Positions 1 through 64,000 of a stretch of 64,000 bases of DNA are shown one piece after another. The notes below the pieces were generated by a model. That model saw only the letters and a program-made list of their open reading frames with translations, had not been told where the DNA came from and made no database searches. This DNA comes from a virus, in IMG/VR virus record IMGVR_UViG_3300028388_004772, positions 1 to 64,000 of that record; one strand, written 5' to 3'. Both the position numbers and the translations under genes were made by a program. The number at the start of each line of letters is the position of its first letter. Positions within the stretch are counted from its first letter, which is position 1.

Positions 1-86
1 TCAACCCACTTAAATGGGTTATCCCCTCCAATAGATTCATCTCGTACTCTCTTCTTGAAAGTTACGTCTGGTACTGGGGTAATCAT
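1..86 (-). CDS. Peroxiredoxin (Prx5/redoxin type), N-terminus only; runs off the window
   Basis: Hand translation from ATG at 86 gives MITPVPDVTFKKRVRDESIGGDNPFKWV..., which matches the VPxVTFxxRVRDESIGGDNPFxW N-terminus I recognise from alphaproteobacterial-type peroxiredoxins. Start overlaps the upstream stop (TAATG). Confidence 0.7.
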   Translation of the reverse strand, partial: MITPVPDVTFKKRVRDESIGGDNPFKWV

Positions 87-229
87 TATCCTTGTCCTCT
101 ATATCCCTTATATGATCTCTTCTTTGACTTATTCATAGAAGATGTCTTCGTTGTACCTCTACCAATAGAAGTACCTTTTTTAAATGATTCGGGAGTCCAT
201 GCGACTCCCGCAGATGATTTACTAGCCAT
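86..229 (-). CDS. Small basic protein, 47 aa (not in the ORF track)
   Basis: Hand translation MASKSSAGVAWTPESFKKGTSIGRGTTKTSSMNKSKKRSYKGYRGQG; resembles the short KxTSIG...SMNK..KRS.K.YRGQG proteins of T4-like phages; coupled to neighbours. Confidence 0.65.
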   Translation of the reverse strand: MASKSSAGVAWTPESFKKGTSIGRGTTKTSSMNKSKKRSYKGYRGQG

Positions 230-356
230 TTTTTAATTCTAATTCCATTTCAATAATTTGTTGTTCAAGCTTAGCTGCTTTTTTAGACTTACCTTTGACT
301 GTAGCTTTTAGAAGCTTTAACCAAAGTTTTGCCATTTGGGTTTTTGCATAACTCAT
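222..356 (-). CDS. Small hypothetical protein, 44 aa
   Basis: Hand translation MSYAKTQMAKLWLKLLKATVKGKSKKAAKLEQQIIEMELELKNG; fills the gap with tight spacing. Confidence 0.5.
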   Translation of the reverse strand: MSYAKTQMAKLWLKLLKATVKGKSKKAAKLEQQIIEMELELKNG

Positions 357-357
357 T

Positions 358-462
358 TTATTTAAACGCCTCTATAACGAATAATATTATAGCATAAAGT
401 GCAATTCCATAAGGGACTGACATAAGAATCCAGTCAGTCCAATGGTTTTTCTTATTATGCAT
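358..462 (-). CDS. Small single-TM membrane protein, 34 aa
   Basis: Hand translation MHNKKNHWTDWILMSVPYGIALYAIILFVIEAFK; one hydrophobic stretch; overlaps the peptidase stop. Confidence 0.45.
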   Translation of the reverse strand: MHNKKNHWTDWILMSVPYGIALYAIILFVIEAFK

Positions 463-838
463 TAATACCTTCAGCATACTGTGTTTTACCATCTACACGA
501 GATGCAGTTAGAATAGATTTACGATTAGATCCATCAGCTTTGTATGATACATGTACCCAGCCACTATCAGGGATACCAGGAGTATAAAACTCGAGAATGA
601 GCTGATCGAAGTCAAGATTATCTCTAATCCACTCAGCAACTTCCGCGTTAGGAACCCCTGGGACTTCAATATCTGCAGCTTCACCCTTGCAATGCTGAGA
701 TCGAGAAGATCCCCCCACAGCATCATTAAGCTCGGGAGAGCGATAACCACTATTAAGCACAGTTGGACCAAAATGGTCACGAACTTTTTGAACCACGTTT
801 TCAAACACATTATATTCTTCTTCAGTATAAGGCCACAT
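455..838 (-). CDS. Peptidase M15A family (Zn D-Ala-D-Ala peptidase, endolysin-like) with an atypical short N-terminus
   Basis: Motifs SGYRSPELN..VGGS..SQHCKGEAAD, DQLILEF and WVHVSY; likely start MWPYTEEE at 838. Confidence 0.85.
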   Translation of the reverse strand: MWPYTEEEYNVFENVVQKVRDHFGPTVLNSGYRSPELNDAVGGSSRSQHCKGEAADIEVPGVPNAEVAEWIRDNLDFDQLILEFYTPGIPDSGWVHVSYKADGSNRKSILTASRVDGKTQYAEGINA

Positions 839-842
839 TGTA

Positions 843-1064
843 TTAGTCCTTCTTAGATACGAAGGCATACATTTCCTTAGCCTTTTCCATTAAATCATCC
901 ATTGAGTACATTTTGTACATTTCTTGTACTTCTTCAACGGATTTTTTTCCTGCTTCTAATGCTTTCTCAGCAAATGCGACATTCATGTGATACTGTTGAT
1001 CCATGTAGTCTTTTGCCAGTGCTAGCATTTCAGTACGGATTTCAAATGGATTTTTGTTCGACAT
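843..1064 (-). CDS. Conserved hypothetical phage protein, 73 aa
   Basis: MSNKNPFEIRTEMLALAKDY...; AGGAG RBS upstream of ATG at 1064. Confidence 0.7.
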   Translation of the reverse strand: MSNKNPFEIRTEMLALAKDYMDQQYHMNVAFAEKALEAGKKSVEEVQEMYKMYSMDDLMEKAKEMYAFVSKKD

Positions 1065-1167
1065 AACTTTGTCTCCTGTGTGTGTATGTGTCCAATACGG
1101 ACTTATGTTTTGCGTGAGCATTTCCAACAGTGCATAGGATAACCATTAAGAATATCCCAAAGTAGAA

Positions 1168-1392
1168 CTACTCACGCTCCTTTACAACATCGCCCATAAT
1201 TTGTTGGACGATATCATGATGCGACATATGCTTAAAGTCTTTATTGTGTGACTTTAAACTAACCGCAATCTCTGTTGCTGCCTGTAGTTGGCGAGCTCTA
1301 ATAAATGCATTACCGATACCAACAAAGAACTCAATAACCTTCTTCAGTGAGAAAGTGTTGGCTGTTGTTAGTCTGATCATCTGTGTTGTCAT
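1168..1392 (-). CDS. Hypothetical protein, 74 aa, overlapping the hsp20 3' end
   Basis: MTTQMIRLTTANTF... preceded by a GAGGAG RBS inside hsp20. Confidence 0.6.
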   Translation of the reverse strand: MTTQMIRLTTANTFSLKKVIEFFVGIGNAFIRARQLQAATEIAVSLKSHNKDFKHMSHHDIVQQIMGDVVKERE

Positions 1393-1819
1393 GTGTGACT
1401 CCTCGTGAATTGATTTCAATTGTACGAGGACGCATTTCTTCTGGGACAACTACTTCCAATTCGATGGCAAGAATGCCGTCCGTAAGATCTGCTCCATTTA
1501 CCTGAACATATTCAGACAAACGAAAGTTCTTTTCAAACCGTTTAGTTGAAATACCACGATGGATATAATCACGTCCGCGATTATCATGTTTACCCACTAC
1601 TCTTAACGATCTATCTTTTACAACTACATCGAGCTCATCGCGATTGAAACCTGCAACCGCCAGTTCAATTAAATAGTTGTGGTCGTCGACTTTGACGATA
1701 TTGTGAGGGGGATATTGATCATTTGCATTTCGTGCAACTCGATCAAGCTCATCAAAAAGATGATCGAATCCAACAAATGCTGAACGAGGGAAGAGAGTAT
1801 TTACACCTTGTGTTGTCAT
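1331..1819 (-). CDS. hsp20: Small heat shock protein Hsp20 (IbpA-like)
   Basis: VGFDHLFDEL, YPPHNIVK, IELAVAGF, YIHRGIS, GADLTDGILAIEL..VVPEE.RPR.IEI alpha-crystallin domain motifs. Confidence 0.95.
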   Translation of the reverse strand: MTTQGVNTLFPRSAFVGFDHLFDELDRVARNANDQYPPHNIVKVDDHNYLIELAVAGFNRDELDVVVKDRSLRVVGKHDNRGRDYIHRGISTKRFEKNFRLSEYVQVNGADLTDGILAIELEVVVPEEMRPRTIEINSRGVTHDNTDDQTNNSQHFLTEEGY

Positions 1820-1824
1820 TATTG

Positions 1825-1874
1825 ACCTCCTATTAAAGCAAGGTTATGTTAAGGACCGGACCTATTCCGCATCC
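1825..1874 (-). promoter_or_regulatory. ROSE-like RNA thermometer in the hsp20 5' UTR
   Basis: mRNA ACCUUGCU-uuaau-AGGAGGU pairs the SD with a UUGCU motif and a bulged G; an upstream hairpin GGAUGCGGA-auagg-UCCGGUCC spans 1853-1874. Confidence 0.65.
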
Positions 1875-1984
1875 ATGATTATATATAAAGGAACTTGTAT
1901 ATTTCCAGCATATATTTGAATTTTTTTGGCTGATGGATTGGATCGGGTATCTCCCCGAACAATTCGACCATCCTTTTCAAGTGA

Positions 1985-2185
1985 TCATCTATTGTCATTG
2001 CAATCAACAGTTATGTCAACATCAAATGAGTCTGCAGCTCCATTAACTGCTTTGAGAATATTTTCAAGAGCTTCGGTTATCTCAACCAAATCAGCATTTC
2101 CGATTGCTTCTCTTAACTCTCTGACCCCTTCTTCTACGGATTCCAATTCCCGTACAATTGTATCATTATCAGGAAAGCTTGCCAT
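1985..2185 (-). CDS. Hypothetical acidic protein, 66 aa
   Basis: ORF coupled to the regA stop (TAATG). Confidence 0.55.
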   Translation of the reverse strand: MASFPDNDTIVRELESVEEGVRELREAIGNADLVEITEALENILKAVNGAADSFDVDITVDCNDNR

Positions 2186-2595
2186 TACCTTGTACCAATG
2201 TTATACTTGGGACATAGATCCCACTGATCCTTGTCCTTAAAAGAAATAATTTTAATCTGTCTTAATGGAGCAACTGGCTGTGCCTGCTGCTGATTCTCGA
2301 TTGTAATCAAACCCCAGTCAGACATTAGTGTTGCAATTGTATTGCGGCGAGCAATATCATTTTCTTCTAGGTTTGATTTCTTTCCGTCGAGCAAGAATAA
2401 TTCTTTGAAATGAACAATAAAATATCTACCCTGCTTATGTAAAATATGACAGGACTGATACAGTTTATTTTCTTTTCTTGATGCAACACCAATCCGTGTT
2501 AGTGTCTCTTTGACCTTCAAAAAATCATCTGGTTCATTAAGTGTAATCTCAAGCATTTTGCTTGGGTTCCACTCTACAAGTTTATTTTCTTCCAC
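2185..2595 (-). CDS. regA: Translational repressor RegA
   Basis: EPDDFLKVKETLTRIGVASRKENKLYQSCHILHKQGRYFIVHFKELFLLDG signature. Confidence 0.97.
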   Translation of the reverse strand: MEENKLVEWNPSKMLEITLNEPDDFLKVKETLTRIGVASRKENKLYQSCHILHKQGRYFIVHFKELFLLDGKKSNLEENDIARRNTIATLMSDWGLITIENQQQAQPVAPLRQIKIISFKDKDQWDLCPKYNIGTR

Positions 2596-2959
2596 CTTTC
2601 ACTACCTTCTTATGTAGAATAGCGATCTGTTCAGTGGAAAGTAAGGGGAGAACTTGAAGGGCTTTTTCTTCGCTGTATCCATAATACTCTTTAACTACTT
2701 CCACATCACTGCTACTATTTTTCTTATTCCATTTCGAAAAGCGTTTCCGCTTACGGATTATATTTATAAGAAAATCAAATTGGAGTTTATTATCTATCTG
2801 ATGATGGATGTTCATTTCATTAGCAGCGAGGACTGTATCCGGAAAGTAAGATAGTCCTCTGTTAACCATGAAGCTGTTGTAATCCTTTTCAGCAAGGTCA
2901 TCGACCATGATATCCTTCTTGCCATATACAATCTGATTCTGAAACTCAAATGGGCTCAT
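2582..2959 (-). CDS. gp62: Clamp loader small subunit
   Basis: Y..FMVNRGLSYFPDTVL.ANEMN...LQFDFLIN.IRKRKRFSKW, VKEYYGYS; lies between gp44 and regA; start MSPFEF at 2959. Confidence 0.93.
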   Translation of the reverse strand: MSPFEFQNQIVYGKKDIMVDDLAEKDYNSFMVNRGLSYFPDTVLAANEMNIHHQIDNKLQFDFLINIIRKRKRFSKWNKKNSSSDVEVVKEYYGYSEEKALQVLPLLSTEQIAILHKKVVKGGRK

Positions 2960-3885
2960 ACAAACTCCACATTGGCCATAATCTCTGTCATACACGCTAC
3001 AATATTTAGCTCATGGTCAGCCACGAATGCATTCTTATATTGATAGTCCGCCAAGATCAAGACGAGCTGAGGGATTGACTCGGGCTTGACCTTTTCTCCC
3101 ATTCGATCATAGATCGAGCGAAAGATAGCTGTGGCGTCAGCATCAACGTGTTGCGCTACCCATGAGCGCATCTTCTTGAAGTCCTTGGCTTTGAGATATT
3201 CTAGTAAATTCTCAAAGGATCCACTGTTATTAGAAACAGACCCAATAATACTCCCAGAAATAGAATTTCTTTGTAACTCATTTAGAATTCTCCTCCAGTC
3301 TGGAGCATGTTTCATAATTAGATCGGCTACTGTCATTTGATCATAGCTGACACCTTCTTCTTCTAGAATTCCAGTAGCACGTTTCATAAACTGAGCAGCC
3401 AACTGAGCCAACTCTTTCTTGGTTGTGTTAAATTCATACACACCACAACGTGAATGGAGTGGTTCAATGATTCTATTCTTAAAGTTACAAGTTAGAATAA
3501 ATCGACAGTTGTTTGCAAATTCCTCAATGAATCCACGTAAAGCTGGTTGAGTTGATTGTGCATTAAGATAGTCTGCCTCATCAAGGATAACTACTTTGTA
3601 TCCACCTTGTAGGGATACAGTAGATGCAAACTGTTTAATCTTTGTTCGAAGTGTATCAATATTACCTGACTCGGATGCGTTAATAATAATCCAGTCAAGG
3701 TCAAGCTCGTTACATAGAGCCTTTGCTACTGTTGTCTTGCCGAGACCAGCTGTACCAGTAAACAGCATGTTTGGTAACTCGCCGCCATCGACAATCTTTT
3801 GGAAAGTCTGCTTGAGAGTGTCTGGTAAAACACAATCAGAAATAGTCTTAGGTCGATACTTCTCGACCCACAAAAAATCATTCAT
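2956..3885 (-). CDS. gp44: Clamp loader large subunit (AAA+)
   Basis: LWVEKYRP, Walker A GTAGLGKTT, VVILDEAD, PLHSRC. Confidence 0.97.
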   Translation of the reverse strand: MNDFLWVEKYRPKTISDCVLPDTLKQTFQKIVDGGELPNMLFTGTAGLGKTTVAKALCNELDLDWIIINASESGNIDTLRTKIKQFASTVSLQGGYKVVILDEADYLNAQSTQPALRGFIEEFANNCRFILTCNFKNRIIEPLHSRCGVYEFNTTKKELAQLAAQFMKRATGILEEEGVSYDQMTVADLIMKHAPDWRRILNELQRNSISGSIIGSVSNNSGSFENLLEYLKAKDFKKMRSWVAQHVDADATAIFRSIYDRMGEKVKPESIPQLVLILADYQYKNAFVADHELNIVACMTEIMANVEFV

Positions 3886-3904
3886 TATATAACTCTCACT
3901 AATC

Positions 3905-3927
3905 AAGGGAAGGGGGCAAAGCCCCCC
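3905..3927 (-). terminator. Possible intrinsic terminator hairpin
   Basis: GGGGGC-TTT-GCCCCC stem followed by a weak pyrimidine tract (TTCCCTT) on the minus strand. Confidence 0.45.
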
Positions 3928-3930
3928 ATA

Positions 3931-4137
3931 TTACTCGTCGTCGACGTTCAGTTGATCTTCCTGTTGAAGTTGCTCAACAACAGAAATAGTTTGAACGCAC
4001 TGGTCACGGAGTTGACCAATTGTGGAGAGCTCTTCTCCTTTAAAGCCACCACGCTGTGTTACAGCATCAACGACTGCGATAGTAGAACGAGAAATACGAT
4101 TTGCAAGTTCTACAAGTTGTTTTGTCTGATCAGACAT
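3931..4137 (-). CDS. Conserved hypothetical protein, 68 aa
   Basis: RSTIAVVDAVTQRGGFKGEELSTIGQLRDQ; AGGAG RBS; lies between gp45 and gp44. Confidence 0.75.
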   Translation of the reverse strand: MSDQTKQLVELANRISRSTIAVVDAVTQRGGFKGEELSTIGQLRDQCVQTISVVEQLQQEDQLNVDDE

Positions 4138-4149
4138 TATACTAACTCC

Positions 4150-4821
4150 TTAGTTAAAAGTCGAGGTTTTCTCAACAGCAATCCAATAATTTAGATTGTG
4201 TTCCTTATGAGAGAAGTTTGAAATAAGCTTACTTGAAATACTCACATCATAATCACCTGGAAGAATCTTGAGATTCGCGATGTTTATGACAAAGTTAAAT
4301 GTGGCATCACCAAACTCACCATCGACATCGATTGAGTACTTATTCGATGTTGAGTTTTGGCTTTCAACCACCGAAAGACTGAGTACACCATCTTTGCCAG
4401 AGATAGAGACCTCTTCATGACCGAGTGTCGATGCAGCGCGCTTCAACCGATTCAGAGTGTCATTGTCGAGAGTAAACTTGACATCTGGTTCGGGCATGTT
4501 AATGTCTTTCGATGGGGTTGTCAATGTTTCTTCTGGTGACCAGAAGTACTTGACTTTAGAACGACCGCTTGAATCAGAGATGATACCAAACCCTTCGTCT
4601 AATTTTAGTCGTGGAGTATCTACGAGACCAAGAACTCCAAGAAATTCATTGAGATCATAGATGCCAATGTCTTGAGGAAACTCCTCACTAACGACTGCTG
4701 TAGCAAGTACGTTACGAGCTTCAGAAATTGTCTTAATAGTGTTACCAGAACGGATCATTAGATTCTGGTTAATAGTAGAAAAGTTCTTGAGAACCTGTAG
4801 GGTGTTATCACTTAGTTCCAT
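4150..4821 (-). CDS. gp45: DNA polymerase sliding clamp
   Basis: LS..TL.VLKNFSTINQ, GIYDLNEFL, NLKILPGDYDV.IS, YWIAVE; synteny. Confidence 0.96.
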   Translation of the reverse strand: MELSDNTLQVLKNFSTINQNLMIRSGNTIKTISEARNVLATAVVSEEFPQDIGIYDLNEFLGVLGLVDTPRLKLDEGFGIISDSSGRSKVKYFWSPEETLTTPSKDINMPEPDVKFTLDNDTLNRLKRAASTLGHEEVSISGKDGVLSLSVVESQNSTSNKYSIDVDGEFGDATFNFVINIANLKILPGDYDVSISSKLISNFSHKEHNLNYWIAVEKTSTFN

Positions 4822-4883
4822 TATTTACTCCATGTGCAATATGTAGTACATTATACATTAATTCAATTCAAAAGGATACAAAA

Positions 4884-6599
4884 TTATACGATCATCTTAC
4901 TAAAGTTTTTGTCCTTCACAAATTCAATCTTCGATCTGAACTTTCCATCCAAGATATCACCTTTATGTGATATCACAAACACATTTGTATCTTCAATAGT
5001 TGATAATATTTTCTGTAGATTCTCCACACCATCAACATCCAATGAAGAATCAAATGTCTCATCAAGAATCAAAAGATTTGTTGAGATTGAGTTCTTCATC
5101 TTGGCGATCTGTCGCCATGTAAAAAGCAGGGACAAATCGATTCGTTGTTTTTCACCCTCACTGAATGAATCATATGTAAATTCATCCCGATGGCGAGACC
5201 GAATTGTCTCCTGAAAGCTTTCATCCAGATCAAAGTGTACAAAGAAGTCGAGAATCTGTAGATACTGATTAACAAGCTTATTGATTACCGGTAAGTATTG
5301 CTTAATAATTTTTGTTTTGATACCAGTATCTTTTAGCATCTCTCCAATCACTTCGTTATATGATCTTTGCTCACTAAGGACTAACCGTTGTTCCTGATAG
5401 GAGTCTTTTTGGTCTGAAAGGCTCTGAAGTGTCTTCGTTGCTTCTGCCAAATCTCCTCCGCCTCCTTCGATTTTTCCCAGGTCACCTTTTTTAGATGCCA
5501 AACTTTCATAAATCTGTTTGAGACGTGTTGTGTTAGTAGATAGTAGATGCTGTTTGTTCGTGACTGCATCCTGTACTTTAGTCGCGACTGCAATATCTGA
5601 GTCAATTTTAATCGACTCGTCATCGATATTTTTGAGTTGCGATGTGATGCTCTTTGCATTGGCCGATGCGGCTGAAATCTTTTCGTTCCTGAGTGATTCA
5701 CTAATATCTTGGGAACATGTTGGACAAGTGCTATTCTCTTCGAAGAATTTTGTTTCTTTAACGAGGTTACGGATGTTAGATTTGAGTTCATGCTCATGTT
5801 CTTTGACTTGGGAATGCTTTTCTTGAAGCTTGAGCAATGTTGCTTGAACCTTCTCGAAATTATTCTCAATAAATTTCCCGAGCTCGTGATTCTCGTCCGT
5901 GAGTCTTGCCTGCTCTTTCTCGAGCTCAACAATCTCCGCCTTAATCTTATCAGCATATTCCTTATTCAATGCCTCTACATCTTTGATGTATTTCTTCTGT
6001 GTTTTAATCTTATCTGTAATCAAATCACACTGATATGCCACCTGATTAGATTGATCCTTCAGCTCACTATTCTTTTCTCTGAGTAGCTGATTCATCTTAC
6101 TGAATACATTAATATCCAGTAAGTCCTCGATCACATCTCGTCTATGACCAGATGCAAGTTGCATGAATGGAATAAACGATGATGATCCAAGGACAACAAC
6201 CTGATGGAATGATTTGTGAGTCAGCTTGAGAATATTCTGTTCTAAGATCTTCTGATACTCTTTAGCATGAGACGACTGATTAATCATCTCATCATTCTTC
6301 CAGATCTCAAATACAGAAGGTTTGATACCACGAACAACTTTGAAGTATGAATTTCCAACACTGAACTCAACTTCCACAACACATTGCTTCTGATTGATAG
6401 AGTTAACAAGTTGAGGTTTATTAATGTTACGATGTGGCTTACCAAACAACCCAAACGATATTGCATCGAGCATTGTTGACTTACCAGCACCATTCTGACC
6501 AACAATCAATGTTGATTGAGATCTGTCCAGTTGAATTTCGGTAAATTTATTTCCAGTACTTAAAAAGTTCTTGTATCGTACTACTTTAAACAATATCAA
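4884..6599 (-). CDS. gp46: Recombination endonuclease, SbcC/Rad50-like subunit
   Basis: YKNFLSTGN, GQNGAGKST, CPTC hook, FSEGEKQRIDL, LILDETFDSSLD, FVISH. Confidence 0.97.
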   Translation of the reverse strand: MILFKVVRYKNFLSTGNKFTEIQLDRSQSTLIVGQNGAGKSTMLDAISFGLFGKPHRNINKPQLVNSINQKQCVVEVEFSVGNSYFKVVRGIKPSVFEIWKNDEMINQSSHAKEYQKILEQNILKLTHKSFHQVVVLGSSSFIPFMQLASGHRRDVIEDLLDINVFSKMNQLLREKNSELKDQSNQVAYQCDLITDKIKTQKKYIKDVEALNKEYADKIKAEIVELEKEQARLTDENHELGKFIENNFEKVQATLLKLQEKHSQVKEHEHELKSNIRNLVKETKFFEENSTCPTCSQDISESLRNEKISAASANAKSITSQLKNIDDESIKIDSDIAVATKVQDAVTNKQHLLSTNTTRLKQIYESLASKKGDLGKIEGGGGDLAEATKTLQSLSDQKDSYQEQRLVLSEQRSYNEVIGEMLKDTGIKTKIIKQYLPVINKLVNQYLQILDFFVHFDLDESFQETIRSRHRDEFTYDSFSEGEKQRIDLSLLFTWRQIAKMKNSISTNLLILDETFDSSLDVDGVENLQKILSTIEDTNVFVISHKGDILDGKFRSKIEFVKDKNFSKMIV

Positions 6600-7647
6600 G
6601 GGATTGGGCCTCGGTCATCAAATCTTTCATTTCACCTTTGATACGATCCTTATCAAGATCAGTATCTACATTATCCACATAGGTATTCAATAGCTCAGAT
6701 GTATCCTCTACATCAATACCTGTATCTTCGACGTTTTCACCAAGAAACTCCTGGAAGTTTTCAGCTACCTTGAGCTCATAAATGTTCTGTGATTGAATCT
6801 TATCTAAGAAGCGCTCAAACGTAAATAGATCTGATTTGTTTACAACAACCACTTTGACAAACTTATGGCTAAGGTCTCCAACGTCATAGGTATTATAGTC
6901 TATTTTGGAGTCATCGTAAACAACTTTTTGGAATAAAACATTTGGATTTCTGACAGCTTCAAGCTCTCGTGTTTCAGTATCAAGTACATGGAAGTACTTT
7001 GGATCACCACAGTCGGACCATGTCAGTTCCATTTGATTACCGAGGTAATGAATATTTCCTTTGGTTGACTTAGTATGATAGTGACCTGAAAGGACCATCT
7101 CAAATCGTGAGAACAATGAGGGATCCATACCTGATGTTGCAGGCATACCACGATGCATATCGAACCCATTGAGCTCCAAGTGAGCTCCGATCATACTCGC
7201 ATCTGTGTTCTGTAACCAATCGACAGTCGAGTGATAGTTCTCATTGTTGATCCATGGGATCAAACCAAACTTCAACGAACCATATTCCATCACTGTCGGT
7301 TCCATGACAATGTGGACGTTGTTCATATAGTAACCAAGAACTTCCTTCAATGTGTTCAGTTCATTGGTATTTTTATAGTAGGTGTCATGGTTACCTGGAA
7401 TGATATCCATACACATACCATAATTCCGCAAAGGGTCGAGGAAGATCTTTCGATTATAATTCAGTGCCTTGATACTAATTGATTTTCGGTTGTCGTAATA
7501 GTCACCCAAATGAACAACCTGTTTAATATCATTTTCTAAGCAATACGGAAAGAAGACCTCCTCATAAAACTTCCTTTGATTTTCCAGAAAGATGTCAGCT
7601 GAGTTACGTACATCACAATGGGTATCATTTAAGATTGCAATTTTCAT
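6586..7647 (-). CDS. gp47: Recombination endonuclease, SbcD/Mre11-like subunit
   Basis: DTH, HLGDYYDNR, GNHD, SGHYH metallophosphoesterase motifs. Confidence 0.96.
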   Translation of the reverse strand: MKIAILNDTHCDVRNSADIFLENQRKFYEEVFFPYCLENDIKQVVHLGDYYDNRKSISIKALNYNRKIFLDPLRNYGMCMDIIPGNHDTYYKNTNELNTLKEVLGYYMNNVHIVMEPTVMEYGSLKFGLIPWINNENYHSTVDWLQNTDASMIGAHLELNGFDMHRGMPATSGMDPSLFSRFEMVLSGHYHTKSTKGNIHYLGNQMELTWSDCGDPKYFHVLDTETRELEAVRNPNVLFQKVVYDDSKIDYNTYDVGDLSHKFVKVVVVNKSDLFTFERFLDKIQSQNIYELKVAENFQEFLGENVEDTGIDVEDTSELLNTYVDNVDTDLDKDRIKGEMKDLMTEAQSLDIV

Positions 7648-7796
7648 TTTTTAGTTAGAGTCCACGTACCGTCTTCATTGTCATTCCATACTAATGTATC
7701 GCCTTCATTCCATTGCATTGCGTCCATTAGCTCATCTGGGAATACCAGATACAACTCACCGTCTGAATCTGCTTCAACAGGTGCATAATATGTCAT
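7644..7796 (-). CDS. Small AbrB/MazE-like protein, 50 aa (not in the ORF track)
   Basis: Hand translation MTYYAPVEADSDGELYLVFPDELMDAMQWNEGDTLVWNDNEDGTWTLTKK, with the L.FP.EL...L.W.EGD.L.W pattern; ATGA overlaps at both ends. Confidence 0.7.
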   Translation of the reverse strand: MTYYAPVEADSDGELYLVFPDELMDAMQWNEGDTLVWNDNEDGTWTLTKK

Positions 7797-8395
7797 TGTA
7801 AAAACTCCACTAAATCTGAGTCAGCATGAACTGCTCGTTTCTTACGTTTCTTCTCTTCTTTCGCATATTCTTTGATCTTCATATCCTGATCTTTCACCTT
7901 GTCGATCCGATCCCTTAACTGATCCACATAGCTCGTTACAGCTGAAGACCCTTCATCGGATGCATCATAACCATCAATGAAGTCTTCGATATCAGCTCTG
8001 GTCAGATATTTGATCTTAATATCTTGCTGCTTCTTCTCGCGAGAAATCCTTCGAAGAAAAGCATACCAAGCAATCTGCGTAAAGTAAGCAAATGCATTCG
8101 GTTTACCAGTGCGCGTAGCAGCTTCAATGTTGTAATTATATATTGCTTTGAGACAATTTTCAACAGCATCCATGACCATTTCTTCACGATACGTATACCG
8201 AATAAAATTATGCTTGTGGGATAGACCTTCTGAAATCCTCAGAAAGCACTCCGCAATATAATCCGGAACAATTGGTTGTGGTGCACCAGCATCTTTTGCT
8301 TTGTTAACTTCTGTTACATAATCAAGGACTGCTTGTGAGAAATCAGCGTTATTTACATAATGTATGCTTTCTTTCTTTGACACGTCAAACTCCAT
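7793..8395 (-). CDS. gp55: Late-transcription sigma factor
   Basis: HYVNNADF, YIAECFLRISEGLSHK.NF..YTYREEMVMDAVENC, NAFAYFTQI.WYAFLRRI.REKKQ. Confidence 0.96.
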   Translation of the reverse strand: MEFDVSKKESIHYVNNADFSQAVLDYVTEVNKAKDAGAPQPIVPDYIAECFLRISEGLSHKHNFIRYTYREEMVMDAVENCLKAIYNYNIEAATRTGKPNAFAYFTQIAWYAFLRRISREKKQQDIKIKYLTRADIEDFIDGYDASDEGSSAVTSYVDQLRDRIDKVKDQDMKIKEYAKEEKKRKKRAVHADSDLVEFLQ

Positions 8396-8414
8396 TTAAT
8401 AAAATACTGCGTAT

Positions 8415-8444
8415 ATTATACGCTAAAAAAATAATAAAGTAAAC
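8415..8444 (-). promoter_or_regulatory. Sigma70/T4-early-type promoter for gp55
   Basis: GTTTACT-17 nt-TATAAT on the minus strand, 20 nt upstream of the gp55 ATG. Confidence 0.7.
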
Positions 8445-8457
8445 ACTAAAATAATTG

Positions 8458-8486
8458 TTGACCAAATTTAATTCATGGTGTAAAAT
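8458..8486 (+). promoter_or_regulatory. Divergent sigma70-type promoter, antisense to the uvsW operon
   Basis: TTGACC-17 nt-TAAAAT on the plus strand; no plus-strand gene follows. Confidence 0.5.
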
Positions 8487-8516
8487 AAGATTGTTGTCTT
8501 GGGGGGAATGAATATA

Positions 8517-8882
8517 CTAATGGACAATATCTTTCTGAAACTCAATAAAGTTGGTTTCTGATGAGTCGCGGAGATATATTTCCGGTTCATCTTCTTCAGA
8601 CATTTCTTTAATTACATCATTGAAGTACTCTACAGCAACCGTGCTTGGTGTTGTCTGTGAAAGAATATGATATGCGTTGAGAATATGTAACGCACCAGGA
8701 TTGTTATTCATCAGCTGCCAAGGTTTGAAAGTATAGTACCTCATACTCTGATCGAGGTCATCCATAGAAACAATCTTTAAAGCTTTGGTGACAACCATCA
8801 TGTCGTTGTCTTCAGTATTATATTCTAAAACCTCACAAATGACTTCATCGCCGTTAATTAATTTAAATTGTTTTAGATCCAT
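8517..8882 (-). CDS. Conserved hypothetical T4-like phage protein
   Basis: KQFKLINGDEVICEV...FKPW; typical position between uvsW and gp55. Confidence 0.7.
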   Translation of the reverse strand: MDLKQFKLINGDEVICEVLEYNTEDNDMMVVTKALKIVSMDDLDQSMRYYTFKPWQLMNNNPGALHILNAYHILSQTTPSTVAVEYFNDVIKEMSEEDEPEIYLRDSSETNFIEFQKDIVH

Positions 8883-8883
8883 A

Positions 8884-10368
8884 TTATAGCTCCACTTTGT
8901 ATGTTTTATATATGAAGTTCTCAGCCTTGTACATTTTTAGTCGTTCGTAGGAATGCAATAAAGCAAAATTTTGTTGGGAGGATCCGTTTGATAAGTCATC
9001 CGTGATATCGTACAGTTGAGTGACTCGCCCGTCATCTGATTTACGAAGACCCCTTCCGATTGATTGTAAGACTCTGATTTGGGATTTGCTTGGACTTGCA
9101 AATATAATATTGTGAAGATTACGAATATTGATACCAGTACTAAATGTGCCCAGTGATGCAACGATAATTGCATCACTTTGTTTTTCAGTAATCTTACGAA
9201 TTGCTTCCCGGTCTGATGTTTCTGTTGCCCCAGATACAAAGAATACTTTTCGGTCTTCATGTGCTTTACTCTCAATTAAATCAAATAATATTTTACCATG
9301 TTTCTCAACGAATTGAAACAGTACGAGGGTATTCCCCTTTTGATCCAAGGCGAGGTTCCGGATAAAATTATTTCGCTTCTCGTGTCTTACGATATAGTCA
9401 ATTTCATCTTGGTATGACCGTTTTCCGAAATCTTCTTGATCTTTGTATTCGAGTACGAGTCTTCTGATTTCCAGCTTCGCCAATGTATCATTATCTTGGA
9501 GAGTTCTGGTGGTAGTGACTTTGTGTACTCTTCCGAAGAGTCCTTGCAATACGAGCTCATGAGTCTGTGTCCCATCTAACGTGCCAGTAGTACCAAATCG
9601 ATATCCTGCTTCTGTGCACTTATTCATGATTGATGTTAGTGACTTTGATTTGAATCCATGACATTCATCACCAATAACCATACCAAACTGTTCAAACCAT
9701 CCACTGCCTAATTTATATATACTTTGCCATGTAGAAATAATGATGGGACAATCTGTGTCCTTATCCTTACCTGAATAAATTTTATGGACGTTTTCTAAGG
9801 GATAACCATAGTCTTTAAAATCATTGGCCATTTGTTCTACTAGAGATGTCGTCGGTACAACTACTAATATTTTTTGATAATCTTCTGCTATCTGTGATAA
9901 AAAATAACGGGCAAGTACATAGATTATTAAAGACTTACCAGAGCCAGTTGGGGATACAAGGATCGCTCTTTTCTTCTCTAGTCCTCTACAGACTGCATCA
10001 AATTGATAGTCACGTATCTCATATGGAAGATTAATACTATGAACGAAATTTATTACCTCTTTTGGATCTACCTTAGCATTGTGAGTAGCATCGTCAGGGT
10101 ATCCATATTCAGTGCGTTCTGCCTCTATGGTATAGTCACGTTGTACAGCAAACTTCTCGAGATGGTCGATGAGTCCAGCGGGTAAGGTATAGTTTCTAAT
10201 ATTGAACAGACGGATTTTACCATCCCACACCTTATTGCGATACGCTGGCATGAACTTGTATCCGGGAACATAGAACGAAAAGAACTCATTGAGCTCTTGA
10301 GCTTGTCCGAAATCACATTCCACTCGGAGCTCGCTATGGCTCAGTTTCCTGACTCGAATTGTCTCCAC
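8884..10368 (-). CDS. uvsW: DNA helicase UvsW (SF2)
   Basis: WDGKIRL, RDYQ, SPTGSGKS, DECH, GTTGT, QSIGRGLR. Confidence 0.96.
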   Translation of the reverse strand: METIRVRKLSHSELRVECDFGQAQELNEFFSFYVPGYKFMPAYRNKVWDGKIRLFNIRNYTLPAGLIDHLEKFAVQRDYTIEAERTEYGYPDDATHNAKVDPKEVINFVHSINLPYEIRDYQFDAVCRGLEKKRAILVSPTGSGKSLIIYVLARYFLSQIAEDYQKILVVVPTTSLVEQMANDFKDYGYPLENVHKIYSGKDKDTDCPIIISTWQSIYKLGSGWFEQFGMVIGDECHGFKSKSLTSIMNKCTEAGYRFGTTGTLDGTQTHELVLQGLFGRVHKVTTTRTLQDNDTLAKLEIRRLVLEYKDQEDFGKRSYQDEIDYIVRHEKRNNFIRNLALDQKGNTLVLFQFVEKHGKILFDLIESKAHEDRKVFFVSGATETSDREAIRKITEKQSDAIIVASLGTFSTGINIRNLHNIIFASPSKSQIRVLQSIGRGLRKSDDGRVTQLYDITDDLSNGSSQQNFALLHSYERLKMYKAENFIYKTYKVEL

Positions 10369-10787
10369 TTAATAATGTTCCCTATCGTTTGATGGCGCCA
10401 TTTAATATTATCAACAATCTCAACTAGTGTATCTATGATTGTCTTCCAATACTGAATTAGCTCTTCAGATTTTTGAATTTCGGGATCAGAATTGTAGTAG
10501 TAATCCATTTCACCTTTCATTACCTTCAATCCATTGAATGGATCCGGATCCCAGCCTTTTTCTTCTAATTCATCCTGAGACATCTTTCCGTTATAGTATA
10601 GCCATTTTTCTTTTAACAAGGCCTTTTGCTTCGACTCACATCTTTTAAGTGTCATCTTAGCCTGGGCCAATAATTGAAGATATTTGGCATGGAGTTTGGG
10701 TGTTTCGGAAGATGCATTATCTAATCTCATATTATCGATAACAGAGTCTTTCGCCCACATATCGAGAATCGTTTCAAGTTCTTTCAT
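10341..10787 (-). CDS. uvsY: Recombination mediator UvsY
   Basis: W..DS.ID, PKLHAKYL, KWLYYNGK, I.WR...I.N.I.WR.F.SG; synteny. Confidence 0.88.
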   Translation of the reverse strand: MKELETILDMWAKDSVIDNMRLDNASSETPKLHAKYLQLLAQAKMTLKRCESKQKALLKEKWLYYNGKMSQDELEEKGWDPDPFNGLKVMKGEMDYYYNSDPEIQKSEELIQYWKTIIDTLVEIVDNIKWRHQTIGNIIKWRQFESGN

Positions 10788-10800
10788 AATAATCCTATAA

Positions 10801-11349
10801 TCAAGTTGTTATACTAAATGAATTAGTAATTTCTCCTGTACTACTTATACTCTTCAATTCGAAGTAAGAAAACCGGAACGATGCATTGAAAGTAATGAAC
10901 GTATCACCAGTGGAGGTAGATTCAAATTGAATGTCACCAAGTGAAGTGGGTACACAATCTTTGTATTGAACCTGCTTTGTTGTGTTGTTATGGCTCGACA
11001 AAATGTGCAATGTAATGTCTGCATAACTTGGAACAACTGTTGCTGTTCTATCGAGTGGATTCTTTACAGGTGTATCAAGTAACCTGCGAATCCAATTGTA
11101 CATTTCTTCATAACCCTGCATATCCTCATCGAGAATAACATTTGCTGAGAGTTCATTGAAAACTAACTTGTCACCTGGAAATGGTACCCCACCTATCTTT
11201 TGATAGGGCATTTCGACTGCACTGAACAACATACCAGGATGGGTGACGTTCTGACAGAAGAACTCCAGATTTGGATAGTTAGCACGATCCAGCACCAGCT
11301 TAAAACTGGTGGGCTGAAGATAATTGATGTTTGTAGTTAATGTTGCCAT
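10801..11349 (-). CDS. gp3: Tail tube terminator / tail completion protein
   Basis: NYLQPTSFKL....PNLEFFCQ.V.HPG, PGDK, LDEDM..Y.E...W, F.YF; downstream of gp23. Confidence 0.85.
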   Translation of the reverse strand: MATLTTNINYLQPTSFKLVLDRANYPNLEFFCQNVTHPGMLFSAVEMPYQKIGGVPFPGDKLVFNELSANVILDEDMQGYEEMYNWIRRLLDTPVKNPLDRTATVVPSYADITLHILSSHNNTTKQVQYKDCVPTSLGDIQFESTSTGDTFITFNASFRFSYFELKSISSTGEITNSFSITT

Positions 11350-11354
11350 GAGTT

Positions 11355-11362
11355 TATTTATA
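11355..11362 (-). promoter_or_regulatory. T4-type late promoter TATAAATA
   Basis: Exact TATAAATA just upstream of gp3. Confidence 0.75.
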
Positions 11363-11365
11363 CCT

Positions 11366-11392
11366 AAAAAAAAGGGCTTCCGAAGAAGCCCT
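11366..11392 (-). terminator. Intrinsic terminator after gp23
   Basis: AGGGCTTC-TTCG-GAAGCCCT (cUUCGg tetraloop) ending in a T8 tract. Confidence 0.92.
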
Positions 11393-11431
11393 AATATTCA
11401 AAGGAGAAACATTATTATTATTAAGCAAGAA

Positions 11432-12793
11432 TCAAGCGAGAATATTGTCTACGCGGAAGATTCTGTAGTACTGGTTAGTCTTAACCGTTGCAAGACCGTC
11501 AGCAGGAGTCGCACCAACGAATGGGTTTGAAGCCATACCGTAACGAGTCTTGAAGCCGATCTTAGGCTGGAATGTATCTTCTCCAACCGCACGAACCATT
11601 GTTAATGGAACGTATGGGCAATAGAAGAGACCAGCGTCATATGGGTTAGTACCCTTATAACCAACTGTGACATAGTCAGTAGCCGCATATGGATCGATGT
11701 ATACACGAGTACGTCCGTTCAATACACCAGCGAATGTGTTACCAGTGTCATCAACATTCAAGTTAGTTGACATAGCTGGTGAGTAATCAAGCATACCAGA
11801 AGCAGCAAGTGCAGAAGCGATGTCAGAAGAACAAACAATGAAGTTGCCCTTTCCACGTCTTGTTTCTTTTGCAATTACGTTTGCTTCACGCTCGATCTGT
11901 ACGATCAAGCCCTTGAACTTCTCAACTGACCAACGACCGTCAGCATCTGTTGACAAGTCAAAGATACCGTTAGTAGCTGTGTTAGCCTGGAGAGCACCAG
12001 TCTTAGCTTGTGAGTTAATAGTACGGATAACTTCACGGTTGATTTCAGCCAAGATTTCTGTAGACAGAATATTAGCAAGTTCTGTCTCAGCGTCCAATCC
12101 GTGGATTGCTTTCAAATCTTGAGCGAGTTCAAGTGAGTACTCAGCTTTCAATGCACGAGACTTAGCTGTAACAGTAGCCTTCTCGATTGTGAAGCCCATT
12201 TCGTTGAATGAAGAATTATCAGGAGCTGTAGTAGATCCCAAACCTTCTGCAGACGATGTAGGCATACCACCACCAAAGTTAGCCGCGTCACGGTTATCAT
12301 TGATAGTTGAGTCTGATGGTGAATCATCAGCAATGCCAAGAAGGCCAGATGGTGATGAATCATGGTTACCTGTTGAGTCACCAGAGAAGTTAGTATTTGC
12401 TTCGTTGAACAATGCTTCGTCACCGTTAGCAACATAACCTGGAGTACCAGCTGTTCCAATAGTTGACTTGTAGCGTGACTTCATAGCGAAGATCAAGCCA
12501 GTAGGGCCAGTCATTGGCTGAACACCACATACGTCATATGCCATCAAGTTAGGCATTGCACGACGAACAAGTGCAATCAGAACTGGGTTCCAGTTTGCAG
12601 CTGAAGTAGTGTTGTTAGCTGGAGCAGCTTCATTCAGAGCTTGCCCTTGAGCAGCTTCTTCAGCAAAAGCACGTTCTTGGTTTTCGAGAATCGCAGCTGT
12701 AACAGCACGGCGATGGCTATCTTTGATCTCACCAGCAGCTTCGTTATCAAGCACTGGAGACCATTTTTCGATCAAACGATCATATGATTCCAT
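11432..12793 (-). CDS. gp23: Major capsid protein
   Basis: KWSPVLD, LVRRAMPNLMAYDVCGVQPMTGPTGLIFAMKSRY, KSRALKAEYSLELAQDLKAIHGLDAE, FQPKIGFKTRYG. Confidence 0.99.
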   Translation of the reverse strand: MESYDRLIEKWSPVLDNEAAGEIKDSHRRAVTAAILENQERAFAEEAAQGQALNEAAPANNTTSAANWNPVLIALVRRAMPNLMAYDVCGVQPMTGPTGLIFAMKSRYKSTIGTAGTPGYVANGDEALFNEANTNFSGDSTGNHDSSPSGLLGIADDSPSDSTINDNRDAANFGGGMPTSSAEGLGSTTAPDNSSFNEMGFTIEKATVTAKSRALKAEYSLELAQDLKAIHGLDAETELANILSTEILAEINREVIRTINSQAKTGALQANTATNGIFDLSTDADGRWSVEKFKGLIVQIEREANVIAKETRRGKGNFIVCSSDIASALAASGMLDYSPAMSTNLNVDDTGNTFAGVLNGRTRVYIDPYAATDYVTVGYKGTNPYDAGLFYCPYVPLTMVRAVGEDTFQPKIGFKTRYGMASNPFVGATPADGLATVKTNQYYRIFRVDNILA

Positions 12794-12811
12794 TTTGGAA
12801 CTCCTTATTTC

Positions 12812-13876
12812 TTATTTTGAGGTCTTTGTAAGAGCTGTTAAGTAAGCATCCATTGAGCTTGAAGTAGAAACAACTGATTGTCCCTGTTCTTCAGTAGCTA
12901 CAAACTCAGCTTCTTTTGACTCGGTTACTTCTTTATTAAAGTATGAATTCTTGACAGTTTCTACTTTCATAGCGAAAGTTTCTTCGTCTTCAAAATCAAC
13001 ATCTTCAACAAGAGATTTTAGCTTCTCTACCTGAGTAGCTGCAAGACCACGAGCTGATTCACGAATGATGAAATCACGCTTGTAAACTTCCAATTCTTCA
13101 GATAGTTCGATGGCTTTTGCAGTAGTTGCATTCAGAGACTCTTCGAGTTCTTCAACAGTATCTGCTAGGTCATCAACGAGGTCGACTTTAGAATCAGGAA
13201 CATCGATGTAAGACTCTTCAAACAGACCCTTGAGGCTTGTCATGAAGTTCTCAGCAATTTCAGCTCTGAGACCAGATTGGATAGCGACTTTATTGTCTTC
13301 CATCCACTGTTCAACAACGTAGTTGAGGTATGAATCGACTTTTTCTACGAGGTCAGCTTTAGTAGATTCGATCTCTTCAGAGAGTTCTTCTTCGTACTTA
13401 GCTTCCAAACGGTCAATTTCTTCTGACAGCTTAGACTTAATAGCTGCTTCAAAGATTGTTTCCGCCTTTGACTTAAACTCTTCAGACAATGTAGCTTCAT
13501 CAGAGATGAGAGCATTCAAGTCTTGAGAAAAGTCTGCCTGATAGTCAAATTCAGGAGATTCTGCAACATATCCTTCCTCAGACTCTAAATCTTCTGCCAT
13601 GAGCTTAGAGAGAACACCTGAAAGCTGTTCTTTCTTCATGCCATTCAATTTAGTGTAAGCTGCATTAATCATACCAGCTTTAGTCTTAGGCATTGGATCT
13701 TGCTTAGTGTTGTCACCTTTACGCTTCTTAGCGGTTCCAGTTGCTTCACCAGCTTTGTCAACAGATGCTACTGATTGAGCTTCAGCATTCTTAGGATCAT
13801 GAGCTTCTTCCACGACTTCGTTCTCAACGTCATCATGGAGTTCTAGATCTTGATCTTCTGTATATTGATCAGTCAT
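12812..13876 (-). CDS. gp22: Prohead core scaffold protein
   Basis: LSEEFKSKAETIFEAA, VDSYLNYVVEQWMEDN; acidic coiled coil; synteny. Confidence 0.93.
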   Translation of the reverse strand: MTDQYTEDQDLELHDDVENEVVEEAHDPKNAEAQSVASVDKAGEATGTAKKRKGDNTKQDPMPKTKAGMINAAYTKLNGMKKEQLSGVLSKLMAEDLESEEGYVAESPEFDYQADFSQDLNALISDEATLSEEFKSKAETIFEAAIKSKLSEEIDRLEAKYEEELSEEIESTKADLVEKVDSYLNYVVEQWMEDNKVAIQSGLRAEIAENFMTSLKGLFEESYIDVPDSKVDLVDDLADTVEELEESLNATTAKAIELSEELEVYKRDFIIRESARGLAATQVEKLKSLVEDVDFEDEETFAMKVETVKNSYFNKEVTESKEAEFVATEEQGQSVVSTSSSMDAYLTALTKTSK

Positions 13877-13888
13877 TATTGACTCCTA

Positions 13889-14545
13889 TTATTTTGATTT
13901 GAGTAACGAGAGGAAATTCTTAAACTCACGAACTTGAGTCTCATAGAGATCTTTTCGCGGAGCTTTTTTAATTTCAGTCTCCATTCTTTCAATTGTTTGA
14001 GCTTCAATGATACCGTTATTCCATACCCATTCAACACCTTCCATAATTCCATTAACGAAAGCATTAGGTGCTGATGGATCCTGAACGATATCTACGGCGT
14101 TAAGCATAAAATCAGGTCCTACGACCATGCCACTACCGCCACGCTGCAAACTTCCCATACCACGAGTTGAAACGCCAACCCTGACCCCACCATCGAGTAA
14201 ACCCTTTACGATTTGCCCCATAGGAGTTTCAAGTATTGTCGCTTTTCCTACAACATCGTTTCCCTTAAACTGAAGAGACTCGATCTTGTGAGAAACTTTA
14301 TCTAGGTTAACAGTTGGTCCATCTGGATGGTTTAACTCACCAACTGCTCTACCCTTTGAAACTTGTTCGTCGACATATTTACCGACTGCCTTTTCCATAA
14401 CAGGCATAGGATATACACGACCATTTCTGTTCTTTTGCTCTGCCTGAGCAAACACTCCTTCAATCGAATATTTCTTACCACCACCTTCTTTGGCTTCAGT
14501 AAGAACTTCGAGATGTTGATCTGTATATTCCGCAATAAGTTTCAT
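13889..14545 (-). CDS. gp21: Prohead protease
   Basis: IEGVFAQAE.KNRNGRVYP, GELNHP, GVSTRGMGS, DIVQDPSAPNAFV. Confidence 0.97.
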   Translation of the reverse strand: MKLIAEYTDQHLEVLTEAKEGGGKKYSIEGVFAQAEQKNRNGRVYPMPVMEKAVGKYVDEQVSKGRAVGELNHPDGPTVNLDKVSHKIESLQFKGNDVVGKATILETPMGQIVKGLLDGGVRVGVSTRGMGSLQRGGSGMVVGPDFMLNAVDIVQDPSAPNAFVNGIMEGVEWVWNNGIIEAQTIERMETEIKKAPRKDLYETQVREFKNFLSLLKSK

Positions 14546-14751
14546 TTCATTTGTCCGTATTGTTTCACAAATTGTGTAGCAGCTTTCTCTGCTTCTTTTT
14601 GTGATTTGTAAGCATCAAGTCTGTCACCATCAACATACGCAACAAACTTGCCTTTGTCCTTGTGAATCATTACTGAAACACGATCCACCTTGAAGTCTCT
14701 TACGTGTTCTCCAGGTGGCATTTTTTTTCTAAGTTCTGTGAAGTATTTCAT
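14542..14751 (-). CDS. Small hypothetical protein at the prohead-core (gp68) position
   Basis: 69-aa ORF coupled to gp21 and preceded by a late promoter. Confidence 0.6.
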   Translation of the reverse strand: MKYFTELRKKMPPGEHVRDFKVDRVSVMIHKDKGKFVAYVDGDRLDAYKSQKEAEKAATQFVKQYGQMK

Positions 14752-14772
14752 ATTAACTTTTCTTTACGTAAT

Positions 14773-14780
14773 TATTTATA
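14773..14780 (-). promoter_or_regulatory. T4-type late promoter TATAAATA
   Basis: Exact motif, intergenic, upstream of the head genes. Confidence 0.75.
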
Positions 14781-14792
14781 TGTTTTAAGTTT

Positions 14793-16263
14793 TCAACCTG
14801 CTATAAAAACTTCTGCAGTTTCGCCGGTCTGCAGAGAACCAACGATTATACTTTCACCCGAAATTGCCACTTTTGTAAAATAGCCGCTCTGTACAGGATT
14901 TGTTGCCTGAAGCTTCTTCTGTTGTGTCCAAGTTGAACCTGATCGAGTAAAAATATACGCTGCACCGGCGTCATCCACTGCTCCAGCTGGTGTTGTTAAC
15001 GCACCGACTACTACTACATCACCTTCTATTGCAGTGTTATATCCAAATCCATCCCCTGCTTGTATATCTGACGCCTGAATCTTCGCTTGTTGTGTCCAAG
15101 TTGAACCTGATCTTGTAAAAATATATACAATAGTATCACCATCTATTGCTACAGATCGAGATAATTCGCCTAAGCGATCCGATGACTCTTTGTCCGATGC
15201 CTGAATCTTTGCTTGTTGTGTCCAAGTAGAACCCGATCCGGTAAAAACGTATAGAGAGCCAGCATTAGAAGCACCAGTATCTTCATTTGGCGCGCTTACG
15301 ACAATGGTGTCCCCGTCTATTGCGACAGACTTTCCAAATTGATCACCTGCTTGTATATCTGACGCCTGAATCTTCGCTTGTTGTGTCCAAGTTGAACCTG
15401 ATCTTGTAAAAATATATGCAGCACCGGCACTTGATCCGCCAGTGTCTTCACCAGAAGCTCCTACAATAACGGTGTCGCCATCTATTGCAGCTGAAGTACC
15501 GAATTGATCACTTGCTTCTTTATCTGACGCCTGAATCTTCGCTTGTTGTGTCCAAGTTGAACCTGATCTTGTAAAAATATATACAGCACCAGCACTTGAC
15601 ATAAGCTCCCACGACAGCTGTGTCACCTTCTATTGCAACTGAAGTACCGAATTGATCACCATTCGTCCAATCCTCTGAAATAAGTGTTGCTTGCCGAGAA
15701 GTTAAAGACCAATCAGGGGCAAATGATAACTCAAATGTCTGAGCAGCTGAAACTGCAGTATTAATACCATCGGTTGTTCTAAATGTAATTGTGCCCGATT
15801 CAGTCGTTGCTGAATCTTCGCTGAACGGTGTAATCGTAAATACATTATCATCTTGACTAATAGTCGCGAGTCCATTAAAATTACTGTCGGCTGTTGCACT
15901 GAACGTAATTACCGTATCATCTGAATCTGTTGCTGTAATTGTAATTGTTGTCGGTGTTCCATCTGTGGCAAGTACAAAAGGCGTTGTTCCACCATCACTG
16001 TCCTGTACAGAAGATATCGCTGGCGACCTGTTAATCATTGCAACATAATACCAGCCAGATCCCTGCCAAAGGTATAGTCTATCATTTGAATTGACAAACG
16101 CTTTATCACCTGCTGTGTTTCCAGCATACGGCAGAAGACCTATCGAGTCATATATCCCAGTACGAGCTCCAATATCGCCGCCAACAACACCATCATCCGT
16201 TAGATCTCCGGATGCATTGATGTCTCGGGCTAGTTTACTGAAAAGTAGATTAGGTGTCGCCAT
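14793..16263 (-). pseudogene. FG-GAP beta-propeller adhesin paralogue split by a frameshift near 15600 (real or assembly error)
   Basis: ORF 15520-16263 carries the shared N-terminal module and first blade; ORF 14793-15626 continues the FG.SVAIDGDT...GAAYIFTRSGSTWTQQAK blades in another frame. Confidence 0.75.
15055..15585. repeat. Three near-identical ~60-70 bp direct repeats (FG-GAP blade coding unit)
   Basis: tatctgacgcctgaatcttcgcttgttgtgtccaagttgaacctgatcttgtaaaaatatat occurs near 15065, 15356 and 15521. Confidence 0.85.
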
Positions 16264-16277
16264 GATAATACTCTAAC

Positions 16278-17984
16278 TTATGCCGTAAAAATATATGCTG
16301 CCCCCACGTTACTGGATTCTCCGGATGCACCAACAATAATAGTTTCTTCATCTATTCTTATTGTTTCACCAAAACGATCGCTCGCTTCGGCATCTGACGC
16401 AGTAAGTTTTGCTTGTTGAGTCCAAGTTGATCCAGAACCTGTAAAGACATATGCTGCGCCGGCTCCAGATAAACCGGATGGGTCAGCATTGCGCGCGGTG
16501 ACAACAATTACACCATCTCCAATGTCTATGGATTCACCAAAATTATCATCTGCAGCTGCATCATTTGCCTGAATCTTTGCTTGTTGTGTCCAAGTCGAAC
16601 CTGATCGAGTAAAAATATACGCTGCACCAGCATCTGTTGCGGTAGTGCTTTCTTCAATTGCTCCAATTACAACAGTATCACCCGATATTCCTAGTCCCCC
16701 AAAACCAAAATTATCATCTGCTTCGGCATCTGACGCAGTAAGTTTTGCTTGTTGAGTCCAAGTTGAACCCGATCTGGTAAAAATATATGCTGCGCCGGCA
16801 TTAGATAAACCGGATGGGTCGTGCAAATATGCTCCAACGCCAATTGTGTCACCTGATATTCCGATTGCGCTACCAAAGCGATCACCGCTTCCTATATCTG
16901 AACTTCTCAGTTTTGCCTGTTGAGTCCATGTAGAACCTCCGTCTGAAGTGACAAAGACATATACAGCTCCGAGCTCATTGTCTTGTCTCCAAGCACTAAC
17001 AACGACAGTGTCTCCTTCTATCGCGACGCCATATCCAAAAAACCCACTTACTGCTGGATCAGACGCACCAAGTTTTGCCTGCTCAGTCCAAGTTGAACCC
17101 GATCTGGTAAAAATATATGCTGCGCCGGAATTAATTACATTGGATGTATGGTGATCGCGTGATCCGACAACAACTGTATCACCTTCTATTGCAACACTAT
17201 AACCGAACATATCTTGAGACACACCATCAGATGGTGTAAGTTTTGCCTGCTGAGTCCAAGTTGAACCCGATCTAGTAAAAATATATGCTGCGCCGACATT
17301 AGTTACACCGGATGGGTCGTGCTGCCAGGCACCAACAATTGCAGTGTCTCCATCTATTGCAACACTACGTCCAAAAAAGTCGGTTTCAGCTCCATCATCA
17401 GCTTGGATCTTTGCTTGTTGTGAAACAGCGGTCCAATTCGGCGCAAATGACAACGTAAACGTATTGATATCGGTTGAAATATTAATACCATCAGTAGCAG
17501 TAAAGGTTACGGTACCTGATGTAGTAGTTGCTGAATCTTCGCTCAACGGTGTAACCGTAAATACCGATGCATCTTGACTAATCGTTGCGAGTCCATTAAA
17601 GTCGCTGTCGGCTGTTGCACTAAATGTAATAGGATCACCGTCAGAATCAGTTGCGGTTATGGTAATTGTAGTAACATTTCCTTCACTCGATAATTCAAAT
17701 GGTGTTGTTCCACCGTCACTATCTTGAACCGATAAAATTGATGGAGCTTGGTTTATCAATGCAATATTATACCAACCAGATCCTTGCCAGAGGTATAGTC
17801 TATTGTTAGAGTTAACAAAAGCCTCGTCTCCAATTTGATTTCCTTGATACGGTAAAAGCCCTATTGAGTCATATACTGTAACACTACCACCTAACTCACC
17901 GCCGACAACTCCATCGGCTGTTAGGTTGCCATTGGCATCAATATCCGTGGCTAATTTACTGAGAAACAGGGCTTTACTTGGCAT
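16278..17984 (-). CDS. Virion adhesin-like protein: shared N-terminal module plus ~7-bladed FG-GAP propeller
   Basis: Repeats of FG.SVAI.GDT.VVGA...GAAYIFTRSGSTWTQQAKL. Confidence 0.85.
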   Translation of the reverse strand: MPSKALFLSKLATDIDANGNLTADGVVGGELGGSVTVYDSIGLLPYQGNQIGDEAFVNSNNRLYLWQGSGWYNIALINQAPSILSVQDSDGGTTPFELSSEGNVTTITITATDSDGDPITFSATADSDFNGLATISQDASVFTVTPLSEDSATTTSGTVTFTATDGINISTDINTFTLSFAPNWTAVSQQAKIQADDGAETDFFGRSVAIDGDTAIVGAWQHDPSGVTNVGAAYIFTRSGSTWTQQAKLTPSDGVSQDMFGYSVAIEGDTVVVGSRDHHTSNVINSGAAYIFTRSGSTWTEQAKLGASDPAVSGFFGYGVAIEGDTVVVSAWRQDNELGAVYVFVTSDGGSTWTQQAKLRSSDIGSGDRFGSAIGISGDTIGVGAYLHDPSGLSNAGAAYIFTRSGSTWTQQAKLTASDAEADDNFGFGGLGISGDTVVIGAIEESTTATDAGAAYIFTRSGSTWTQQAKIQANDAAADDNFGESIDIGDGVIVVTARNADPSGLSGAGAAYVFTGSGSTWTQQAKLTASDAEASDRFGETIRIDEETIIVGASGESSNVGAAYIFTA

Positions 17985-17989
17985 CGAGA

Positions 17990-18247
17990 TTACTCTTCGT
18001 CTAATTCGTCGTCATCTGACCAATCAATTTCTTCATCATCCAATTCCAAATCTTCTTCGTCAAATTCTAAATCATCTTCTTCTTCTGGCTCTTCACCATT
18101 ATAGATCTGACCAGCAACAGCAATCTTCTCTTGCTCTAATGCATCTTGCATCTTTTGTCCAACCATGTCATTAAAGATCTCTGTTGCGGCTGTATAGTTC
18201 TGATCGAAAATAGATTGTACCAAATCTTCTGTGTTATGTTCACTCAT
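17990..18247 (-). CDS. Acidic prohead core protein (gp67-like)
   Basis: 85 aa with a very acidic tail, directly after the portal gene; start MSEHNTED. Confidence 0.7.
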   Translation of the reverse strand: MSEHNTEDLVQSIFDQNYTAATEIFNDMVGQKMQDALEQEKIAVAGQIYNGEEPEEEDDLEFDEEDLELDDEEIDWSDDDELDEE

Positions 18248-19742
18248 TGTCTTCTCCTTCGGGTGCTTGTTCACCTTCACCATTCATTTGATCTTGCATT
18301 CTTTCAATATCATCATCATTGAAATGTAATACATTCTTCATTACCCATTCCTTCGAGAAAAATTCACCGACATAGTTCTGAATCTGATCCAATGACTGTA
18401 ATTTTTCTCTGAGAATTTCTGCGTCTTTGAGTTCAGCAAAGTGATTGTCTTTGGTGAACTCAATTACTAAATCTGACTTCCATCCGTTCCAATCTTCTTC
18501 TGTAATAATTCCTTTGAGAATCAATTGCTTCTTGAGAATATTAAGGAATAGGTGTGAGAACCGACGACGAAGTCTATCAATAAACTTCTGAAACTTCAAT
18601 TCGTCTCTTGTAATCTCTGATGAACGACCTAACGAAAACTGAGCTTCTTGTTCGAGTCTATTAATAGGTACATTCAATGCACGATACATTTTCTTCTGAA
18701 AGTAAACAATATCGTCAATCTGTCCTAAGTTTTCTCCACCAGGTAGAGTTGAGATTTCTGTACCACGACCACCTTCCCTGCGTGGCAACCAGAAGTCTTC
18801 TAGTAACGACTGATGTTTTCTGTCGTCTCTAATTTGACCAGTCTTTGCATCATAGACAAGCTTATTTCTGTATCTTGCCATAATGTCTTTCATATATTGT
18901 TCAGCCTTACCCCGAGGTAAGTTACCAACATCAATATAGAAAATACGGCGTTCTGGAGCACGGGCCAAGCGATAGATGACAAGAGAATCTTCCATCATTC
19001 TCAATTGATTGATTGGCTTCATTGCTTTGTGTAGATACGATACAATCTTCTTGCGGTCTTCATTCAACAAGCCTGATGTCACATAAGAGACAGCATCTTC
19101 TGTCATCTTAACACCACCAGACTGTTGAGATCCAGGCTTCTCCTGGTAAATGAAATACTCATCAATGTTTTCGATTAACTTGGCACCGGTCTGTTGATCA
19201 GTCTTTGTTTTGATCTGTTTGACTTTTCGCATCTTAGATGCATCGATTGGACGAATCTCTTTGATACCTTGTTTGAGGTTACTTTCGTCCACTACTAGGT
19301 GATGGTATAATCTACCATCAACATACCATCTACGGAATATATCATGACCATAGTCCCCAAAGTCAAGCATCCCATAGATGTTATCGAATTCTTCTTTAAT
19401 TTGCTTTTTGATTGAGTCTGAGATATCAATATTATCCATATTAACATCAACAATCATATCTTGATCAGAAATTGTTACGGCTTCATTTACAATCTCTTCG
19501 ATAGCCATATCAACTTCAGGGTGCATCGCAAGTCCACGATACTGCATAATAAGTTGATGATTATCTTTTGAATCATCACCGTCAATATTTAAGTATTGTC
19601 CATAATGCATCCCGGATGCAGTAACATATCCTGCACCATCATCATCACGCGCAGGAACGATCGAGGGAGTCTTCTTAGGATCTTCTTCCTTAGCTCTCTT
19701 GATTTCAAAGCCAAATAATCTGAGGCCTCTATCTTCTGCCAT
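18240..19742 (-). CDS. gp20: Portal vertex protein
   Basis: HPEVD.AIEEIVNEA, FRRWYVDGR, NQLRMMEDSLVIYRLARAPERRIFYIDVGNLP, EDFWLPRREGGRGTEI. Confidence 0.98.
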   Translation of the reverse strand: MAEDRGLRLFGFEIKRAKEEDPKKTPSIVPARDDDGAGYVTASGMHYGQYLNIDGDDSKDNHQLIMQYRGLAMHPEVDMAIEEIVNEAVTISDQDMIVDVNMDNIDISDSIKKQIKEEFDNIYGMLDFGDYGHDIFRRWYVDGRLYHHLVVDESNLKQGIKEIRPIDASKMRKVKQIKTKTDQQTGAKLIENIDEYFIYQEKPGSQQSGGVKMTEDAVSYVTSGLLNEDRKKIVSYLHKAMKPINQLRMMEDSLVIYRLARAPERRIFYIDVGNLPRGKAEQYMKDIMARYRNKLVYDAKTGQIRDDRKHQSLLEDFWLPRREGGRGTEISTLPGGENLGQIDDIVYFQKKMYRALNVPINRLEQEAQFSLGRSSEITRDELKFQKFIDRLRRRFSHLFLNILKKQLILKGIITEEDWNGWKSDLVIEFTKDNHFAELKDAEILREKLQSLDQIQNYVGEFFSKEWVMKNVLHFNDDDIERMQDQMNGEGEQAPEGEDNE

Positions 19743-19756
19743 TTTAATTCCTTAGG

Positions 19757-19791
19757 TAGAAAGAGGGACTAGAAAACCTAGTCCCTTTCTA
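19757..19791 (-). terminator. Hairpin/terminator after gp19
   Basis: AGGGACTAG-5 nt-CTAGTCCCT inverted repeat followed by a pyrimidine run. Confidence 0.65.
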
Positions 19792-19802
19792 TATGTTATA
19801 TA

Positions 19803-20339
19803 TTAGGTTGTTGTATTAGGCTCTTGTGAATCGAAGTACTGGTACTCGAAGGTAACAGTGAATCTTTCGATTTCATCAACTGAAGCGTAGCTTACATCAA
19901 TTGGTGATACTTCAGTTGGGAAAGCTCCCCTAAAAGTATACTTCTTAATAGCCTCACCTGAACGATCTAATTGTTCAACAAACAAGTCTGCTTCGTACAA
20001 AATTGGTGAAGTTAGACCTGTGTTGGCTGAATGAGCATTAATACCATTCATCCAACGCTCCATCGCATTACGTACATCAAAGTCTGTATCATTGATGATT
20101 GTAACAGTCCATGGTCCAAAGGTTCTATCGCCAGCCATTTTTAACTGACGACCTCTGAATGGTACAACAATCGTGCCCATAGTTGAACCAGGTAACTGAG
20201 CCGTTTCACAAAGGAAACTTGTCAACTCAGTATCACCACCTACATATCCTGGATAGTTGATCGTCGCCTTAAATAGATTAGGACGAGCGCCACCACCTCT
20301 CAGTTTTGACTTAAAGTCATCGACTCCTAAAACTGCCAT
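19803..20339 (-). CDS. gp19: Tail tube protein
   Basis: GGGARPNLF, LPGS, VPFRGRQLKMAGDRTF..WTVT.INDTDF.VRNA.E.W. Confidence 0.97.
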   Translation of the reverse strand: MAVLGVDDFKSKLRGGGARPNLFKATINYPGYVGGDTELTSFLCETAQLPGSTMGTIVVPFRGRQLKMAGDRTFGPWTVTIINDTDFDVRNAMERWMNGINAHSANTGLTSPILYEADLFVEQLDRSGEAIKKYTFRGAFPTEVSPIDVSYASVDEIERFTVTFEYQYFDSQEPNTTT

Positions 20340-20350
20340 TTGTTATCTCC

Positions 20351-22072
20351 TTATACCGTGCCTACGACTTCTTCAAAGTCCACACCAGTTCTTACAGCTA
20401 CGAAGCTCAATGTTACGTAGTTGATTGAACGTGCTGGCTTGATAAAGATGTCAGCTTTAAATTCATTACGGTCAATAACAGCTGCTGTGTTATTTGTTTC
20501 GTCACAAACAACTCTAAAGTCCGTAATACCACGACGACCTTGTACTTCACGAAGTACTGGTTCGACAATGTTAACAAATTCAGCTCTAGTGAACTCATCG
20601 TTAAGTTCGAACAAAACTTGCTCTGCTGCTCTACCAATTGCTCTTTCAAGTACGAGGAACAATCTACGTACATTGATTCGATCAAATGCAGATACTCTTC
20701 CTAAGAATGTCTTATCTCCAAAGAGAAGAGCACCCTGACCAGGAATGTTTGCAATTGGGTTAACGCCTGCCTTATAGAGAGTATCTCTCTGACCCTTAGT
20801 TGGGCTGAATGCAAGACTTGTGATTCCTAACAATTGACCTCTACGAGAACCAGCTGGTGAGAACCAAGGTGCTCTGTTGAAATCAGTTGATGCCATGATA
20901 CCTGCTACAGTAGAAGATGCTGGAATTGTTCGATACTTGTCGTTATACTTATCGTATACTTTAATCGCGTTTCCATCAACAATCAGGTAAGAGGATCTAG
21001 TAAAGTTACTTACAGCACTAGTGATATTTGATACTTTTGTTGCATCACTGTTGGAAGTAAAGTTACTGATATTTGGCGATGTAACTACCACACAATCTTT
21101 TCTTGTTGACTGTGCTGTTGCAACAAGATCATTTACCAATGTTGTTTGTACGCTATTGGAATCCATATTACCAGCAATCAAGAAATCGACTTCTACTTGA
21201 TCTCTGTCTTCGTATAGATCCCATCCTGACAAGTAATCCCCTGTTGTTGGTGCAGTACCACTTGTACCACCAGTTAACACAATACGAACAGAAGCACTAT
21301 CTCCTGTTAAGCCATAGTCTGTGTTTAACGCGGCTAAAGAACTAAAGTTATCACCATAATCAGTAACTGTTCTTAGGAAAATATATTCAGATGTATTATT
21401 TACAACAGTCTGACCATAAACAGAAACGCCTTGAGAATTCTTAGCATCTGCAAGAATTGAAAGATTCGGAAATGTTTCAAGAACTGTTCCTCTAGTACCC
21501 GTTACTAAACCATCGCTGTCAACTACACTTAAATGAAATTCGTCATTTGATGATCCTTTAGCTGCAGCTGTAACTGATGTTCCTGGCGCAGCATCAAAAC
21601 TTGAAGCGCTTGGCCAACTCGTAAAATTACTATCAGAACCTGCAGCCAAAGTACGAACAACAACGCCATTTCCAAGTGCACTTGGATTTCTCCAATATAC
21701 TTGACCGGTTAAAGCTCCGCCGTCATCAGACCTATTAGTAAAATCGTCTAAATCCCTAATGTATGCTGCATTTGATGAATCAGCAGCATTTTTCGCTGTA
21801 TCCGTATCTACCACTCGAGTTACAAATAGCGATCCTGAATATCTTAAAAACTGAGCCGCTGTCAAAAAATCGATAGCTGTAGCGTCTGTTGGAGTGCCAA
21901 ACTGTTCTACGAGCTCTTGTTCATTAGCAACTAGTACTCTCTGCATTGGTGGGCCATCAGTAAACTGACCTACAAATGCGCCTGTAGTTGACTGGACGTT
22001 TGGTACGCCACCAGTCAAATCAATCTCCCTTACGACAACCGCAGGAGATTCTGAAGGTGCAAAAAGTGCCAT
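20351..22072 (-). CDS. gp18: Tail sheath protein
   Basis: SPAVVVREIDLT, PWFSPAG..RG, FDRINVRRLF, FE.NDEFTR, IKPARSINYVTL.FVA. Confidence 0.97.
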   Translation of the reverse strand: MALFAPSESPAVVVREIDLTGGVPNVQSTTGAFVGQFTDGPPMQRVLVANEQELVEQFGTPTDATAIDFLTAAQFLRYSGSLFVTRVVDTDTAKNAADSSNAAYIRDLDDFTNRSDDGGALTGQVYWRNPSALGNGVVVRTLAAGSDSNFTSWPSASSFDAAPGTSVTAAAKGSSNDEFHLSVVDSDGLVTGTRGTVLETFPNLSILADAKNSQGVSVYGQTVVNNTSEYIFLRTVTDYGDNFSSLAALNTDYGLTGDSASVRIVLTGGTSGTAPTTGDYLSGWDLYEDRDQVEVDFLIAGNMDSNSVQTTLVNDLVATAQSTRKDCVVVTSPNISNFTSNSDATKVSNITSAVSNFTRSSYLIVDGNAIKVYDKYNDKYRTIPASSTVAGIMASTDFNRAPWFSPAGSRRGQLLGITSLAFSPTKGQRDTLYKAGVNPIANIPGQGALLFGDKTFLGRVSAFDRINVRRLFLVLERAIGRAAEQVLFELNDEFTRAEFVNIVEPVLREVQGRRGITDFRVVCDETNNTAAVIDRNEFKADIFIKPARSINYVTLSFVAVRTGVDFEEVVGTV

Positions 22073-22132
22073 ATCCTTTTCCTTTCGTTAATTATATGAT
22101 ATCATAATACGGTTGAAGTTTCAAGTCACTAT

Positions 22133-22148
22133 TATTTATATATTTATA
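22133..22148 (-). promoter_or_regulatory. Tandem T4-type late promoters
   Basis: Two adjacent TATAAATA motifs (22133-22140 and 22141-22148) upstream of gp18. Confidence 0.75.
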
Positions 22149-23748
22149 GATTTGGATCAATTTCTATCGCCCAAGGGACAGTTTTATCCTCCTCAATAGA
22201 TTGGATATGTTGAGATCCATCGTCAACAAATCCAAATGGCACCAGGTCGTCTTCGATCTCTTTCATTTTCTGTTCGAACATCATTTGCTTAAGGTTGATG
22301 TCTGTCATGTCTGCAAAGAATTGGGTTGAGACAAAATATCCAAACATTACCAGATTCATCATAAGGTCATCGTGATTTCCATCCGATGCCTCATATGATT
22401 GACCTTTGGCTTCAAATGTTGAGATTTCGAGAATAGTGTTCTCATCGTGAACAGTTATTTTATTGTTCTCGAGAATGTCTTTGATTGCAGAACACCCAAG
22501 TCGTTTGACCCTACGATTCATTTCAATACCAAGACCTGAAGACTTCACTGTAGACGTAACGTGCATGTTTTCATATTCAAGCTCGTGATATAGTCCGTTA
22601 CAAACCACACCACCTTGATCATTTGACTCAATAACAATATAAGCGTTGTTATAGACTTTTGCATACTTATATATAATGTTAGGGTAGAGTATGGGCGAGA
22701 TAGTGTTATTGCGATACACAGCAACCTGTTCAAACGGGCGAACGCTAATATCGATCAAATTAAAAGTAGAATAGTCTTGACCTCTACCCTTACTTACATC
22801 TACGGTCATGATGTATTCATGATCCTTGATTGGTTCATTATAAATTAGAAGATCCCCGTTCTCAAGAACACGAGAAGGATTTTTTGCCCTCAGACCCATC
22901 AATGTTTCTGAATTGATCAGGGTATCTCCGGTTCCAAAAAATGTATTACCAAACTCTTGGTCAAACTGAAGTTGAGACGTGTTTGCAATTGTTTGCTTTT
23001 TCCAAGCTTCATCTCGTCCGGGAACGTCCCACCAATCAACTCTGAATGGTTTGAATTCATTCGTTCCTTGTACTGCACCTTCCCAAATTTTATGAAAGAT
23101 GTTACCAATACCATTTGCTGTAGATGTAATAATAATCTTGGTATCTTTACCAGATGAAACAACAGGATAGGTTGATGTATAGAATTCTGCTGCACGTTCT
23201 ACGAATGCAAACTCATCGAGATACAGAAGGTTGACAGACATACCACGAATAGAGGAACCTGATGTGGCTGCAGCAATGATTCGCGAATTGTTAGAAAATT
23301 CAATTGATCCTTTGTTCAAGGCCTTACACCCAGGTTGTAGGAAGAACGGAATATTTTCTAGCATTAATGTGACCCGAGCAAGCATCTCTCTTGCTGTAGC
23401 CCCTTTGTTAGCCATTACTGCAATTGTTTTCTCAGAATTAAATAAAGCAAACCATAGAAGGTAAGCACAAGCAGAAATTGATTTACCAGACTGTCGGCAG
23501 GCAAGGACGATGTTGAATCGATTGTCGTTAAAATGATCAAACATGTTCTTTTGATATTCGTACAACTCAAAAGACACTAGGCCTTTATCGAGTGCAATCA
23601 CTTTAACATATTTTTCACAAAAGTAAACTGGATTTTTCATGCACTTGGCATATTCTAAAACAAGATCCTGGGTCCATTCTTCTTGAACCCCATCTCGTTT
23701 TACATTTGGATTACCAAGATACGACTCATTCTTTGGAATCATGTTCAA
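22144..23748 (-). CDS. gp17: Terminase large subunit
   Basis: YLGNPNVK, RQSGKS, RGMSVNLLYLDEFAF, TSTANG, DVSKGRGQDYS, HDDLMM. Confidence 0.98.
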   Translation of the reverse strand: MNMIPKNESYLGNPNVKRDGVQEEWTQDLVLEYAKCMKNPVYFCEKYVKVIALDKGLVSFELYEYQKNMFDHFNDNRFNIVLACRQSGKSISACAYLLWFALFNSEKTIAVMANKGATAREMLARVTLMLENIPFFLQPGCKALNKGSIEFSNNSRIIAAATSGSSIRGMSVNLLYLDEFAFVERAAEFYTSTYPVVSSGKDTKIIITSTANGIGNIFHKIWEGAVQGTNEFKPFRVDWWDVPGRDEAWKKQTIANTSQLQFDQEFGNTFFGTGDTLINSETLMGLRAKNPSRVLENGDLLIYNEPIKDHEYIMTVDVSKGRGQDYSTFNLIDISVRPFEQVAVYRNNTISPILYPNIIYKYAKVYNNAYIVIESNDQGGVVCNGLYHELEYENMHVTSTVKSSGLGIEMNRRVKRLGCSAIKDILENNKITVHDENTILEISTFEAKGQSYEASDGNHDDLMMNLVMFGYFVSTQFFADMTDINLKQMMFEQKMKEIEDDLVPFGFVDDGSQHIQSIEEDKTVPWAIEIDPNL

Positions 23749-24061
23749 TCACGTTTTCATTCTGTAGCATTTTCTGAAGATCAGCTGTTGATCCAACAAA
23801 GAAATTATTCTGTTGATTTTCAACTTGCTTTGGTTGTTGAGTGATCTCTTTATTCTTTTTATTGAGATCCATCAGCTTATCATTAACGTCAGACAAATTC
23901 TTAATCATATTAGAAAGAACTTCATAGGCACGTGGATGCTCTGACTCACGAGCAACATGAATCATATCTTCCATAGCCTCACGACCTTTCTCCAAGAGAT
24001 CATAATATGTTTCTCTCGAATAATCGTAATCACTTTTTACATTATCTTTATCGTCTTTCAT
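23726..24061 (-). CDS. gp16: Terminase small subunit
   Basis: DYDYSRE, ESEHPRAYEV, FVGSTADLQKML. Confidence 0.93.
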   Translation of the reverse strand: MKDDKDNVKSDYDYSRETYYDLLEKGREAMEDMIHVARESEHPRAYEVLSNMIKNLSDVNDKLMDLNKKNKEITQQPKQVENQQNNFFVGSTADLQKMLQNENVIEHDSKE

Positions 24062-24843
24062 TATGCACTGTCTACTATAGTAGTTGTAAATCCAAAGTCA
24101 GAGTCAGCTAAACCAATAATATCCAATGGATTGGGTGTGACTTGTACGGTTTCAAGATATACATCCGAATCAGCTGGTCCAATACCAAGATCATATAAAT
24201 CAGCATTTGCTTTACGAATGATCGCACTATTATATATTGGACCGTGAAAACTTACTTTCATTTCGAAATCCATCGAGTATACAATCGTGCGTCTCGTATC
24301 AAGTGTCCCTTCGAAGTCATCAGAGAAACTCACCCCTTGAATAATAATTGGAATATCTTCTTTGAATTCAGGATAGTCATCAGGGAACGGATTGATTGTT
24401 AGTGTATACTGGGGATTGAAATATGGCAATACTTGTTCTACAACTTGTAAAGCATCGTCTTGTGATTTTGCATAGACATTTAACTGAAAGTTGATTGTAT
24501 ATGGAACAGGTGGGAAGAATTTCTGTCTAGTGGAACTTGTTGTACCAGCCGTCTTAAATGTCGCTGTCTTGGTCAACTGCCTTGATGCATCATAGGCAAA
24601 GTTTGTGATCTCAAATGACATCCGAGGTAACTTAATTGCTACTTTTGTATCATCATACAAATCTTCTTGTTCACGAATTCTGCTGAGGTATTTTCTGCTT
24701 GGGGCATATGATAAAGGAACCTTTACCTGACTAACACCTCCACCAGACGAATTTCTACGAATGATGTAAATATCATTAAACATTCTTCCGAAGATTGCAA
24801 CACATTTTCTAATTTTTTCGTGATAAAAATACGTACCAAACAT
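24061..24843 (-). CDS. gp15: Tail sheath stabiliser / completion protein
   Basis: MFGTYFYHE.IRK....FG..FN, KVPLSY, LPRMSFE, QVVEQVLPYFNP. Confidence 0.94.
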   Translation of the reverse strand: MFGTYFYHEKIRKCVAIFGRMFNDIYIIRRNSSGGGVSQVKVPLSYAPSRKYLSRIREQEDLYDDTKVAIKLPRMSFEITNFAYDASRQLTKTATFKTAGTTSSTRQKFFPPVPYTINFQLNVYAKSQDDALQVVEQVLPYFNPQYTLTINPFPDDYPEFKEDIPIIIQGVSFSDDFEGTLDTRRTIVYSMDFEMKVSFHGPIYNSAIIRKANADLYDLGIGPADSDVYLETVQVTPNPLDIIGLADSDFGFTTTIVDSA

Positions 24844-25730
24844 TAACTATTCTCCGGATCACCAAATGGGTTATTCTCACTAAAGTCTATGAAACCATCT
24901 GAAAGTGAGCTGAAGTCATCATTCTGTTCATTTTCAGATATCTTATTATCTTCTGCTAAAACGTTGATAATAGTATAATCCGAATCCCTAATTGTAAGGT
25001 CTCCGATAATAAACTCATGATATTCTCCATCACTCGCTCCAACATGGATAACATGAAGAATATGATCAGAATCTGACCACTTAGATACTTCACCAGAAAT
25101 TGTTAATCCAAGATCAGAATCTAATGTTTGTGTTACTGTAGATCCTATCTCAATACCAGAGGCCGGTACACTATTGATATACAACTTATACGTGTATGCA
25201 TAATCCTGTTCAATACCATCAATATCTTCAACATTGGTATCAAAGTCTTCATCATTGTATTCGAACAATTGACAACGCATCTTATACGTAGGAAGATTAC
25301 TTAACTGATAGAATGGTTGCTCATGCTCAACATGCATGATTTCAAATAATGACTTGGACATAGGAAGGTAGATCAGATCACCTTCTTTTGGTCTTTCTAC
25401 GGTAACATCATTATCATACCGGCCGATTAACTTTGTCCACTTTCTTCTCGCTACAACAAAAGTTGCTTCATCTCGTATCTCAACACCAAACCGAGTAAAC
25501 AGATCACCCTCTCCTTCGAATCCTTCAGTGTTTTCAATGTACATCGTTACCTTGTACGCTGAACTAAAACGAGATGGAATATCATCACCAAAGATTCTAT
25601 CCTCAGCGACAATAGTACGAGGAAGATAATAGACAATTTGTCCGTATATCTCTAAAGCTTCAATCGTGATGTCTTCATACAAGTTCTGTTCCGATCGAAC
25701 ATCTTGTCTGAAGTAAGGATTCATACCCAT
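24843..25730 (-). CDS. gp14: Neck protein
   Basis: EQNLYED...E...IYG..VYYLPR, FG.EIRDE, RPKEGDLIY.P, FEI..VEHEQPFYQL, DFSE.NPFG. Confidence 0.94.
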   Translation of the reverse strand: MGMNPYFRQDVRSEQNLYEDITIEALEIYGQIVYYLPRTIVAEDRIFGDDIPSRFSSAYKVTMYIENTEGFEGEGDLFTRFGVEIRDEATFVVARRKWTKLIGRYDNDVTVERPKEGDLIYLPMSKSLFEIMHVEHEQPFYQLSNLPTYKMRCQLFEYNDEDFDTNVEDIDGIEQDYAYTYKLYINSVPASGIEIGSTVTQTLDSDLGLTISGEVSKWSDSDHILHVIHVGASDGEYHEFIIGDLTIRDSDYTIINVLAEDNKISENEQNDDFSSLSDGFIDFSENNPFGDPENS

Positions 25731-25734
25731 ATGT

Positions 25735-26490
25735 TTAACCTACAAAGAAGTCAGCTGGCATCTCATGTTCGAGTCGAATACTTTCTCTAAGTCTGTCGAT
25801 CTCTTGAACAGCGTCATCATAAATCTGGCGGCCATTTAAAGTAACACCACCAGGGAGTTGCATTCCTTCAAATTTAATTAAGTTCTGACCCCATTGTCTT
25901 TTAATCAATGATGTTGTATACTCCTTCAACCACATATCATTATAGATTGATGTGTGATCGTCAGGATTGATAATCTGATAAATTTCAGCAATGATATAGT
26001 CATCTACATTGATATCGTCATCGTCAAAATCACCAAAAATATACAATCTATTTTGCTTCCGTGAAAACTGAACCTGCGGCTGACCATTGAGCTTCATGTC
26101 CAGCAATGACAGATATTGTTGCATCTGCTCGTAGTATGCAAGATCGCCAGCAAAATGAATCAGAGAGGCCATGTCATTCAACATCATTTGATATTTGATA
26201 TCAAAAAAGTTTCTACCATTGTTGAATGTTGATTGTAACGGAAACATTTTTGAGACGTATGTGATATTACTGTTTAATGTAATGTACTGATTAGATACAT
26301 CATCTGCAGTAATCTTATGTTTCAGATATGTGCGAAGAGTTGCATCAGAGTGGAACTCTTGATAATATTGAAGAGCCTCGTCAACACGATCCTCGAGTTG
26401 ATCCTCATCAACATTAATCTCGATGACAGGATCACCAAGTTGACGAAGACAATAGTCGATTAATTGTTGACGTGAAGCTGGATTTGCCAT
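25735..26490 (-). CDS. gp13: Neck protein
   Basis: SRQQLIDYCLRQLG.PVIEINVD..Q..DR.DEALQ, KRQWGQNLIKF.G.QLPGGVTLNG. Confidence 0.95.
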   Translation of the reverse strand: MANPASRQQLIDYCLRQLGDPVIEINVDEDQLEDRVDEALQYYQEFHSDATLRTYLKHKITADDVSNQYITLNSNITYVSKMFPLQSTFNNGRNFFDIKYQMMLNDMASLIHFAGDLAYYEQMQQYLSLLDMKLNGQPQVQFSRKQNRLYIFGDFDDDDINVDDYIIAEIYQIINPDDHTSIYNDMWLKEYTTSLIKRQWGQNLIKFEGMQLPGGVTLNGRQIYDDAVQEIDRLRESIRLEHEMPADFFVG

Positions 26491-26523
26491 ACCAATAGTC
26501 CCAAGAGTTTCTTTTCTTAGGAC

Positions 26524-26531
26524 TATTTATA
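26524..26531 (-). promoter_or_regulatory. T4-type late promoter TATAAATA
   Basis: Exact motif upstream of gp13. Confidence 0.75.
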
Positions 26532-26536
26532 ACAAT

Positions 26537-28027
26537 TTAACCAAGGAGAGCTGTTGGGATTGCAAAAAACACCGCACCCTGGAAACCATTACCAGCTGCA
26601 TATGTTCCACCCGCTGTATGCATTGCTGTGCCGCCCGCAGATCCATAATTCGTAGCACTTGTAGGTGCGCGCACGTTCGCCCCTGATGATATTTGACTTA
26701 TTCCTGCTCCTCCCAGGCCGGGATCTCCTGCAGCGCTGGAATAATTAACTCCACCAGAACCTGCTGCAAAATAACCACCATTTGATGCACCAGAAGAGGC
26801 CTCTAGTGTTGAAAATATAGACATCCGAAGTCCATTACCACCGCGGCCTGATAATGAATTACCAGGATAGCCAGCCTGGCCGGCACCACCACCTCCGCCG
26901 CCGCCTCCAGATGCACCATCACCCCCACCATTTCTATATAATGTAAATCCGGATGGTGTTGTACCAGCATAAGTCGCTAAGTTAGGAGCCGTTGTATTTA
27001 TCTGTTCACCACCACCTGAAGAGGATCCTCCATTATAGTTTCCACCTGTATATGTCAAACCACCAGACCATCCCTGTATACCACCTTGACCACCCATTGC
27101 TCTAGCCCAAGTGGATCCTCCAATGGCAACAGTTGTGGCGCCCCCATCGTCACCTTTAACCCGAACATTACCGTTAACATTATAGCCTGTACCGCCCTGT
27201 CCTATAGTAAAGCTAAGGGTTCCATCTGGTATTGTTAGTACATTATTTGAATTATATATGACAGCACCTCCACCGCCACCGCCACCGTAGTATCTATTTG
27301 CGCCACCGCCACCACCGCCGATCACACCCATGTAGCCTTGGATACCAGTAATTCCAGCAACCTGCATTGTATAAGAACTATTAGTAAATTTAAATAATGT
27401 GTACTGTGAGGATGTTGAAGTAATTCCCGCAGCAACCAATTCAGTATAGTTTGTGACTACAGAACTTGCAGGAACAATAATTGAAATATTTTTAGTTGCA
27501 AGGTTTACAGTATCGCTTGCAGTAGCAGTGAACACACCACTCTCTTGGGTAGTAGCTGAATCATATGTCAAAGTAAATGTGCCGTTAGAATCATTAACGA
27601 CACCACTCAAAATATCATTAGCATTACTATCAAGAATATAGTTCCAGAAAATATATGGACCATCAGAATCAACAGCTGTGAAGTTAAAGATAGTGTCGGA
27701 GTCAGTAAGTTCGCCGGAATCTAATCCTCCAAAAACAGTTGGTCCAACAATTTGAGGAGAGTTGTTAGCAGTGGAAATGGTATACCATCCGGACCCGTTA
27801 TTAACATAATACTTGTTTGTAGCATCAATATAGGCAAGAGAAGCTTCCGGAACTCCTGTCAAAGGTAGCTGAGCAAATGAATCATAAACTGTAATGCCGG
27901 CCCCTCCAGCATCTACACTTCCAACATAATCCTGATCAATAATACCGGTAAACGCAGAATCCTTTAATGATCCTGTTTCAGTTATATTTTGAGAAAAAAA
28001 TGTCGATACGTTTCTTATCTTAGACAT
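26537..28027 (-). CDS. Virion fibre/adhesin: shared N-terminal module plus glycine-rich C-terminal domain
   Basis: VYDS...LP, YYV.NGSGWY...N.SP; GGGGGG repeats. Confidence 0.75.
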   Translation of the reverse strand: MSKIRNVSTFFSQNITETGSLKDSAFTGIIDQDYVGSVDAGGAGITVYDSFAQLPLTGVPEASLAYIDATNKYYVNNGSGWYTISTANNSPQIVGPTVFGGLDSGELTDSDTIFNFTAVDSDGPYIFWNYILDSNANDILSGVVNDSNGTFTLTYDSATTQESGVFTATASDTVNLATKNISIIVPASSVVTNYTELVAAGITSTSSQYTLFKFTNSSYTMQVAGITGIQGYMGVIGGGGGGANRYYGGGGGGGAVIYNSNNVLTIPDGTLSFTIGQGGTGYNVNGNVRVKGDDGGATTVAIGGSTWARAMGGQGGIQGWSGGLTYTGGNYNGGSSSGGGEQINTTAPNLATYAGTTPSGFTLYRNGGGDGASGGGGGGGGAGQAGYPGNSLSGRGGNGLRMSIFSTLEASSGASNGGYFAAGSGGVNYSSAAGDPGLGGAGISQISSGANVRAPTSATNYGSAGGTAMHTAGGTYAAGNGFQGAVFFAIPTALLG

Positions 28028-28029
28028 AT

Positions 28030-29424
28030 CTAGTCGCCCAATATCCTTATGATAACAACGCCATCTGCGCCATCTCCAGCTCTTACGTAACCCGATTGTC
28101 TTCGATCAGCTCCACCGCCACCAGATCCTGTATTTGCTATTCCAGTTAACTCTGTAAGGTCGATTGCGGACGTATAGCCACCACTCGACTTACCACCAAT
28201 TCCACTTGCTCTTGTACCGTAACCGGATGGTCCGCTAAAGTAGAAACCGCCACCACCTGCAGCATAAAATTGTGAGGAACCAGTAATCGTCGATGATCGG
28301 CCAGCACCACCATTTGATATATTAGTGTTCCAGTAAGAACTGTCAGGAGTAACACCAGCAGCGCCAGCACCACCACCGCCCCCTCCATTAGGAGATGATC
28401 CAGTACCCCCATCATTACCGTCACCAGCACCACTACCGCCTGGCCGAGCTGATCCACCACCACCTCCGCCCGAGGAACCAGAGGCGTTATCACCTGCTTG
28501 GCCAAGTACTCCGTCTGCCCCATCACCACTCCAACCACCGGCGCGAGCACCACCGGCCGCGTATAGTGTATAACCGCCACCGACTATCGATGATGTTCCT
28601 CCTGTACCGGACCCCGCGACATCATTTATTGCGCCACCCTGTTGTCCAGCTCCTACTGTGATATTCAAAGTACCAGCCGGTAATGTAGTATTAGTAAGTT
28701 CGTTGTAGGCGCCAGCACCTCCGCCACCGGAGTAGTAACTACCGCCACCACCACCGCCGCCGCCAACGACCAATACCCAGGCACTAGTACTCGATCCAAG
28801 TGAGATTGTTCCATTTCCTGTGAATTTGTATACAGTATCGTTTCCAACAGTTGTCTGTGTATAAGTGCCTGTGACCCCAGTGACAACTTGAGCAGTCACT
28901 TCCAGTGTAGTACTGATACTTGCCGTATTAACGCCATCCGAAGCTGTAAATGTAATGTCCGTTGATCCTGTTGAGTCGCCTGAGATCACTGTAAACTGAG
29001 ACGAATCTTGCGTTACATAAAGAATACCTGAATCAACCAGAGGATCAAGTGAATAGGAATATGTGAGATCAAATCCATCTGAATCAATCGCAGATATTGA
29101 AAAACGTTGAGAGTCTTGGAGTCCTAATGTATACAACGCATTTAGGCTTGTAAATATTGTTGGATTGACGTTTGCTGAAATTGTTTCAAGCCAACCTTCA
29201 CCAGTACCAACTATTAAAGTATCTGTATTGTTAATGTATGCATAATTGCCAACTGTTCCTATACTTGGTACTACTCCTATAGAATCATACTGAGTAACAC
29301 CAGACACAATACGATCACTAAGGTAATCTGAATCAATAACTTCTGTCACAGTGTTTTCAGACAAGGATGTGTTTGTGATCCCTGTGTTCAAAAATTTGGC
29401 AAGTGAAACATTTCTTCTTGTCAT
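28030..29424 (-). CDS. Virion fibre/adhesin: shared N-terminal module plus glycine-rich C-terminal domain
   Basis: QYDSIG..P, GEGW...N.NP; VLVVGGGGGGG...GGGGAG, ANTGSGGGG, G.DGVVIIR. Confidence 0.78.
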   Translation of the reverse strand: MTRRNVSLAKFLNTGITNTSLSENTVTEVIDSDYLSDRIVSGVTQYDSIGVVPSIGTVGNYAYINNTDTLIVGTGEGWLETISANVNPTIFTSLNALYTLGLQDSQRFSISAIDSDGFDLTYSYSLDPLVDSGILYVTQDSSQFTVISGDSTGSTDITFTASDGVNTASISTTLEVTAQVVTGVTGTYTQTTVGNDTVYKFTGNGTISLGSSTSAWVLVVGGGGGGGGSYYSGGGGAGAYNELTNTTLPAGTLNITVGAGQQGGAINDVAGSGTGGTSSIVGGGYTLYAAGGARAGGWSGDGADGVLGQAGDNASGSSGGGGGGSARPGGSGAGDGNDGGTGSSPNGGGGGGAGAAGVTPDSSYWNTNISNGGAGRSSTITGSSQFYAAGGGGFYFSGPSGYGTRASGIGGKSSGGYTSAIDLTELTGIANTGSGGGGADRRQSGYVRAGDGADGVVIIRILGD

Positions 29425-29427
29425 ATA

Positions 29428-30687
29428 TTAGTTTCCAAAAACTACCGTATCAAAATTATTTAACATTTCTTCATCAGTCATCGAGGTTGGATATATGGCC
29501 ACCCCTGCAATATAGGATGTTAATACAGAACGATTGAATCCAGTGATTACGCCTGAGACCGCACTACTGTATGCCACGAATTCATTATCATTTGCAGCGT
29601 AACCGTGTGCATACCCTCTGTTCTCTGTTGTACTAATTGTGTATGGAGTATTCCCTGGTACTTTAGCTGCAATCAAACTTCCAAGAGCATAACTAGAGCC
29701 GGGTGTCATAATATACCATTCCGCAGCATCCATTGTAGGACTTAAATTACGAGACGTAGTAGTTGTTCCTTGAAATACAGCTTGCTGTTGACCCCCATTT
29801 GTCTCTGTCGAAAAGGATACTATTCTACTATCTTCATCTCGTACTGATAAACCGGCTCTGAGCGATCCATCATAACTTGGTATATACCATGCCCAGACAA
29901 ATTTATACTTCCCAGCCTCTCTAGTAAAATCTATATTGTTATATTGGATTCTTAAATAGTCCCCTGATGTTGATATCTCAGACATTTCTCCAGAAAGTGT
30001 TTCTGTAGCAGCACCTGTTGTAAGAGTCGAAAGTCCATTAGTAGTAACTGTAACGCCAGTATTATCTCCAAACTCTCCACCTGGAGTCCACAAATAAACA
30101 TAAGAAGCTGGTTCATTTAAGCCTATCGCTTTAAACAAAGTTGAAGATGAAGTGATTGATCGTCCATCCGTGACAGAAAATGTTACAGTGCTTTCAATTG
30201 ACAATCCATCAGAATCTGCATCTGGGGTCACAGTGAATACACCAGCATCCCCTTGTGATATAGATGCCACTGAATCAAAACGATCATCACCAGAAAATGA
30301 AAATGAAAGTTGGTCCAGGGCATTTGAGTCAGAACCAATCAGAGTAATAGTAAAATCACTATCAGCAAAACTAAACGAATAACTATCCTGTAGTCCGGTG
30401 AATGTTGGTGCAAAGTTTTCGGGAAAGTTAACATTATACCATCCTTCACCAGAAAACACATAATGCTTATTTGCAGAATCAATGAAAGCAAGATCACCTG
30501 CAGAATTACCAGTCCTTGGCAGAGAGTCTAAAGATGAATAAACAGAAACTTCAACGCCACCACCTCCGGAAGTAAAACCTGAGACATAGTCTGCGTCAAT
30601 AATAGTGTTAACACCAGACTCAAGTAGGCCTCCAGCGCTATCGACTAGATTTCCTGCAAATTTAGCTATGTCTCTTGCTCTTGTCAT
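29428..30687 (-). CDS. Virion protein: shared N-terminal module plus unrecognised C-terminal domain
   Basis: MTRARDIAK, LP.TGNSAGDLAFI, GEGWY, FTVTP, VTFSVTDG. Confidence 0.7.
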   Translation of the reverse strand: MTRARDIAKFAGNLVDSAGGLLESGVNTIIDADYVSGFTSGGGGVEVSVYSSLDSLPRTGNSAGDLAFIDSANKHYVFSGEGWYNVNFPENFAPTFTGLQDSYSFSFADSDFTITLIGSDSNALDQLSFSFSGDDRFDSVASISQGDAGVFTVTPDADSDGLSIESTVTFSVTDGRSITSSSTLFKAIGLNEPASYVYLWTPGGEFGDNTGVTVTTNGLSTLTTGAATETLSGEMSEISTSGDYLRIQYNNIDFTREAGKYKFVWAWYIPSYDGSLRAGLSVRDEDSRIVSFSTETNGGQQQAVFQGTTTTSRNLSPTMDAAEWYIMTPGSSYALGSLIAAKVPGNTPYTISTTENRGYAHGYAANDNEFVAYSSAVSGVITGFNRSVLTSYIAGVAIYPTSMTDEEMLNNFDTVVFGN

Positions 30688-30695
30688 TATTAATA

Positions 30696-32348
30696 CTATG
30701 TGTTTCTAAAAATGTATACTGTATTTACTGCATAAGCCCCGCCCACTGCAATATCTCCGTCTATCGATGCAGAGTATAAAAACGGAGAATTAACTGGGTC
30801 CCCACGATCGATAATCGATTGTTCGTTCCATGTATTACCACCATCAGAGGTTCTGAATATATATGCACCCCCAGTACTTCCGTCGTCGTTGGCCCTCCGG
30901 GGTGCACCTACAATCACAATATCCCCTAAACTTGAGATATCCATAGAATGTTGTGCACCTAAATACTCAGCTGTACCAGAGTGTGTAATTTTCTGAATCT
31001 CGGACCAAGTAGAACCTGACCTTTTAAAGAAATACACAGCTCCATCACTAGAGTTATGGCCCTGTGCTCCAACAGCGATAATATCGCCACTCACAACAAC
31101 GTCTTTACCAAACTGATCACCTGATGCACCATCAGACGGTGTAAGTTTCTGCTGTTGCGTCCAAGTAGATCCAGATCTTGTAAAAACGTAAGCGGCGCCA
31201 GCAGGATCATCTCCAGTGGAACTAACAACAATTGTATCACCATCTATATCACATGCTTCCCCAAATTGATCTGAGGCAGCATAATCACTTGCAAATATTT
31301 TTTGTTGTTCTGTAAACGTCCCTTCGGCGCTATCTCTTGCGTATACATAAGCTGATCCAGTACTTGAAACGCTTTGATAATCTTCGAGGTATGCACCGAC
31401 AACAATATGGTTTGAGCTAATAGCTACCTGAAAACCATATCGATCGGACCCCTGGGCATCTGAGGCAAATAGTTTCTGAGATTGCGTCCACGATGATCCT
31501 GAGCGCTTAAAAACATACGCCGCTCCTGCATCACCACCCTCATCATCATCTCCATATGCTCCTATAACTGCTGTGTCACCATCGAGATCAACGTAGTAAC
31601 CAAATCGTGGATTCGATTGATTTGCAGCATCACTGGCTTGAAGAGTAGCCTGCTCGGTAAACGTCCCTTCGGCGCTATCTCTTGTATAAACATGTACTCT
31701 GCCAGAATTTGTCGATGGTACTGCATAGCCATGCTCTCCTAGAATCACAGTATCCCCTGACACTGCACTAGTAAATCCTAGATTTGTTCCAAACGATAAC
31801 TCCTGAACTTGGGTTATGGATGCAAATGAGGGATTGAATGTCAATGTAAACGTATTGATATCGGTTGAAATATTAACACCATCAGTTGCAGTAAAGGTTA
31901 TAGTGCCAGATTGAGTCGTTGCTGAATCTTCGCTCAACGGTGTAATCGTAAATACCGATGCATCCTGACTAATCGTCGCGAGTCCATTGAAGTCGCTGTC
32001 GGCTGTTGCACTGAATGTAATAGGATCACCGTCAGAATCAGTTGCGGTTATAGTAATTGTAGTAACGGCTCCAGCTGTGTCAAGTGTAAATGGTGTTACT
32101 CCACCGTTACTATCTTCGACTGATAATATTGCTGGTGATCTATTAACTAACGCAACATTGTACCATCCAGATCCTTCCCAGATATACAGTCTATCATTTG
32201 ATTTGACAAATGCTCTATCACCAGCACTATTACCTATATACGGCAATGAACTGACGTCATCATACAGCGGGACAGCACCAGGAGTTGTTCCAGCAACAGA
32301 CTGTGTATCGGCTATTACTGTACTTTTATAACTTGAAAAAGTTGTCAT
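30696..32348 (-). CDS. Virion adhesin-like protein with FG-GAP propeller
   Basis: Shared N-module; FG..V..DGDT...GA...GAAYVF.RSGS.W repeats. Confidence 0.85.
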   Translation of the reverse strand: MTTFSSYKSTVIADTQSVAGTTPGAVPLYDDVSSLPYIGNSAGDRAFVKSNDRLYIWEGSGWYNVALVNRSPAILSVEDSNGGVTPFTLDTAGAVTTITITATDSDGDPITFSATADSDFNGLATISQDASVFTITPLSEDSATTQSGTITFTATDGVNISTDINTFTLTFNPSFASITQVQELSFGTNLGFTSAVSGDTVILGEHGYAVPSTNSGRVHVYTRDSAEGTFTEQATLQASDAANQSNPRFGYYVDLDGDTAVIGAYGDDDEGGDAGAAYVFKRSGSSWTQSQKLFASDAQGSDRYGFQVAISSNHIVVGAYLEDYQSVSSTGSAYVYARDSAEGTFTEQQKIFASDYAASDQFGEACDIDGDTIVVSSTGDDPAGAAYVFTRSGSTWTQQQKLTPSDGASGDQFGKDVVVSGDIIAVGAQGHNSSDGAVYFFKRSGSTWSEIQKITHSGTAEYLGAQHSMDISSLGDIVIVGAPRRANDDGSTGGAYIFRTSDGGNTWNEQSIIDRGDPVNSPFLYSASIDGDIAVGGAYAVNTVYIFRNT

Positions 32349-32363
32349 TTTATTGAATAACTC

Positions 32364-34070
32364 CTATGATACTGCGGTATTATTAAGTATATATGTTGAA
32401 CCAGCATTGGAACCTTCATCATCCTCATCTGGAGCTCCTACTACGACAGTATCTCCATCAACTGAAACTGAGTATCCAAATACATCATTTGCTTGTAAAT
32501 CATCTGGGGAGAACGCGGTCTCTTCCGTTACATATATTGTGTTACCATCAAACTCATAAGTAAACACATAGATTTTACCACCGTAAATACCATCCTCTGT
32601 ATGATAAGGGGCTCCTACTACAAATCTGTTATTCGCTGTGTCTAGTTCAACCCAATGGCCAAAACGAGCGCTAGCTGTGTAATCTGATGCGACAACGCGG
32701 GCCCTAAAAGAAAAGGCGCCACCTGACCCATCCCATATATAAACAGCCCCACAATCAAACACACCAGATTCATCGTCTCTAGGAGCCCCGGCTATTATCA
32801 ACCATCTATTAGCATCAGGCCGTTTATCTAAATCAACAGAGTATCCTAACCAAGCGGAAGTTGACGGAGTACTTGATGTAAGTTTTACTCGCTCGGTAAA
32901 GGTACTACCTGATCGAGTATAAACATAGACTGCACCTGCGTCAACAGTTGATCCAGCTTCATCTTTGTAAGCTCCCACAGCCGCATATCCAGTTCCATGA
33001 TGTCCAACAGCATGGCCAAACTCTGTGATGGATTTGTTAATTCTGTCCTGTTCGCTCCAGTTGGTTACAGACCGTTTATAAACATAAGCTGAGTTATTAC
33101 CTGCCGCTCCCACAATTAACCATTCACCATTTAAATCTATACTTGCGCGCCCTGCCGTTGTGCCGCCAAAACTTATACCAGTGCTCGGGCTTCCCTCTGA
33201 AGGTACAACTTTTGCCTGTTGAGACCAGGTAGATCCGGATCTATAAAAAATGTAAGCGGCGCCAGCCGTACCATGGCCAGGTGCACTGACTGCTATGTAA
33301 TCACCATCAATTCCGACACCGGTTCCAAAATAATCGTCACTTACAATATCATTTGGAAGTAGTTTAGTCTGCTGAGACCAGTTTCCATTACCATCTCTGG
33401 CAAAAACATAAGCTGCACCAGATCTGTTTCCGTTTTCGTCCCGCTCGGGGGCCCCAATAACCATATAGTCCCCTGATACTGAGACAGAACGTCCAAATAC
33501 ATCACCGGCTAGAATATCACTTCCTTGAATCTTATCTGTTTGAAGCCATCCAAATGATAAAGTAAACGTTTGAGCTGCAGATGACGCGATATTAATACCG
33601 TCAGTTGCTGTGAATGTAATTGTTCCTGATGTAGTAGTTGCTGAGTCCACGCCAAACGGTGTAATAGTAAATACAGACGAATCCTGACTAAGCGAAGCAA
33701 GACTATTGAAGTTACTGTCTGGTGTTGCTGAATATGTAATTAGTCTATCATCAGAATCAGCTGCAGTAATAGTAATCGTTGTAAGATTTCCTTCCGTTGA
33801 CAGCTCAAAAGGAGAAGTACCTCCGGCACTATCTTGTACTGATGTTATCGTCGGAGATCTGTTGATCATCACAACACTGAACCATCCACTTCCATCATAA
33901 ATGTAATATCGATTATTCGAATTTACAAATGCTTCTTGACCATTAGAAACACCTACTCGAGGCAGTTCACCTATCGAATCATATATTGGTACTTGGGCCT
34001 CAGGTGTTGTCCCAGCATTTGCCTGAGAAACAGTAATGATATTATTTTTAAAATTCGAAAAATTACCCAT
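32364..34070 (-). CDS. Virion adhesin-like protein with FG-GAP propeller
   Basis: Shared N-module; FGRSVSVSGD.MVIGAP...GAAYVF repeats. Confidence 0.85.
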   Translation of the reverse strand: MGNFSNFKNNIITVSQANAGTTPEAQVPIYDSIGELPRVGVSNGQEAFVNSNNRYYIYDGSGWFSVVMINRSPTITSVQDSAGGTSPFELSTEGNLTTITITAADSDDRLITYSATPDSNFNSLASLSQDSSVFTITPFGVDSATTTSGTITFTATDGINIASSAAQTFTLSFGWLQTDKIQGSDILAGDVFGRSVSVSGDYMVIGAPERDENGNRSGAAYVFARDGNGNWSQQTKLLPNDIVSDDYFGTGVGIDGDYIAVSAPGHGTAGAAYIFYRSGSTWSQQAKVVPSEGSPSTGISFGGTTAGRASIDLNGEWLIVGAAGNNSAYVYKRSVTNWSEQDRINKSITEFGHAVGHHGTGYAAVGAYKDEAGSTVDAGAVYVYTRSGSTFTERVKLTSSTPSTSAWLGYSVDLDKRPDANRWLIIAGAPRDDESGVFDCGAVYIWDGSGGAFSFRARVVASDYTASARFGHWVELDTANNRFVVGAPYHTEDGIYGGKIYVFTYEFDGNTIYVTEETAFSPDDLQANDVFGYSVSVDGDTVVVGAPDEDDEGSNAGSTYILNNTAVS

Positions 34071-37000
34071 CAACTATTACCAGTCACAATCCAACCTTCT
34101 GAAGCATTGTAATATACTAAATCAACAAATGCTCGATTGACATCAAGAATAAAGTCTGAATCCGATCCAAGAATCTTATCACTACTTGTAATTGTAATAT
34201 TGTTTGTCTCTGCATCTCCTGTTCCATCACCAACCTTAACCTCATCACCAAAAGATGGAGAAGATGGTAGTGTAATAGTAACAGCTGTCGTAGTATCAAC
34301 GATATATTTCTTATTGACAACTGCTGTAATATCAGTAGTTGCCTCTTGATACATTCCTGTTAGGAAGTTTGTGATGAAAGTCTCAGTACTACCAGTCGCG
34401 ACTGAAACACTGACATAGTCACCAGATACACACGCATCTTCCAACGTAACTGACAATCCATTTGTTGCTGTGTAGTCAGCCGAATCAATTAACAGAATAC
34501 CGTTTCTGAATACCTGTATTCTACCTTGGGTATATGATAGTGTTTGACTGCTCAGATCAGCTCCATCGAATGTTACTTGATCTGAATCAGCAAGGTAATT
34601 GTATGTAATTATATTCGACGATGGTGTAGCTGCTAAATTAGTAGTCGTATTGACAGACATAATGCTAAGAATATCATCTGTCTGTGCAGCTTCTGTTAGA
34701 ACAACTGATGTTCCGGTTGTTGCAGTATAGTCAGCTGAGTCTGCCAAGAATAGACCATTAAGATAAACAGCAATATTTCCTGGATTATAGGTCAGTGTTG
34801 CTCCTCGATTATCCCCACCAGAGAATACAGTTTGTCCATTTGCTGCTGTAAAGTCAAACGTATTAACAACACCATTCTGATTATCAAGGATACCAAGAAC
34901 ACCGGCTGAATCCAGTCCGCCACCAGCACCACCGCCACCACTAATTGTAATAGTCTTAGTAGCCCCTGTACCTGACGCTGTTACCCCATCGCCAACAAAG
35001 TTCAGAGTTGTTCCAGCTGTTGCAAGCGGAGTACCTTCATCCTGAATTGTGACACCGCTACCAGCAGTCGTTTGCCTTGCCTGTACGTATGCTGAGTCAA
35101 CTGTTGCATTAATAATAGTTACAACTGTTGCTGAATCAGTACCACCTGATCCTCCACTAACTGTAGACTGTCTGGCTTGAATGTAATCTGAATCGATCAA
35201 CGAAATCACTTCGCCAGAGTTTAGATACCCCTGTGTTGCAATCAAACTAATCGCTTCGCCAGAGTCTAACGCGTCTGTTAGATACCCTTGTGTTGCAATC
35301 AAGCTAATTACTTCAGCTGAATCGAGGAATGAGGTGTCGCTTAATAATACAATATTTCCAACCATTCCAGCATGAATAGTACACTGATACACTAGTGTTT
35401 CAGGTGCATTCATTGGAACATTGAAGATCAACTCTCCATTGTTTTGAGCATTATTAGTAACGCCTGTGCTATATGCTGATCCGCCGTCACTAACTCTAAT
35501 CTCAAACGGATGCGATACAGCATCAATGTTAAACTTATAGGTGAGACCTCTTTGAAGATAGAGAGTTGGATTATCAGCTGAGTCAAATCCATCACCAGTA
35601 AATCTATATGCAGATGCTCCGCTATTAACTACATTGAATACTGCCTCAGGTGGTCTACGCGCCTCAATATAGTCAGAATCAATAAGTGATATTGTATTGG
35701 CTGAATCGAATGTCGTATATCCAGCATCGTTAGTTAAATCACTAACTGACTTATTGTTGAAGTCGGAGTCAAATCCAACGTACGTACCTTCGAAGGCACC
35801 TGCTTGGACTATAGCAAGTTCAAACGATGCATCAGCAGTATTGATTGTTCCTTCTATTTCAGGATCATATTTGTTAAAGAACTTAAACTTCTGGTCAGTT
35901 GCATCTCTGAATACACCAGCGTGAGTGTATGGTGCATTAGGAAGATTGTAATTACCAACAAATCCAAGATCGACATTTACAGGAGCCGCATCACCGGTCC
36001 AACGATCACCGCTATCATGACCCGTAACAGCCTCAAAATCAAATGTGATGTTGTACCGAAGTGGAATATTTGTATTTCCGTCAGTACCAAGTTGCCATGT
36101 TGTCTGACCGCCCGCCGAATCAAATCCTAAACCAGCTGAATCAGTGCCCAGATACCATTTAATTGTATCTCCACCAGCACCTTCTGAATCTGTTGCAACA
36201 ATCTCGACATTGTATGTGAGGTTGCTGTCACCTTCATAATAATCTTTAAATAAACCATCATCAAGGCCTGTTCCAACATGGCTAGTAATAATTGTATCAC
36301 CGGCACCAAGATATACAAAGTTGTCAGTAACACGAAGATTAGCAACTTGAGTTACTGTTTCAGCACCGAGAAGGTTAAAGTTTCCTTCGACAGTTAAATC
36401 ACCACCAATTCTAGCTTCGCCAGTAGTTCGAATTACCTCAAAAACATGATCAATAATATTAATGAAAACCGTGCCCTCGGCTGAATCAATAACCAGAGCA
36501 TAGCCTAAATCTACAGCAAAGTTAGGATATGTCGGAGCAGTTTTCTGGAATGTACCTGCAACTGTTCCTACATGAAATCTTTCACCAGAAGTAAGACCAG
36601 TCGTATTGATACCATTGACAACTCCCTTTGTTGTTACATATCCTATTTCATTATTACCTATTTCATGAGTAGCAAGGCCTATTGCGTGAACCTTTGGCTC
36701 ATCTGTAGCATCAGCAAGATCAATTGTAGGAATACCATTGTCCTGTCCTGTTATGTAAACAGGAGCTCCATTTGCAATAGCTGTACCTGTATTATTCTTT
36801 ACTCTTAGCCATTCTTCTTGGCCGACCTGTAGAGTAACATCTTGCTCATTATTGTAAACAGCAAGTGCCCCATTGGCTGAATCATAGAATATTCTGCCTT
36901 CGCGATGATCTGGCTCAGAACCAGTAAAGTCAATAAAGTTGTGGTTTTTTGTTTCTCTTAATTGAACATATGCTGAGTCAATAAAATCAATTACATTGGC

Positions 37001-38290
37001 TGAATCCAGTACATTAGGTCTTCCAGTAAGTGAACTATATGCAAAATCTTGTCTTGCTTGGACATACGCCGAATTAACTAAACCAATGGTACTTGTAGAA
37101 TCAAAGGTCGTGTATCCATAAGACGTGATAATACTATTGACGTTTGTGGAATCCAGTACGTTAGGAGCACCAGTTAAACTTGAGTATGCAAAGTCCTGAG
37201 CAGTTTGTCTTTGTTGTACATAAGCCGAATCCACAAGTGATGTGACATCGGCTGTAATAATCGACGATACATTAGATGAATCCAGTACATTAGGTGCACC
37301 AGTTAAACTTGAGTAGGCAAAGTCCTGAGCTGTTTGTCTTTGTTGTACATATGCTGAGTCTACTAAGTTTACAACACCTGTAGAGTCAATCTTATCCCCT
37401 ATGAAATTAATTAAGGTGGCATAAGCTGAATCATCATCATTTAAGGCAGCAGCAATCTCATTTAAAGTATTCAGAGCATCAGGTGCCCCATCAATGAGAT
37501 TGTTAATTTGAGTTGTTACATATGTTTGTGTAGCATATGAAGTTAAAGCCGAATCAACAATAATAGTAACAGCAGCTGAATCTGCAAACCCCAAAGAAGG
37601 TTTATTGGATAATAGATTATAATCTAATCCAGTAGCATGGAGTTGGACGTAAGCTGAATCAACAACACTCTGGATTCTTGCAGAGTCACCACCGAAAGTA
37701 GTGACAATTAATGTATCCCCAGAGTCTGCTGCTTCAGTAAGAACAACTGTGGATCCATTTGTAGCTGTATAGTCCTCGCCGTTTAAAAGTATAATACCGT
37801 TAAGAGTGACTAATAAAGCACCTGGAACATAGGCAGCCGAAAAGTCAGTTTGACTTGCACTTGCCGTAAAGGATGTTTCGGTAATTCCAACACGACCTAA
37901 TGGGTCAATTAATCCAGCAACGTATCCGGAGTCGACTACTTCATTAATAATCTGAGTTGTTACAGCAGAGTCTGTGGATAAGTTTGCCGTGGAAATTGAT
38001 AATACATCAGCTGAATCAAGGACGTTTGGCGTGTCTGTTAAACTATTGTAACTTAACCCGAAAGCATGCAATTGCACATAATCAGAGTCAATTAATGCTG
38101 TGGTATCGATACCATCAATTAGATTCTGTACTAATGCAGAATCGATAAAAGACTTGACTTGATTCGAGGAATTCTTATAGTAAATTTTACCATCAGCAAA
38201 GTTGATGGCAATTTCACCATATTCTAGATCGCTAGTACTAGGAATCCGTCCAGCAACACTAGACTTCTTTAGTTTAATGTTAGTAGCCAT
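34070..38290 (-). CDS. Large tail fibre-like structural protein (1406 aa) with DS-rich repeats and a cupredoxin-like domain
   Basis: IKLKKSSVAGRIP...L.YGEIAIN..DGK N-terminus, GAPDALNTLNEIAAAL fibre motif, NG..L....DYTATNG repeats, HPF...YQCTIHAGM. Confidence 0.8.
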   Translation of the reverse strand: MATNIKLKKSSVAGRIPSTSDLEYGEIAINFADGKIYYKNSSNQVKSFIDSALVQNLIDGIDTTALIDSDYVQLHAFGLSYNSLTDTPNVLDSADVLSISTANLSTDSAVTTQIINEVVDSGYVAGLIDPLGRVGITETSFTASASQTDFSAAYVPGALLVTLNGIILLNGEDYTATNGSTVVLTEAADSGDTLIVTTFGGDSARIQSVVDSAYVQLHATGLDYNLLSNKPSLGFADSAAVTIIVDSALTSYATQTYVTTQINNLIDGAPDALNTLNEIAAALNDDDSAYATLINFIGDKIDSTGVVNLVDSAYVQQRQTAQDFAYSSLTGAPNVLDSSNVSSIITADVTSLVDSAYVQQRQTAQDFAYSSLTGAPNVLDSTNVNSIITSYGYTTFDSTSTIGLVNSAYVQARQDFAYSSLTGRPNVLDSANVIDFIDSAYVQLRETKNHNFIDFTGSEPDHREGRIFYDSANGALAVYNNEQDVTLQVGQEEWLRVKNNTGTAIANGAPVYITGQDNGIPTIDLADATDEPKVHAIGLATHEIGNNEIGYVTTKGVVNGINTTGLTSGERFHVGTVAGTFQKTAPTYPNFAVDLGYALVIDSAEGTVFINIIDHVFEVIRTTGEARIGGDLTVEGNFNLLGAETVTQVANLRVTDNFVYLGAGDTIITSHVGTGLDDGLFKDYYEGDSNLTYNVEIVATDSEGAGGDTIKWYLGTDSAGLGFDSAGGQTTWQLGTDGNTNIPLRYNITFDFEAVTGHDSGDRWTGDAAPVNVDLGFVGNYNLPNAPYTHAGVFRDATDQKFKFFNKYDPEIEGTINTADASFELAIVQAGAFEGTYVGFDSDFNNKSVSDLTNDAGYTTFDSANTISLIDSDYIEARRPPEAVFNVVNSGASAYRFTGDGFDSADNPTLYLQRGLTYKFNIDAVSHPFEIRVSDGGSAYSTGVTNNAQNNGELIFNVPMNAPETLVYQCTIHAGMVGNIVLLSDTSFLDSAEVISLIATQGYLTDALDSGEAISLIATQGYLNSGEVISLIDSDYIQARQSTVSGGSGGTDSATVVTIINATVDSAYVQARQTTAGSGVTIQDEGTPLATAGTTLNFVGDGVTASGTGATKTITISGGGGAGGGLDSAGVLGILDNQNGVVNTFDFTAANGQTVFSGGDNRGATLTYNPGNIAVYLNGLFLADSADYTATTGTSVVLTEAAQTDDILSIMSVNTTTNLAATPSSNIITYNYLADSDQVTFDGADLSSQTLSYTQGRIQVFRNGILLIDSADYTATNGLSVTLEDACVSGDYVSVSVATGSTETFITNFLTGMYQEATTDITAVVNKKYIVDTTTAVTITLPSSPSFGDEVKVGDGTGDAETNNITITSSDKILGSDSDFILDVNRAFVDLVYYNASEGWIVTGNS
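36965..37365. repeat. Intragenic repeats encoding LVDSAYVQQRQTAQDFAYSSLTGAPNVLDS
   Basis: Two near-identical copies plus diverged copies in the translation; boundaries approximate. Confidence 0.75.
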
Positions 38291-38347
38291 TTTAGTCCTT
38301 AATAAGGGAGTTTAGAGTCTGGGAGTAAAAACCCCCAGACTTATTAT

Positions 38348-40090
38348 TTAGTAAGTTCCACCATCCACTGTTTCAATGGATACTAATCCACCTGATACAT
38401 TGAAGCTTGCAGAATCAAATGATGCTGTACCACGCTGCGCAGTTGTAGCAGCTACCGCATTAAATGTAATCTGACCATCTGAATCAGCAGTTGTTGTAAT
38501 ACCTGAGGTTGCATTACCAGCAAATGTAATACCTTCACCAACCGACAATGCACTTGCACCAGATCCTGTAGTGATTGTAATATCATTAGCTACAACATCA
38601 CCATTTGTTACAGTGAAGTTAGTAGCATTAAAGCTTGCAATACCTTTGTTTGTATCAGATGCATCCTCACCTGCAATGGTATATGTTCCAGCACTATCAG
38701 TGATGTCAATACCTTCACCAGCAACTAATGCAGCTCCTAAATCTGAATCAAATCCCTGATAATCCCCAACTAGTGTATTACCTTGTAAGTTTGTCGCGTA
38801 GATATTACCGACATTCAGATCTGATAAAGTAAAGCCAGTACCATTTCTGTCAATTACGTTAGTTGGTAAAGAAGAATCAAGGGCTGAATCAATTAGTCCA
38901 TTAAAAAGATAATATTGTGAGTTCGATGCATCCCGGAAGAAACCAGTATGTGCCTTTGTAGCTCCACCATCAGGAGAGTAGTGAGCCACAAAACCAATAT
39001 CCACCACATCGGAAGTTTCATTACTATCGGCAAGATGAAGTAATGGATCCGTTACTGAGTAGGTGATGGTGTTAACAGTAGTAGTTGTACCATTAACAGT
39101 CAAGTCTCCGTCAACAGTAAGGTCTGTACCTACAAGTACAGATCCAGTTGTTGTGATTGAATCAAACGTCACCCCAGCATCTGTTGCGACCGACTGACCG
39201 ATTGCAACTTGACCATCAGTAATTGTAACACCAGTACCATTAGAGAAGTGTGCTCTGACTTCTGCTGGAGAAGGTCCAGTGTAAGTAAATTGTCCACTAG
39301 CAGAATCATATGTAAATGATCCGTCTCCACCAGCATCTACGACACTAAGATTATTACGAGCAAGAGCAATTGTACCATTAGAATCAATCGCTTGGTTAAC
39401 TGCAATAGTAGATACAGCCGTAACAACACCAGTGCTAGTAACTGTAACAACAGGAATTTCAACTGCTGAACCAAATGTACCAACGTTGGTATTGACAGAG
39501 TCAAGTGCATATGAAACAGATGTACCAGATGCAGTTGCTGTTAAACCTACACCCGTAAATGTAAGATCTGAGTTCGCAAGTGATACTGATCCTGATCCAG
39601 CATCACCAGCTGTAAGTAATGTAATTCCAGAACCACCAGTAATTCCGTCAACATAGCCTTTGGTTGCTGCATCTGTTGCTGACTGAGGAGCTCCTAGATT
39701 AACAATTAATGCACTGTTGACGTCAACACTACCAGTACCATTTGGATCAAGTGAAATATCACCATTAGCATTGGTAGAGCTAATTGTATTACCGTCAACT
39801 GTAATATTGTCGACTAGTAACTCGTTTAGCTTCTTACTTCCATCAACAATTAGCGCGCTTGATGCAGTAGTAGTGCCAGGAGTATGATCCAATAGACCAG
39901 TATAATATTCACCACCAATTTGTACAACCGAGGTGGCATTTCCTGACCCATCATCGCCCTTACCAAAATAAAGTCGATCACCGCCATTAGCATCAGTACC
40001 AGCGCCATATGAATAGGCTAGTTCGCCTGATTTAAGCGAACCAGGTGCGCTGGTGCCGGTTGATCGCTTAATTTTTATAATTGACGACAT
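38348..40090 (-). CDS. Tail fibre-like structural protein
   Basis: [44 protein letters not shown] repeats. Confidence 0.8.
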
Positions 40091-40425
40091 TAGTAAAAGC
40101 CTCCGTCAGTCGTTACATTTTGATCATCGTTTGGTGTATCAAGTTGTGTACTTGGTACCCATCTTTGATTGGCAGAATCATATTGCAATAATCCGCCGTT
40201 TGTTAAACCAGTCAAAACAACATCATTTAAATCTGCTAGGTTAGTGGCTCCGCCTCCGCCGCCACCACCCGATACTGTGGTAAAGGTTAAGTTGCCGTTA
40301 CCATCAGTAGTTAAAACCTGTCCATCAGTTCCATCAGTCGTGGGAAACGATAGACCTCCAATTGTCGCTGAGTCAGTAACAACCAGGGCACCTTCAATTT
40401 TAAAGGGTTTCCTCACTGCTGCCAC
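40090..40425 (-). CDS. Small fibre-associated structural protein
   Basis: [32 protein letters not shown]....W; ends DGGFY. Confidence 0.7.
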
Positions 40426-40452
40426 GATAGACTCCTCGACTGTTGTAATGTA

Positions 40453-40460
40453 TATTTATA
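40453..40460 (-). promoter_or_regulatory. T4-type late promoter TATAAATA
   Basis: Exact motif, intergenic. Confidence 0.7.
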
Positions 40461-40469
40461 TAAAAACAT

Positions 40470-41402
40470 TTATATACCGCTTATCAATCTCTTGGCTTTG
40501 ACAGAAACATTAAATGTACTAGGCGTAAATAGTAAACTTACTTGATCATTATCGGTATCGATAACAGCATCAAAAGAACCCAAGTCTTGTCCTGTAAATA
40601 ATTTTGCAAATTCTTGTATATACACTTCTGAGCTGTCATGGATTAATAGGATTTCAGCTGCACCAAATTGGTTACTTGCATTTTGTTCCATTTGGATAAA
40701 ATACTTAGCGGAGCGTTGGGTGGCCGTCGAGAATGTATCAAGAACTTCTTGGGTAATCCCACCAAAATCTTGATCAACAACACTACTAAGATTCTCAGCG
40801 GCCAGACCTCCAGCACCACCAGTGATCGTACCAACTTCTTGTTCCACAATACCAAAGGCATTGACCTGTTGAATACTTAACGAGCCACCCTCATCCTTCA
40901 GTGCCAAACTACCAATGTAAAGGGTGTTTCCTGTTAACCATAGATCTTTCCATCTATTGGTTGGACTACCAAGAGATCTAACAACATCAGCGTCTGGGAT
41001 CAGGTCTGTATCAATTGAATCGAAATTTTGTCGAGTCTTGATATAGTCAGAATCGATAATGTCACTAATTGGAAATTCAGCTGATGTAATAACTCGACCA
41101 AAATCATCTACCTCAATTAGGGGTATAGTAGTCGTACCACCAAAGGTACCGGCTGATCCGAGATTAGGTAAATTGATCGACAGTGTGTTTGTGGCGCTAT
41201 CGTACGTTTCGTTAATCTCACCACCGACAGCTAATCTAGAACTCGTGTACTTTCCTGTATTAGAGTCATATACAAAAATGTCAAGATGCTGTCTATCAGT
41301 GGCATCAAAATCTGTAATCGAAGTGATGCTCTGCTGTGCTCCTGATACACTTCTAACAGGAGTACCGACTACAATTTTTTTAACAATAGTTTTGGCTGTC
41401 AT
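40470..41402 (-). CDS. Virion structural protein (fibre-associated)
   Basis: LGSPTNRWKDLWL, D.F....RSAKY.IQ......EILLIHD C-terminal domain typical of T4-like structural proteins. Confidence 0.7.
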   Translation of the reverse strand: MTAKTIVKKIVVGTPVRSVSGAQQSITSITDFDATDRQHLDIFVYDSNTGKYTSSRLAVGGEINETYDSATNTLSINLPNLGSAGTFGGTTTIPLIEVDDFGRVITSAEFPISDIIDSDYIKTRQNFDSIDTDLIPDADVVRSLGSPTNRWKDLWLTGNTLYIGSLALKDEGGSLSIQQVNAFGIVEQEVGTITGGAGGLAAENLSSVVDQDFGGITQEVLDTFSTATQRSAKYFIQMEQNASNQFGAAEILLIHDSSEVYIQEFAKLFTGQDLGSFDAVIDTDNDQVSLLFTPSTFNVSVKAKRLISGI

Positions 41403-41405
41403 GTA

Positions 41406-41759
41406 TTACCTCGTGACAGATGGTGTAACTTGAGCACGACCTTCTAGTATACGTTCGATTATTGTATTGTCATCGCTATCAGTGTACGAAAGCTCAACAT
41501 CATACACGTATCTTCCCTTTGTCAGAGCATCCGTTTGGGTATTAGTTAACGAAAGGGTAACAATTCCTAAGGTAGGGGGCGTTGCAATAAGAGTGGTGAA
41601 ATCAGTGGTTTCGTCACTGTCACTATTATAGTTTTTCTTAAGCTTAGCTGCAACTAAGTAATTGGTGAGATCTTTGACGGAGCCATCTACATTGACTAAA
41701 TGCAATTCGATCGCTAGATCAGTTCCCTGATCTATTGTAAATTCTTCGTAGGTGGCCAT
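41406..41759 (-). CDS. Conserved phage structural protein (Ig-like)
   Basis: IDQG.D, DLT.Y...A.LKK.Y, LSLT..QT..L..GRYVYDV, RILEG...VTP.VTR. Confidence 0.75.
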   Translation of the reverse strand: MATYEEFTIDQGTDLAIELHLVNVDGSVKDLTNYLVAAKLKKNYNSDSDETTDFTTLIATPPTLGIVTLSLTNTQTDALTKGRYVYDVELSYTDSDDNTIIERILEGRAQVTPSVTR

Positions 41760-41810
41760 GAATACCTCAGTAATTCTTTGTCGGACGTTATTGCCCCTGC
41801 CTTTAGTATT

Positions 41811-41818
41811 TATTTATA
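41811..41818 (-). promoter_or_regulatory. T4-type late promoter at the downstream edge of the island
   Basis: Exact TATAAATA between the last island gene and the 41759 start. Confidence 0.75.
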
Positions 41819-41829
41819 AAAAAAAGAAT

Positions 41830-42390
41830 TTACATTTGAAGAAAAATGTCAACAGGAATAGCTAATCTTAATTGAGATGTATATTGTTTGACATAGTGAT
41901 ATACATAACCAGGAAAAATTAAAACATCTCCCGTCTGAGGTTTATGTTCTATGGAAGCAAAATCATTTATGAATGGCGGCATAAATCCTCTGTTAGCGTT
42001 GAAGCGAGGGTCTTGCATAACAATTTCTCCGCCTGAGTCTTGTTCTTCGGCCATTATATAAAATACAGAAACAAATTGAGATCCACTATGGTTATGAGTC
42101 GCCATATTGTATCCATTTGTAGTTCCTGTTAACCATGCTTTGAGCGAAAAGTCAATAGTGTCTAAATCAAAGTTATAAACGTCTTTGAAAAAGTCACTAT
42201 ACTTTTCAGTAGCTACTTCTTTCAATAATGGTGCAGTTTCTATTAGATTAGACGTCCAATCACCCTGAGGTTTAGTGACATCTTCAGTTGATAATACAGA
42301 AGTTGCAATTTGGTCACAAACTTGGTAATCGATAGATGTCTTATAGATTGGTGTAGACCAGGCTTTATTTAAGCCCGCATTCAGCTTCAT
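41830..42390 (-). CDS. Putative Fe(II)/2OG oxygenase (phage-type, HxH)
   Basis: AW.......THNH....VSVFY, GGEI...DPR, P..GD.LIFP.Y..H.V, R..I double-stranded beta-helix pattern. Confidence 0.8.
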   Translation of the reverse strand: MKLNAGLNKAWSTPIYKTSIDYQVCDQIATSVLSTEDVTKPQGDWTSNLIETAPLLKEVATEKYSDFFKDVYNFDLDTIDFSLKAWLTGTTNGYNMATHNHSGSQFVSVFYIMAEEQDSGGEIVMQDPRFNANRGFMPPFINDFASIEHKPQTGDVLIFPGYVYHYVKQYTSQLRLAIPVDIFLQM

Positions 42391-42757
42391 AGTATTTCCT
42401 TACATCTGGTACCATTCCTTTTGTTGGTATAATTGGTACTTGATCTAAAATAGCATCATATGTTTCAGGATCTAAGTCATAAGGTACGAAGTATGGATCG
42501 TTTCCGTAAAGAAGTTCGGGATCATTCAGTAACTGATAAAAGTCTTCTCCATAATCTTCACAAATCCATGTAGCATAACAAATAGCAACAAAATATGATT
42601 TAGCAGGGTAAATCCATTCTGAGACATTTTCATAAAAATGTTTTACTGCATCCCCTACAATATCTTGTGAGTTAATTATATTAACTTTATTAAGATCATC
42701 ATTATAGTCTTTGTTTAGACGATGATATATCTCTTGTTTGATTTTCCATAACTTCAT
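42365..42757 (-). CDS. Hypothetical protein of the radical-SAM cluster
   Basis: 130 aa from MKLWK; overlaps both neighbours. Confidence 0.7.
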   Translation of the reverse strand: MKLWKIKQEIYHRLNKDYNDDLNKVNIINSQDIVGDAVKHFYENVSEWIYPAKSYFVAICYATWICEDYGEDFYQLLNDPELLYGNDPYFVPYDLDPETYDAILDQVPIIPTKGMVPDVRKYYEAECGLK

Positions 42758-43655
42758 ACCATTCAATTAGCCCCTTGTAACCATTACAGCTATTTTCCAA
42801 ATCACGAACATATCTATAATGTTCTGTTAAACATCTTCCTTTGTATCGACAGCTCTGACATATAGGACTAAGGTTGTTTTTTTCCTTTTGTGTCCATTCA
42901 ATATATTCATCAAAACTTTTTAGCTCTAAAAAATATTCCTTATCATTAATATCAAACTCAAGAACACCAAAGTTTCCATCCGGCGTGATATAAACATGGT
43001 CATCTGAAAACGCGTTATATTGACCATCAATACTTTCAATAATTTTAGATTCATTGACAAAGTTAAACTTTTTGTCAACTCCAGATTGAATCCATTTTTT
43101 AACAAATTCTTCAAAGTCTCTGTGTGTTATATTATAGGAGTTGGCTTGATTAATACTATATGGTTTGATTTCAACTGATTCAATTGACCCGCATACATTT
43201 AACTGGCTAATCATGCTGTCAACATTCATCTGCAATACAGCAGGGGATGCTAAGACTAATACAGCAATAGGTTTAGGTGAGAACATCATGTTTTGAAAAA
43301 CAAGCTCGTTTTTTTCTCGTGCATTAAAGTCATAAGATACTGAAAGATATACATCTTCATCAAAAAAATAATTATGAATCATAGACATATTCGTAATAAT
43401 ATTAATCTCACCATCATAATACTTTCTAATTACATTTTTATAATTGTAAAACACTTCTGGCTTAAGTAGACCTATCTCCCCACCATACATATCCAAATAT
43501 TTTATTTCTGGTACTTCTGATAACCTTTGATCTAATTTTTCAAAAGATAAGCGCCGGCGATCAGACAGCTGTTCTTCAGTCAAGTAACAAAAAGAACATC
43601 TAAAGTTACAATGATAACTAGGATTTAGTGATAATGTGACTGCTTTCGTCGACAT
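42702..43655 (-). CDS. Radical SAM enzyme with Cys-rich C-terminal (SPASM/twitch-like) domain
   Basis: CNFRCSFC, YGGE, C-terminal CQSCRYKGRC...SC. Confidence 0.9.
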   Translation of the reverse strand: MSTKAVTLSLNPSYHCNFRCSFCYLTEEQLSDRRRLSFEKLDQRLSEVPEIKYLDMYGGEIGLLKPEVFYNYKNVIRKYYDGEINIITNMSMIHNYFFDEDVYLSVSYDFNAREKNELVFQNMMFSPKPIAVLVLASPAVLQMNVDSMISQLNVCGSIESVEIKPYSINQANSYNITHRDFEEFVKKWIQSGVDKKFNFVNESKIIESIDGQYNAFSDDHVYITPDGNFGVLEFDINDKEYFLELKSFDEYIEWTQKEKNNLSPICQSCRYKGRCLTEHYRYVRDLENSCNGYKGLIEWYEVMENQTRDISSSKQRL

Positions 43656-44667
43656 ATGGGGTCACCTCAAGGTTCAGTCCATTGGCTTCTATAATAGATG
43701 GGGCAATAGATTTCATAAGTTTACAATGGTCTTCTACCATATTATGTAGCTTCTGATCCTTAATTGTCTTCTTACAACCATTACAGATCTGAAACATAGG
43801 ACAGGAATAACATGCTTGCTTCATTGAATTAAGATACAAGTCATCTCGCAGAGGATGAAACATCTCCCCATTCATCTCTTGTTCAAAGTTAATGGCTTTC
43901 TCTCTATCATCTCCAAACGCCCCGCATGAATAGTAATCACCTTCTGGCTGTAGGGTTCGAATACCTGAATCACAATCCCTATTCTGAGGACAGACGGTCT
44001 GTTCGCCTCTGAGTCTCCTGACCATCTGTTGAGTATTATGTTCCCAATCTGTCAGACCAGCCTTCCAGATCTCAACATACTTTTCATAAATCTTTGCAAG
44101 CATATAAGGTTCTGATTGAACACCAGAGGCCATTGCATAGTTGACCTTACACACCACACCCATCTTTTTAGCGAGCTCGACAGTTTTTAACACGGTGTCT
44201 TCATTGTCCTCTGTAATCACTGCGATGAATGAAGGACGATAACCAACCTTGTCCAACATCATATCAGAAACAGCCCAGAAGTCATCTTCTGTGAATACGG
44301 TATAGTCACCTTTGAGTCTTCCGTCTCCATATTGAAAAGATGTAGCGATTCCGACACGTGGATGTCTGAATAAATCTAACCACTTGCTCGGTTTCTTATA
44401 GAATGGCCACAGATTAGTAGTCAGTGAAATAGAGGTATCATAGCCTCTTTCATCTAAAAAATCAATGATTTTCCAATAATAACTTGGATCGATCATTAGC
44501 GGATCGCCACCATTGACGATGATGGTGTTTGTATTTGGATACCGATCAAGAAATCTGTACACGTGCTCTAGATCAAGCTCAGCTGCTTTATCTTCAACGA
44601 TATCTGTCGAGGAACAGAATGTGCATTTAAAATTACACAGCTCAGTTGGTTTAATAATTAAGTCCAT
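43618..44667 (-). CDS. Radical SAM/SPASM enzyme
   Basis: IIKPTELCNFKCTFC, NGGDPL, CPQNRDC...SC, CYSCPMFQICNGC...HC. Confidence 0.92.
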   Translation of the reverse strand: MDLIIKPTELCNFKCTFCSSTDIVEDKAAELDLEHVYRFLDRYPNTNTIIVNGGDPLMIDPSYYWKIIDFLDERGYDTSISLTTNLWPFYKKPSKWLDLFRHPRVGIATSFQYGDGRLKGDYTVFTEDDFWAVSDMMLDKVGYRPSFIAVITEDNEDTVLKTVELAKKMGVVCKVNYAMASGVQSEPYMLAKIYEKYVEIWKAGLTDWEHNTQQMVRRLRGEQTVCPQNRDCDSGIRTLQPEGDYYSCGAFGDDREKAINFEQEMNGEMFHPLRDDLYLNSMKQACYSCPMFQICNGCKKTIKDQKLHNMVEDHCKLMKSIAPSIIEANGLNLEVTPYVDESSHIITKS

Positions 44668-45118
44668 CTACCTTATACGCCAAATTAATAGCAACCCTTA
44701 CTTGATCTGTAGGATTTACTCTGTGTTTAACATGCGATGCTTGGCTAAGCATAACTAGTAAATGTTTTTTAGGCTGAACACACCCGACGACGCTATCATT
44801 ACACTGTATCATCAACTCTCCACCGTGGTCAACAGTAGTGAGATAATACAGAAAAAACGTGTTGTATCCCTCAACTAGATCATTATGCCATTCCATAGTC
44901 GAATGTTCTGATCCTACAAACATAGAGTATGTGTAGTCAGAATAACCTGGGAAATACGGAGCAATATAAGAGCTACCGACATAGCTACTCATATCGTTAA
45001 GATTAACATCAATCATACTAAATGAATTAGACTGCGGCATGTCGTATTGAGGTATCATTTTCTCAATACTTCTGTCTTCAAATGTCACAAATCCATGAGT
45101 AAAAAAGTTATCAATCAT
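44651..45118 (-). CDS. Fe(II)/2OG oxygenase
   Basis: WHND, LYYL, GGEL, HRV, distal R. Confidence 0.8.
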   Translation of the reverse strand: MIDNFFTHGFVTFEDRSIEKMIPQYDMPQSNSFSMIDVNLNDMSSYVGSSYIAPYFPGYSDYTYSMFVGSEHSTMEWHNDLVEGYNTFFLYYLTTVDHGGELMIQCNDSVVGCVQPKKHLLVMLSQASHVKHRVNPTDQVRVAINLAYKVDGLNY

Positions 45119-45133
45119 ATAGTAAAGTAATTT

Positions 45134-45664
45134 TTATCTACCTAAACCAGGAATAAAAAATTCAAAAGTTAACATACGGCGTTCTCCACCTTTATGAGTT
45201 GCTTTATGTTTAAACGCGTGTGTTTGATTTACCCATACGAATTGGTTTGGTTTGTGCGAAATACTAAATTCTTCAAAACCATTAGAAAAATCGATTGTAT
45301 TTCCGTATGGGTCTCCATCGTCTAAATAAATTAAAAAATTAGTATTCAAAGGTCTTTTGACTTCTTCGTAATCGCTATGCCACAGTGAAGACTTGTAGTC
45401 AACGCCAGACCACATACCATTAGTTATAAATTCAAATTCATTCGACACTTGCTTAATGTATTTTTCTGCAACGACTTCTGTAATTTTATCTAATAGTTCT
45501 TGAGATTCTGGAGCATAGACCATTTCTTCTTTCAAGTCTCGCTCTTTGTCTTCGCTTACACAAGTTGGAAACTCGTGTCCTTCGAATAAAGATACAACAT
45601 CCATACAAAATTGATCAGAATAGTATCCTTTTACAAAAAAATCTGTTAATTCTTGCTTTTCCAT
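45134..45664 (-). CDS. Fe(II)/2OG oxygenase
   Basis: WHSD, FLIYLD, HKA, RR.L.FEF. Confidence 0.75.
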   Translation of the reverse strand: MEKQELTDFFVKGYYSDQFCMDVVSLFEGHEFPTCVSEDKERDLKEEMVYAPESQELLDKITEVVAEKYIKQVSNEFEFITNGMWSGVDYKSSLWHSDYEEVKRPLNTNFLIYLDDGDPYGNTIDFSNGFEEFSISHKPNQFVWVNQTHAFKHKATHKGGERRMLTFEFFIPGLGR

Positions 45665-45705
45665 TATTGATTATCCTGCTGTAATCTATGTGTTTATATA
45701 TGCTA

Positions 45706-46194
45706 TTAAGACCAACCAACACTCAATGTCTTTCTTGGTACTGATCCAAAGTATGGACATATCTTGTGTAAAAGAGACGCGTCAAAAGTCACAATTGTTC
45801 CTTTCTCAGGTTGAATTCTAATTTTGTTATTGGGAAAATTAAATAAGTTGTGATTAAAATATATGTCAAGTTCTCCACCAACCCATTTACTAGTATCATA
45901 GTCGAGAAATAATAAAGTTATCCACTCAGCCTCGTTTTTGTCGTCATGTAACTCCCACAATATACAATCTCGCGAATTTTTATCATAAGTTGGAACACTA
46001 ATAGTATGCGCAAGCACTGGATCCATTAATTTATGAGTTAACCCATATACTTCAGCTTGCAACAATTTTAAAATATAGTGATCACTGAGCTTTTGTAAAA
46101 CGTTATGCCCTTCTCCTTCTTTGAAAGGAAGACATAGTATATCGTCGAGCATCTGCTGAGGTATTGCTTTATGTGATATATTATATTTTTGCAT
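45706..46194 (-). CDS. Fe(II)/2OG oxygenase (prolyl-hydroxylase-like)
   Basis: LHDD, LLFL, W.GGEL, P.KG..V.FD..L.H.I.P, RK.L..GW. Confidence 0.82.
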   Translation of the reverse strand: MQKYNISHKAIPQQMLDDILCLPFKEGEGHNVLQKLSDHYILKLLQAEVYGLTHKLMDPVLAHTISVPTYDKNSRDCILWELHDDKNEAEWITLLFLDYDTSKWVGGELDIYFNHNLFNFPNNKIRIQPEKGTIVTFDASLLHKICPYFGSVPRKTLSVGWS

Positions 46195-47749
46195 CGATAT
46201 AATTCTCTAGAATGTCTCGGTTTTCATTCAATATCTTTTGTCCTCTATATTGAATATTGTCACCATTAGGTAAAGTATCCATACTAAATCGATTCTGAGA
46301 TAATAGCGAAGATTTAAGAATAGTGCATAGTGCTATAAATTCTGGAAGTTGATTAAGCCCATTCCATAATGCTTTAATATATGGCGATATTTTTTTAAAA
46401 GACATATACTTGGCCATCCATGTTTTGTCTAATCCTTTACATATCTTATTCATTAGAGTCATTTCAATATAATCGTCTATTGAATACGAATAACATTCGA
46501 CTATTGTTTCATATTCAAGTTTAAGATCTTTATAGATCGTATTATCTAAATCGTCTTGGTGGCCAAAGTTAGGATCCATCTCGTTTGTAACAACGATGGT
46601 CTTGATACCATACTTGTTTTTATACTCTGGGTCTGCCGCTTCTGTAGCTGGCAATATCATATACGGATATCTATTATCGTCCCAATAATTTAGATGATGA
46701 TAAAGATCATATTCTTCGTAAAAATCGCTAATAGTTGAGCCAGGCATTCCCATAATTAACTCAAGATCTATGTAGAAATCTGATGGATCTGTCGCTTCAT
46801 TTTGTATCTCCCGAGCTCTATCTAAGACGTAATATATCTGATCTTTTTTAATATCAATTCGTTTAGCCACTTCTCTGGCTTCGTCTGATATAGACTGAAT
46901 ACTAATCGATATTTGTCTTTTAGACATACCCAATTGAACCATACGTCTTAGTATGTCCAACTTTCTCTCAATATCGAGTGTTTTTAATATTGACAATGAA
47001 TCTCCAACACTCAAATTATATTTTGCAAACAAAGATATTACTTCAAAATCTCTTTCTTTAAACATCCCAGTGTTTGCGTCAGTAAGATCTACGTACATTA
47101 ATTCAAACTGACTTAAGTACCGAAGCTCATCTTCAAATATATTTAAAGGCTTTTTAATTACCTTTATTCCTGTACCACCACCCCATTCGCAATAAGTGCA
47201 CTTAAAAGGGCATCCTCTAGTAGTCTCACCTGAAATTATGATCCGTTCAAAGATGTCAAGGTTTTCTTTAAAATAATAAAAGACTTTTCGAAAATAAGAG
47301 TCGCATCTTTTATATACATTTGTATAGCCGTAAACAAAATTAGTTTTTTTTGGAAGCGAAGGATCAATATAGCGATCAATATAGTTTGTTATAAACAACT
47401 CCCCATATGTTAATGGGTCTGCAGCTACAGTATAGTTTTTAACTATGTCAGAATTGAGATGAGGTCCACCGACTACTGTGATCACATTAGGATCAAGTTG
47501 AGATCTAATATTTTCATTAATTGAATAGTTCCACACATAGTTGCAGAACAACACAATATCGCAGTCTCTTAGATTATCAAGAATCATGTCATAAGTCATA
47601 TGATCCCATTGGTATACTGGTTCGACCCATTCAACTCTATCGTTAAATGCACCATGATCTTCATAGTATGTTTTAAACAACATCCAACTATAATTGAACT
47701 CACTTCGAGAAGCATTACTTGCTGGATTTATGTAGCCGATTTTTAGCAT
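46181..47749 (-). CDS. Cobalamin-binding radical SAM enzyme (class B methyltransferase-like)
   Basis: N-terminal B12-binding-like region (YVWN, VVGGPH), ETTRGCPFKCTYCEWG, DAN.G, SIQS, ELIMGMPG.T. Confidence 0.88.
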   Translation of the reverse strand: MLKIGYINPASNASRSEFNYSWMLFKTYYEDHGAFNDRVEWVEPVYQWDHMTYDMILDNLRDCDIVLFCNYVWNYSINENIRSQLDPNVITVVGGPHLNSDIVKNYTVAADPLTYGELFITNYIDRYIDPSLPKKTNFVYGYTNVYKRCDSYFRKVFYYFKENLDIFERIIISGETTRGCPFKCTYCEWGGGTGIKVIKKPLNIFEDELRYLSQFELMYVDLTDANTGMFKERDFEVISLFAKYNLSVGDSLSILKTLDIERKLDILRRMVQLGMSKRQISISIQSISDEAREVAKRIDIKKDQIYYVLDRAREIQNEATDPSDFYIDLELIMGMPGSTISDFYEEYDLYHHLNYWDDNRYPYMILPATEAADPEYKNKYGIKTIVVTNEMDPNFGHQDDLDNTIYKDLKLEYETIVECYSYSIDDYIEMTLMNKICKGLDKTWMAKYMSFKKISPYIKALWNGLNQLPEFIALCTILKSSLLSQNRFSMDTLPNGDNIQYRGQKILNENRDILENYIDAKI

Positions 47750-48261
47750 TTTATTCTAAACACTCTACCGTTCTCAACAACCTTAGGCCCATCATATACC
47801 GAAGACGCGTAGGGGGATTCCATAATATTTGTATTTAATTCTTTAGCTCTTTCTCGCATTGTTTCTACAGTTGGAATCAAATCACCTTTTTTACAAAATG
47901 TGTCAATGAGTAGTTTATACATTACTTTTTGCTCTTTGCGGCTAAAGTAATGTATAAAATTGCCATTGATTTGAATGTTGTTAACTATATTGCCTTCAAA
48001 ACTAATCCACATAATCTCAAGTTCGTCAAGATGTGTTTTTGGCAAACCATTAAATTTTTCAGTTTTTTCTTCAATCGCATTTGTAATATTCTTGTCGCTG
48101 AAAAAACGATCATGAATTGGGAGAGAACAGATGTAAATTTTATTAATTGGTGTTTTAAAATATATGCATGGCGGCACGCCCTGTGGTATATAATCAAAAC
48201 ACACTTCTGTGACTGTGTACGGAAACTTTATTCCGTTTTCAATATCTGTTTGTGAAAACAT
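47743..48261 (-). CDS. Hypothetical protein of the cluster
   Basis: 172-aa ORF coupled to the B12 radical SAM gene. Confidence 0.65.
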   Translation of the reverse strand: MFSQTDIENGIKFPYTVTEVCFDYIPQGVPPCIYFKTPINKIYICSLPIHDRFFSDKNITNAIEEKTEKFNGLPKTHLDELEIMWISFEGNIVNNIQINGNFIHYFSRKEQKVMYKLLIDTFCKKGDLIPTVETMRERAKELNTNIMESPYASSVYDGPKVVENGRVFRIKC

Positions 48262-48262
48262 A

Positions 48263-49279
48263 TTATGCTCGAGCTATAATGCCACTTGCTGCATCAATGT
48301 ATCTGAATGTTTCTTTATAGACGCACTCTTCCATTTCTTGTCTATATCTATAATCGTGTTGCATAAAGCAGCCTAGTGTGCACCGATTAAAATATTCACA
48401 CGTAAGACATCCATACTTTTCCATGAAACTTTCTTCGATGGGTGAGTTATCCATTGGTTGTATGTCATGATCATACATCACTTTGTCTTCAGGCGATTGT
48501 ACAAGGTTACCACACATACACATTGTATTATCTTCTAATATAAGCTTACTGCTTCTGCAACTAATGTAGTTCGTTTGCCTTTCAATCCACTCAGCAATAG
48601 GGCTAAGTTTAGGGTAGTTGTTTATAAAGTATTTGAATACAGCATATAGCTCATGATCAGTTGGTGCTTGGTGGTGTGCTGTTTTGTCTGGCATGTAGTA
48701 GTCAGCGTACAGATAGAATCCATCTCTATAGAATTGATCTAAGTTTTTATCTCCTTTAAGAAATGCTTTGATGTTCTGTTTAGTCAACAAAAGACCAATA
48801 CCATCCAAATGCTCTTGAAAGTAGTATAAGTTTTTCTTGAACAATGCTAAGTCTTTTTTATTGAATCTACCAGAGGGATCGTAGCTAGTAAAAAGAGTAG
48901 AAGGAATTGCTTTTAATAGAGTTTCTATTAGGTCAATTTTAGTTGTGACGAGATTTGTTACCCAATTGACAGACGTATTAATGTTATATTTCTCACCAAG
49001 GTCAAAAATCCCTTGAGCAAGTTTTATATAATCTTGGTTGAGCTTTTCATTATAGATTGAGTCAGCGAATATTTCTCCACCCATAATATTAAAAACTACA
49101 GATGATTTTTTCTCTTCTAGAAGAAACTGCTCAATTGGCTCAAGCTTTTCAAGAACCGTATCGATCCCTGTCAGATTACCATGATCTTGCCAACAAAACG
49201 AGCAAGAGAGATTACAAAACTCAAAAAGATGAATGGTGTACTCTTGTTGGTGATCTCTCTTTGCATCTAATAAAATCAT
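48263..49279 (-). CDS. Radical SAM enzyme with SPASM-like domain
   Basis: CNLSCSFC, MGGE, SC...CMC, CLTCEYFNRCTLGC...EC. Confidence 0.9.
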   Translation of the reverse strand: MILLDAKRDHQQEYTIHLFEFCNLSCSFCWQDHGNLTGIDTVLEKLEPIEQFLLEEKKSSVVFNIMGGEIFADSIYNEKLNQDYIKLAQGIFDLGEKYNINTSVNWVTNLVTTKIDLIETLLKAIPSTLFTSYDPSGRFNKKDLALFKKNLYYFQEHLDGIGLLLTKQNIKAFLKGDKNLDQFYRDGFYLYADYYMPDKTAHHQAPTDHELYAVFKYFINNYPKLSPIAEWIERQTNYISCRSSKLILEDNTMCMCGNLVQSPEDKVMYDHDIQPMDNSPIEESFMEKYGCLTCEYFNRCTLGCFMQHDYRYRQEMEECVYKETFRYIDAASGIIARA

Positions 49280-50337
49280 CTCAAACTATAATTTTTCAGC
49301 TTCTCAGGATTTGTTCTATATAAAGTTCTGCAGTACGAAATAAAGATTGTATTGATCTTACCCATTCTACCTATATCGGTAGAACTAACATGAGTAGCAT
49401 CGGTCTTACATTCTAAAAACTCTTTGATCACCTTGTTCAGTTGAGTGTCGGTAAGCTCACCTTTCATGATTGAATTCAAATATGGAATCTCATCGTCAAG
49501 TGTTTTAAACATCGCGATTGAAGATTGTGCTGATCCAGTGTTTTCTAATTTTGAACAAACATCGATTGCTGCGTTTACTATTTTCTTCGCTTGAGTGTAG
49601 GTAAGCCCTTCTAGTGTAAACTTGCCGGCCGAGCCCGCTATGTAAGGACTCTTATTAACGTCCTCAAAGCTTTTATACGTGGATGATTCAAATATTTCTT
49701 TAAAGAAATTTAAAGACGAATAATTAGAAACATCTAATAATTCGCCTGTGTTGCCAAGAATCTTCTGTAGCTCATCATCTAGAATGTTTAACTCCATGTG
49801 TTGCATCAAACACATCAATCCGTCATCAATTTCTCTACGCATGAACGTAGCAAATGTTTTCTTAAGATTAGATTTGTATCGTGTGTCACCATTTACTTGA
49901 CTAGCAACCATAAATTCTAGCGAAGGAGTATATTGGTAACTTGACAGGTCCAGCTCCGGAGCTTCATCCCAATAATTAATAAGAAAATCTTTCATGCCTT
50001 CACATGATTCATTATACAATTCTCGGTGCTTTACGATACACTCAGCATATATCACCCAATCGTCAGCACTCATATTCGTAGCTGATTTATACCACGTGGC
50101 AGCGATCTTCGCAAATGATTCTATATCAGCATGAATAGCTCTCTTATCATTAGCCAACAGCATATGTAAAAATAAATTTTCTGCATCTTCAAAATCAAAT
50201 GATGGAGCAATGAATTGCTCCTCAGGTTTCAAATCTTCTTTAATAGTATCTGACCAATCAAAATATGCACCGCCAATCTTAGTGTTGTACAACACATCAG
50301 GTGTGTCTAAATAAATTCTATTAAACAGGTGTAGCAT
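49276..50337 (-). CDS. Hypothetical protein of the cluster, 353 aa
   Basis: Start MLHLFNRIY at 50337 overlaps the upstream TGA. Confidence 0.7.
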   Translation of the reverse strand: MLHLFNRIYLDTPDVLYNTKIGGAYFDWSDTIKEDLKPEEQFIAPSFDFEDAENLFLHMLLANDKRAIHADIESFAKIAATWYKSATNMSADDWVIYAECIVKHRELYNESCEGMKDFLINYWDEAPELDLSSYQYTPSLEFMVASQVNGDTRYKSNLKKTFATFMRREIDDGLMCLMQHMELNILDDELQKILGNTGELLDVSNYSSLNFFKEIFESSTYKSFEDVNKSPYIAGSAGKFTLEGLTYTQAKKIVNAAIDVCSKLENTGSAQSSIAMFKTLDDEIPYLNSIMKGELTDTQLNKVIKEFLECKTDATHVSSTDIGRMGKINTIFISYCRTLYRTNPEKLKNYSLR

Positions 50338-50969
50338 CAGTTTGCCTCTTGTACTTCTTGAATATTGCCGGATGCAATTGCCCATGTAAGGAGAAACATT
50401 GGGTTATTCTCATTAGCCCAGTAAGAAAATAAATTATTTCCTTTAAACATGTAATCGTTAAAGTAACTTGAAAAATATGTAAGATTATTTGGATTTACTT
50501 TTTTGAACAACAAATAAAAATCTTTATTCTTAACCAAACTTATGAAGTTTATTCCTGTTAAATCTTTTGTATCATCTTCTGGAAATTGTTTAACCCAATT
50601 TTGCATTTCTTCAGAATTAACTGAATATATGTTAAAAAGAGTTAATGAATCGATTTTTCTTTCCCAAGATAACAATTCTTCTTTATTATCTACATCTTCA
50701 CCCATCTTTAATTTGCCTAACATAGCTATGACGACAGTTTCAAGAGACGGAATGTTTACTAACACTTGAGTTTTTAAATAATCCCCAACAAACTCTTGAT
50801 CAAAGTTAATTACATCACATGGAAGATCTAAATTACCTAAGTACGTTAATAATCTATCACCCCGTAACTCAGAATTTTGATAATCAATAATAAAGTATGT
50901 TTCTTTATCTTCAAAATACTTTTTCAAATCATCAATTGCAATTGGTGCAGTTGTATCAATAACATTCAT
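50337..50969 (-). CDS. Hypothetical protein of the cluster, 210 aa
   Basis: Coupled (TAATG) directly after the CHxS-repeat protein. Confidence 0.75.
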   Translation of the reverse strand: MNVIDTTAPIAIDDLKKYFEDKETYFIIDYQNSELRGDRLLTYLGNLDLPCDVINFDQEFVGDYLKTQVLVNIPSLETVVIAMLGKLKMGEDVDNKEELLSWERKIDSLTLFNIYSVNSEEMQNWVKQFPEDDTKDLTGINFISLVKNKDFYLLFKKVNPNNLTYFSSYFNDYMFKGNNLFSYWANENNPMFLLTWAIASGNIQEVQEAN

Positions 50970-51568
50970 TATCTTCTACCTCTTGAAGAGTGACACGAGG
51001 AGTGGCAGCTAGCGTGACAAACATTTCGTGTTAAAGTAATAGTGTTATCTCTTTCGCTGTTATATGCAGCTCTAAAATTACTAAAAAGAGTTTCCAAATT
51101 ATCATCGTCAATTATCTCGCCTGCGGAAACGCTAGCATTATCTGGATCGGTGATAGTTTGTAAATAATCATCTGATAAGTATGCAACTTGGGTTTGGTCA
51201 AACACAATACCAAACGTACCAATAGGTCCTTTGTCCGTATTCGATGTGCCAGATACTCCAGTAACGTTTAATCTAGCTCTAACTTTACGTATGGATGTAT
51301 ACCGATTTGTTTCTGTAACAAGTGCATTGTAAATTGCATTAGCATCTATCAATTCACTTCCGTCAGCTTTAATATCATCCCCATCAATGCTAATTGATTT
51401 TCCGTCTGAATTGCCACCCATAAATGCATCAGTAAGCACAGTAACACCTGAATACGTAGGATTTGTATTTGTAGCCCATACAATCCCACCATTTGCATGA
51501 TCCACTACAAATTCTTTGAATCGATTCACTATATTCTGGGCTGTGACTGGATTAGTTAATGTAGCCAT
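50969..51568 (-). CDS. Putative modification substrate/precursor with a C-terminal (CHxS)3-RGRR tail
   Basis: 199 aa ending VCHASCHSSCHSSRGRR; all three Cys lie in the tail; adjacent to a radical SAM/SPASM gene. Confidence 0.75.
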   Translation of the reverse strand: MATLTNPVTAQNIVNRFKEFVVDHANGGIVWATNTNPTYSGVTVLTDAFMGGNSDGKSISIDGDDIKADGSELIDANAIYNALVTETNRYTSIRKVRARLNVTGVSGTSNTDKGPIGTFGIVFDQTQVAYLSDDYLQTITDPDNASVSAGEIIDDDNLETLFSNFRAAYNSERDNTITLTRNVCHASCHSSCHSSRGRR

Positions 51569-52571
51569 TTATTTCTTCATCCATCTTTATCATTAATAAC
51601 TTTGGAGCCGGACATACATCATCTTCCCATTCAAGCTGATGGCAGTCTCCTTTACAGTATTTATACATGTTACAGGTGTAACACCTTGGATCTCTTGTTA
51701 GCTCTTGGGCAATGATTTCACACCGTTTTGGCTTATTAAGCACATTTAACCCATCGTCAATATGTCCATACACTTCTTCAGGAGCAGCGTTTGGGCAACC
51801 TGATATAGACCCATCGGCATTAATTGTAAATAATTTCTGTTCACAATCACGACAAAAAGTACCAGCTGAGTTAAAATTGTCTTCGAACTTTGTATATATG
51901 TTTTCTAAAAAGTCATTTCTAAACCAAGCTCTTGCATCATAGCGTTTAGTTTGTTCATACATTTTTAAAAACCAGCGCTGGAGCTCCAGATTAGTAGGAA
52001 AAATTATTGGATTTTTTCTTGCTGATCCGTTTAAGGTTAATCTTTCGAGTGCTAATTCCTGCACTCCTAGTTTTTTTACAAATTTAAGAAGATCTATTGG
52101 TTCCATATCTATAACTGATCTACTAAGAGAAACAAACAATTTAATTGTATAACCGCGGTCAAGCAGCAATTTGATATTGTGTTCCCACAGATCGATTTGT
52201 TTTTTATTCTCAAATCGAATGTCTGAATCCCACGACGTTCCAATACGTTTATTTAACGCATTATCCATAAAGTCTAATTTATCATCAGTAAGCTTAAAAA
52301 CAAGATTTGTTGTAGCTCCGTAGCTAAATCCATTAGCTTTTGTGCGATGATAAAAATCCCACATGCTTTCTATAGAGGCGAGAAATGGTTCACCTCCATG
52401 AAACTCAAAATGGCCTGTCCTTCCACTTGTTAACAAATTGCACCAATCTGCAGTTTTTTTAGAATCAAAAAATATCTTTCTACCATTCTTTCCAGAAGTA
52501 AAGCAGTGACTACAATTAAGATTACACGTCTCAGTAGTTTTAATGTAAAACATCAGGTCATTTTTAATCAT
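51552..52571 (-). CDS. Radical SAM/SPASM enzyme
   Basis: YIKTTETCNLNCSHC, FHGGEP, CRDC, GCPN, CYTCNMYKYCKGDC, CP. Confidence 0.93.
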   Translation of the reverse strand: MIKNDLMFYIKTTETCNLNCSHCFTSGKNGRKIFFDSKKTADWCNLLTSGRTGHFEFHGGEPFLASIESMWDFYHRTKANGFSYGATTNLVFKLTDDKLDFMDNALNKRIGTSWDSDIRFENKKQIDLWEHNIKLLLDRGYTIKLFVSLSRSVIDMEPIDLLKFVKKLGVQELALERLTLNGSARKNPIIFPTNLELQRWFLKMYEQTKRYDARAWFRNDFLENIYTKFEDNFNSAGTFCRDCEQKLFTINADGSISGCPNAAPEEVYGHIDDGLNVLNKPKRCEIIAQELTRDPRCYTCNMYKYCKGDCHQLEWEDDVCPAPKLLMIKMDEEINGYIN

Positions 52572-52948
52572 TCGTCACCGATCGACAACATTACAGAATC
52601 ATACTTATTGATTGCTTCATGAGGTGTATTGGCTGGTATAAGTAGAGTGTCTGTAATCTCTAACTCTTTACCATTTATTATCATTGTCTTCGTCCCCGAT
52701 AGCACTTTTAATTGTACATCATATGGGTCAATATGACAACGAAAACTTACAGCATTTTTTGGGGAAATGTATAGGTGGACAGTCTTGGGACAGTACTCTG
52801 TATAGTACGACTCTAATCCCTCAACCTTTATTGTCTTTTTATTTTCAGCAATATAATAACCAACCTGATCTAGTGTTATCTCATGATCAAGTTGGTTCTC
52901 ATCAATTATGTAAGCCTTAGTACCATACTTTAAAATTTCAGATAACAT
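52568..52948 (-). CDS. Cupin/JmjC-like oxygenase
   Basis: HLYISP....SF..HIDPYDV......G.K, L.IPA.TPH.A; resembles the minimal core of JmjC/ROX-type hydroxylases. Confidence 0.75.
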   Translation of the reverse strand: MLSEILKYGTKAYIIDENQLDHEITLDQVGYYIAENKKTIKVEGLESYYTEYCPKTVHLYISPKNAVSFRCHIDPYDVQLKVLSGTKTMIINGKELEITDTLLIPANTPHEAINKYDSVMLSIGDE

Positions 52949-53829
52949 TCAACTATTTTTACTTCCTCAAAATTATTGCTTTGTAAAGCAATGCCAACCA
53001 TTGGACCAGTACCTGTTACTGATGCGAGACCAGGAGAACAAGCGTATACCACATCTCCTTTCGCTACAGTCCCCTTGATTCTGACAGGTACCCTTCCGAC
53101 AAGGGCTACTGATTGACCCTCAGAAGAAGAATTCATTATATATGCGGGATTTGTTGAAATGACCCCAGTAACCTCTTTACCAGAAGTCCATGGCTCCATT
53201 TCATCATCTTTGTTGGTACCTATTGTCATTACAGTCCCTGGGGGCTGAATGGTCTCCGTTGTATATTTCTCGGCTACGTCAGCATATTGTGCTTGAGTAG
53301 CAGTAGCGGTAATTATATTGGCACTAAAATTGCTCGAATCATCACGAAATACAATTGTATTTGCAGTATTGTCCGCAGTAGCATTTGATGTAACAGTAAA
53401 TGTTCCTCCGTTCGAGCTAACGCTACCAGAAATACCATTACCTGATGTTGCACCTACAGCTACGTAGTTGCCAATTGTAAACTCACCTGTAATTGAATCA
53501 TAATTTAGCCCATTACCCGAGGAAAATAAGCTTCTAGTACTTTGCGCATCTACAGAGCCTGTAAGAGTAAATATACCAGAACCGCTATTGTAAGATAAAG
53601 AAACGCCAGTAGCTTGGTCATCCACGCTAATCGATTGTCTTGATATAGTAGTAAGTTCACCTGAATCATCAAAGGCGCTGACTATATTTCTTACTGTGTT
53701 AATAGCATCAACAACATTACTATCACCTGTCACTAAATTATCGACATTTCCAACATCATTAGAAATAGTATTTGTCTTAGTGACAAATACCGACATAGTG
53801 TCTGACAGGTTAACATTAGTTATAGCCAT
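52930..53829 (-). CDS. Fibre/spike protein with C-terminal intramolecular chaperone (autocleaving) domain
   Basis: AQYADVAEKY, PGTV..IG, GVISTNPAY.MN, VAL.GRVPV...G.V.KGD. Confidence 0.8.
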   Translation of the reverse strand: MAITNVNLSDTMSVFVTKTNTISNDVGNVDNLVTGDSNVVDAINTVRNIVSAFDDSGELTTISRQSISVDDQATGVSLSYNSGSGIFTLTGSVDAQSTRSLFSSGNGLNYDSITGEFTIGNYVAVGATSGNGISGSVSSNGGTFTVTSNATADNTANTIVFRDDSSNFSANIITATATQAQYADVAEKYTTETIQPPGTVMTIGTNKDDEMEPWTSGKEVTGVISTNPAYIMNSSSEGQSVALVGRVPVRIKGTVAKGDVVYACSPGLASVTGTGPMVGIALQSNNFEEVKIVECYLKF

Positions 53830-53835
53830 TTTAGA

Positions 53836-54069
53836 TTACCTATTTTTCTCGACTAATTGTACCAATAAATCTTTGATTTCTTTTATCTCGTCTTTAAGAT
53901 CTTCGACCTCATTGGCGAGCGACAGCTGCTGTTCTTTTTGCTGCTTCATTAATTGTTTTCTCTTTCGGGCCGCTTCAATTTCAGCCTTGTTTGTATTGAT
54001 GACAACATTTGTTTCTGTGTCTCTTACAAAACCCGAAAGATTTTCCACTTCCTTATACTGCAAGTGCAA
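53836..54069 (-). CDS. Small coiled-coil protein
   Basis: VE....FVRD..T..VINTN, EV..LK.EI.EIK.LL; typical gene after VrlC-like proteins. Confidence 0.75.
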   Translation of the reverse strand: MHLQYKEVENLSGFVRDTETNVVINTNKAEIEAARKRKQLMKQQKEQQLSLANEVEDLKDEIKEIKDLLVQLVEKNR

Positions 54070-57000
54070 TGGCCCTCAAGTCCTTCAATACTGGGATGTA
54101 TGAAGTACTTGTGGATTCCATTACAATCTTAATCTGGAAGGATGTGAATGCTGGCAATTGGCCACCTTCACCACCAATCAAGTACTCATACTCTCTGAAC
54201 ACCAATACCTCATCAGAAGGCACAGTTGTAGTAGCGCTCGCGAGCTGCCAACTAGTATCCCTAATTGTCTCTGCGTCAGTAGATGTTCTGTAGTAAACTT
54301 TAAAGTTACCAGCAGATGGTCTGTACGCTGCAAAGAACAACTTAATACCAACAGCCTCTTCTGCCAACGTTGCAACAGTTGTAATGTGCTTCGAAGCTGA
54401 TGAGCCATTGTATGGATCGGTTTCATCTACAATCGAAATTGGTACATTGAAACCAGATGTGTTGGACGAATCTTGCTTATCAATAGAGTTCTCAATAAAT
54501 GTCATCGAAGCTCTTTGAAGATCAAGAATTGGAGATACTTTAGTATCGCTTGTTGACAAAGTCAACTTAATCGTAGCAGCATCTGCAACCTGGTTCTTCG
54601 AGTTAGGAATTAGCTTAGGAGCCTGTGTTCCATTCACCTCATTAATAATGATTGGGGTGAAAGAAGATGCCACACTATAAGCTGAGTTGGTTGCCTCGTT
54701 ACGATCAGTACCCCAACTTGCTCCACTTGTCAACTTAATACTACCAGAAATACCAGTATTATTAGGTGTTAGGGTTTGTACCGTTGTGAAGTACTCATTG
54801 AACATGAACTGCTGAGTAGACTTAACATTTGTTCCACCCGTGCGAATTGATCCTGTTGCTGCTGAATCAGCTGCAAAAGTATATCCAGTCCAGTCAGTAT
54901 TAATGATTGTTCTATCACCAAGCATCGACGCACCTTTAATTCCAGCATATGTCGATCCTGAATCTAAGCCATACAAAGCCACTGTATCATTCTTAACAAA
55001 TCCATGGCCTTCATGGAACACACGAATAGTCGTAGAACCTGAATCAGTTAGAATTGGATCACTACCGAGCAAATACAATGGTGGTTGTGCATTGGTTAGG
55101 TAAGCATCACCTGAGCTGCTAAATTCAGCACGGTTAATTCTAAACATCAAATCTCTATTCTGATCTGGTGTCCAGGTTGTACCGTTTTGTGATCTATACA
55201 ATGAACCAAGAGTTGGTTGCTTCGATACTCTTGCATCCGTAGATCCAAGAACAAAATCATATGTCTTGGCAACATAGACTGTGTAGTCTGTAGTCTCTGC
55301 TGCAACCACTATTGCATACTCTTGACCAGGGGCCAGGTAAATTGGCTCGTCAAATGTAAATGTTGTTGGAGCTGCTCTTACACTTTCAAGGTCTTCTAAA
55401 TCAGCAGGAATTGATACTTCAGTTGGTGATAGATATTTGACAGCACCTGGTAACGGATATGCTAAAGGTGTGCCGTTCTCTACTCCACGAATTTGAACCT
55501 GTACAGGTTGACCTCCAGTTGGAGCCTTTGTTCTAAAGAATACATCAACACTTGTTACAAAGATACCAGATGGGTTCTCTGTTTGTGATACAAAGAATGA
55601 TTGGGCAACTGGGTCCCAGAAACAGAAAATCGATTTCTTCTTAACAACAATTGTCTGAACATCAATCTCTCGTGTTACTTTAAGTGTTCTTTCTCTTACT
55701 TCCAATACACCAGTTGATGTAAAGATGTCTTGACACAATGATGTTGCGTTGTCATCATTATCAGCTGTGATATCAAGAAGTTTGAGAATCTTTGATCCAG
55801 TTCTGAATTTGATTGCATTAGTAGAAGGAATGAAGAATGATCCTTCAATTTTACCCTCAGCATCTGAGATCAAACGACTCTTACCCTCAGGATGCTCAGT
55901 TGCTCTTTGATAGATATTACCATAATCTTCAGTAGTAGAACTGTATCGTACAAATGATTCTTCTCGAACCCAATCAGCAACACTAACACCATTAAAGAAG
56001 GCAAAATGTTCTGTGTTCGGTTTTAATCCTTGAGCCTTAAAGTATACTTTCTTAGATCTCATGTAAGGAATAAGGAATGTTTCTATTACTCTGTTGCCAA
56101 CCTGCTCAATAATAATATCATCTCTGACTACAGCTTCGTTTGATGCAATTGATACGCTTGGTTGATCATCAATCAATGCATTGACGGCAGCTGCTGTGGC
56201 AGAGCTTGCAGCTGCAAGACTAGCTGCAGTGAGATAATTACCTGCCATTAGCTGACCGAGTGCAGTTGTGGAAAGAGAGAATCCAGTACTTGCAGCTCCA
56301 ACACCAGTAGCAGCTCCTCCTGCAGTTCCTCCACCAAGTAGTCCAAAACCACCCGTTTTTGCTGCTATTACCAAGGCAACTGCTATACCAAACCAGCCAC
56401 CAAAGGTTCTTTGAACAACCGTTCGAGTACCCACATTTCTCTTCTTGACACCACCATCAATTAGAACGTCCGGTAAGAATGCTTGCTCAATCCAGTCGTC
56501 CGATGCTGGGGAAAGCTGAAGAGTACCAGTGTTGATAATAACTTCAAATGGGTTAACATTAATTGCTTCGTTACACAAATCTTGATATGAAAACTGAGTT
56601 TCTGTGTACGGAAGAGTAACAAGATCACCTGTCTTATTAGTTGTCTGACTGACGCCATCTGAATCGAAGAACAGCCGCACATTACCATAGTAAATCGCTG
56701 GCGTAATAACTTTGGCCGATGGATCCAAAGCAGCTCTATAGCTAACATTGTCCACATCAGAAAAAACAAAATCCTTGAAGTTATCAGCAAAGAATCCTGA
56801 CTTAGTTCTTTGCAATCCGTTTGAATCTAGTACAGATAATGTCGATGTATTCAATTCAAGCAAACTCAGAGAGGTAACATCTGCTAACTTGTTTATTCTT
56901 TTTTCAAGTGAACCGATGTCTTTCATCGTATATCTTCTATTATTAATGAAAGATAGGTTTACATCAGAATCACTCAAAGTGTATGGAGGAAGAGTTATAT

Positions 57001-59302
57001 CATAAAGGGGCAATGCACCAGATGGTGTTTCTGGAAGAGAAGCTTCCGTGGATGAAATGCCCGTTGTCACTCTAACTTCACCTACACCCTCATTACCCTC
57101 GGCATCCAAAGACGATACGATTAGCTGATCTCTTCTTGGAAGATAATACTCAGCATCAAGTGTTACAATATCAGTAGATTGAGGAATATTATTAACATTA
57201 GCTTCAGGGTAAGCACCTGAAGAGTTTTGAATTGATCTAAAGTCTAGTACATCTCTTAAGCTAACATCACCAAAGCTCGGTATACTGGTATAATCTACCG
57301 CTCCGTTGTAAGAGTTGATAGCAAATAAATCCCCAGCACCGTGAGTAAAGTAATCGAACTGAACAAGAATGTCTCCAGTTGGAATAGAGGTTCCAGCCTT
57401 TTCAACAAGTCTTCCTAGTCCATAGTAGTTCGCTCTTTGACCATTATCCGCAATAAAGTTATTGGATAGATCGGCTCCATTGGAATCAGCTTGAGTGATA
57501 CTTGTTACTCTGTAAATATCAGCAACACCAAGATCGATATATCTAAGACCATTTCCATCTGAATCAGCTTCTGAAGGCCAAGCCTTTGTTAAACTATTTC
57601 CTGTTGATAAAGATTTTGTACGAATAACAGGTGTATCAACTTGGATATAAGCAATCAATTCGTAATTCGAAGAGACATCGAGACCCGAAATGTCGACTTG
57701 AGAGCCAACAGGAGATCCAGTAAGTGTGAATGTTGCATTCGTGTCACTTACCGCTTCACCTTCTTTAGTGATAATCCAATCCCCCGTGTTAGTGAATGTA
57801 TCACCACCACCAGCTGAAAGTGTATAGGAACTTCCTGTAGTCGGGAAGGCATAACGCTTTCTTGTTGTTAATACAATATCAGATACACCATCAATTACAG
57901 GGCGTGATCTTGGAAGCGGGAACAACATTGTGTTGATAGAGCTTTGCTTGAGATTAGTAATCCCAGCTTCAACTACTGTATTAACATAATCTGTTGTACC
58001 ATTACCAAAACTTCTGACGTTACGGAATGATTGACCCGAATTCATTTGAATATCAAACAGATAGAATCTTAGGTTACCACCATCCTCATCAATTCCTCTG
58101 ACTCTAGCAGTACCAATACTGTCCCCAGTCCATCCTTTAGCACTCATCAAGTCAACTTGCTCAAGAGTGTTAATATTTGGAAGACCCGCACAACTATCCG
58201 GATTTCCTAATACATAATTACCATATTGAACAACGATTGGTTCGTTTTCTACAGTTTCTGTATCTCTTGCCTTTGGAACGGTAATTTTTGTAGGAGCAAT
58301 ATCTAAACGATAACCATCTACATATGCAATACCACTTGAAACATCCAATGTTAAGTTAGAGTCGTTTAGATCGTCAAACTTCGCTCGGAACGCTTTAACA
58401 ACATAATCACCCGACTCTTCTTTTGTTCTTCGAGCAAGAGCCTTATTAATCTGATTATAGTTATCATCTCCACCAATCTCTTTTGTGATCAATCCATTTG
58501 TTACTTTGGCCACAAGTACGAAGTTCTGGTCAGAGTCAACTTCACTTCGCGTTGTAAGAATTAAACGAATACGGTATCTGTCTGCACCTGGGGCTGCAAT
58601 ATTTGGTTCCGATCCTTGATTGTCATACAAACGATTGTCATCATTCGCCGTGACAACTTCTTCAACAATCCTAAAACCAATATCATCGGTGGGTGTGGAA
58701 CTGTATTTGTCTATGAAAGTTGATTGAGGAGCAGCATAGATAAAATGACCTTGTGCAAAGAATTCACCTTCCCCAACAGATGCAAGTGTTCCTCTACCTG
58801 TAGCGCTGGCATTAGCTGCTTTAAGTGATGCCAATCCATCAGACGTGAAGATAGCTCCATTCTGTACTCGAATTGGATCAGCGGTTGCTGTGCCGGCAGT
58901 TGTGTCTGTATATCTAACATATAAAGTTGCTGGATCTGTAGCAGTCGCAGCTTCTACACGAATAATCTTAAACTTAATCGCAGCATTTGGAGCACTTACT
59001 GTATACTCTGCCCCAACAAGAGCTGAAGTATCTGCTGGCAGAGGAAATGTAACCGTATCAAGTTTAATAAATTCAAACCGGTTGTTAACCGTTACTCCAC
59101 CTGGTGTGACTGTAGCACCTTCAGTAAAGATGTTTCTACCAAACCGCGCAATTTCTTCCTGAATAATCGTTTGCATCTGAGTAAGTTCTCTTGCCTGAAG
59201 AGCTCTACCAGAATTAAACAGAATACGATGGAAGTTATCACTGTCGCGATAATCATCCTTGTATGTTGAAGAAAATGTGGTATCTTTAACCGTTGTTGCC
59301 AT
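54053..59302 (-). CDS. VrlC/DUF4815-like large baseplate/virion protein
   Basis: Y.DD....NFHRILF..GRALQARELTQMQT, APGADRY, ARRT.EESGDY, RRYTMKDIG.LEKRI, KSGFFADNF, DPVAQSF, DLRAIAL. Confidence 0.88.
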   Translation of the reverse strand: MATTVKDTTFSSTYKDDYRDSDNFHRILFNSGRALQARELTQMQTIIQEEIARFGRNIFTEGATVTPGGVTVNNRFEFIKLDTVTFPLPADTSALVGAEYTVSAPNAAIKFKIIRVEAATATDPATLYVRYTDTTAGTATADPIRVQNGAIFTSDGLASLKAANASATGRGTLASVGEGEFFAQGHFIYAAPQSTFIDKYSSTPTDDIGFRIVEEVVTANDDNRLYDNQGSEPNIAAPGADRYRIRLILTTRSEVDSDQNFVLVAKVTNGLITKEIGGDDNYNQINKALARRTKEESGDYVVKAFRAKFDDLNDSNLTLDVSSGIAYVDGYRLDIAPTKITVPKARDTETVENEPIVVQYGNYVLGNPDSCAGLPNINTLEQVDLMSAKGWTGDSIGTARVRGIDEDGGNLRFYLFDIQMNSGQSFRNVRSFGNGTTDYVNTVVEAGITNLKQSSINTMLFPLPRSRPVIDGVSDIVLTTRKRYAFPTTGSSYTLSAGGGDTFTNTGDWIITKEGEAVSDTNATFTLTGSPVGSQVDISGLDVSSNYELIAYIQVDTPVIRTKSLSTGNSLTKAWPSEADSDGNGLRYIDLGVADIYRVTSITQADSNGADLSNNFIADNGQRANYYGLGRLVEKAGTSIPTGDILVQFDYFTHGAGDLFAINSYNGAVDYTSIPSFGDVSLRDVLDFRSIQNSSGAYPEANVNNIPQSTDIVTLDAEYYLPRRDQLIVSSLDAEGNEGVGEVRVTTGISSTEASLPETPSGALPLYDITLPPYTLSDSDVNLSFINNRRYTMKDIGSLEKRINKLADVTSLSLLELNTSTLSVLDSNGLQRTKSGFFADNFKDFVFSDVDNVSYRAALDPSAKVITPAIYYGNVRLFFDSDGVSQTTNKTGDLVTLPYTETQFSYQDLCNEAINVNPFEVIINTGTLQLSPASDDWIEQAFLPDVLIDGGVKKRNVGTRTVVQRTFGGWFGIAVALVIAAKTGGFGLLGGGTAGGAATGVGAASTGFSLSTTALGQLMAGNYLTAASLAAASSATAAAVNALIDDQPSVSIASNEAVVRDDIIIEQVGNRVIETFLIPYMRSKKVYFKAQGLKPNTEHFAFFNGVSVADWVREESFVRYSSTTEDYGNIYQRATEHPEGKSRLISDAEGKIEGSFFIPSTNAIKFRTGSKILKLLDITADNDDNATSLCQDIFTSTGVLEVRERTLKVTREIDVQTIVVKKKSIFCFWDPVAQSFFVSQTENPSGIFVTSVDVFFRTKAPTGGQPVQVQIRGVENGTPLAYPLPGAVKYLSPTEVSIPADLEDLESVRAAPTTFTFDEPIYLAPGQEYAIVVAAETTDYTVYVAKTYDFVLGSTDARVSKQPTLGSLYRSQNGTTWTPDQNRDLMFRINRAEFSSSGDAYLTNAQPPLYLLGSDPILTDSGSTTIRVFHEGHGFVKNDTVALYGLDSGSTYAGIKGASMLGDRTIINTDWTGYTFAADSAATGSIRTGGTNVKSTQQFMFNEYFTTVQTLTPNNTGISGSIKLTSGASWGTDRNEATNSAYSVASSFTPIIINEVNGTQAPKLIPNSKNQVADAATIKLTLSTSDTKVSPILDLQRASMTFIENSIDKQDSSNTSGFNVPISIVDETDPYNGSSASKHITTVATLAEEAVGIKLFFAAYRPSAGNFKVYYRTSTDAETIRDTSWQLASATTTVPSDEVLVFREYEYLIGGEGGQLPAFTSFQIKIVMESTSTSYIPVLKDLRAIALAV

Positions 59303-59312
59303 TTTTAAAACC

Positions 59313-60671
59313 TTAAATTGTAATAACTACTTTGATGTCTTCTGTCTGAAGAGCATCGCGCACAATTCTTGCTCTATTTTCAATATACAATACCTCACCA
59401 GAGAAAGGATTGAAAGAAGTAGAGAGACCTGCACTATCAATTATACCTGATCCAGAACCATCACTTTCTTCAAGTGTCTCACCATTCTGGAACGATTTGA
59501 ATCCTGTATTTTCATTCTGATGATAGTAAATATAATCACTATCTATCTCATCAATAAATGCACCAGCTCCAGATGTAGCCCCTCTGATAAATTTATCAGC
59601 TGTAAAGGAACTCGCTGCAGCGGTCATTCTATGATACTTTAATCCACGAGCTGTGAGAGAGGTCAACAATGTGTCACTATCAGGTAATGTAATATTACGC
59701 ATCACTGTAATTTGTCTAAAATCATTACCCAGAATAAATGCACCAGATTCAGAACCATCAGGCTTTGCGTTTAACATGATTGTTGATGCTTTAAGATCAT
59801 CTCTAATATCGGCACCAATACCATCCAAAGGACCAATAATTGGTCTCGCTGTTGCACCAGTTCCTCCACCACCTGAAATAACAATATCGGCGTGATCATA
59901 ACCCGATCCAAGACCTGCGGACTCATTATTCATTTCAATCTTAACGACAGCACCACCAGAAATTGTTGCTGTAGCTGCAGCATTTGAACCATTTCCATTG
60001 ATTGTTACTGTAGGAGCTGAAGTGTAACCAGAACCACCACTTGTCAGAGTAGCTCCAAGAATCTGGCCAGGAACTGCTGCTTCTTTAACTAATGCTTGGT
60101 CTCTTTCTAAACCAGTGTAAGCCCCTGAAGAGTCATCTAAAAACTGAACAGGAAGATAATTGGCTGATAAGAACGAGTTTGCTCTGGCTGCTGAAATCTG
60201 AAACAGATATTTCCATCTATACCCATCTGAAGTTTCGAATGCTTGTGTCTGACTAACACCGGCTGTTGAGTAACTAGGCAGAACTGTTGATGGAACCGAT
60301 TGTCCTAAGGCATTTTTACCCTGTTGTAAACAAATATAAACGTCATTATTTTCTGTTAACACGTAGTAAGGATTTGTAGGAATTCCTACAACATTATCAT
60401 TATATCCTGTGTAGGTTGTACCAGATGTCCAATTATATCTTGGGACAACAAAACTTGAACTGGCTACTTTTTTAACAGATTGAATATTATCCCTAGCTTC
60501 CCTCTCAGATCGAATTGTTCTCAAAGGTGAAGTTGGAGTATCTGTCTCATTATACTCATCAGACTTTCCAATACCAATGTAGTATTCATTAGTATCAGAA
60601 GAGCTCGAAATTTCAGTTAATAATAGATTCGTTAAAATTCTCTTTAGTGAATCTGTTACAATTGCAGCCAT
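59313..60671 (-). CDS. gp8: Baseplate wedge subunit
   Basis: MAAIVT, YYIGIG, VVPRYNW..G..Y..Y, VYICL, DGY.WKYL, SGEVLYIENR, QTEDIKVVI. Confidence 0.9.
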   Translation of the reverse strand: MAAIVTDSLKRILTNLLLTEISSSSDTNEYYIGIGKSDEYNETDTPTSPLRTIRSEREARDNIQSVKKVASSSFVVPRYNWTSGTTYTGYNDNVVGIPTNPYYVLTENNDVYICLQQGKNALGQSVPSTVLPSYSTAGVSQTQAFETSDGYRWKYLFQISAARANSFLSANYLPVQFLDDSSGAYTGLERDQALVKEAAVPGQILGATLTSGGSGYTSAPTVTINGNGSNAAATATISGGAVVKIEMNNESAGLGSGYDHADIVISGGGGTGATARPIIGPLDGIGADIRDDLKASTIMLNAKPDGSESGAFILGNDFRQITVMRNITLPDSDTLLTSLTARGLKYHRMTAAASSFTADKFIRGATSGAGAFIDEIDSDYIYYHQNENTGFKSFQNGETLEESDGSGSGIIDSAGLSTSFNPFSGEVLYIENRARIVRDALQTEDIKVVITI

Positions 60672-60687
60672 TTGTATTTCCTATTGA

Positions 60688-61494
60688 TTATATGATGATC
60701 AATTCATCACGACCCACGAGATACCATTCGTCTCCATCCCAAATGCATTGAGCACCAGTACTTACCGGTAATGAAAACGATGATCCTTGAGCAAAAGCAG
60801 TCGGTGTTACTACCGCAGTATTTCCACCCTTGTTGGTGAAGAACTTTAATTCACCTACACTTGATCCAGAATCTAATGTCACCAACAACGGAGTTGGCTT
60901 ATTACATATAACATAAGTTGCTGTTGCTGGAACAGAGCCATCGGCATTTAACTCAATTGAACTAAATGAAATTAAGCCAAGTTGAACTGATCCTGATCCT
61001 TTACCAACAAGACTTAGGTTTACATTTGAGTCACCACCAGTTGCACTGATAATAGGTGGATTCCCTGTCGCAGCATTTGTCACTGTGATTTCGTTAACCG
61101 CAGAAGATGTAGTCGTGAATTTAACCAACTCATTTGAATTAGTATCAAGAATCTCATTAGTGATTGTTGGCGATGTAATCGTTGGTGTTGTTAATGTTTT
61201 ATTTGTAAGTGTCTGATTAGCAGTATCGACGACAGCAATACCACCAGAATCCGGTAAAGTGATGGTAATATTTTCAGTGAGAACATCGGATGCGATCAAT
61301 GATGTTGTAAATACTGATCCTGAGAATGAAACCCCACTATCTTGAAACGACATGACATTAGACAAGTTATCGCTGTCACCAAACTTTTGATAGATCTCTA
61401 GTAGAGTTTCATTGATCTTCTGACCCGCCTGACGAAGGGTATCCCCTGTCCCATCATTTGCTGAAGATCCTAAACTGATATTTTGTCTAGCCAT
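60688..61494 (-). CDS. Baseplate tail-fibre connector (gp9/gp10-like N-terminus)
   Basis: MARQNI..G..ANDGTGDTLR.AG.KIN....E.Y signature. Confidence 0.8.
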   Translation of the reverse strand: MARQNISLGSSANDGTGDTLRQAGQKINETLLEIYQKFGDSDNLSNVMSFQDSGVSFSGSVFTTSLIASDVLTENITITLPDSGGIAVVDTANQTLTNKTLTTPTITSPTITNEILDTNSNELVKFTTTSSAVNEITVTNAATGNPPIISATGGDSNVNLSLVGKGSGSVQLGLISFSSIELNADGSVPATATYVICNKPTPLLVTLDSGSSVGELKFFTNKGGNTAVVTPTAFAQGSSFSLPVSTGAQCIWDGDEWYLVGRDELIII

Positions 61495-61521
61495 TCTTTT
61501 ACCCGTAAAAGACTTTAGTTT

Positions 61522-61529
61522 TATTTATA
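61522..61529 (-). promoter_or_regulatory. T4-type late promoter TATAAATA
   Basis: Exact motif upstream of the gp9-like gene. Confidence 0.75.
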
Positions 61530-62489
61530 TCAAATTGCCGAGTCACTTAGGTATCTTGTGAACATTGTGTTGTCCATTGTCTCGGTACTCAATGACATAT
61601 CTGGTCTGATTGTAACATCACTATCATCAAACTTGAAGCTGTTTGGTGATAACAATTCACTAATATCCTGATAGAAACTATCCAGTTGTGTAGAAGAGAT
61701 ATCTTCGTACGTACTGAGGATTTGAGATAGATCGATTCGCACATCGTCTCCTTGTGAGTCGTACAATCCTGTAAGCTGAGTGAATCCAGTGATAGGCGTA
61801 GCCGCTGGTGCAATATCTGCTGTAAGAACTCTTGTGTTCTGAGCAGAATCTAAAGGATCTTCTGAATTTGGCATACTATCAAACCCGAGATCAACATTAC
61901 CTTCGAGTTGAGCTTGTCCTGCAAAATAGAATCCGGCCGGATGAACAAACCGTTTGTATAATTCTTCATAATCAGAGACAGAAATACCAGACTTAATCAA
62001 AATAGAAAATGTTTGGTATAATGTGTCACTAATAATGAACTTTAATGATTCAGCTCCAATCTCAGATTGGCCAACAATGAACAATTGATCTTTTGGATAT
62101 TCTACTTCTACTTCACTATTAAAAAATGCTCTGAAAAACCCTTCAACTGATACCACAGACCCCTTGGATCTATAAAAACTTGACAATAGTTTTGTCATCA
62201 ATCTAGGTTGATCAAAGAAAGAGGCGACTTGCAGTCCGTTGCCGATTTCACTAATCAGGGCATCCAGATACTGTTCCTCTGTGACACTTATGTCACGAAC
62301 AGAAAATAGACTGTTAATTTCTGTGCCAAAGGATCCTGTAGTACTACTGTCCAAGTAATCGTAATATTTTTCTAGAAATGTAACAAGTGTGGGATACTCA
62401 CTGAGATAAAACTCAGGAAGAACTTCCCTAACCTTTCTGTTAGCAAAGTTAATATCCCTTCTATTGTTGTCCTCTAGAATATGTGTCAT
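61530..62489 (-). CDS. Baseplate wedge protein (gp7-like, short)
   Basis: LPE....YP..V.FLE.YY, FY.SKGS..S...FFR..F, YQ.FS.LIKS, HPAG; follows gp6. Confidence 0.75.
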   Translation of the reverse strand: MTHILEDNNRRDINFANRKVREVLPEFYLSEYPTLVTFLEKYYDYLDSSTTGSFGTEINSLFSVRDISVTEEQYLDALISEIGNGLQVASFFDQPRLMTKLLSSFYRSKGSVVSVEGFFRAFFNSEVEVEYPKDQLFIVGQSEIGAESLKFIISDTLYQTFSILIKSGISVSDYEELYKRFVHPAGFYFAGQAQLEGNVDLGFDSMPNSEDPLDSAQNTRVLTADIAPAATPITGFTQLTGLYDSQGDDVRIDLSQILSTYEDISSTQLDSFYQDISELLSPNSFKFDDSDVTIRPDMSLSTETMDNTMFTRYLSDSAI

Positions 62490-64000
62490 GTTGTCAACGA
62501 CACCGCTGTATTCTGATAATCAATTACAGACTGGGTGACTGACAGAGCTGGATCAAGTGCCAGAATATAATTTCTTAATGGTTTAATTGTACTTTGATTT
62601 GCTGGAGTTACCGACACTTTGATTGCTGATCCTTCATATGCAGTTGGAAGGAATCCATCAATACTAACTGTACCAGATGTAGCATTAAAGGAACCAACAT
62701 TATCAAGTTGTACTACACCAGCCAAATTGACAATTTGTAATTTAGTTGAACTAAGCTGATTTCTGATAAAACATGATTGATCGTTGTATGTGAACCTTGA
62801 TGATGTAACAATGTAGTTGACATCATCAGCTGCTGCGATCGCAGCTGGGTATGCCAGAGTGTAATCGCTTATAGTCGTTAAGGATGGTGTGATTCTCAAC
62901 TGAAGTTTAATGTTCATCCTCGAGTTGAGAATAGCAGGCGCCAGCCCATCAATCTCTGCAAGTAGATTAGATCTTCTAAATGTTTTACCAAACGAGTTAA
63001 GATTAGTGGCAAAATAAGATTGAACAGTGTCTTGTACATCATTCTCAACTGCCTTTGGTGACAAACCAGTCAAATCAGGATCGAGATTAAATATTGTTTC
63101 AATTTCTAGGAATGTATTGGTAGGATCAGTGAATACGGTATCGATTGACATAATAGCCAAGTTATCAGAAAGATTGATTATAATCTGATCTTTGACAGTT
63201 TGTTGTACACTAGCAGAGATGTTATCTTTGAATTTTAATGAAACATATACTCGACCATATACTGGTGGAACATTATCATTTCCACCCCAGGCAATTACAT
63301 CCTCCAAATACGATGAGTAATTTTCAAGAATGAGAGCTTTGTAATCTTCCGCTGTTACCATTCTTTGTTGGGAGGCAAATGATAGCGGAGCATTACCCTT
63401 GATTGAAGAAATTGACTCTTTAGCATCCCCACCCGAGGATTCTGAAACAACAGTCGTGGTCAAAGTATAATCTGTACCCTCAATTGTTACTGATTCATCC
63501 GCCAAGAATGTGTCAGCTCCATTGGCAGCTGCGCCTGCCGTAGAAAGATAAGTAATTACAATTTTGTTTCCTGCAACAGGAGCCTTGCCAAGAACATTAC
63601 CGTTGGAGAATGTTACTTCATAATAACCGTTCGGAGCTTCTCTCACAATATAAATTGTCGAATCATTATCAATTCTAACAGCTCGGTTGACTTCAATGTA
63701 TGTTTCAAATGAAGAAGAGGTCACTGTGTCGTATACATTAACGACCATCGTGGATGTATCAATTGTTTCATCAGGGATTACATATACCTGATCATCAGCA
63801 GTGTCCCCTACTAAAAATGTTTTAGTTTTCAGTGTCCCTTCTGTCAATTCAATATTTGTCGAACCCCCAATTGTCTCAAATGTAAACAGACCACTTCCGT
63901 TGTTGTATCCAATATATTCTTCAAGTGTCTGAAAACTATAGGATATATTATCAACTTCGGCCGTAAATGTTGTATTGGCTGGTAATGAAATAAATGTTGG
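62486..64000 (-). CDS. gp6: Baseplate wedge subunit; 5' end lies outside the window
   Basis: Frame stays open to the window end; ES..SIK.NAP..FASQ.R.VTAEDY, WGG.DN.PP.YG.VY. Confidence 0.92.
   Translation of the reverse strand, partial: PTFISLPANTTFTAEVDNISYSFQTLEEYIGYNNGSGLFTFETIGGSTNIELTEGTLKTKTFLVGDTADDQVYVIPDETIDTSTMVVNVYDTVTSSSFETYIEVNRAVRIDNDSTIYIVREAPNGYYEVTFSNGNVLGKAPVAGNKIVITYLSTAGAAANGADTFLADESVTIEGTDYTLTTTVVSESSGGDAKESISSIKGNAPLSFASQQRMVTAEDYKALILENYSSYLEDVIAWGGNDNVPPVYGRVYVSLKFKDNISASVQQTVKDQIIINLSDNLAIMSIDTVFTDPTNTFLEIETIFNLDPDLTGLSPKAVENDVQDTVQSYFATNLNSFGKTFRRSNLLAEIDGLAPAILNSRMNIKLQLRITPSLTTISDYTLAYPAAIAAADDVNYIVTSSRFTYNDQSCFIRNQLSSTKLQIVNLAGVVQLDNVGSFNATSGTVSIDGFLPTAYEGSAIKVSVTPANQSTIKPLRNYILALDPALSVTQSVIDYQNTAVSLTT

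Follow-up and report, generated by a model that had tools for sequence, protein, structure and literature searches.

A conserved set of four radical SAM enzymes encoded beside a phage virion protein suggests an undescribed system for maturation of its Cys-His-x-Ser tail

The presence of a dense cluster of radical SAM (rSAM) and oxygenase genes among the structural genes of a marine T4-like phage raises the question of what these enzymes act on, and whether their substrate is encoded beside them. We addressed this for the 64,000-nucleotide stretch analyzed here (positions 1 to 64,000 of IMG/VR record IMGVR_UViG_3300028388_004772; hereafter the window), in which a first-pass annotation made from the sequence alone had described 15 co-oriented, mostly overlapping genes at positions 41830–52948, encoding four rSAM enzymes with Cys-rich SPASM/twitch-like tails, one B12-type rSAM, four Fe(II)/2OG oxygenases, one JmjC-like cupin, four hypothetical proteins and a 199-aa protein ending in Cys-His-x-Ser repeats. 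That observation was confirmed. All 15 open reading frames were found on the minus strand (Table 1), and of the 14 junctions between them 11 overlap, with gaps of 1–41 nt at the other three. The surroundings are those of a late structural region of a T4-like myovirus, with gp23-like capsid, gp20-like portal, sheath and baseplate wedge genes (phrog_138, phrog_213, phrog_23, and phrog_438). The capsid protein is 60–67% identical to those of Phage C48C1, Melnitz, and HTVC008M, and all 10 copies of the T4-type late promoter motif TATAAATA in the window lie on the coding strand.

Table 1. Features of the cluster and its flank, with family matches and occurrence among the 82 related loci that carry the tail protein.
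Positions	Strand	Feature	Description	Matches and conserved residues	Occurrence
52930..53829	minus	Flanking protein	Fibre or spike protein with a Peptidase_G2 intramolecular-chaperone domain; context, not part of the enzyme set		70 of 82 loci; precedes the module in most loci
52568..52948	minus	Cupin	JmjC-type cupin	PF08007 (JmjC_2) 28.7 bits (cut-off 22); conserved H72-x-D74...H110	Frequent accessory, 49 of 82 loci
51552..52571	minus	rSAM_339	rSAM/SPASM enzyme; gene overlaps the tail-protein gene by 17 nt	Pfam Radical_SAM; TIGR04085 31.7 bits (cut-off 27); phrog_1802 E 1e-62; CX3CX2C plus 8 conserved auxiliary Cys	Core
51658..51665	minus	Late promoter motif	T4-type motif TATAAATA inside the rSAM_339 gene, 90 nt upstream of the tail-protein start codon
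50969..51568	minus	CHxS-tail protein	199 aa; alpha/beta body predicted globular, plus C-terminal tail predicted exposed; proposed substrate	phrog_35144	Core
50969..51019	minus	Tail	16 residues CHASCHSSCHSSRGRR plus the stop codon, which overlaps the start of the next gene (TAATG)	(C-H-x-S)3-R-G-R-R
50337..50969	minus	h210	Protein of unknown function, 210 aa	phrog_20767; AF2 pLDDT 91.9; no fold match	Core, 81 of 82 loci
49276..50385	minus	h369	Protein of unknown function; true start probably the Met 16 codons downstream, at 50337	Resembles RSL2 ORF069 at the N-terminus	Accessory, 23 of 82 loci
48263..49279	minus	rSAM_338	rSAM enzyme with a partial SPASM domain	Pfam Radical_SAM 25–26 bits; phrog_1802 E 7e-44; conserved C22/C26/C29; 6 conserved C-terminal Cys	Core
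47743..48261	minus	h172	ORFan with 5 Cys	No homologue in any related locus	0 loci
46181..47749	minus	Class-B-like rSAM	B12-type rSAM (522 aa), probable methyltransferase	Pfam Radical_SAM; NF033712 91 bits; TIGR04013	Accessory, 36 of 82 loci
45706..46194	minus	2OG oxygenase	2OG-Fe(II) oxygenase, 162 aa	PF13640 29.1 bits (cut-off 27); conserved HxD...H	Accessory
45134..45664	minus	h176	2OG oxygenase paralogue	hhalign to the 155-aa oxygenase, probability 100%, E 5e-45; conserved H96-x-D98...H153	Accessory
44651..45118	minus	2OG oxygenase	2OG-Fe(II) oxygenase, 155 aa	PF13640 26.7 bits (just under cut-off 27); conserved HxD...H	Accessory
43618..44667	minus	rSAM_349	rSAM/SPASM enzyme	Pfam Radical_SAM; TIGR04085 25.9 bits (just under cut-off 27); phrog_1802 E 4e-61; 8 conserved auxiliary Cys	Core
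42702..43655	minus	rSAM_317	rSAM enzyme with a twitch-like tail	Pfam Radical_SAM; phrog_1802; 4 conserved C-terminal Cys	Core
42365..42766	minus	h133	Protein of unknown function, 133 aa; always follows rSAM_317	phrog_20737 E 2e-45	Core
41830..42390	minus	2OG oxygenase	2OG-Fe(II) oxygenase, 186 aa (2OG-FeII_Oxy_5)	PF13759 44.4 bits	Frequent accessory, 52 of 82 loci

Profile searches supported the enzyme assignments to different degrees. Five open reading frames matched the Pfam Radical_SAM family (PF04055), of which four reached the cut-off of 29.5 bits, whereas rSAM_338 scored below it but keeps the CX3CX2C cluster motif in its orthologues. The four enzymes of ~340 aa all matched phrog_1802 (E 1e-33 to 1e-62), in which they are deep paralogues. 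When judged by the C-terminal pattern CX9-15GX4C ... CX2CX5CX3C ... C and by TIGR04085, they belong to the SPASM/twitch subgroup, with conserved C-terminal Cys counted across orthologues. The 522-aa enzyme is class-B-like, but its score with the KedN5 family model NF033712 was far below the cut-off of 700 bits, its match to TIGR04013 covered only residues 79–188 (E 5e-9), and the Pfam B12-binding domain was not detected at E ≤ 0.01, so that the first-pass label of B12-type was only partly confirmed. Three of the oxygenases were matched by Pfam 2OG families and the fourth, h176, was linked through its paralogue. The HxD...H iron triads of the oxygenases and the cupin are conserved in orthologues.

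The tail protein was examined in more detail. It belongs to a family of 674 clusters at 50% identity, and its AlphaFold2 model (pLDDT 87; tail pLDDT 51–74) had no fold match in the PDB. Ten of the 16 tail positions (C1, H2, S4, C5, H6, C9, H10, R13, R15, and R16) are invariant in 82 of 82 loci, far more than expected by chance, although the protein bodies fall to 28–29% identity. Of 145 representatives of clusters at 50% identity, 134 end in exactly (CHxx)3-RxRR. The number of repeats was always exactly three and the tail always lies at the very C-terminus. The five Ser codons of the tail all differ in the window, so it is not a repeat at the DNA level.

Co-occurrence with the enzymes, which had been set beforehand as the point on which the first-pass reading could fail, was complete. 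In 82 of 82 related loci the tail protein co-occurs with these rSAM genes in one fixed order, and in the 80 loci where the contig is not cut, the rSAM_339 gene lies immediately upstream of it. Six further loci on contigs of metagenome-assembled genomes showed the same, one of them with an unrelated protein body. Conversely, all 15 phage isolates with an rSAM_339 homologue have the tail gene directly downstream, including RSL2/RSF1, FLC, Atu_ph07, Phosso, and pPa_SNUABM_DT01, and these isolates span T4-like, phiKZ-related (RSL2) and Rak2-like (Atu_ph07) lineages. The core comprises the four SPASM/twitch rSAM orthogroups, the tail protein, h210 and h133, whereas the oxygenases, the cupin and the B12-type rSAM are variable accessories. 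The first-pass description of the genes as inserted among structural genes is therefore misleading: although their GC content is lower than that of the flanks (0.33–0.36 vs. 0.40), they form a conserved syntenic block, an old module carried by hundreds of related and unrelated large phages, jumbo phages among them, and not an island peculiar to this phage. A further correction is that an exact late promoter motif lies inside the cluster. Such a motif was found within 200 nt upstream of the tail-protein start in 60 of 79 related loci, against 0.03 expected.

Evidence that the tail protein reaches the particle came from published proteomics of Atu_ph07 (PMC6102473, Table S5), in which the homologue gp170 (31,894 Da) was present in the virion proteome with 8 peptides and 35% coverage, whereas gp165, gp168, gp169 (the h210 homologue), gp171, and gp172, the neighboring enzymes among them, were not detected. 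It was most abundant in the top gel band, where proteins of 90–140 kDa run, but this could reflect an SDS-stable oligomer rather than a covalent link. The evidence rests on this one homologue, and the sample came from PEG-purified phage and also contained some non-structural proteins.

Taken together, the first-pass interpretation, that a multi-enzyme pathway crosslinks, hydroxylates and methylates a phage protein that is probably a virion component, was partly supported. The enzymes co-occur tightly with tail proteins of this type, they resemble peptide- and protein-modifying SPASM enzymes (DynA, anSME, QhpD, PapB, and CteB are the nearest curated and solved relatives) rather than nucleotide or cofactor families, and, as the annotation had also stated, no transporter or leader peptidase was found in the cluster by the profile searches. 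We consider it likely, with a probability of roughly 0.6, that this is a conserved phage module that matures a virion protein after translation. In this view, a protein of ~190 aa would be made late in infection from its own late promoter, with rSAM_339 translationally coupled to the substrate gene, and its exposed tail would be the substrate of the four deeply diverged rSAM enzymes, two with full SPASM domains, one with a partial SPASM domain and one with a twitch-like tail. These would most likely abstract hydrogen atoms from tail residues to install covalent changes on the Cys and/or His-x-Ser units, candidates being thioether or His-to-C-beta cross-links, or conversion of Cys to formylglycine in the last C-x-x-S-R unit. 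The accessories (the cupin, up to four 2OG oxygenases and the B12-type rSAM) may add hydroxyl or methyl groups, and the modified protein, but not the enzymes, would be built into the particle. Gene content, intact catalytic motifs, co-occurrence, tail invariance, the late promoter and the virion presence of one homologue are shown, whereas that the tail is the substrate, the type of chemistry and the role in the virion are inferred, since no mass shift or cross-link has been observed on any family member. Four enzymes for 16 residues is unusual, so some may act on other virion proteins, and oxygen-sensitive rSAM enzymes here sit beside O2-dependent oxygenases in phages of aerobic hosts. We found no paper describing this system.

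Other readings are less likely. Three Cys and three His within 12 residues could simply bind a metal or an Fe-S cluster, either as a structural site in the particle or as a carrier feeding the Fe-S-hungry rSAM enzymes, which would then modify something else, such as the neighboring fibre or baseplate proteins among which the module always sits. Some phage tail proteins bind Fe-S clusters or metal ions, and marine T4-like genomes rich in rSAM genes often also carry Fe-S assembly genes (PMC5332604). We regard this as unlikely, because a carrier role does not fit a protein that ends up in virions while the enzymes do not, and a plain metal site does not explain the invariant Ser4, the R-x-R-R end, the strict C-terminal position or the obligatory link to four rSAM orthogroups. 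In addition, CxxxCxxxC is not a usual spacing of Fe-S ligands.

Still more doubtful is that the enzymes make or modify a small molecule, nucleotide or DNA base, with the tail protein as an unrelated neighbor. Radical SAM enzymes do take part in phage DNA hypermodification (PMC8989533), and the N-terminal cores gave weak viperin, QueE, and MoaA matches. However, these cover only the generic rSAM core, whereas the full-length matches and the conserved SPASM Cys pattern point to peptide and protein maturases, the genes lie in the late structural operon and not with replication or nucleotide-metabolism genes, and co-occurrence with the tail protein is complete. Least likely is a true RiPP, in which the tail would be cut off, for example by a host protease, and act as a toxin, signal or anti-defence molecule. 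A large leader followed by a short conserved C-terminal core resembles RiPP precursors, and the basic R-x-R-R end could be a recognition site, but the conserved module holds no leader peptidase or exporter, the body is modeled as a well-folded 180-aa domain conserved across the family, and the homologue is found in virions, which looks more like protein maturation than a RiPP.

Among known systems, the best full-length NCBIfam matches were to cross-linking rSAM/SPASM maturases (DynA for rSAM_349, E 3e-14; QhpD, PapB, and DynA about 1e-9 to 1e-10), although all scores were an order of magnitude below the family cut-offs. These enzymes, with CteB and His-containing three-residue cyclophane synthases such as HtkB/HaaB (PMC11499958), form Cys thioethers or His-to-C-beta links across an aromatic-x-x triad, which the H-x-S units would fit, but their substrates are short exported peptides, or the small QhpC subunit, and not phage particle proteins. 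The anaerobic sulfatase-maturing enzyme (anSME; PDB 4K36–4K39) is among the closest solved and curated relatives, has 8 auxiliary Cys as rSAM_339 does, and acts on a folded or folding protein, converting Cys in C-x-[PA]-x-R to formylglycine. The last tail repeat, C-H-[GSNA]-S-R, shares only the Cys-to-Arg spacing with this motif, the residue at +2 being Gly, Ser or Asn rather than Pro or Ala, there is no sulfatase here, and TIGR03942 scored 44.8 and 36.6 bits against a cut-off of 349.

The two repeat-associated families named in the first-pass annotation were also compared, and the system is a member of neither. The CXXX-repeat peptide maturation system likewise pairs an rSAM/SPASM enzyme with a target that has Cys at every fourth residue, but its maturase model TIGR04115 scored 19.8 bits for rSAM_339 against a cut-off of 350, and the target here is a folded 190-aa virion protein with only three repeats and an invariant His after each Cys. 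For the bacterial HXS antiphage system (HxsA-D; Li et al., 2026, PMC13128918), the HxsB (TIGR03978, cut-off 370) and HxsC (TIGR03977, cut-off 267.9) models gave best scores of 27.4 and 28.5 bits, covering the N-terminal core only, and no NCBIfam HxsA or HxsD match was found for the tail protein, h210 or h133. The HxsA-type substrate has tandem HxS units with period 3 and N-terminal processing, whereas the repeat here has period 4 with an invariant Cys, in exactly three copies at the extreme C-terminus, the system is phage-encoded with its protein going into the virion, and there are four rSAM orthogroups rather than two. The HXS system nevertheless provides a precedent, in that several rSAM enzymes (HxsB, HxsC) mature a whole protein rather than a short peptide, this protein carries tandem His-x-Ser units rich in basic residues with the mapped modification (+8 Da) on an S-H-R-S-S unit, and the product acts outside the cytoplasm, at the phage-entry interface.

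The window covers the first 64 kb of a linear, 141,247-bp IMG/VR virus record, which was estimated by CheckV to be 84% complete and which derives from a marine T4-like myovirus. It encodes a gp23-like capsid protein, a portal, a sheath and baseplate wedge proteins, and its capsid protein is 60–67% identical to those of Phage C48C1, the OM43 phage Melnitz and Pelagibacter phage HTVC008M. Between a fibre gene with an intramolecular-chaperone domain and further, Cys-free structural genes lie 15 minus-strand ORFs, and the gene cluster described in the first-pass annotation thus proved to be real, its gene content being confirmed with Pfam, NCBIfam and PHROGs. The cluster encodes five radical SAM (rSAM) proteins, the only ones in the genome, of which four of about 340 aa each (rSAM_339, rSAM_338, rSAM_349 and rSAM_317) all fall in phrog_1802, while the fifth is a 522-aa class-B-like enzyme. 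Three 2OG oxygenases were recognizable by Pfam, a fourth was identified by profile comparison (hhalign E 5e-45), and a JmjC-type cupin was also present. The GC content is 0.33–0.37 across the module compared to about 0.40 in the flanking structural genes, even though the module is syntenic in many phages. Coordinates of the features discussed here are collected in the table.

Table. Positions of features in and around the radical SAM module and in related loci.
Feature	Sequence	Position	Strand
Fibre or spike protein with Peptidase_G2 intramolecular-chaperone domain	window	52930-53829	-
Relatives of this fibre or spike protein	L001; L084	5605-7428; 7372-9252	
Region of lower GC content	window	42000-54000	
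Late promoter motif inside rSAM_339	window	51658-51665	-
All exact late promoter motifs	window	2761, 11355, 14773, 22133, 22141, 26524, 40453, 41811, 51658, 61522	-
369-aa ORF (h369), listed start	window	49276-50385	-
172-aa ORF (h172)	window	47743-48261	-
2OG oxygenase identified by profile comparison	window	45134-45664	-
Contig of a metagenome-assembled genome labelled Bacilli	L090	1-20048	

Alignment of orthologues showed that CX3CX2C is kept in all rSAM enzymes, together with eight auxiliary Cys in rSAM_339 and rSAM_349, six in rSAM_338 and four in rSAM_317. An HxD...H motif is kept in the cupin and in three of the four 2OG oxygenases, whereas the 186-aa oxygenase keeps a different set of conserved His and Asp residues. 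The 199-aa protein of the cluster (hereafter the tail protein) ends CHASCHSSCHSSRGRR; its five Ser codons all differ, so the repeat is kept at the protein level.

The co-occurrence of the rSAM genes with CHxS-tail proteins, which had been set as a test beforehand, was examined in both directions. A profile of the tail protein found 890 proteins in a word-indexed search, which is a lower bound, and 674 clusters at 50% identity in an exhaustive search, nearly all of 175–230 aa. Of the 145 newly listed cluster representatives, 134 end in exactly (CHxx)3-RxRR, always with three repeats. Rare tail variants lacking the middle Cys were found in two representatives of the 50%-identity clusters, P0162 and P0194 (CHSNHANTCHTSKRSRR and CHSNHSNTCHSSRSRR), and a few others carry an extra Gly before the Arg block; such natural variants could show which residues the enzymes need. 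We retrieved 80 IMG/VR loci and mapped the window's proteins onto them; with the two isolate loci of RSL2 and Atu_ph07, these make up the 82 loci counted here. The gene order is fixed, with variable genes in brackets: fibre – (cupin) – rSAM_339 – tail protein – h210 – (h369) – rSAM_338 – (B12-type rSAM, 2OG oxygenases) – rSAM_349 – (2OG) – rSAM_317 – h133 – (2OG) – structural genes. The gene for rSAM_339 is next to the tail-protein gene in 80 of 82 loci, the other two being cut by contig ends, and the two genes usually overlap by 17 nt. Ten of the 16 tail positions are invariant in all 82 loci.

The reverse search gave the same result. Megablast of the island and tblastn of the window's own tail protein against the phage collection found nothing, but a tblastn search of 50,697 phage records with rSAM_339 returned 15 records: 11 Ralstonia and Burkholderia phages of the RSL2, RSF1, FLC and S13 group, Agrobacterium phage Atu_ph07 (two records), Sinorhizobium phage Phosso and Pseudomonas phage pPa_SNUABM_DT01. 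All 15 carry the tail gene directly downstream, although their protein bodies are only 28–29% identical to that of the window. The rSAM cluster of the jumbo phages RP12 and RP31 (PMC5468394) was found to be a different cluster. Among one genome for each of about 185,000 prokaryote species, only six loci matched, all of them on contigs of metagenome-assembled genomes (MAGs) that carry the same rSAM set, and one of them has an unrelated body but the same tail. The contig labelled Bacilli (L090) has at least six rSAM paralogues of the same kind, and its 228-aa protein has a body unlike the rest of the family but ends CHQNCHSSCHSSRGRR; it may represent a version of the module from a phage of Gram-positive hosts. 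The contigs of MAGs labelled Marinovum, Rickettsiales, Bacteriovoracaceae and Bdellovibrionota (L085–L089) carry the full phage module together with fibre and baseplate genes and are probably phage contigs binned into bacterial MAGs, so their taxon labels are not reliable host assignments. The module is therefore essentially phage-borne, old, and shared across unrelated phage lineages (T4-like, phiKZ-related and Rak2-like).

The four SPASM/twitch rSAM enzymes are deep paralogues (19–27% identity, hhalign probability 81–98.5%), each kept as its own orthogroup. Together with the tail protein, h210 and h133 they form the core, whereas the cupin, h369, the B12-type rSAM and the 2OG oxygenases come and go. 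The 172-aa protein h172, which contains 5 Cys and is encoded between the B12-type rSAM and rSAM_338, had no tblastn match in any of the 82 related loci and no family hit, and is an ORFan within an otherwise conserved block. The listed start of h369 overlaps h210 by 49 nt; a Met 16 codons downstream gives the N-terminus shared with RSL2 ORF069 and a 1-nt overlap, and is probably the true start. The fibre or spike protein with the Peptidase_G2 domain precedes the module in T4-like loci, and its relatives also precede the module in Atu_ph07 (gp176, a virion protein) and in Phosso, making it a candidate partner of the tail protein in the particle.

Two independent lines of evidence indicated that the tail protein is a particle protein. 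In published proteomics, Atu_ph07 gp170 is listed among virion proteins (Attai et al., 2018; PMC6102473, Supplementary Table S5), with a listed mass of 31.89 kDa that equals the 31,894 Da computed here for the homologue, 8 unique peptides and 35% coverage. It was seen in gel bands 1–9 and was most abundant in band 1, where proteins of 90–140 kDa peak; by our count of the table, only three of roughly 95 proteins under 40 kDa peak in that band. The neighbouring rSAM enzymes (gp165, gp168 and gp171), the cupin (gp172) and the h210 homologue (gp169) are not listed. As caveats, the phage was PEG-purified and some clearly non-structural proteins are in the list. The other line of evidence is a dedicated late promoter. 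All ten exact copies of the T4-type late promoter motif TATAAATA in the window lie on the coding (minus) strand just upstream of genes, whereas about 5 would be expected, spread over both strands, and they give a usable map of late promoters for the phage. One copy sits inside the rSAM_339 coding region, 90 nt upstream of the tail-protein start, and an exact motif lies within 200 nt upstream of this start in 60 of 79 related loci (L003–L082), at varying positions, compared to an expected count of 0.03 per such stretch. The tail protein thus has its own late promoter, as expected for a protein needed in larger amounts than the enzymes.

The tail protein gave a confident AlphaFold2 model (pLDDT 87, pTM 0.82) with a well-defined alpha/beta body, while the last 15 residues were of low confidence, so the tail is probably exposed. 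The body matched no solved fold: searches of the PDB with Foldseek, a wide VIA-align search (best Z 4.8) and a search of the Atlas returned nothing. Weak OmpA/MotB-like rows recurred in the PDB Foldseek and Atlas searches (TM 0.12–0.27) but were absent from the VIA top 50, and a peptidoglycan-binding fold is therefore not claimed. A search of BFVD returned only family members and three larger uncharacterised proteins (A0A8S5USJ8, A0A8S5USJ7 and A0A8S5USV2; 504–660 aa) of 'Myoviridae sp. ctijX18', which share the fold of the tail-protein body (Foldseek E 4.5e-4 to 5.8e-3), so the domain may also occur inside bigger virion proteins. The protein h210 was also modelled with confidence (pLDDT 91.9) but matched nothing in fold searches, and Protein Atlas feature searches of h210 and h133 gave only leads below 0.9. 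Prediction of a complex of rSAM_339 with the tail protein gave no answer (score 0.02) and is no evidence either way.

The full-length NCBIfam matches of rSAM_339 and rSAM_349 were to protein and peptide maturases, namely dynobactin DynA, the anaerobic sulfatase maturase (anSME), QhpD, PapB, TIGR04083 and TIGR04133, and the nearest solved structures were 8VPO, anSME and CteB. All scores were far below the family cut-offs, so these enzymes belong to no named family. The HxsB, HxsC and CXXX-repeat maturase models, which the first-pass annotation had named, scored only 19–29 bits, and a search with the PADLOC defence models gave only generic viperin-core matches.

The best-supported reading is that the four rSAM enzymes act on the exposed tail of a late structural protein, and that the modified protein then enters the particle. 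The gene content, the conserved catalytic motifs, the co-occurrence, the invariance of the tail, the late promoter and the presence of one homologue in virions follow from the analysis itself, whereas the role of the tail as substrate, the kind of chemistry and the function in the virion are inferred. The earlier proposal of a multi-enzyme pathway that crosslinks, hydroxylates and methylates a phage protein, probably a virion component, is thus partly supported, the crosslinking, hydroxylation and methylation themselves being inference. Three options for the chemistry fit the sequence: Cys thioethers of the sactipeptide, ranthipeptide or QhpC type; His-to-C-beta cyclophanes across each H-x-S triad, of the DynA or HtkB/HaaB type (PMC11499958); and conversion of Cys to formylglycine in the last unit, where C-H-[GSNA]-S-R has the Cys–Arg spacing of the sulfatase motif. 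The JmjC-type cupin belongs to a family that includes Arg and His hydroxylases of ribosomal proteins, and the tail offers both residues. A covalent link, or a very stable oligomer, would account for the band-1 behaviour of gp170.

Other explanations appeared less likely. A plain metal or Fe-S site in the tail, although the least improbable of these, is unlikely, since it does not explain the invariant Ser and Arg residues or the obligatory rSAM team. A small-molecule or DNA pathway is contradicted by the SPASM architecture and the gene context and is considered very unlikely, and so is a released RiPP, because the module lacks a peptidase and an exporter and such a product conflicts with the virion data.

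Radical SAM/SPASM enzymes are known for maturing small peptides, a few enzymes and, since 2026, one bacterial defence effector, but are not known for tailoring virus particles. Literature searches found only passing annotations, such as 'six radical SAM genes' in pPa_SNUABM_DT01 (PMC8541153), lists in the FLC6 and S13 papers, and counts of rSAM genes in marine T4-like genomes (PMC5332604); they yielded no description of this module and no paper linking these genes to the tail protein. While rSAM-dependent protein maturation as such is known, the module stands out for its scale (at least 674 clusters at 50% identity), its extreme constraint and its proposed virion target, and it is readily testable because cultured phages of Ralstonia, Burkholderia, Agrobacterium, Sinorhizobium and Pseudomonas carry it. 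If the tail is modified, the system would give new enzyme chemistry on a simple repeat, a new way of building or arming virions, and a possible link to the HxS-repeat defence that acts at DNA entry.

A more far-reaching reading, which remains possible but is held only tentatively, is that this would be the first case of radical SAM chemistry applied to a phage particle protein, in which a widespread, ancient four-enzyme team would convert the invariant (Cys-His-x-Ser)3-RxRR tail into a cross-linked or aldehyde-bearing, strongly basic knob. That knob could staple the protein covalently into the baseplate or fibre apparatus, which would explain the 32-kDa homologue running at the top of an SDS gel, or alternatively it could act at the cell envelope during DNA delivery. 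In the latter case it would be the phage-side mirror of the bacterial HXS defence, whose rSAM-matured HxS-repeat protein blocks DNA entry, and possibly a counter to it.

The closest known system is this bacterial HXS defence (Li et al., 2026; PMC13128918), in which a +8 Da change maps to an SHRSS unit and the mature protein blocks phage DNA entry in the periplasm; phage-encoded versions are not mentioned in that paper. The phage module satisfies none of the criteria for membership of the HXS system, but would work like it in outline, because rSAM enzymes would likewise mature a protein with basic H-x-S units.

Follow-up and report, generated by a model that had tools for sequence, protein, structure and literature searches.

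A conserved Cys-His-x-Ser tail on a phage virion-type protein as a candidate substrate of co-encoded radical SAM enzymes

The window analysed here, a stretch of 64,000 nucleotides (positions 1 to 64,000 of the IMG/VR virus record IMGVR_UViG_3300028388_004772), contains on its minus strand a gene (50969..51568) for a 199-aa protein, CHS199, made of an acidic, T/N/D/G-rich body that is predicted to be folded (residues 1-182), followed by a C-terminal tail of 16 residues (C184-R199, CHAS CHSS CHSS RGRR and the stop codon, 50969..51019). The reverse complement of positions 50969-51019 reads TGT CAC GCT AGC / TGC CAC TCC TCG / TGT CAC TCT TCA / AGA GGT AGA AGA / TAA, and the translated 3' end of the gene is C-H-A-S C-H-S-S C-H-S-S R-G-R-R and stop. 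Reverse complement and ORF thus confirmed the (Cys-His-x-Ser)3-RGRR ending of the original prediction, which had also described the remainder of the protein as Cys-free and rich in T, N, D and G; the 182-residue body indeed has 0 Cys, with T 12%, N 10%, D 10% and G 8%. Residues 184, 188 and 192 are the only Cys of CHS199, His occurs at positions 24, 185, 189 and 193, and the three H-x-S units occupy residues 185-187, 189-191 and 193-195. The tail motif was counted once in the 141-kb genome and its reversed control pattern 0 times, and the motif is far above chance expectation. The sole family match to CHS199 was phrog_35144, and no Pfam domain was found in it.

The neighbouring genes described below are likewise on the minus strand. 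Immediately upstream lies the gene for a radical SAM/SPASM enzyme (rSAM_C, 51552..52571; PF04055 and TIGR04085), whose 3' end overlaps the start of CHS199 by 17 nt, and immediately downstream that for a 210-aa acidic partner (h210, 50337..50969; phrog_20767), the tightest neighbour of the tail gene, whose ATG shares one base with the CHS199 stop codon (TAATG, a 1-nt overlap). Judging by these overlaps of 17 nt and 1 nt, rSAM_C, CHS199 and h210 are translationally coupled. Ahead of rSAM_C are a 299-aa fibre protein that ends in a self-cleaving intramolecular-chaperone domain (52930..53829; PF11962 Peptidase_G2 IMC and tail-fibre PHROGs) and a 126-aa JmjC-like cupin, a candidate protein hydroxylase (52568..52948; PF08007 JmjC_2 at 1e-6), which most phage loci, and likewise Atu_ph07, RSL2 and DT01, keep beside rSAM_C. 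Beyond h210 are two proteins without a family match, the variably conserved 369-aa h369 (49276..50385), to which some loci have a weak homologue in this place, and the 172-aa h172 (47743..48261), followed by three small 2OG-Fe(II) oxygenase-like genes (44651..46194, namely 45706-46194, 45134-45664 and 44651-45118; PF13640 matches for two of the three) whose presence varies among related loci. By synteny, a 133-aa ORF (p133, 42365-42766) and a 186-aa 2OG-Fe(II) oxygenase (41830-42390; PF13759 at 2.4e-11, phrog_81) close the island.

The AF2 model of h210 was confident (pLDDT 92.4) and h210 adjoins the tail gene in T4-like, jumbo-phage, second-family (see below) and Bdellovibrionota loci. No PDB fold was found for the model, Foldseek and VIA-align giving weak matches to the first 60 residues only, there was no lead for h210 in NCBIfam or the protein atlas, and its identity as an RRE/PqqD-like recognition element was not supported. 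Searches of h210, h369, h172 and p133 against NCBIfam returned no match at E<=1.

By sequence, rSAM_C is a member of the radical SAM/SPASM superfamily, with the CX3CX2C motif (C16/C20/C23) and the complete 7-Cys SPASM motif for two auxiliary clusters (C243-x10-G-x4-C259 ... C297-x2-C-x5-C-x3-C310 ... C320), both invariant in 21 orthologues; it scored 29.5 bits with PF04055, at the cut-off, and 31.7 bits with TIGR04085 SPASM against a cut-off of 27. Among solved structures, its closest relatives in sequence are anSME and CteB, both with a Cys-containing peptide or protein as substrate. The radical SAM enzyme rSAM_B (48263..49279; phrog_1802 at 6.6e-44) has orthologues in all contexts, while the radical SAM/SPASM enzyme rSAM_A (43618..44667; PF04055 at 1.2e-9, phrog_1802 at 4e-61) is the best conserved enzyme of the set, with 61-87% identity in related loci, and occurs also in Atu_ph07, RSL2 and Bdellovibrionota. 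A fourth radical SAM enzyme, p317 (42702..43655), also matched phrog_1802, and an optional B12-binding radical SAM enzyme (46181..47749; NF033712 KedN5-type partial match at 5e-26) is encoded in about half of the related loci. All four SPASM-type enzymes scored far below every NCBIfam cut-off of the characterised maturase families, and their chemistry is therefore not transferable by homology.

CHS199 has at least 273 homologues, and 652 family representatives at 50% identity were obtained. All three Cys-His pairs were kept in 117 of the 120 closest homologues (45-100% identity), every one of which has RR as its C-terminal end (120/120), and (CHxx)3-RxRR-COOH was kept in 137 of 149 representatives at 50% identity. 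An alignment of 74 sequences, with bodies 47-80% identical to that of the window's CHS199, had invariant C184, H185, C188, H189, C192, R196, R198 and R199. As judged from these comparisons, the tail is the best-conserved part of the family and its position is always exactly C-terminal. That the repeat is maintained at protein level and is not DNA slippage, as argued previously from the window alone, was borne out by the synonymous codon turnover in 65 distinct nucleotide versions, a set in which the invariance of C and H is given by the search pattern and that of Ser and Arg is independent of it. Both synonymous codons were used at every tail Cys and His (~60/40), the invariant Ser of the first repeat was nevertheless written in both the AGY and TCN codon families, R13, R15 and R16 of the tail were invariant, and the stop codon directly followed RR in 65/65. 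The third triad position (H-x-X) was S or N in nearly all of the 65 tails, and position +2 of the last repeat was G in 22, S in 29, T in 6, N in 5, A in 2, V in 1 and P in 0. Two loci (L112 and L117) have four repeats instead of three, and two variants (P0162 and P0191) have lost the middle Cys and retained three H-x-[S/N] triads.

The same tail was borne by a second family of carrier bodies, of 126-140 aa and encoded in tandem pairs, whose homology to the CHS199 body was undetectable once the tail was removed (hhalign probability 3.6%); a common origin of the two carrier bodies was rejected on this value. The tail is thus portable, a dissimilar body family also carrying it. This second family likewise has a giant IMC-type fibre on one side and five CX3CX2C enzymes with an h210-like gene on the other.

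Tail genes were found in T4-like marine myoviruses, in phiKZ-like and Rak2-like jumbo phages and in islands of Bdellovibrionota. Their constant neighbours in the contexts examined were a rSAM/SPASM enzyme, h210 and two or three further rSAM/SPASM enzymes; the JmjC-like cupin, 2OG oxygenases and the B12-rSAM were usually also present, and the module mostly comes after a chaperone-domain fibre gene. In 29 of the 30 IMG/VR loci with the window's body family, the tail gene had rSAM_C immediately before it and h210 immediately after it, the exception (L026) having about 2 kb between them, and in 15/15 cultured-phage records the tail gene was directly downstream of a rSAM_C homologue. These counts make the tie to the rSAM at 51552-52571, drawn earlier from the window, a very strong one, and a search for the observation that was to speak against it, loss of the tail with the enzymes kept, found that homologues with the enzymes retain the tail. 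Among Bdellovibrionota, the tail was present in 20 MAGs, most of which also encode h210 together with several of the enzymes rSAM_A/B/C and p317, the gene order being shuffled. One island (G001), on a 1.29-Mb contig, is flanked by genes for an acyl-CoA dehydrogenase, a serine dehydratase, a Mrp/NUBPL ATPase, SLT and a class A PBP; these are housekeeping genes and the island is therefore chromosomal, an origin as a prophage or mis-binned phage contig being rejected for it.

The reading that we favour, at a probability of about 60%, is that the tail is the substrate of the co-encoded radical SAM enzymes and remains part of a virion protein. The principal rival, which we consider unlikely, is an unmodified metal-binding tail, in which the three Cys-His pairs of each chain, multiplied in an oligomer, would coordinate Zn, Fe or Cu and so fix the protein in a fibre or baseplate while the rSAMs act on the fibre or on a small molecule. 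In its favour, the invariant residues are Cys and His, whose pairs are classical ligands of metals, and metal sites are frequent at phage tips: HxH motifs bind Fe in those of T4 gp37, P2 gpV and phi92 gp138, and in PAAR tips Zn is bound via His and Cys. The numbers of rSAM genes (4-5) and of repeats (3-4) are also unequal, which counts against modification. Metal binding by itself, however, leaves unexplained the constant pairing of tail and rSAM across unrelated phage lineages and bacteria, the invariant R-x-R-R-COOH, the Cys-losing variants with three H-x-S/N triads, and the near-invariance of Ser/Asn, uncommon as metal ligands, at the third triad position, which favours modification. Metal binding and modification of the tail are not mutually exclusive and can coexist.

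It is also conceivable that the rSAMs chiefly modify the adjoining fibre or other cluster proteins, CHS199 being an accessory Fe-S/metal donor or enzyme scaffold carried into particles by chance. In many phage loci the module is preceded by an IMC-type fibre gene, and such a gene also adjoins one Bdellovibrionota island; a tail with three Cys and three His could ligate an Fe-S cluster, and h369, h172, p133 or the adjoining fibre genes could be the real or additional substrates. The fibre genes are, however, wholly different between contexts where the tail is constant, and an IMC-type fibre gene was absent from most of the 8-kb Bdellovibrionota stretches searched, the adjacent one having come to light in a wider look at that one island. 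Nor would an accessory subunit be expected in virions when all enzymes are absent, as described below for Atu_ph07, and we regard this reading as quite improbable.

The AF2 model of CHS199 (pLDDT 86.8, pTM 0.81) indicates that the body is a confidently folded domain and not a short leader, in agreement with the folded carrier domain that had been proposed in place of the usual short leader-core RiPP precursor. No convincing solved fold was found for the model (nothing in the PDB by Foldseek at E<=0.001; best Z 5.1 in a wide VIA-align search), an ESM Atlas search with it gave TM<=0.41, and its BFVD matches were to uncharacterised phage proteins only, one of them from Atu_ph07. Complex prediction of rSAM_C with CHS199 gave an ipSAE of 0.02, a value that speaks neither for nor against their pairing. 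By inspection, the N-termini of the phage and Bdellovibrionota tail proteins form a conserved amphipathic helix and have no signal peptide.

The layout of CHS199 is nevertheless RiPP-like, with an N-terminal recognition part, a C-terminal core and several maturases, and long leaders of the Nif11/NHLP type exist. The body could then be an oversized leader from which the modified 16-17-residue tail is cut off and freed as a small cationic RiPP serving as antimicrobial, signal or cofactor in infection or predation. Against this, no peptidase, protease, transporter or exporter family was recognised in the conserved gene set, and [N/D]-[V/I]-C at the junction matches no known site of leader cleavage. 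The body loops are hypervariable, as in a receptor-binding protein, and one homologue has a CHS199-type body fused to a glycine-rich phage domain. With its folded 182-aa body and with the body of an orthologue present in virions, CHS199 departs from the classical RiPP precursor, and we give its release as a free peptide only a very slim chance.

That orthologue is gp170 of Agrobacterium phage Atu_ph07, a 296-aa protein with the same tail and the same gene neighbours. It was detected in the published Atu_ph07 virion proteome with 8 unique peptides and 35% coverage, in which gp164-169, 171 and 172 are all unlisted (PMC6102473 Table S5), and the proposed substrate is therefore packaged and the enzymes are not. 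On the evidence of this orthologue only, the CHS199-type protein is a phage virion structural protein, which answers the earlier description of CHS199 as structural-looking. The 31.9-kDa gp170 was most abundant in gel band 1, the top band and home of 87-127-kDa proteins, while other Atu_ph07 virion proteins of 29-34 kDa peaked in bands 7-8 (PMC6102473 Table S5). This high position agrees with an assembly, possibly covalent, that withstands SDS and heat, but it is read from a single published table in which smearing over several bands is common to many proteins. Fibre trimers that resist SDS without covalent bonds would run equally high, and a metal-locked oligomer also accounts for SDS-stable species of high molecular weight. 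A bolder form of the modification reading, which we hold to be doubtful, is that radical C-C, C-N or C-S bonds weld the tails to each other or to a partner in the fibre or baseplate. Such covalent stapling would yield an oligomeric tip that is stable to SDS and heat, and with it the first case of a virion protein cross-linked by radical SAM enzymes, from a module common to large phages and predatory Bdellovibrionota as an envelope-attack part.

The tail had originally been seen as joining two known rSAM target patterns, and its resemblance to both stands (Cys every fourth residue, and His-x-Ser); membership of the corresponding families does not, the enzymes being below the NCBIfam cut-offs for HxsB/HxsC, CXXX-repeat and triceptide maturases. 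The HXS antiphage system comprises the repeat effector HxsA, the rSAM enzymes HxsB and HxsC, and HxsD, and a rSAM-dependent +8 Da change in HxsA was mapped to an S-H-R-S-S unit (PMC13128918) that resembles the S-C-H-S-S-R of the CHS199 tail. As with CHS199, a whole protein with basic His-x-Ser units is accompanied by more than one rSAM/SPASM-type enzyme and a small non-enzymatic partner. The maturases differ, the best scores being 27.4 bits for HxsB (TIGR03978; cut-off 370) and 28.5 for HxsC (TIGR03977; cut-off 267.9), with matches covering the N-terminal rSAM core only, and no HxsD (TIGR03976)-like partner was detected by NCBIfam at E<=1 among h210, h369, h172 and p133. The HXS substrate has a signal peptide and a peptidoglycan-binding domain (PMC13128918), both of which CHS199 lacks, whereas each CHS199 unit has an invariant Cys and its tail is strictly C-terminal with RGRR. 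HXS is moreover a bacterial system directed against phages, and the CHS199 module is phage-encoded for the phage's own particle.

In HtkB and HaaB systems the rSAM cross-link runs from His C2 to the C-beta two residues on, the HtkB acceptor being Lys (PMC11499958). Triceptide systems of this kind share with CHS199 repeated aromatic-x-X triads (here H-x-S/N) and co-encoded rSAM/SPASM enzymes, and the persistence of H-x-S/N triads where Cys is lost is in line with their pattern. The scores with triceptide maturases (YhhB NF041707, AmcB NF041718, GrrM/OscB TIGR04261) were 12-21 bits against cut-offs of 310-445, and, unlike triceptides, the CHS199 family combines a folded structural substrate of 180-300 aa, four or five paralogous rSAMs instead of one, and a Cys before every His. 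The Cys spacing of CXXX-repeat, ranthipeptide and sactipeptide systems (PapB, CteB), every fourth residue in a short C-terminal array served by SPASM maturases, recurs in the three (or, in the two loci above, four) repeats of CHS199-type tails. Those substrates are, however, short exported peptides with other acceptor residues and motifs without His, and the scores were 19.8 bits for the CXXX-repeat maturase TIGR04115 (cut-off 350) and 37.9 for PapB (cut-off 340).

A precedent for a subunit that remains in a larger assembly is QhpD, a rSAM/SPASM enzyme that installs several Cys thioether cross-links in QhpC of quinohemoprotein amine dehydrogenase, much as is proposed here for CHS199. The score with the QhpD model TIGR03906 was 38.5 bits against a cut-off of 453, and QhpC, a periplasmic enzyme subunit, has cross-links to Asp/Glu and no His-Ser pattern, whereas CHS199 is a virion protein. 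Finally, the SPASM enzyme anSME (PDB 4K36-4K39) acts on a protein Cys at C-x-[P/A]-x-R, to which the last CHS199 repeat, C-H-x-S-R, bears a likeness. Sulfatase-type formylglycine formation on this repeat was rejected as the leading idea: position +2 is Ala in 2/65 tails and Pro in 0/65, and the scores with TIGR03942 (36.6 and 44.8 bits) were far under the cut-off of 349. The first two repeats differ from the anSME motif in having no Arg.

Returning to the favoured reading, we infer from sequence the modification of the tail, the roles of the enzymes, the type of cross-link and the part played in attachment or assembly. CHS199 would be a fibre- or baseplate-associated virion protein, with its tail of three Cys-His-x-Ser/Asn units and R-G/S-R-R-COOH as the dedicated substrate of rSAM_C, rSAM_B, rSAM_A and p317. 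Presented in the cytoplasm of the infected cell by the folded body, and probably held by h210, the tail would undergo H-atom abstraction by the rSAM enzymes, leading to covalent cross-links inside one tail or between tails, most likely His-to-Ser/Asn C-beta cyclophanes and/or Cys thioethers, with optional tailoring by the B12-rSAM, cupin and 2OG oxygenases. The modified CHS199 would then be assembled into the particle, leaving the enzymes out, and would contribute, as the partner of a host-recognition fibre, a cationic end that is rigid and resists proteases. Almost invariant, and with four or five radical SAM enzymes constantly encoded alongside across hundreds of phages and also in some predatory bacteria, the tail very probably carries a chemical modification at the end of a protein that serves in attacking cells.

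Nothing relevant came up when the literature was searched for the motif string or for fibre links involving phage, Bdellovibrio and rSAM, and no description of a modified tail on a virion protein was found in the literature searched; the presence of many rSAM genes in phage structural clusters has been called 'highly unusual' (PMC12390700). If the favoured reading is true, phages would apply radical chemistry of the RiPP type to proteins of their own particles, within a host-recognising module, and the unexplained radical SAM, cupin and 2OG genes in the 'host recognition clusters' of pelagimyophages, cyanophage-like phages and jumbo phages would gain a function. SPASM enzymes would gain a new substrate motif, and phage adsorption machinery would be tied to islands of predatory bacteria.

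Searches of 50,697 phage records with CHS199 (tblastn) and with positions 48000-54000 (megablast) gave no match; cultured isolates were reached via the rSAM_C protein only, because the bodies are too diverged. The cultured carriers are Atu_ph07, RSL2, RSF1, FLC4/6/8, SURPRISE13, RsoM3USA, Phosso and pPa_SNUABM_DT01; their hosts belong to Agrobacterium, Ralstonia, Burkholderia, Sinorhizobium and Pseudomonas, and the module is thus open to direct testing.

CHS199, a 199-aa protein encoded at 50969-51568 (- strand), ends in C-H-A-S, C-H-S-S, C-H-S-S and R-G-R-R, 16 residues followed by a TAA stop; when the sequence was re-read, the coordinates, codons and description that the original prediction had given for this tail ORF proved correct. 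The protein's three Cys are confined to the tail, as are three of its four His, and the 182-residue body is acidic and Cys-free, with a high T, N, D and G content. The gene starts 17 nt within the 3' end of the preceding radical SAM gene, and its stop shares nucleotides with the start codon of the gene that follows (TAATG). Structure prediction gave a confident alpha/beta domain (pLDDT 86.8, pTM 0.81) and, for the tail, a short helix of low confidence; no match to the model was found among solved folds, and its sole fold matches were uncharacterised phage proteins, one of them from Agrobacterium phage Atu_ph07.

A word-indexed search returned 273 CHS199 homologues, and among the best 120 (45-100% identical) the three Cys-His pairs were all kept in 117 and the RR end in every one. 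Profile search of 1.84 billion representatives put the family at 652 members, of which 290 scored E<=1e-10, with a (CHxx)3-RxRR end in 137 of the 149 best-scoring. In a 74-member alignment the invariant columns clustered in the tail, with bodies just 47-80% identical to that of the window. Across 65 distinct nucleotide versions, both synonymous codons were in use for Cys and for His, neither the Ser of the first repeat, encoded by AGY in some versions and by TCN in others, nor any of the three Arg varied, and the stop followed RR directly in all 65; a degenerate DNA pattern search placed the third Cys-His pair exactly six residues ahead of the stop in 70 of 70 carriers. These sequence comparisons indicate a motif that is beyond chance and under selection. 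Two profile-search hits (P0162 and P0191) end in ...CHSN-H[A/S]NT-CHxS-[K/R]RSRR, with the middle Cys lost and three H-x-S/N triads kept, which hints that the His triad, not Cys, is the indispensable unit. Four C-H-x-S repeats, not three, precede GSRGRR in Bacteriovoracia MAGs (L112:864-1433 and L117:156-764), and a Gly is inserted ahead of the Arg block in a few variants. Such a tail might alternatively be a metal site that stays unmodified, which we consider unlikely.

The carriers comprise two body families, that of the window (about 190 aa, with short forms of 140 aa) and another of 126-140 aa occurring as tandem pairs, between which no homology was detectable once the tails were stripped (hhalign probability 3.6%); the tail behaves as a portable module. 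Fusions occur too: in a metagenomic protein of 453 aa (P0152) the whole CHS body and its tail follow a glycine-rich domain at the N-terminus (PF21722, 7e-11), making P0152 a natural fusion of a CHS protein to a phage surface-type domain. In second-family loci (L052:152-13553, also L031, L061, L067, L069 and L085) two tandem 126-140-aa proteins bear the same tail, and their genes lie directly 3' of a 1300-2800-aa fibre ending ...SDSENGEVEVKV, the same chaperone type as that of the window's fibre; an h210-like gene, five CX3CX2C enzymes and partners of 367 aa and 278 aa follow, and no cupin or 2OG genes were found in these loci. Elsewhere (L054:2703-3629, -; L080:9492-10418, +) a 308-aa tail-less protein, weakly CHS199-like (phmmer 1.8e-7), is flanked by rSAM_C and by a short form of 140 aa that has the tail; it may have arisen by splitting or duplication of a body.

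The module genes of the window are all co-oriented (-) and densely packed. Their order is a fibre with a self-cleaving chaperone domain (52930-53829), a JmjC-like cupin, the radical SAM gene rSAM_C (51552-52571), CHS199, the uncharacterised genes h210 (50337-50969) and h369 (49276-50385), the radical SAM gene rSAM_B (48263-49279) and h172 (47743-48261, uncharacterised), then a B12-binding radical SAM gene, a trio of short oxygenase-like genes (two of which have Pfam 2OG-Fe(II) hits), rSAM_A (43618-44667), a fourth phrog_1802 radical SAM gene (p317, 42702-43655), p133 (42365-42766, uncharacterised) and a further 2OG oxygenase. Among 30 IMG/VR loci with the window's body family the core genes recurred in the same order, with rSAM_C ahead of the tail gene and h210, and rSAM_B and then rSAM_A further on; rSAM_C and h210 both directly flanked the tail gene in 29 of them, about 2 kb separating rSAM_C from the tail gene in the other (L026). 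The cupin was usually there, p317 was found in every locus reaching that far, and the B12 enzyme, oxygenases and h369 were variably present. Only around half of the related loci have the B12-binding enzyme (46181-47749, -), and the adjoining small oxygenase genes are variable as well; these look like optional tailoring genes.

An rSAM_C homologue was present in 15 cultured-phage records, and in each a tail-bearing gene lay immediately downstream of it. The phages are Agrobacterium phage Atu_ph07 (gp170), Sinorhizobium phage Phosso, Pseudomonas phage pPa_SNUABM_DT01, Ralstonia phages RSL2, RSF1, FLC4 and RsoM3USA, and Burkholderia phages FLC6, FLC8 and SURPRISE13. They span very different lineages (T4-like, Rak2-like and phiKZ-like), and the module therefore travels as a unit. 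A 1749-aa protein of the window (54053-59302, -; DUF4815, 1.4e-58) aligns with large proteins ahead of the module in related loci, and fits the VrlC-type baseplate protein that, in pelagimyophages, is described as lying upstream of the 'host recognition cluster' (PMC7029224).

In rSAM_C the cluster motif is canonical and the SPASM motif complete and invariant; the enzyme's nearest solved relatives by sequence are, weakly, anSME and CteB. The four SPASM-type enzymes scored far under the cut-offs of the named families HxsB/C, DynA, DarE, PapB, QhpD, anSME, YhhB, AmcB and GrrM. The cupin matches JmjC_2 (PF08007), the family to which Arg and His hydroxylases acting on ribosomal proteins belong, so that the tail His or Arg would be plausible cupin targets. 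The h210 fold was predicted with confidence (pLDDT 92.4), with no placeable match to other folds.

Virion ESI-MS/MS of Atu_ph07 (PMC6102473 Table S5) lists gp170, the 296-aa CHS199 orthologue (31.89 kDa, 8 unique peptides, 35% coverage), together with the chaperone-type fibre gp176 and gp177, and none of gp164-169, 171 and 172, which are the radical SAM enzymes, cupin and h210 homologue of that phage; the tail protein is thus structural and the enzymes are not. Beside this listing, an accessory or scaffold role for the CHS protein seems very unlikely. In the same table gp170 occurs in gel bands 1-9 and is highest in band 1, which holds 87-127-kDa proteins, while other proteins of 29-34 kDa have their maximum in bands 7-8; after boiling in SDS, gp170 seems to migrate at a mass well beyond that of its monomer, as read from one table for a gel in which many proteins smear. 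The 66-kDa gp176, homologue of the window's 52930-53829 fibre, peaks in band 4 beside 52-57-kDa proteins (PMC6102473 Table S5), which would be compatible with self-cleavage removing the chaperone domain from its C-terminus.

The best-supported reading, to which we give a probability of roughly 0.6, is that the rSAM/SPASM enzymes encoded alongside have the tail as their substrate, and that the tail stays on the virion protein; its release as a cleaved RiPP from a giant leader is highly improbable. The most likely chemistry would be cross-links inside each C-H-x-S/N unit or between units, candidate bonds being His-to-C-beta cyclophanes, as made by HtkB/HaaB (PMC11499958), and/or Cys thioethers, for which sacti- and ranthipeptides and QhpC are the model, with optional tailoring by an oxygenase and B12-methylase. 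The closest parallel is the HXS defence system, in which two radical SAM enzymes and a small partner mature an entire protein bearing basic His-x-Ser units, and a +8 Da change was located at S-H-R-S-S (PMC13128918); unlike in HXS, HxsB/C are not among the phage enzymes and HxsD is absent. The pelagimyophage, RSL2-like, FLC, S13 and Aeromonas giant phage papers (PMC7029224, PMC5468394, PMC8066314, PMC11898562, PMC12390700) list radical SAM, cupin and 2OG genes only as annotations left unexplained, and no mention of the tail motif or of a Bdellovibrio link was found in the searchable literature. Radical SAM-matured proteins are known; the virion-protein context is not previously described, and the cultured carriers open the tail to direct MS test.

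A pattern scan of 185,579 prokaryote species, one genome each, gave 32 hits, of which 20 were Bdellovibrionota MAGs (Bdellovibrio, Pseudobdellovibrio, Bacteriovoracaceae and Halobacteriovoraceae). The other readable hits were mostly phage-like contigs binned under other taxa; a single Microbacterium hit (L095) was rejected as a false positive. Of 401 genomes sampled from the phylum, 13 had the pattern and none had the reversed control. In the Bdellovibrionota loci the tail protein mostly occurred with h210 and with several of the enzymes rSAM_A, rSAM_B, rSAM_C and p317 in rearranged order, and oxygenases and the B12 enzyme were frequent. The bacterial tail proteins, in which inspection found no signal peptide, have the N-terminal helix of the phage family. 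One island (Halobacteriovoraceae) lies between housekeeping genes on a 1.29-Mb contig and adjoins a Peptidase_S74 fibre-like gene. About 2 kb away, an Mrp/NUBPL-type Fe-S cluster carrier ATPase (L132:5647-6801, -) could be a cluster supplier for the radical SAM enzymes, or a coincidence. On a 2.84-Mb Bacteriovoracaceae contig, a 2355-aa RCC1-repeat/Big_2 surface-type protein (L133:9866-16933, -) directly adjoins the h210 and tail genes, in the place taken by the fibre gene in phages.
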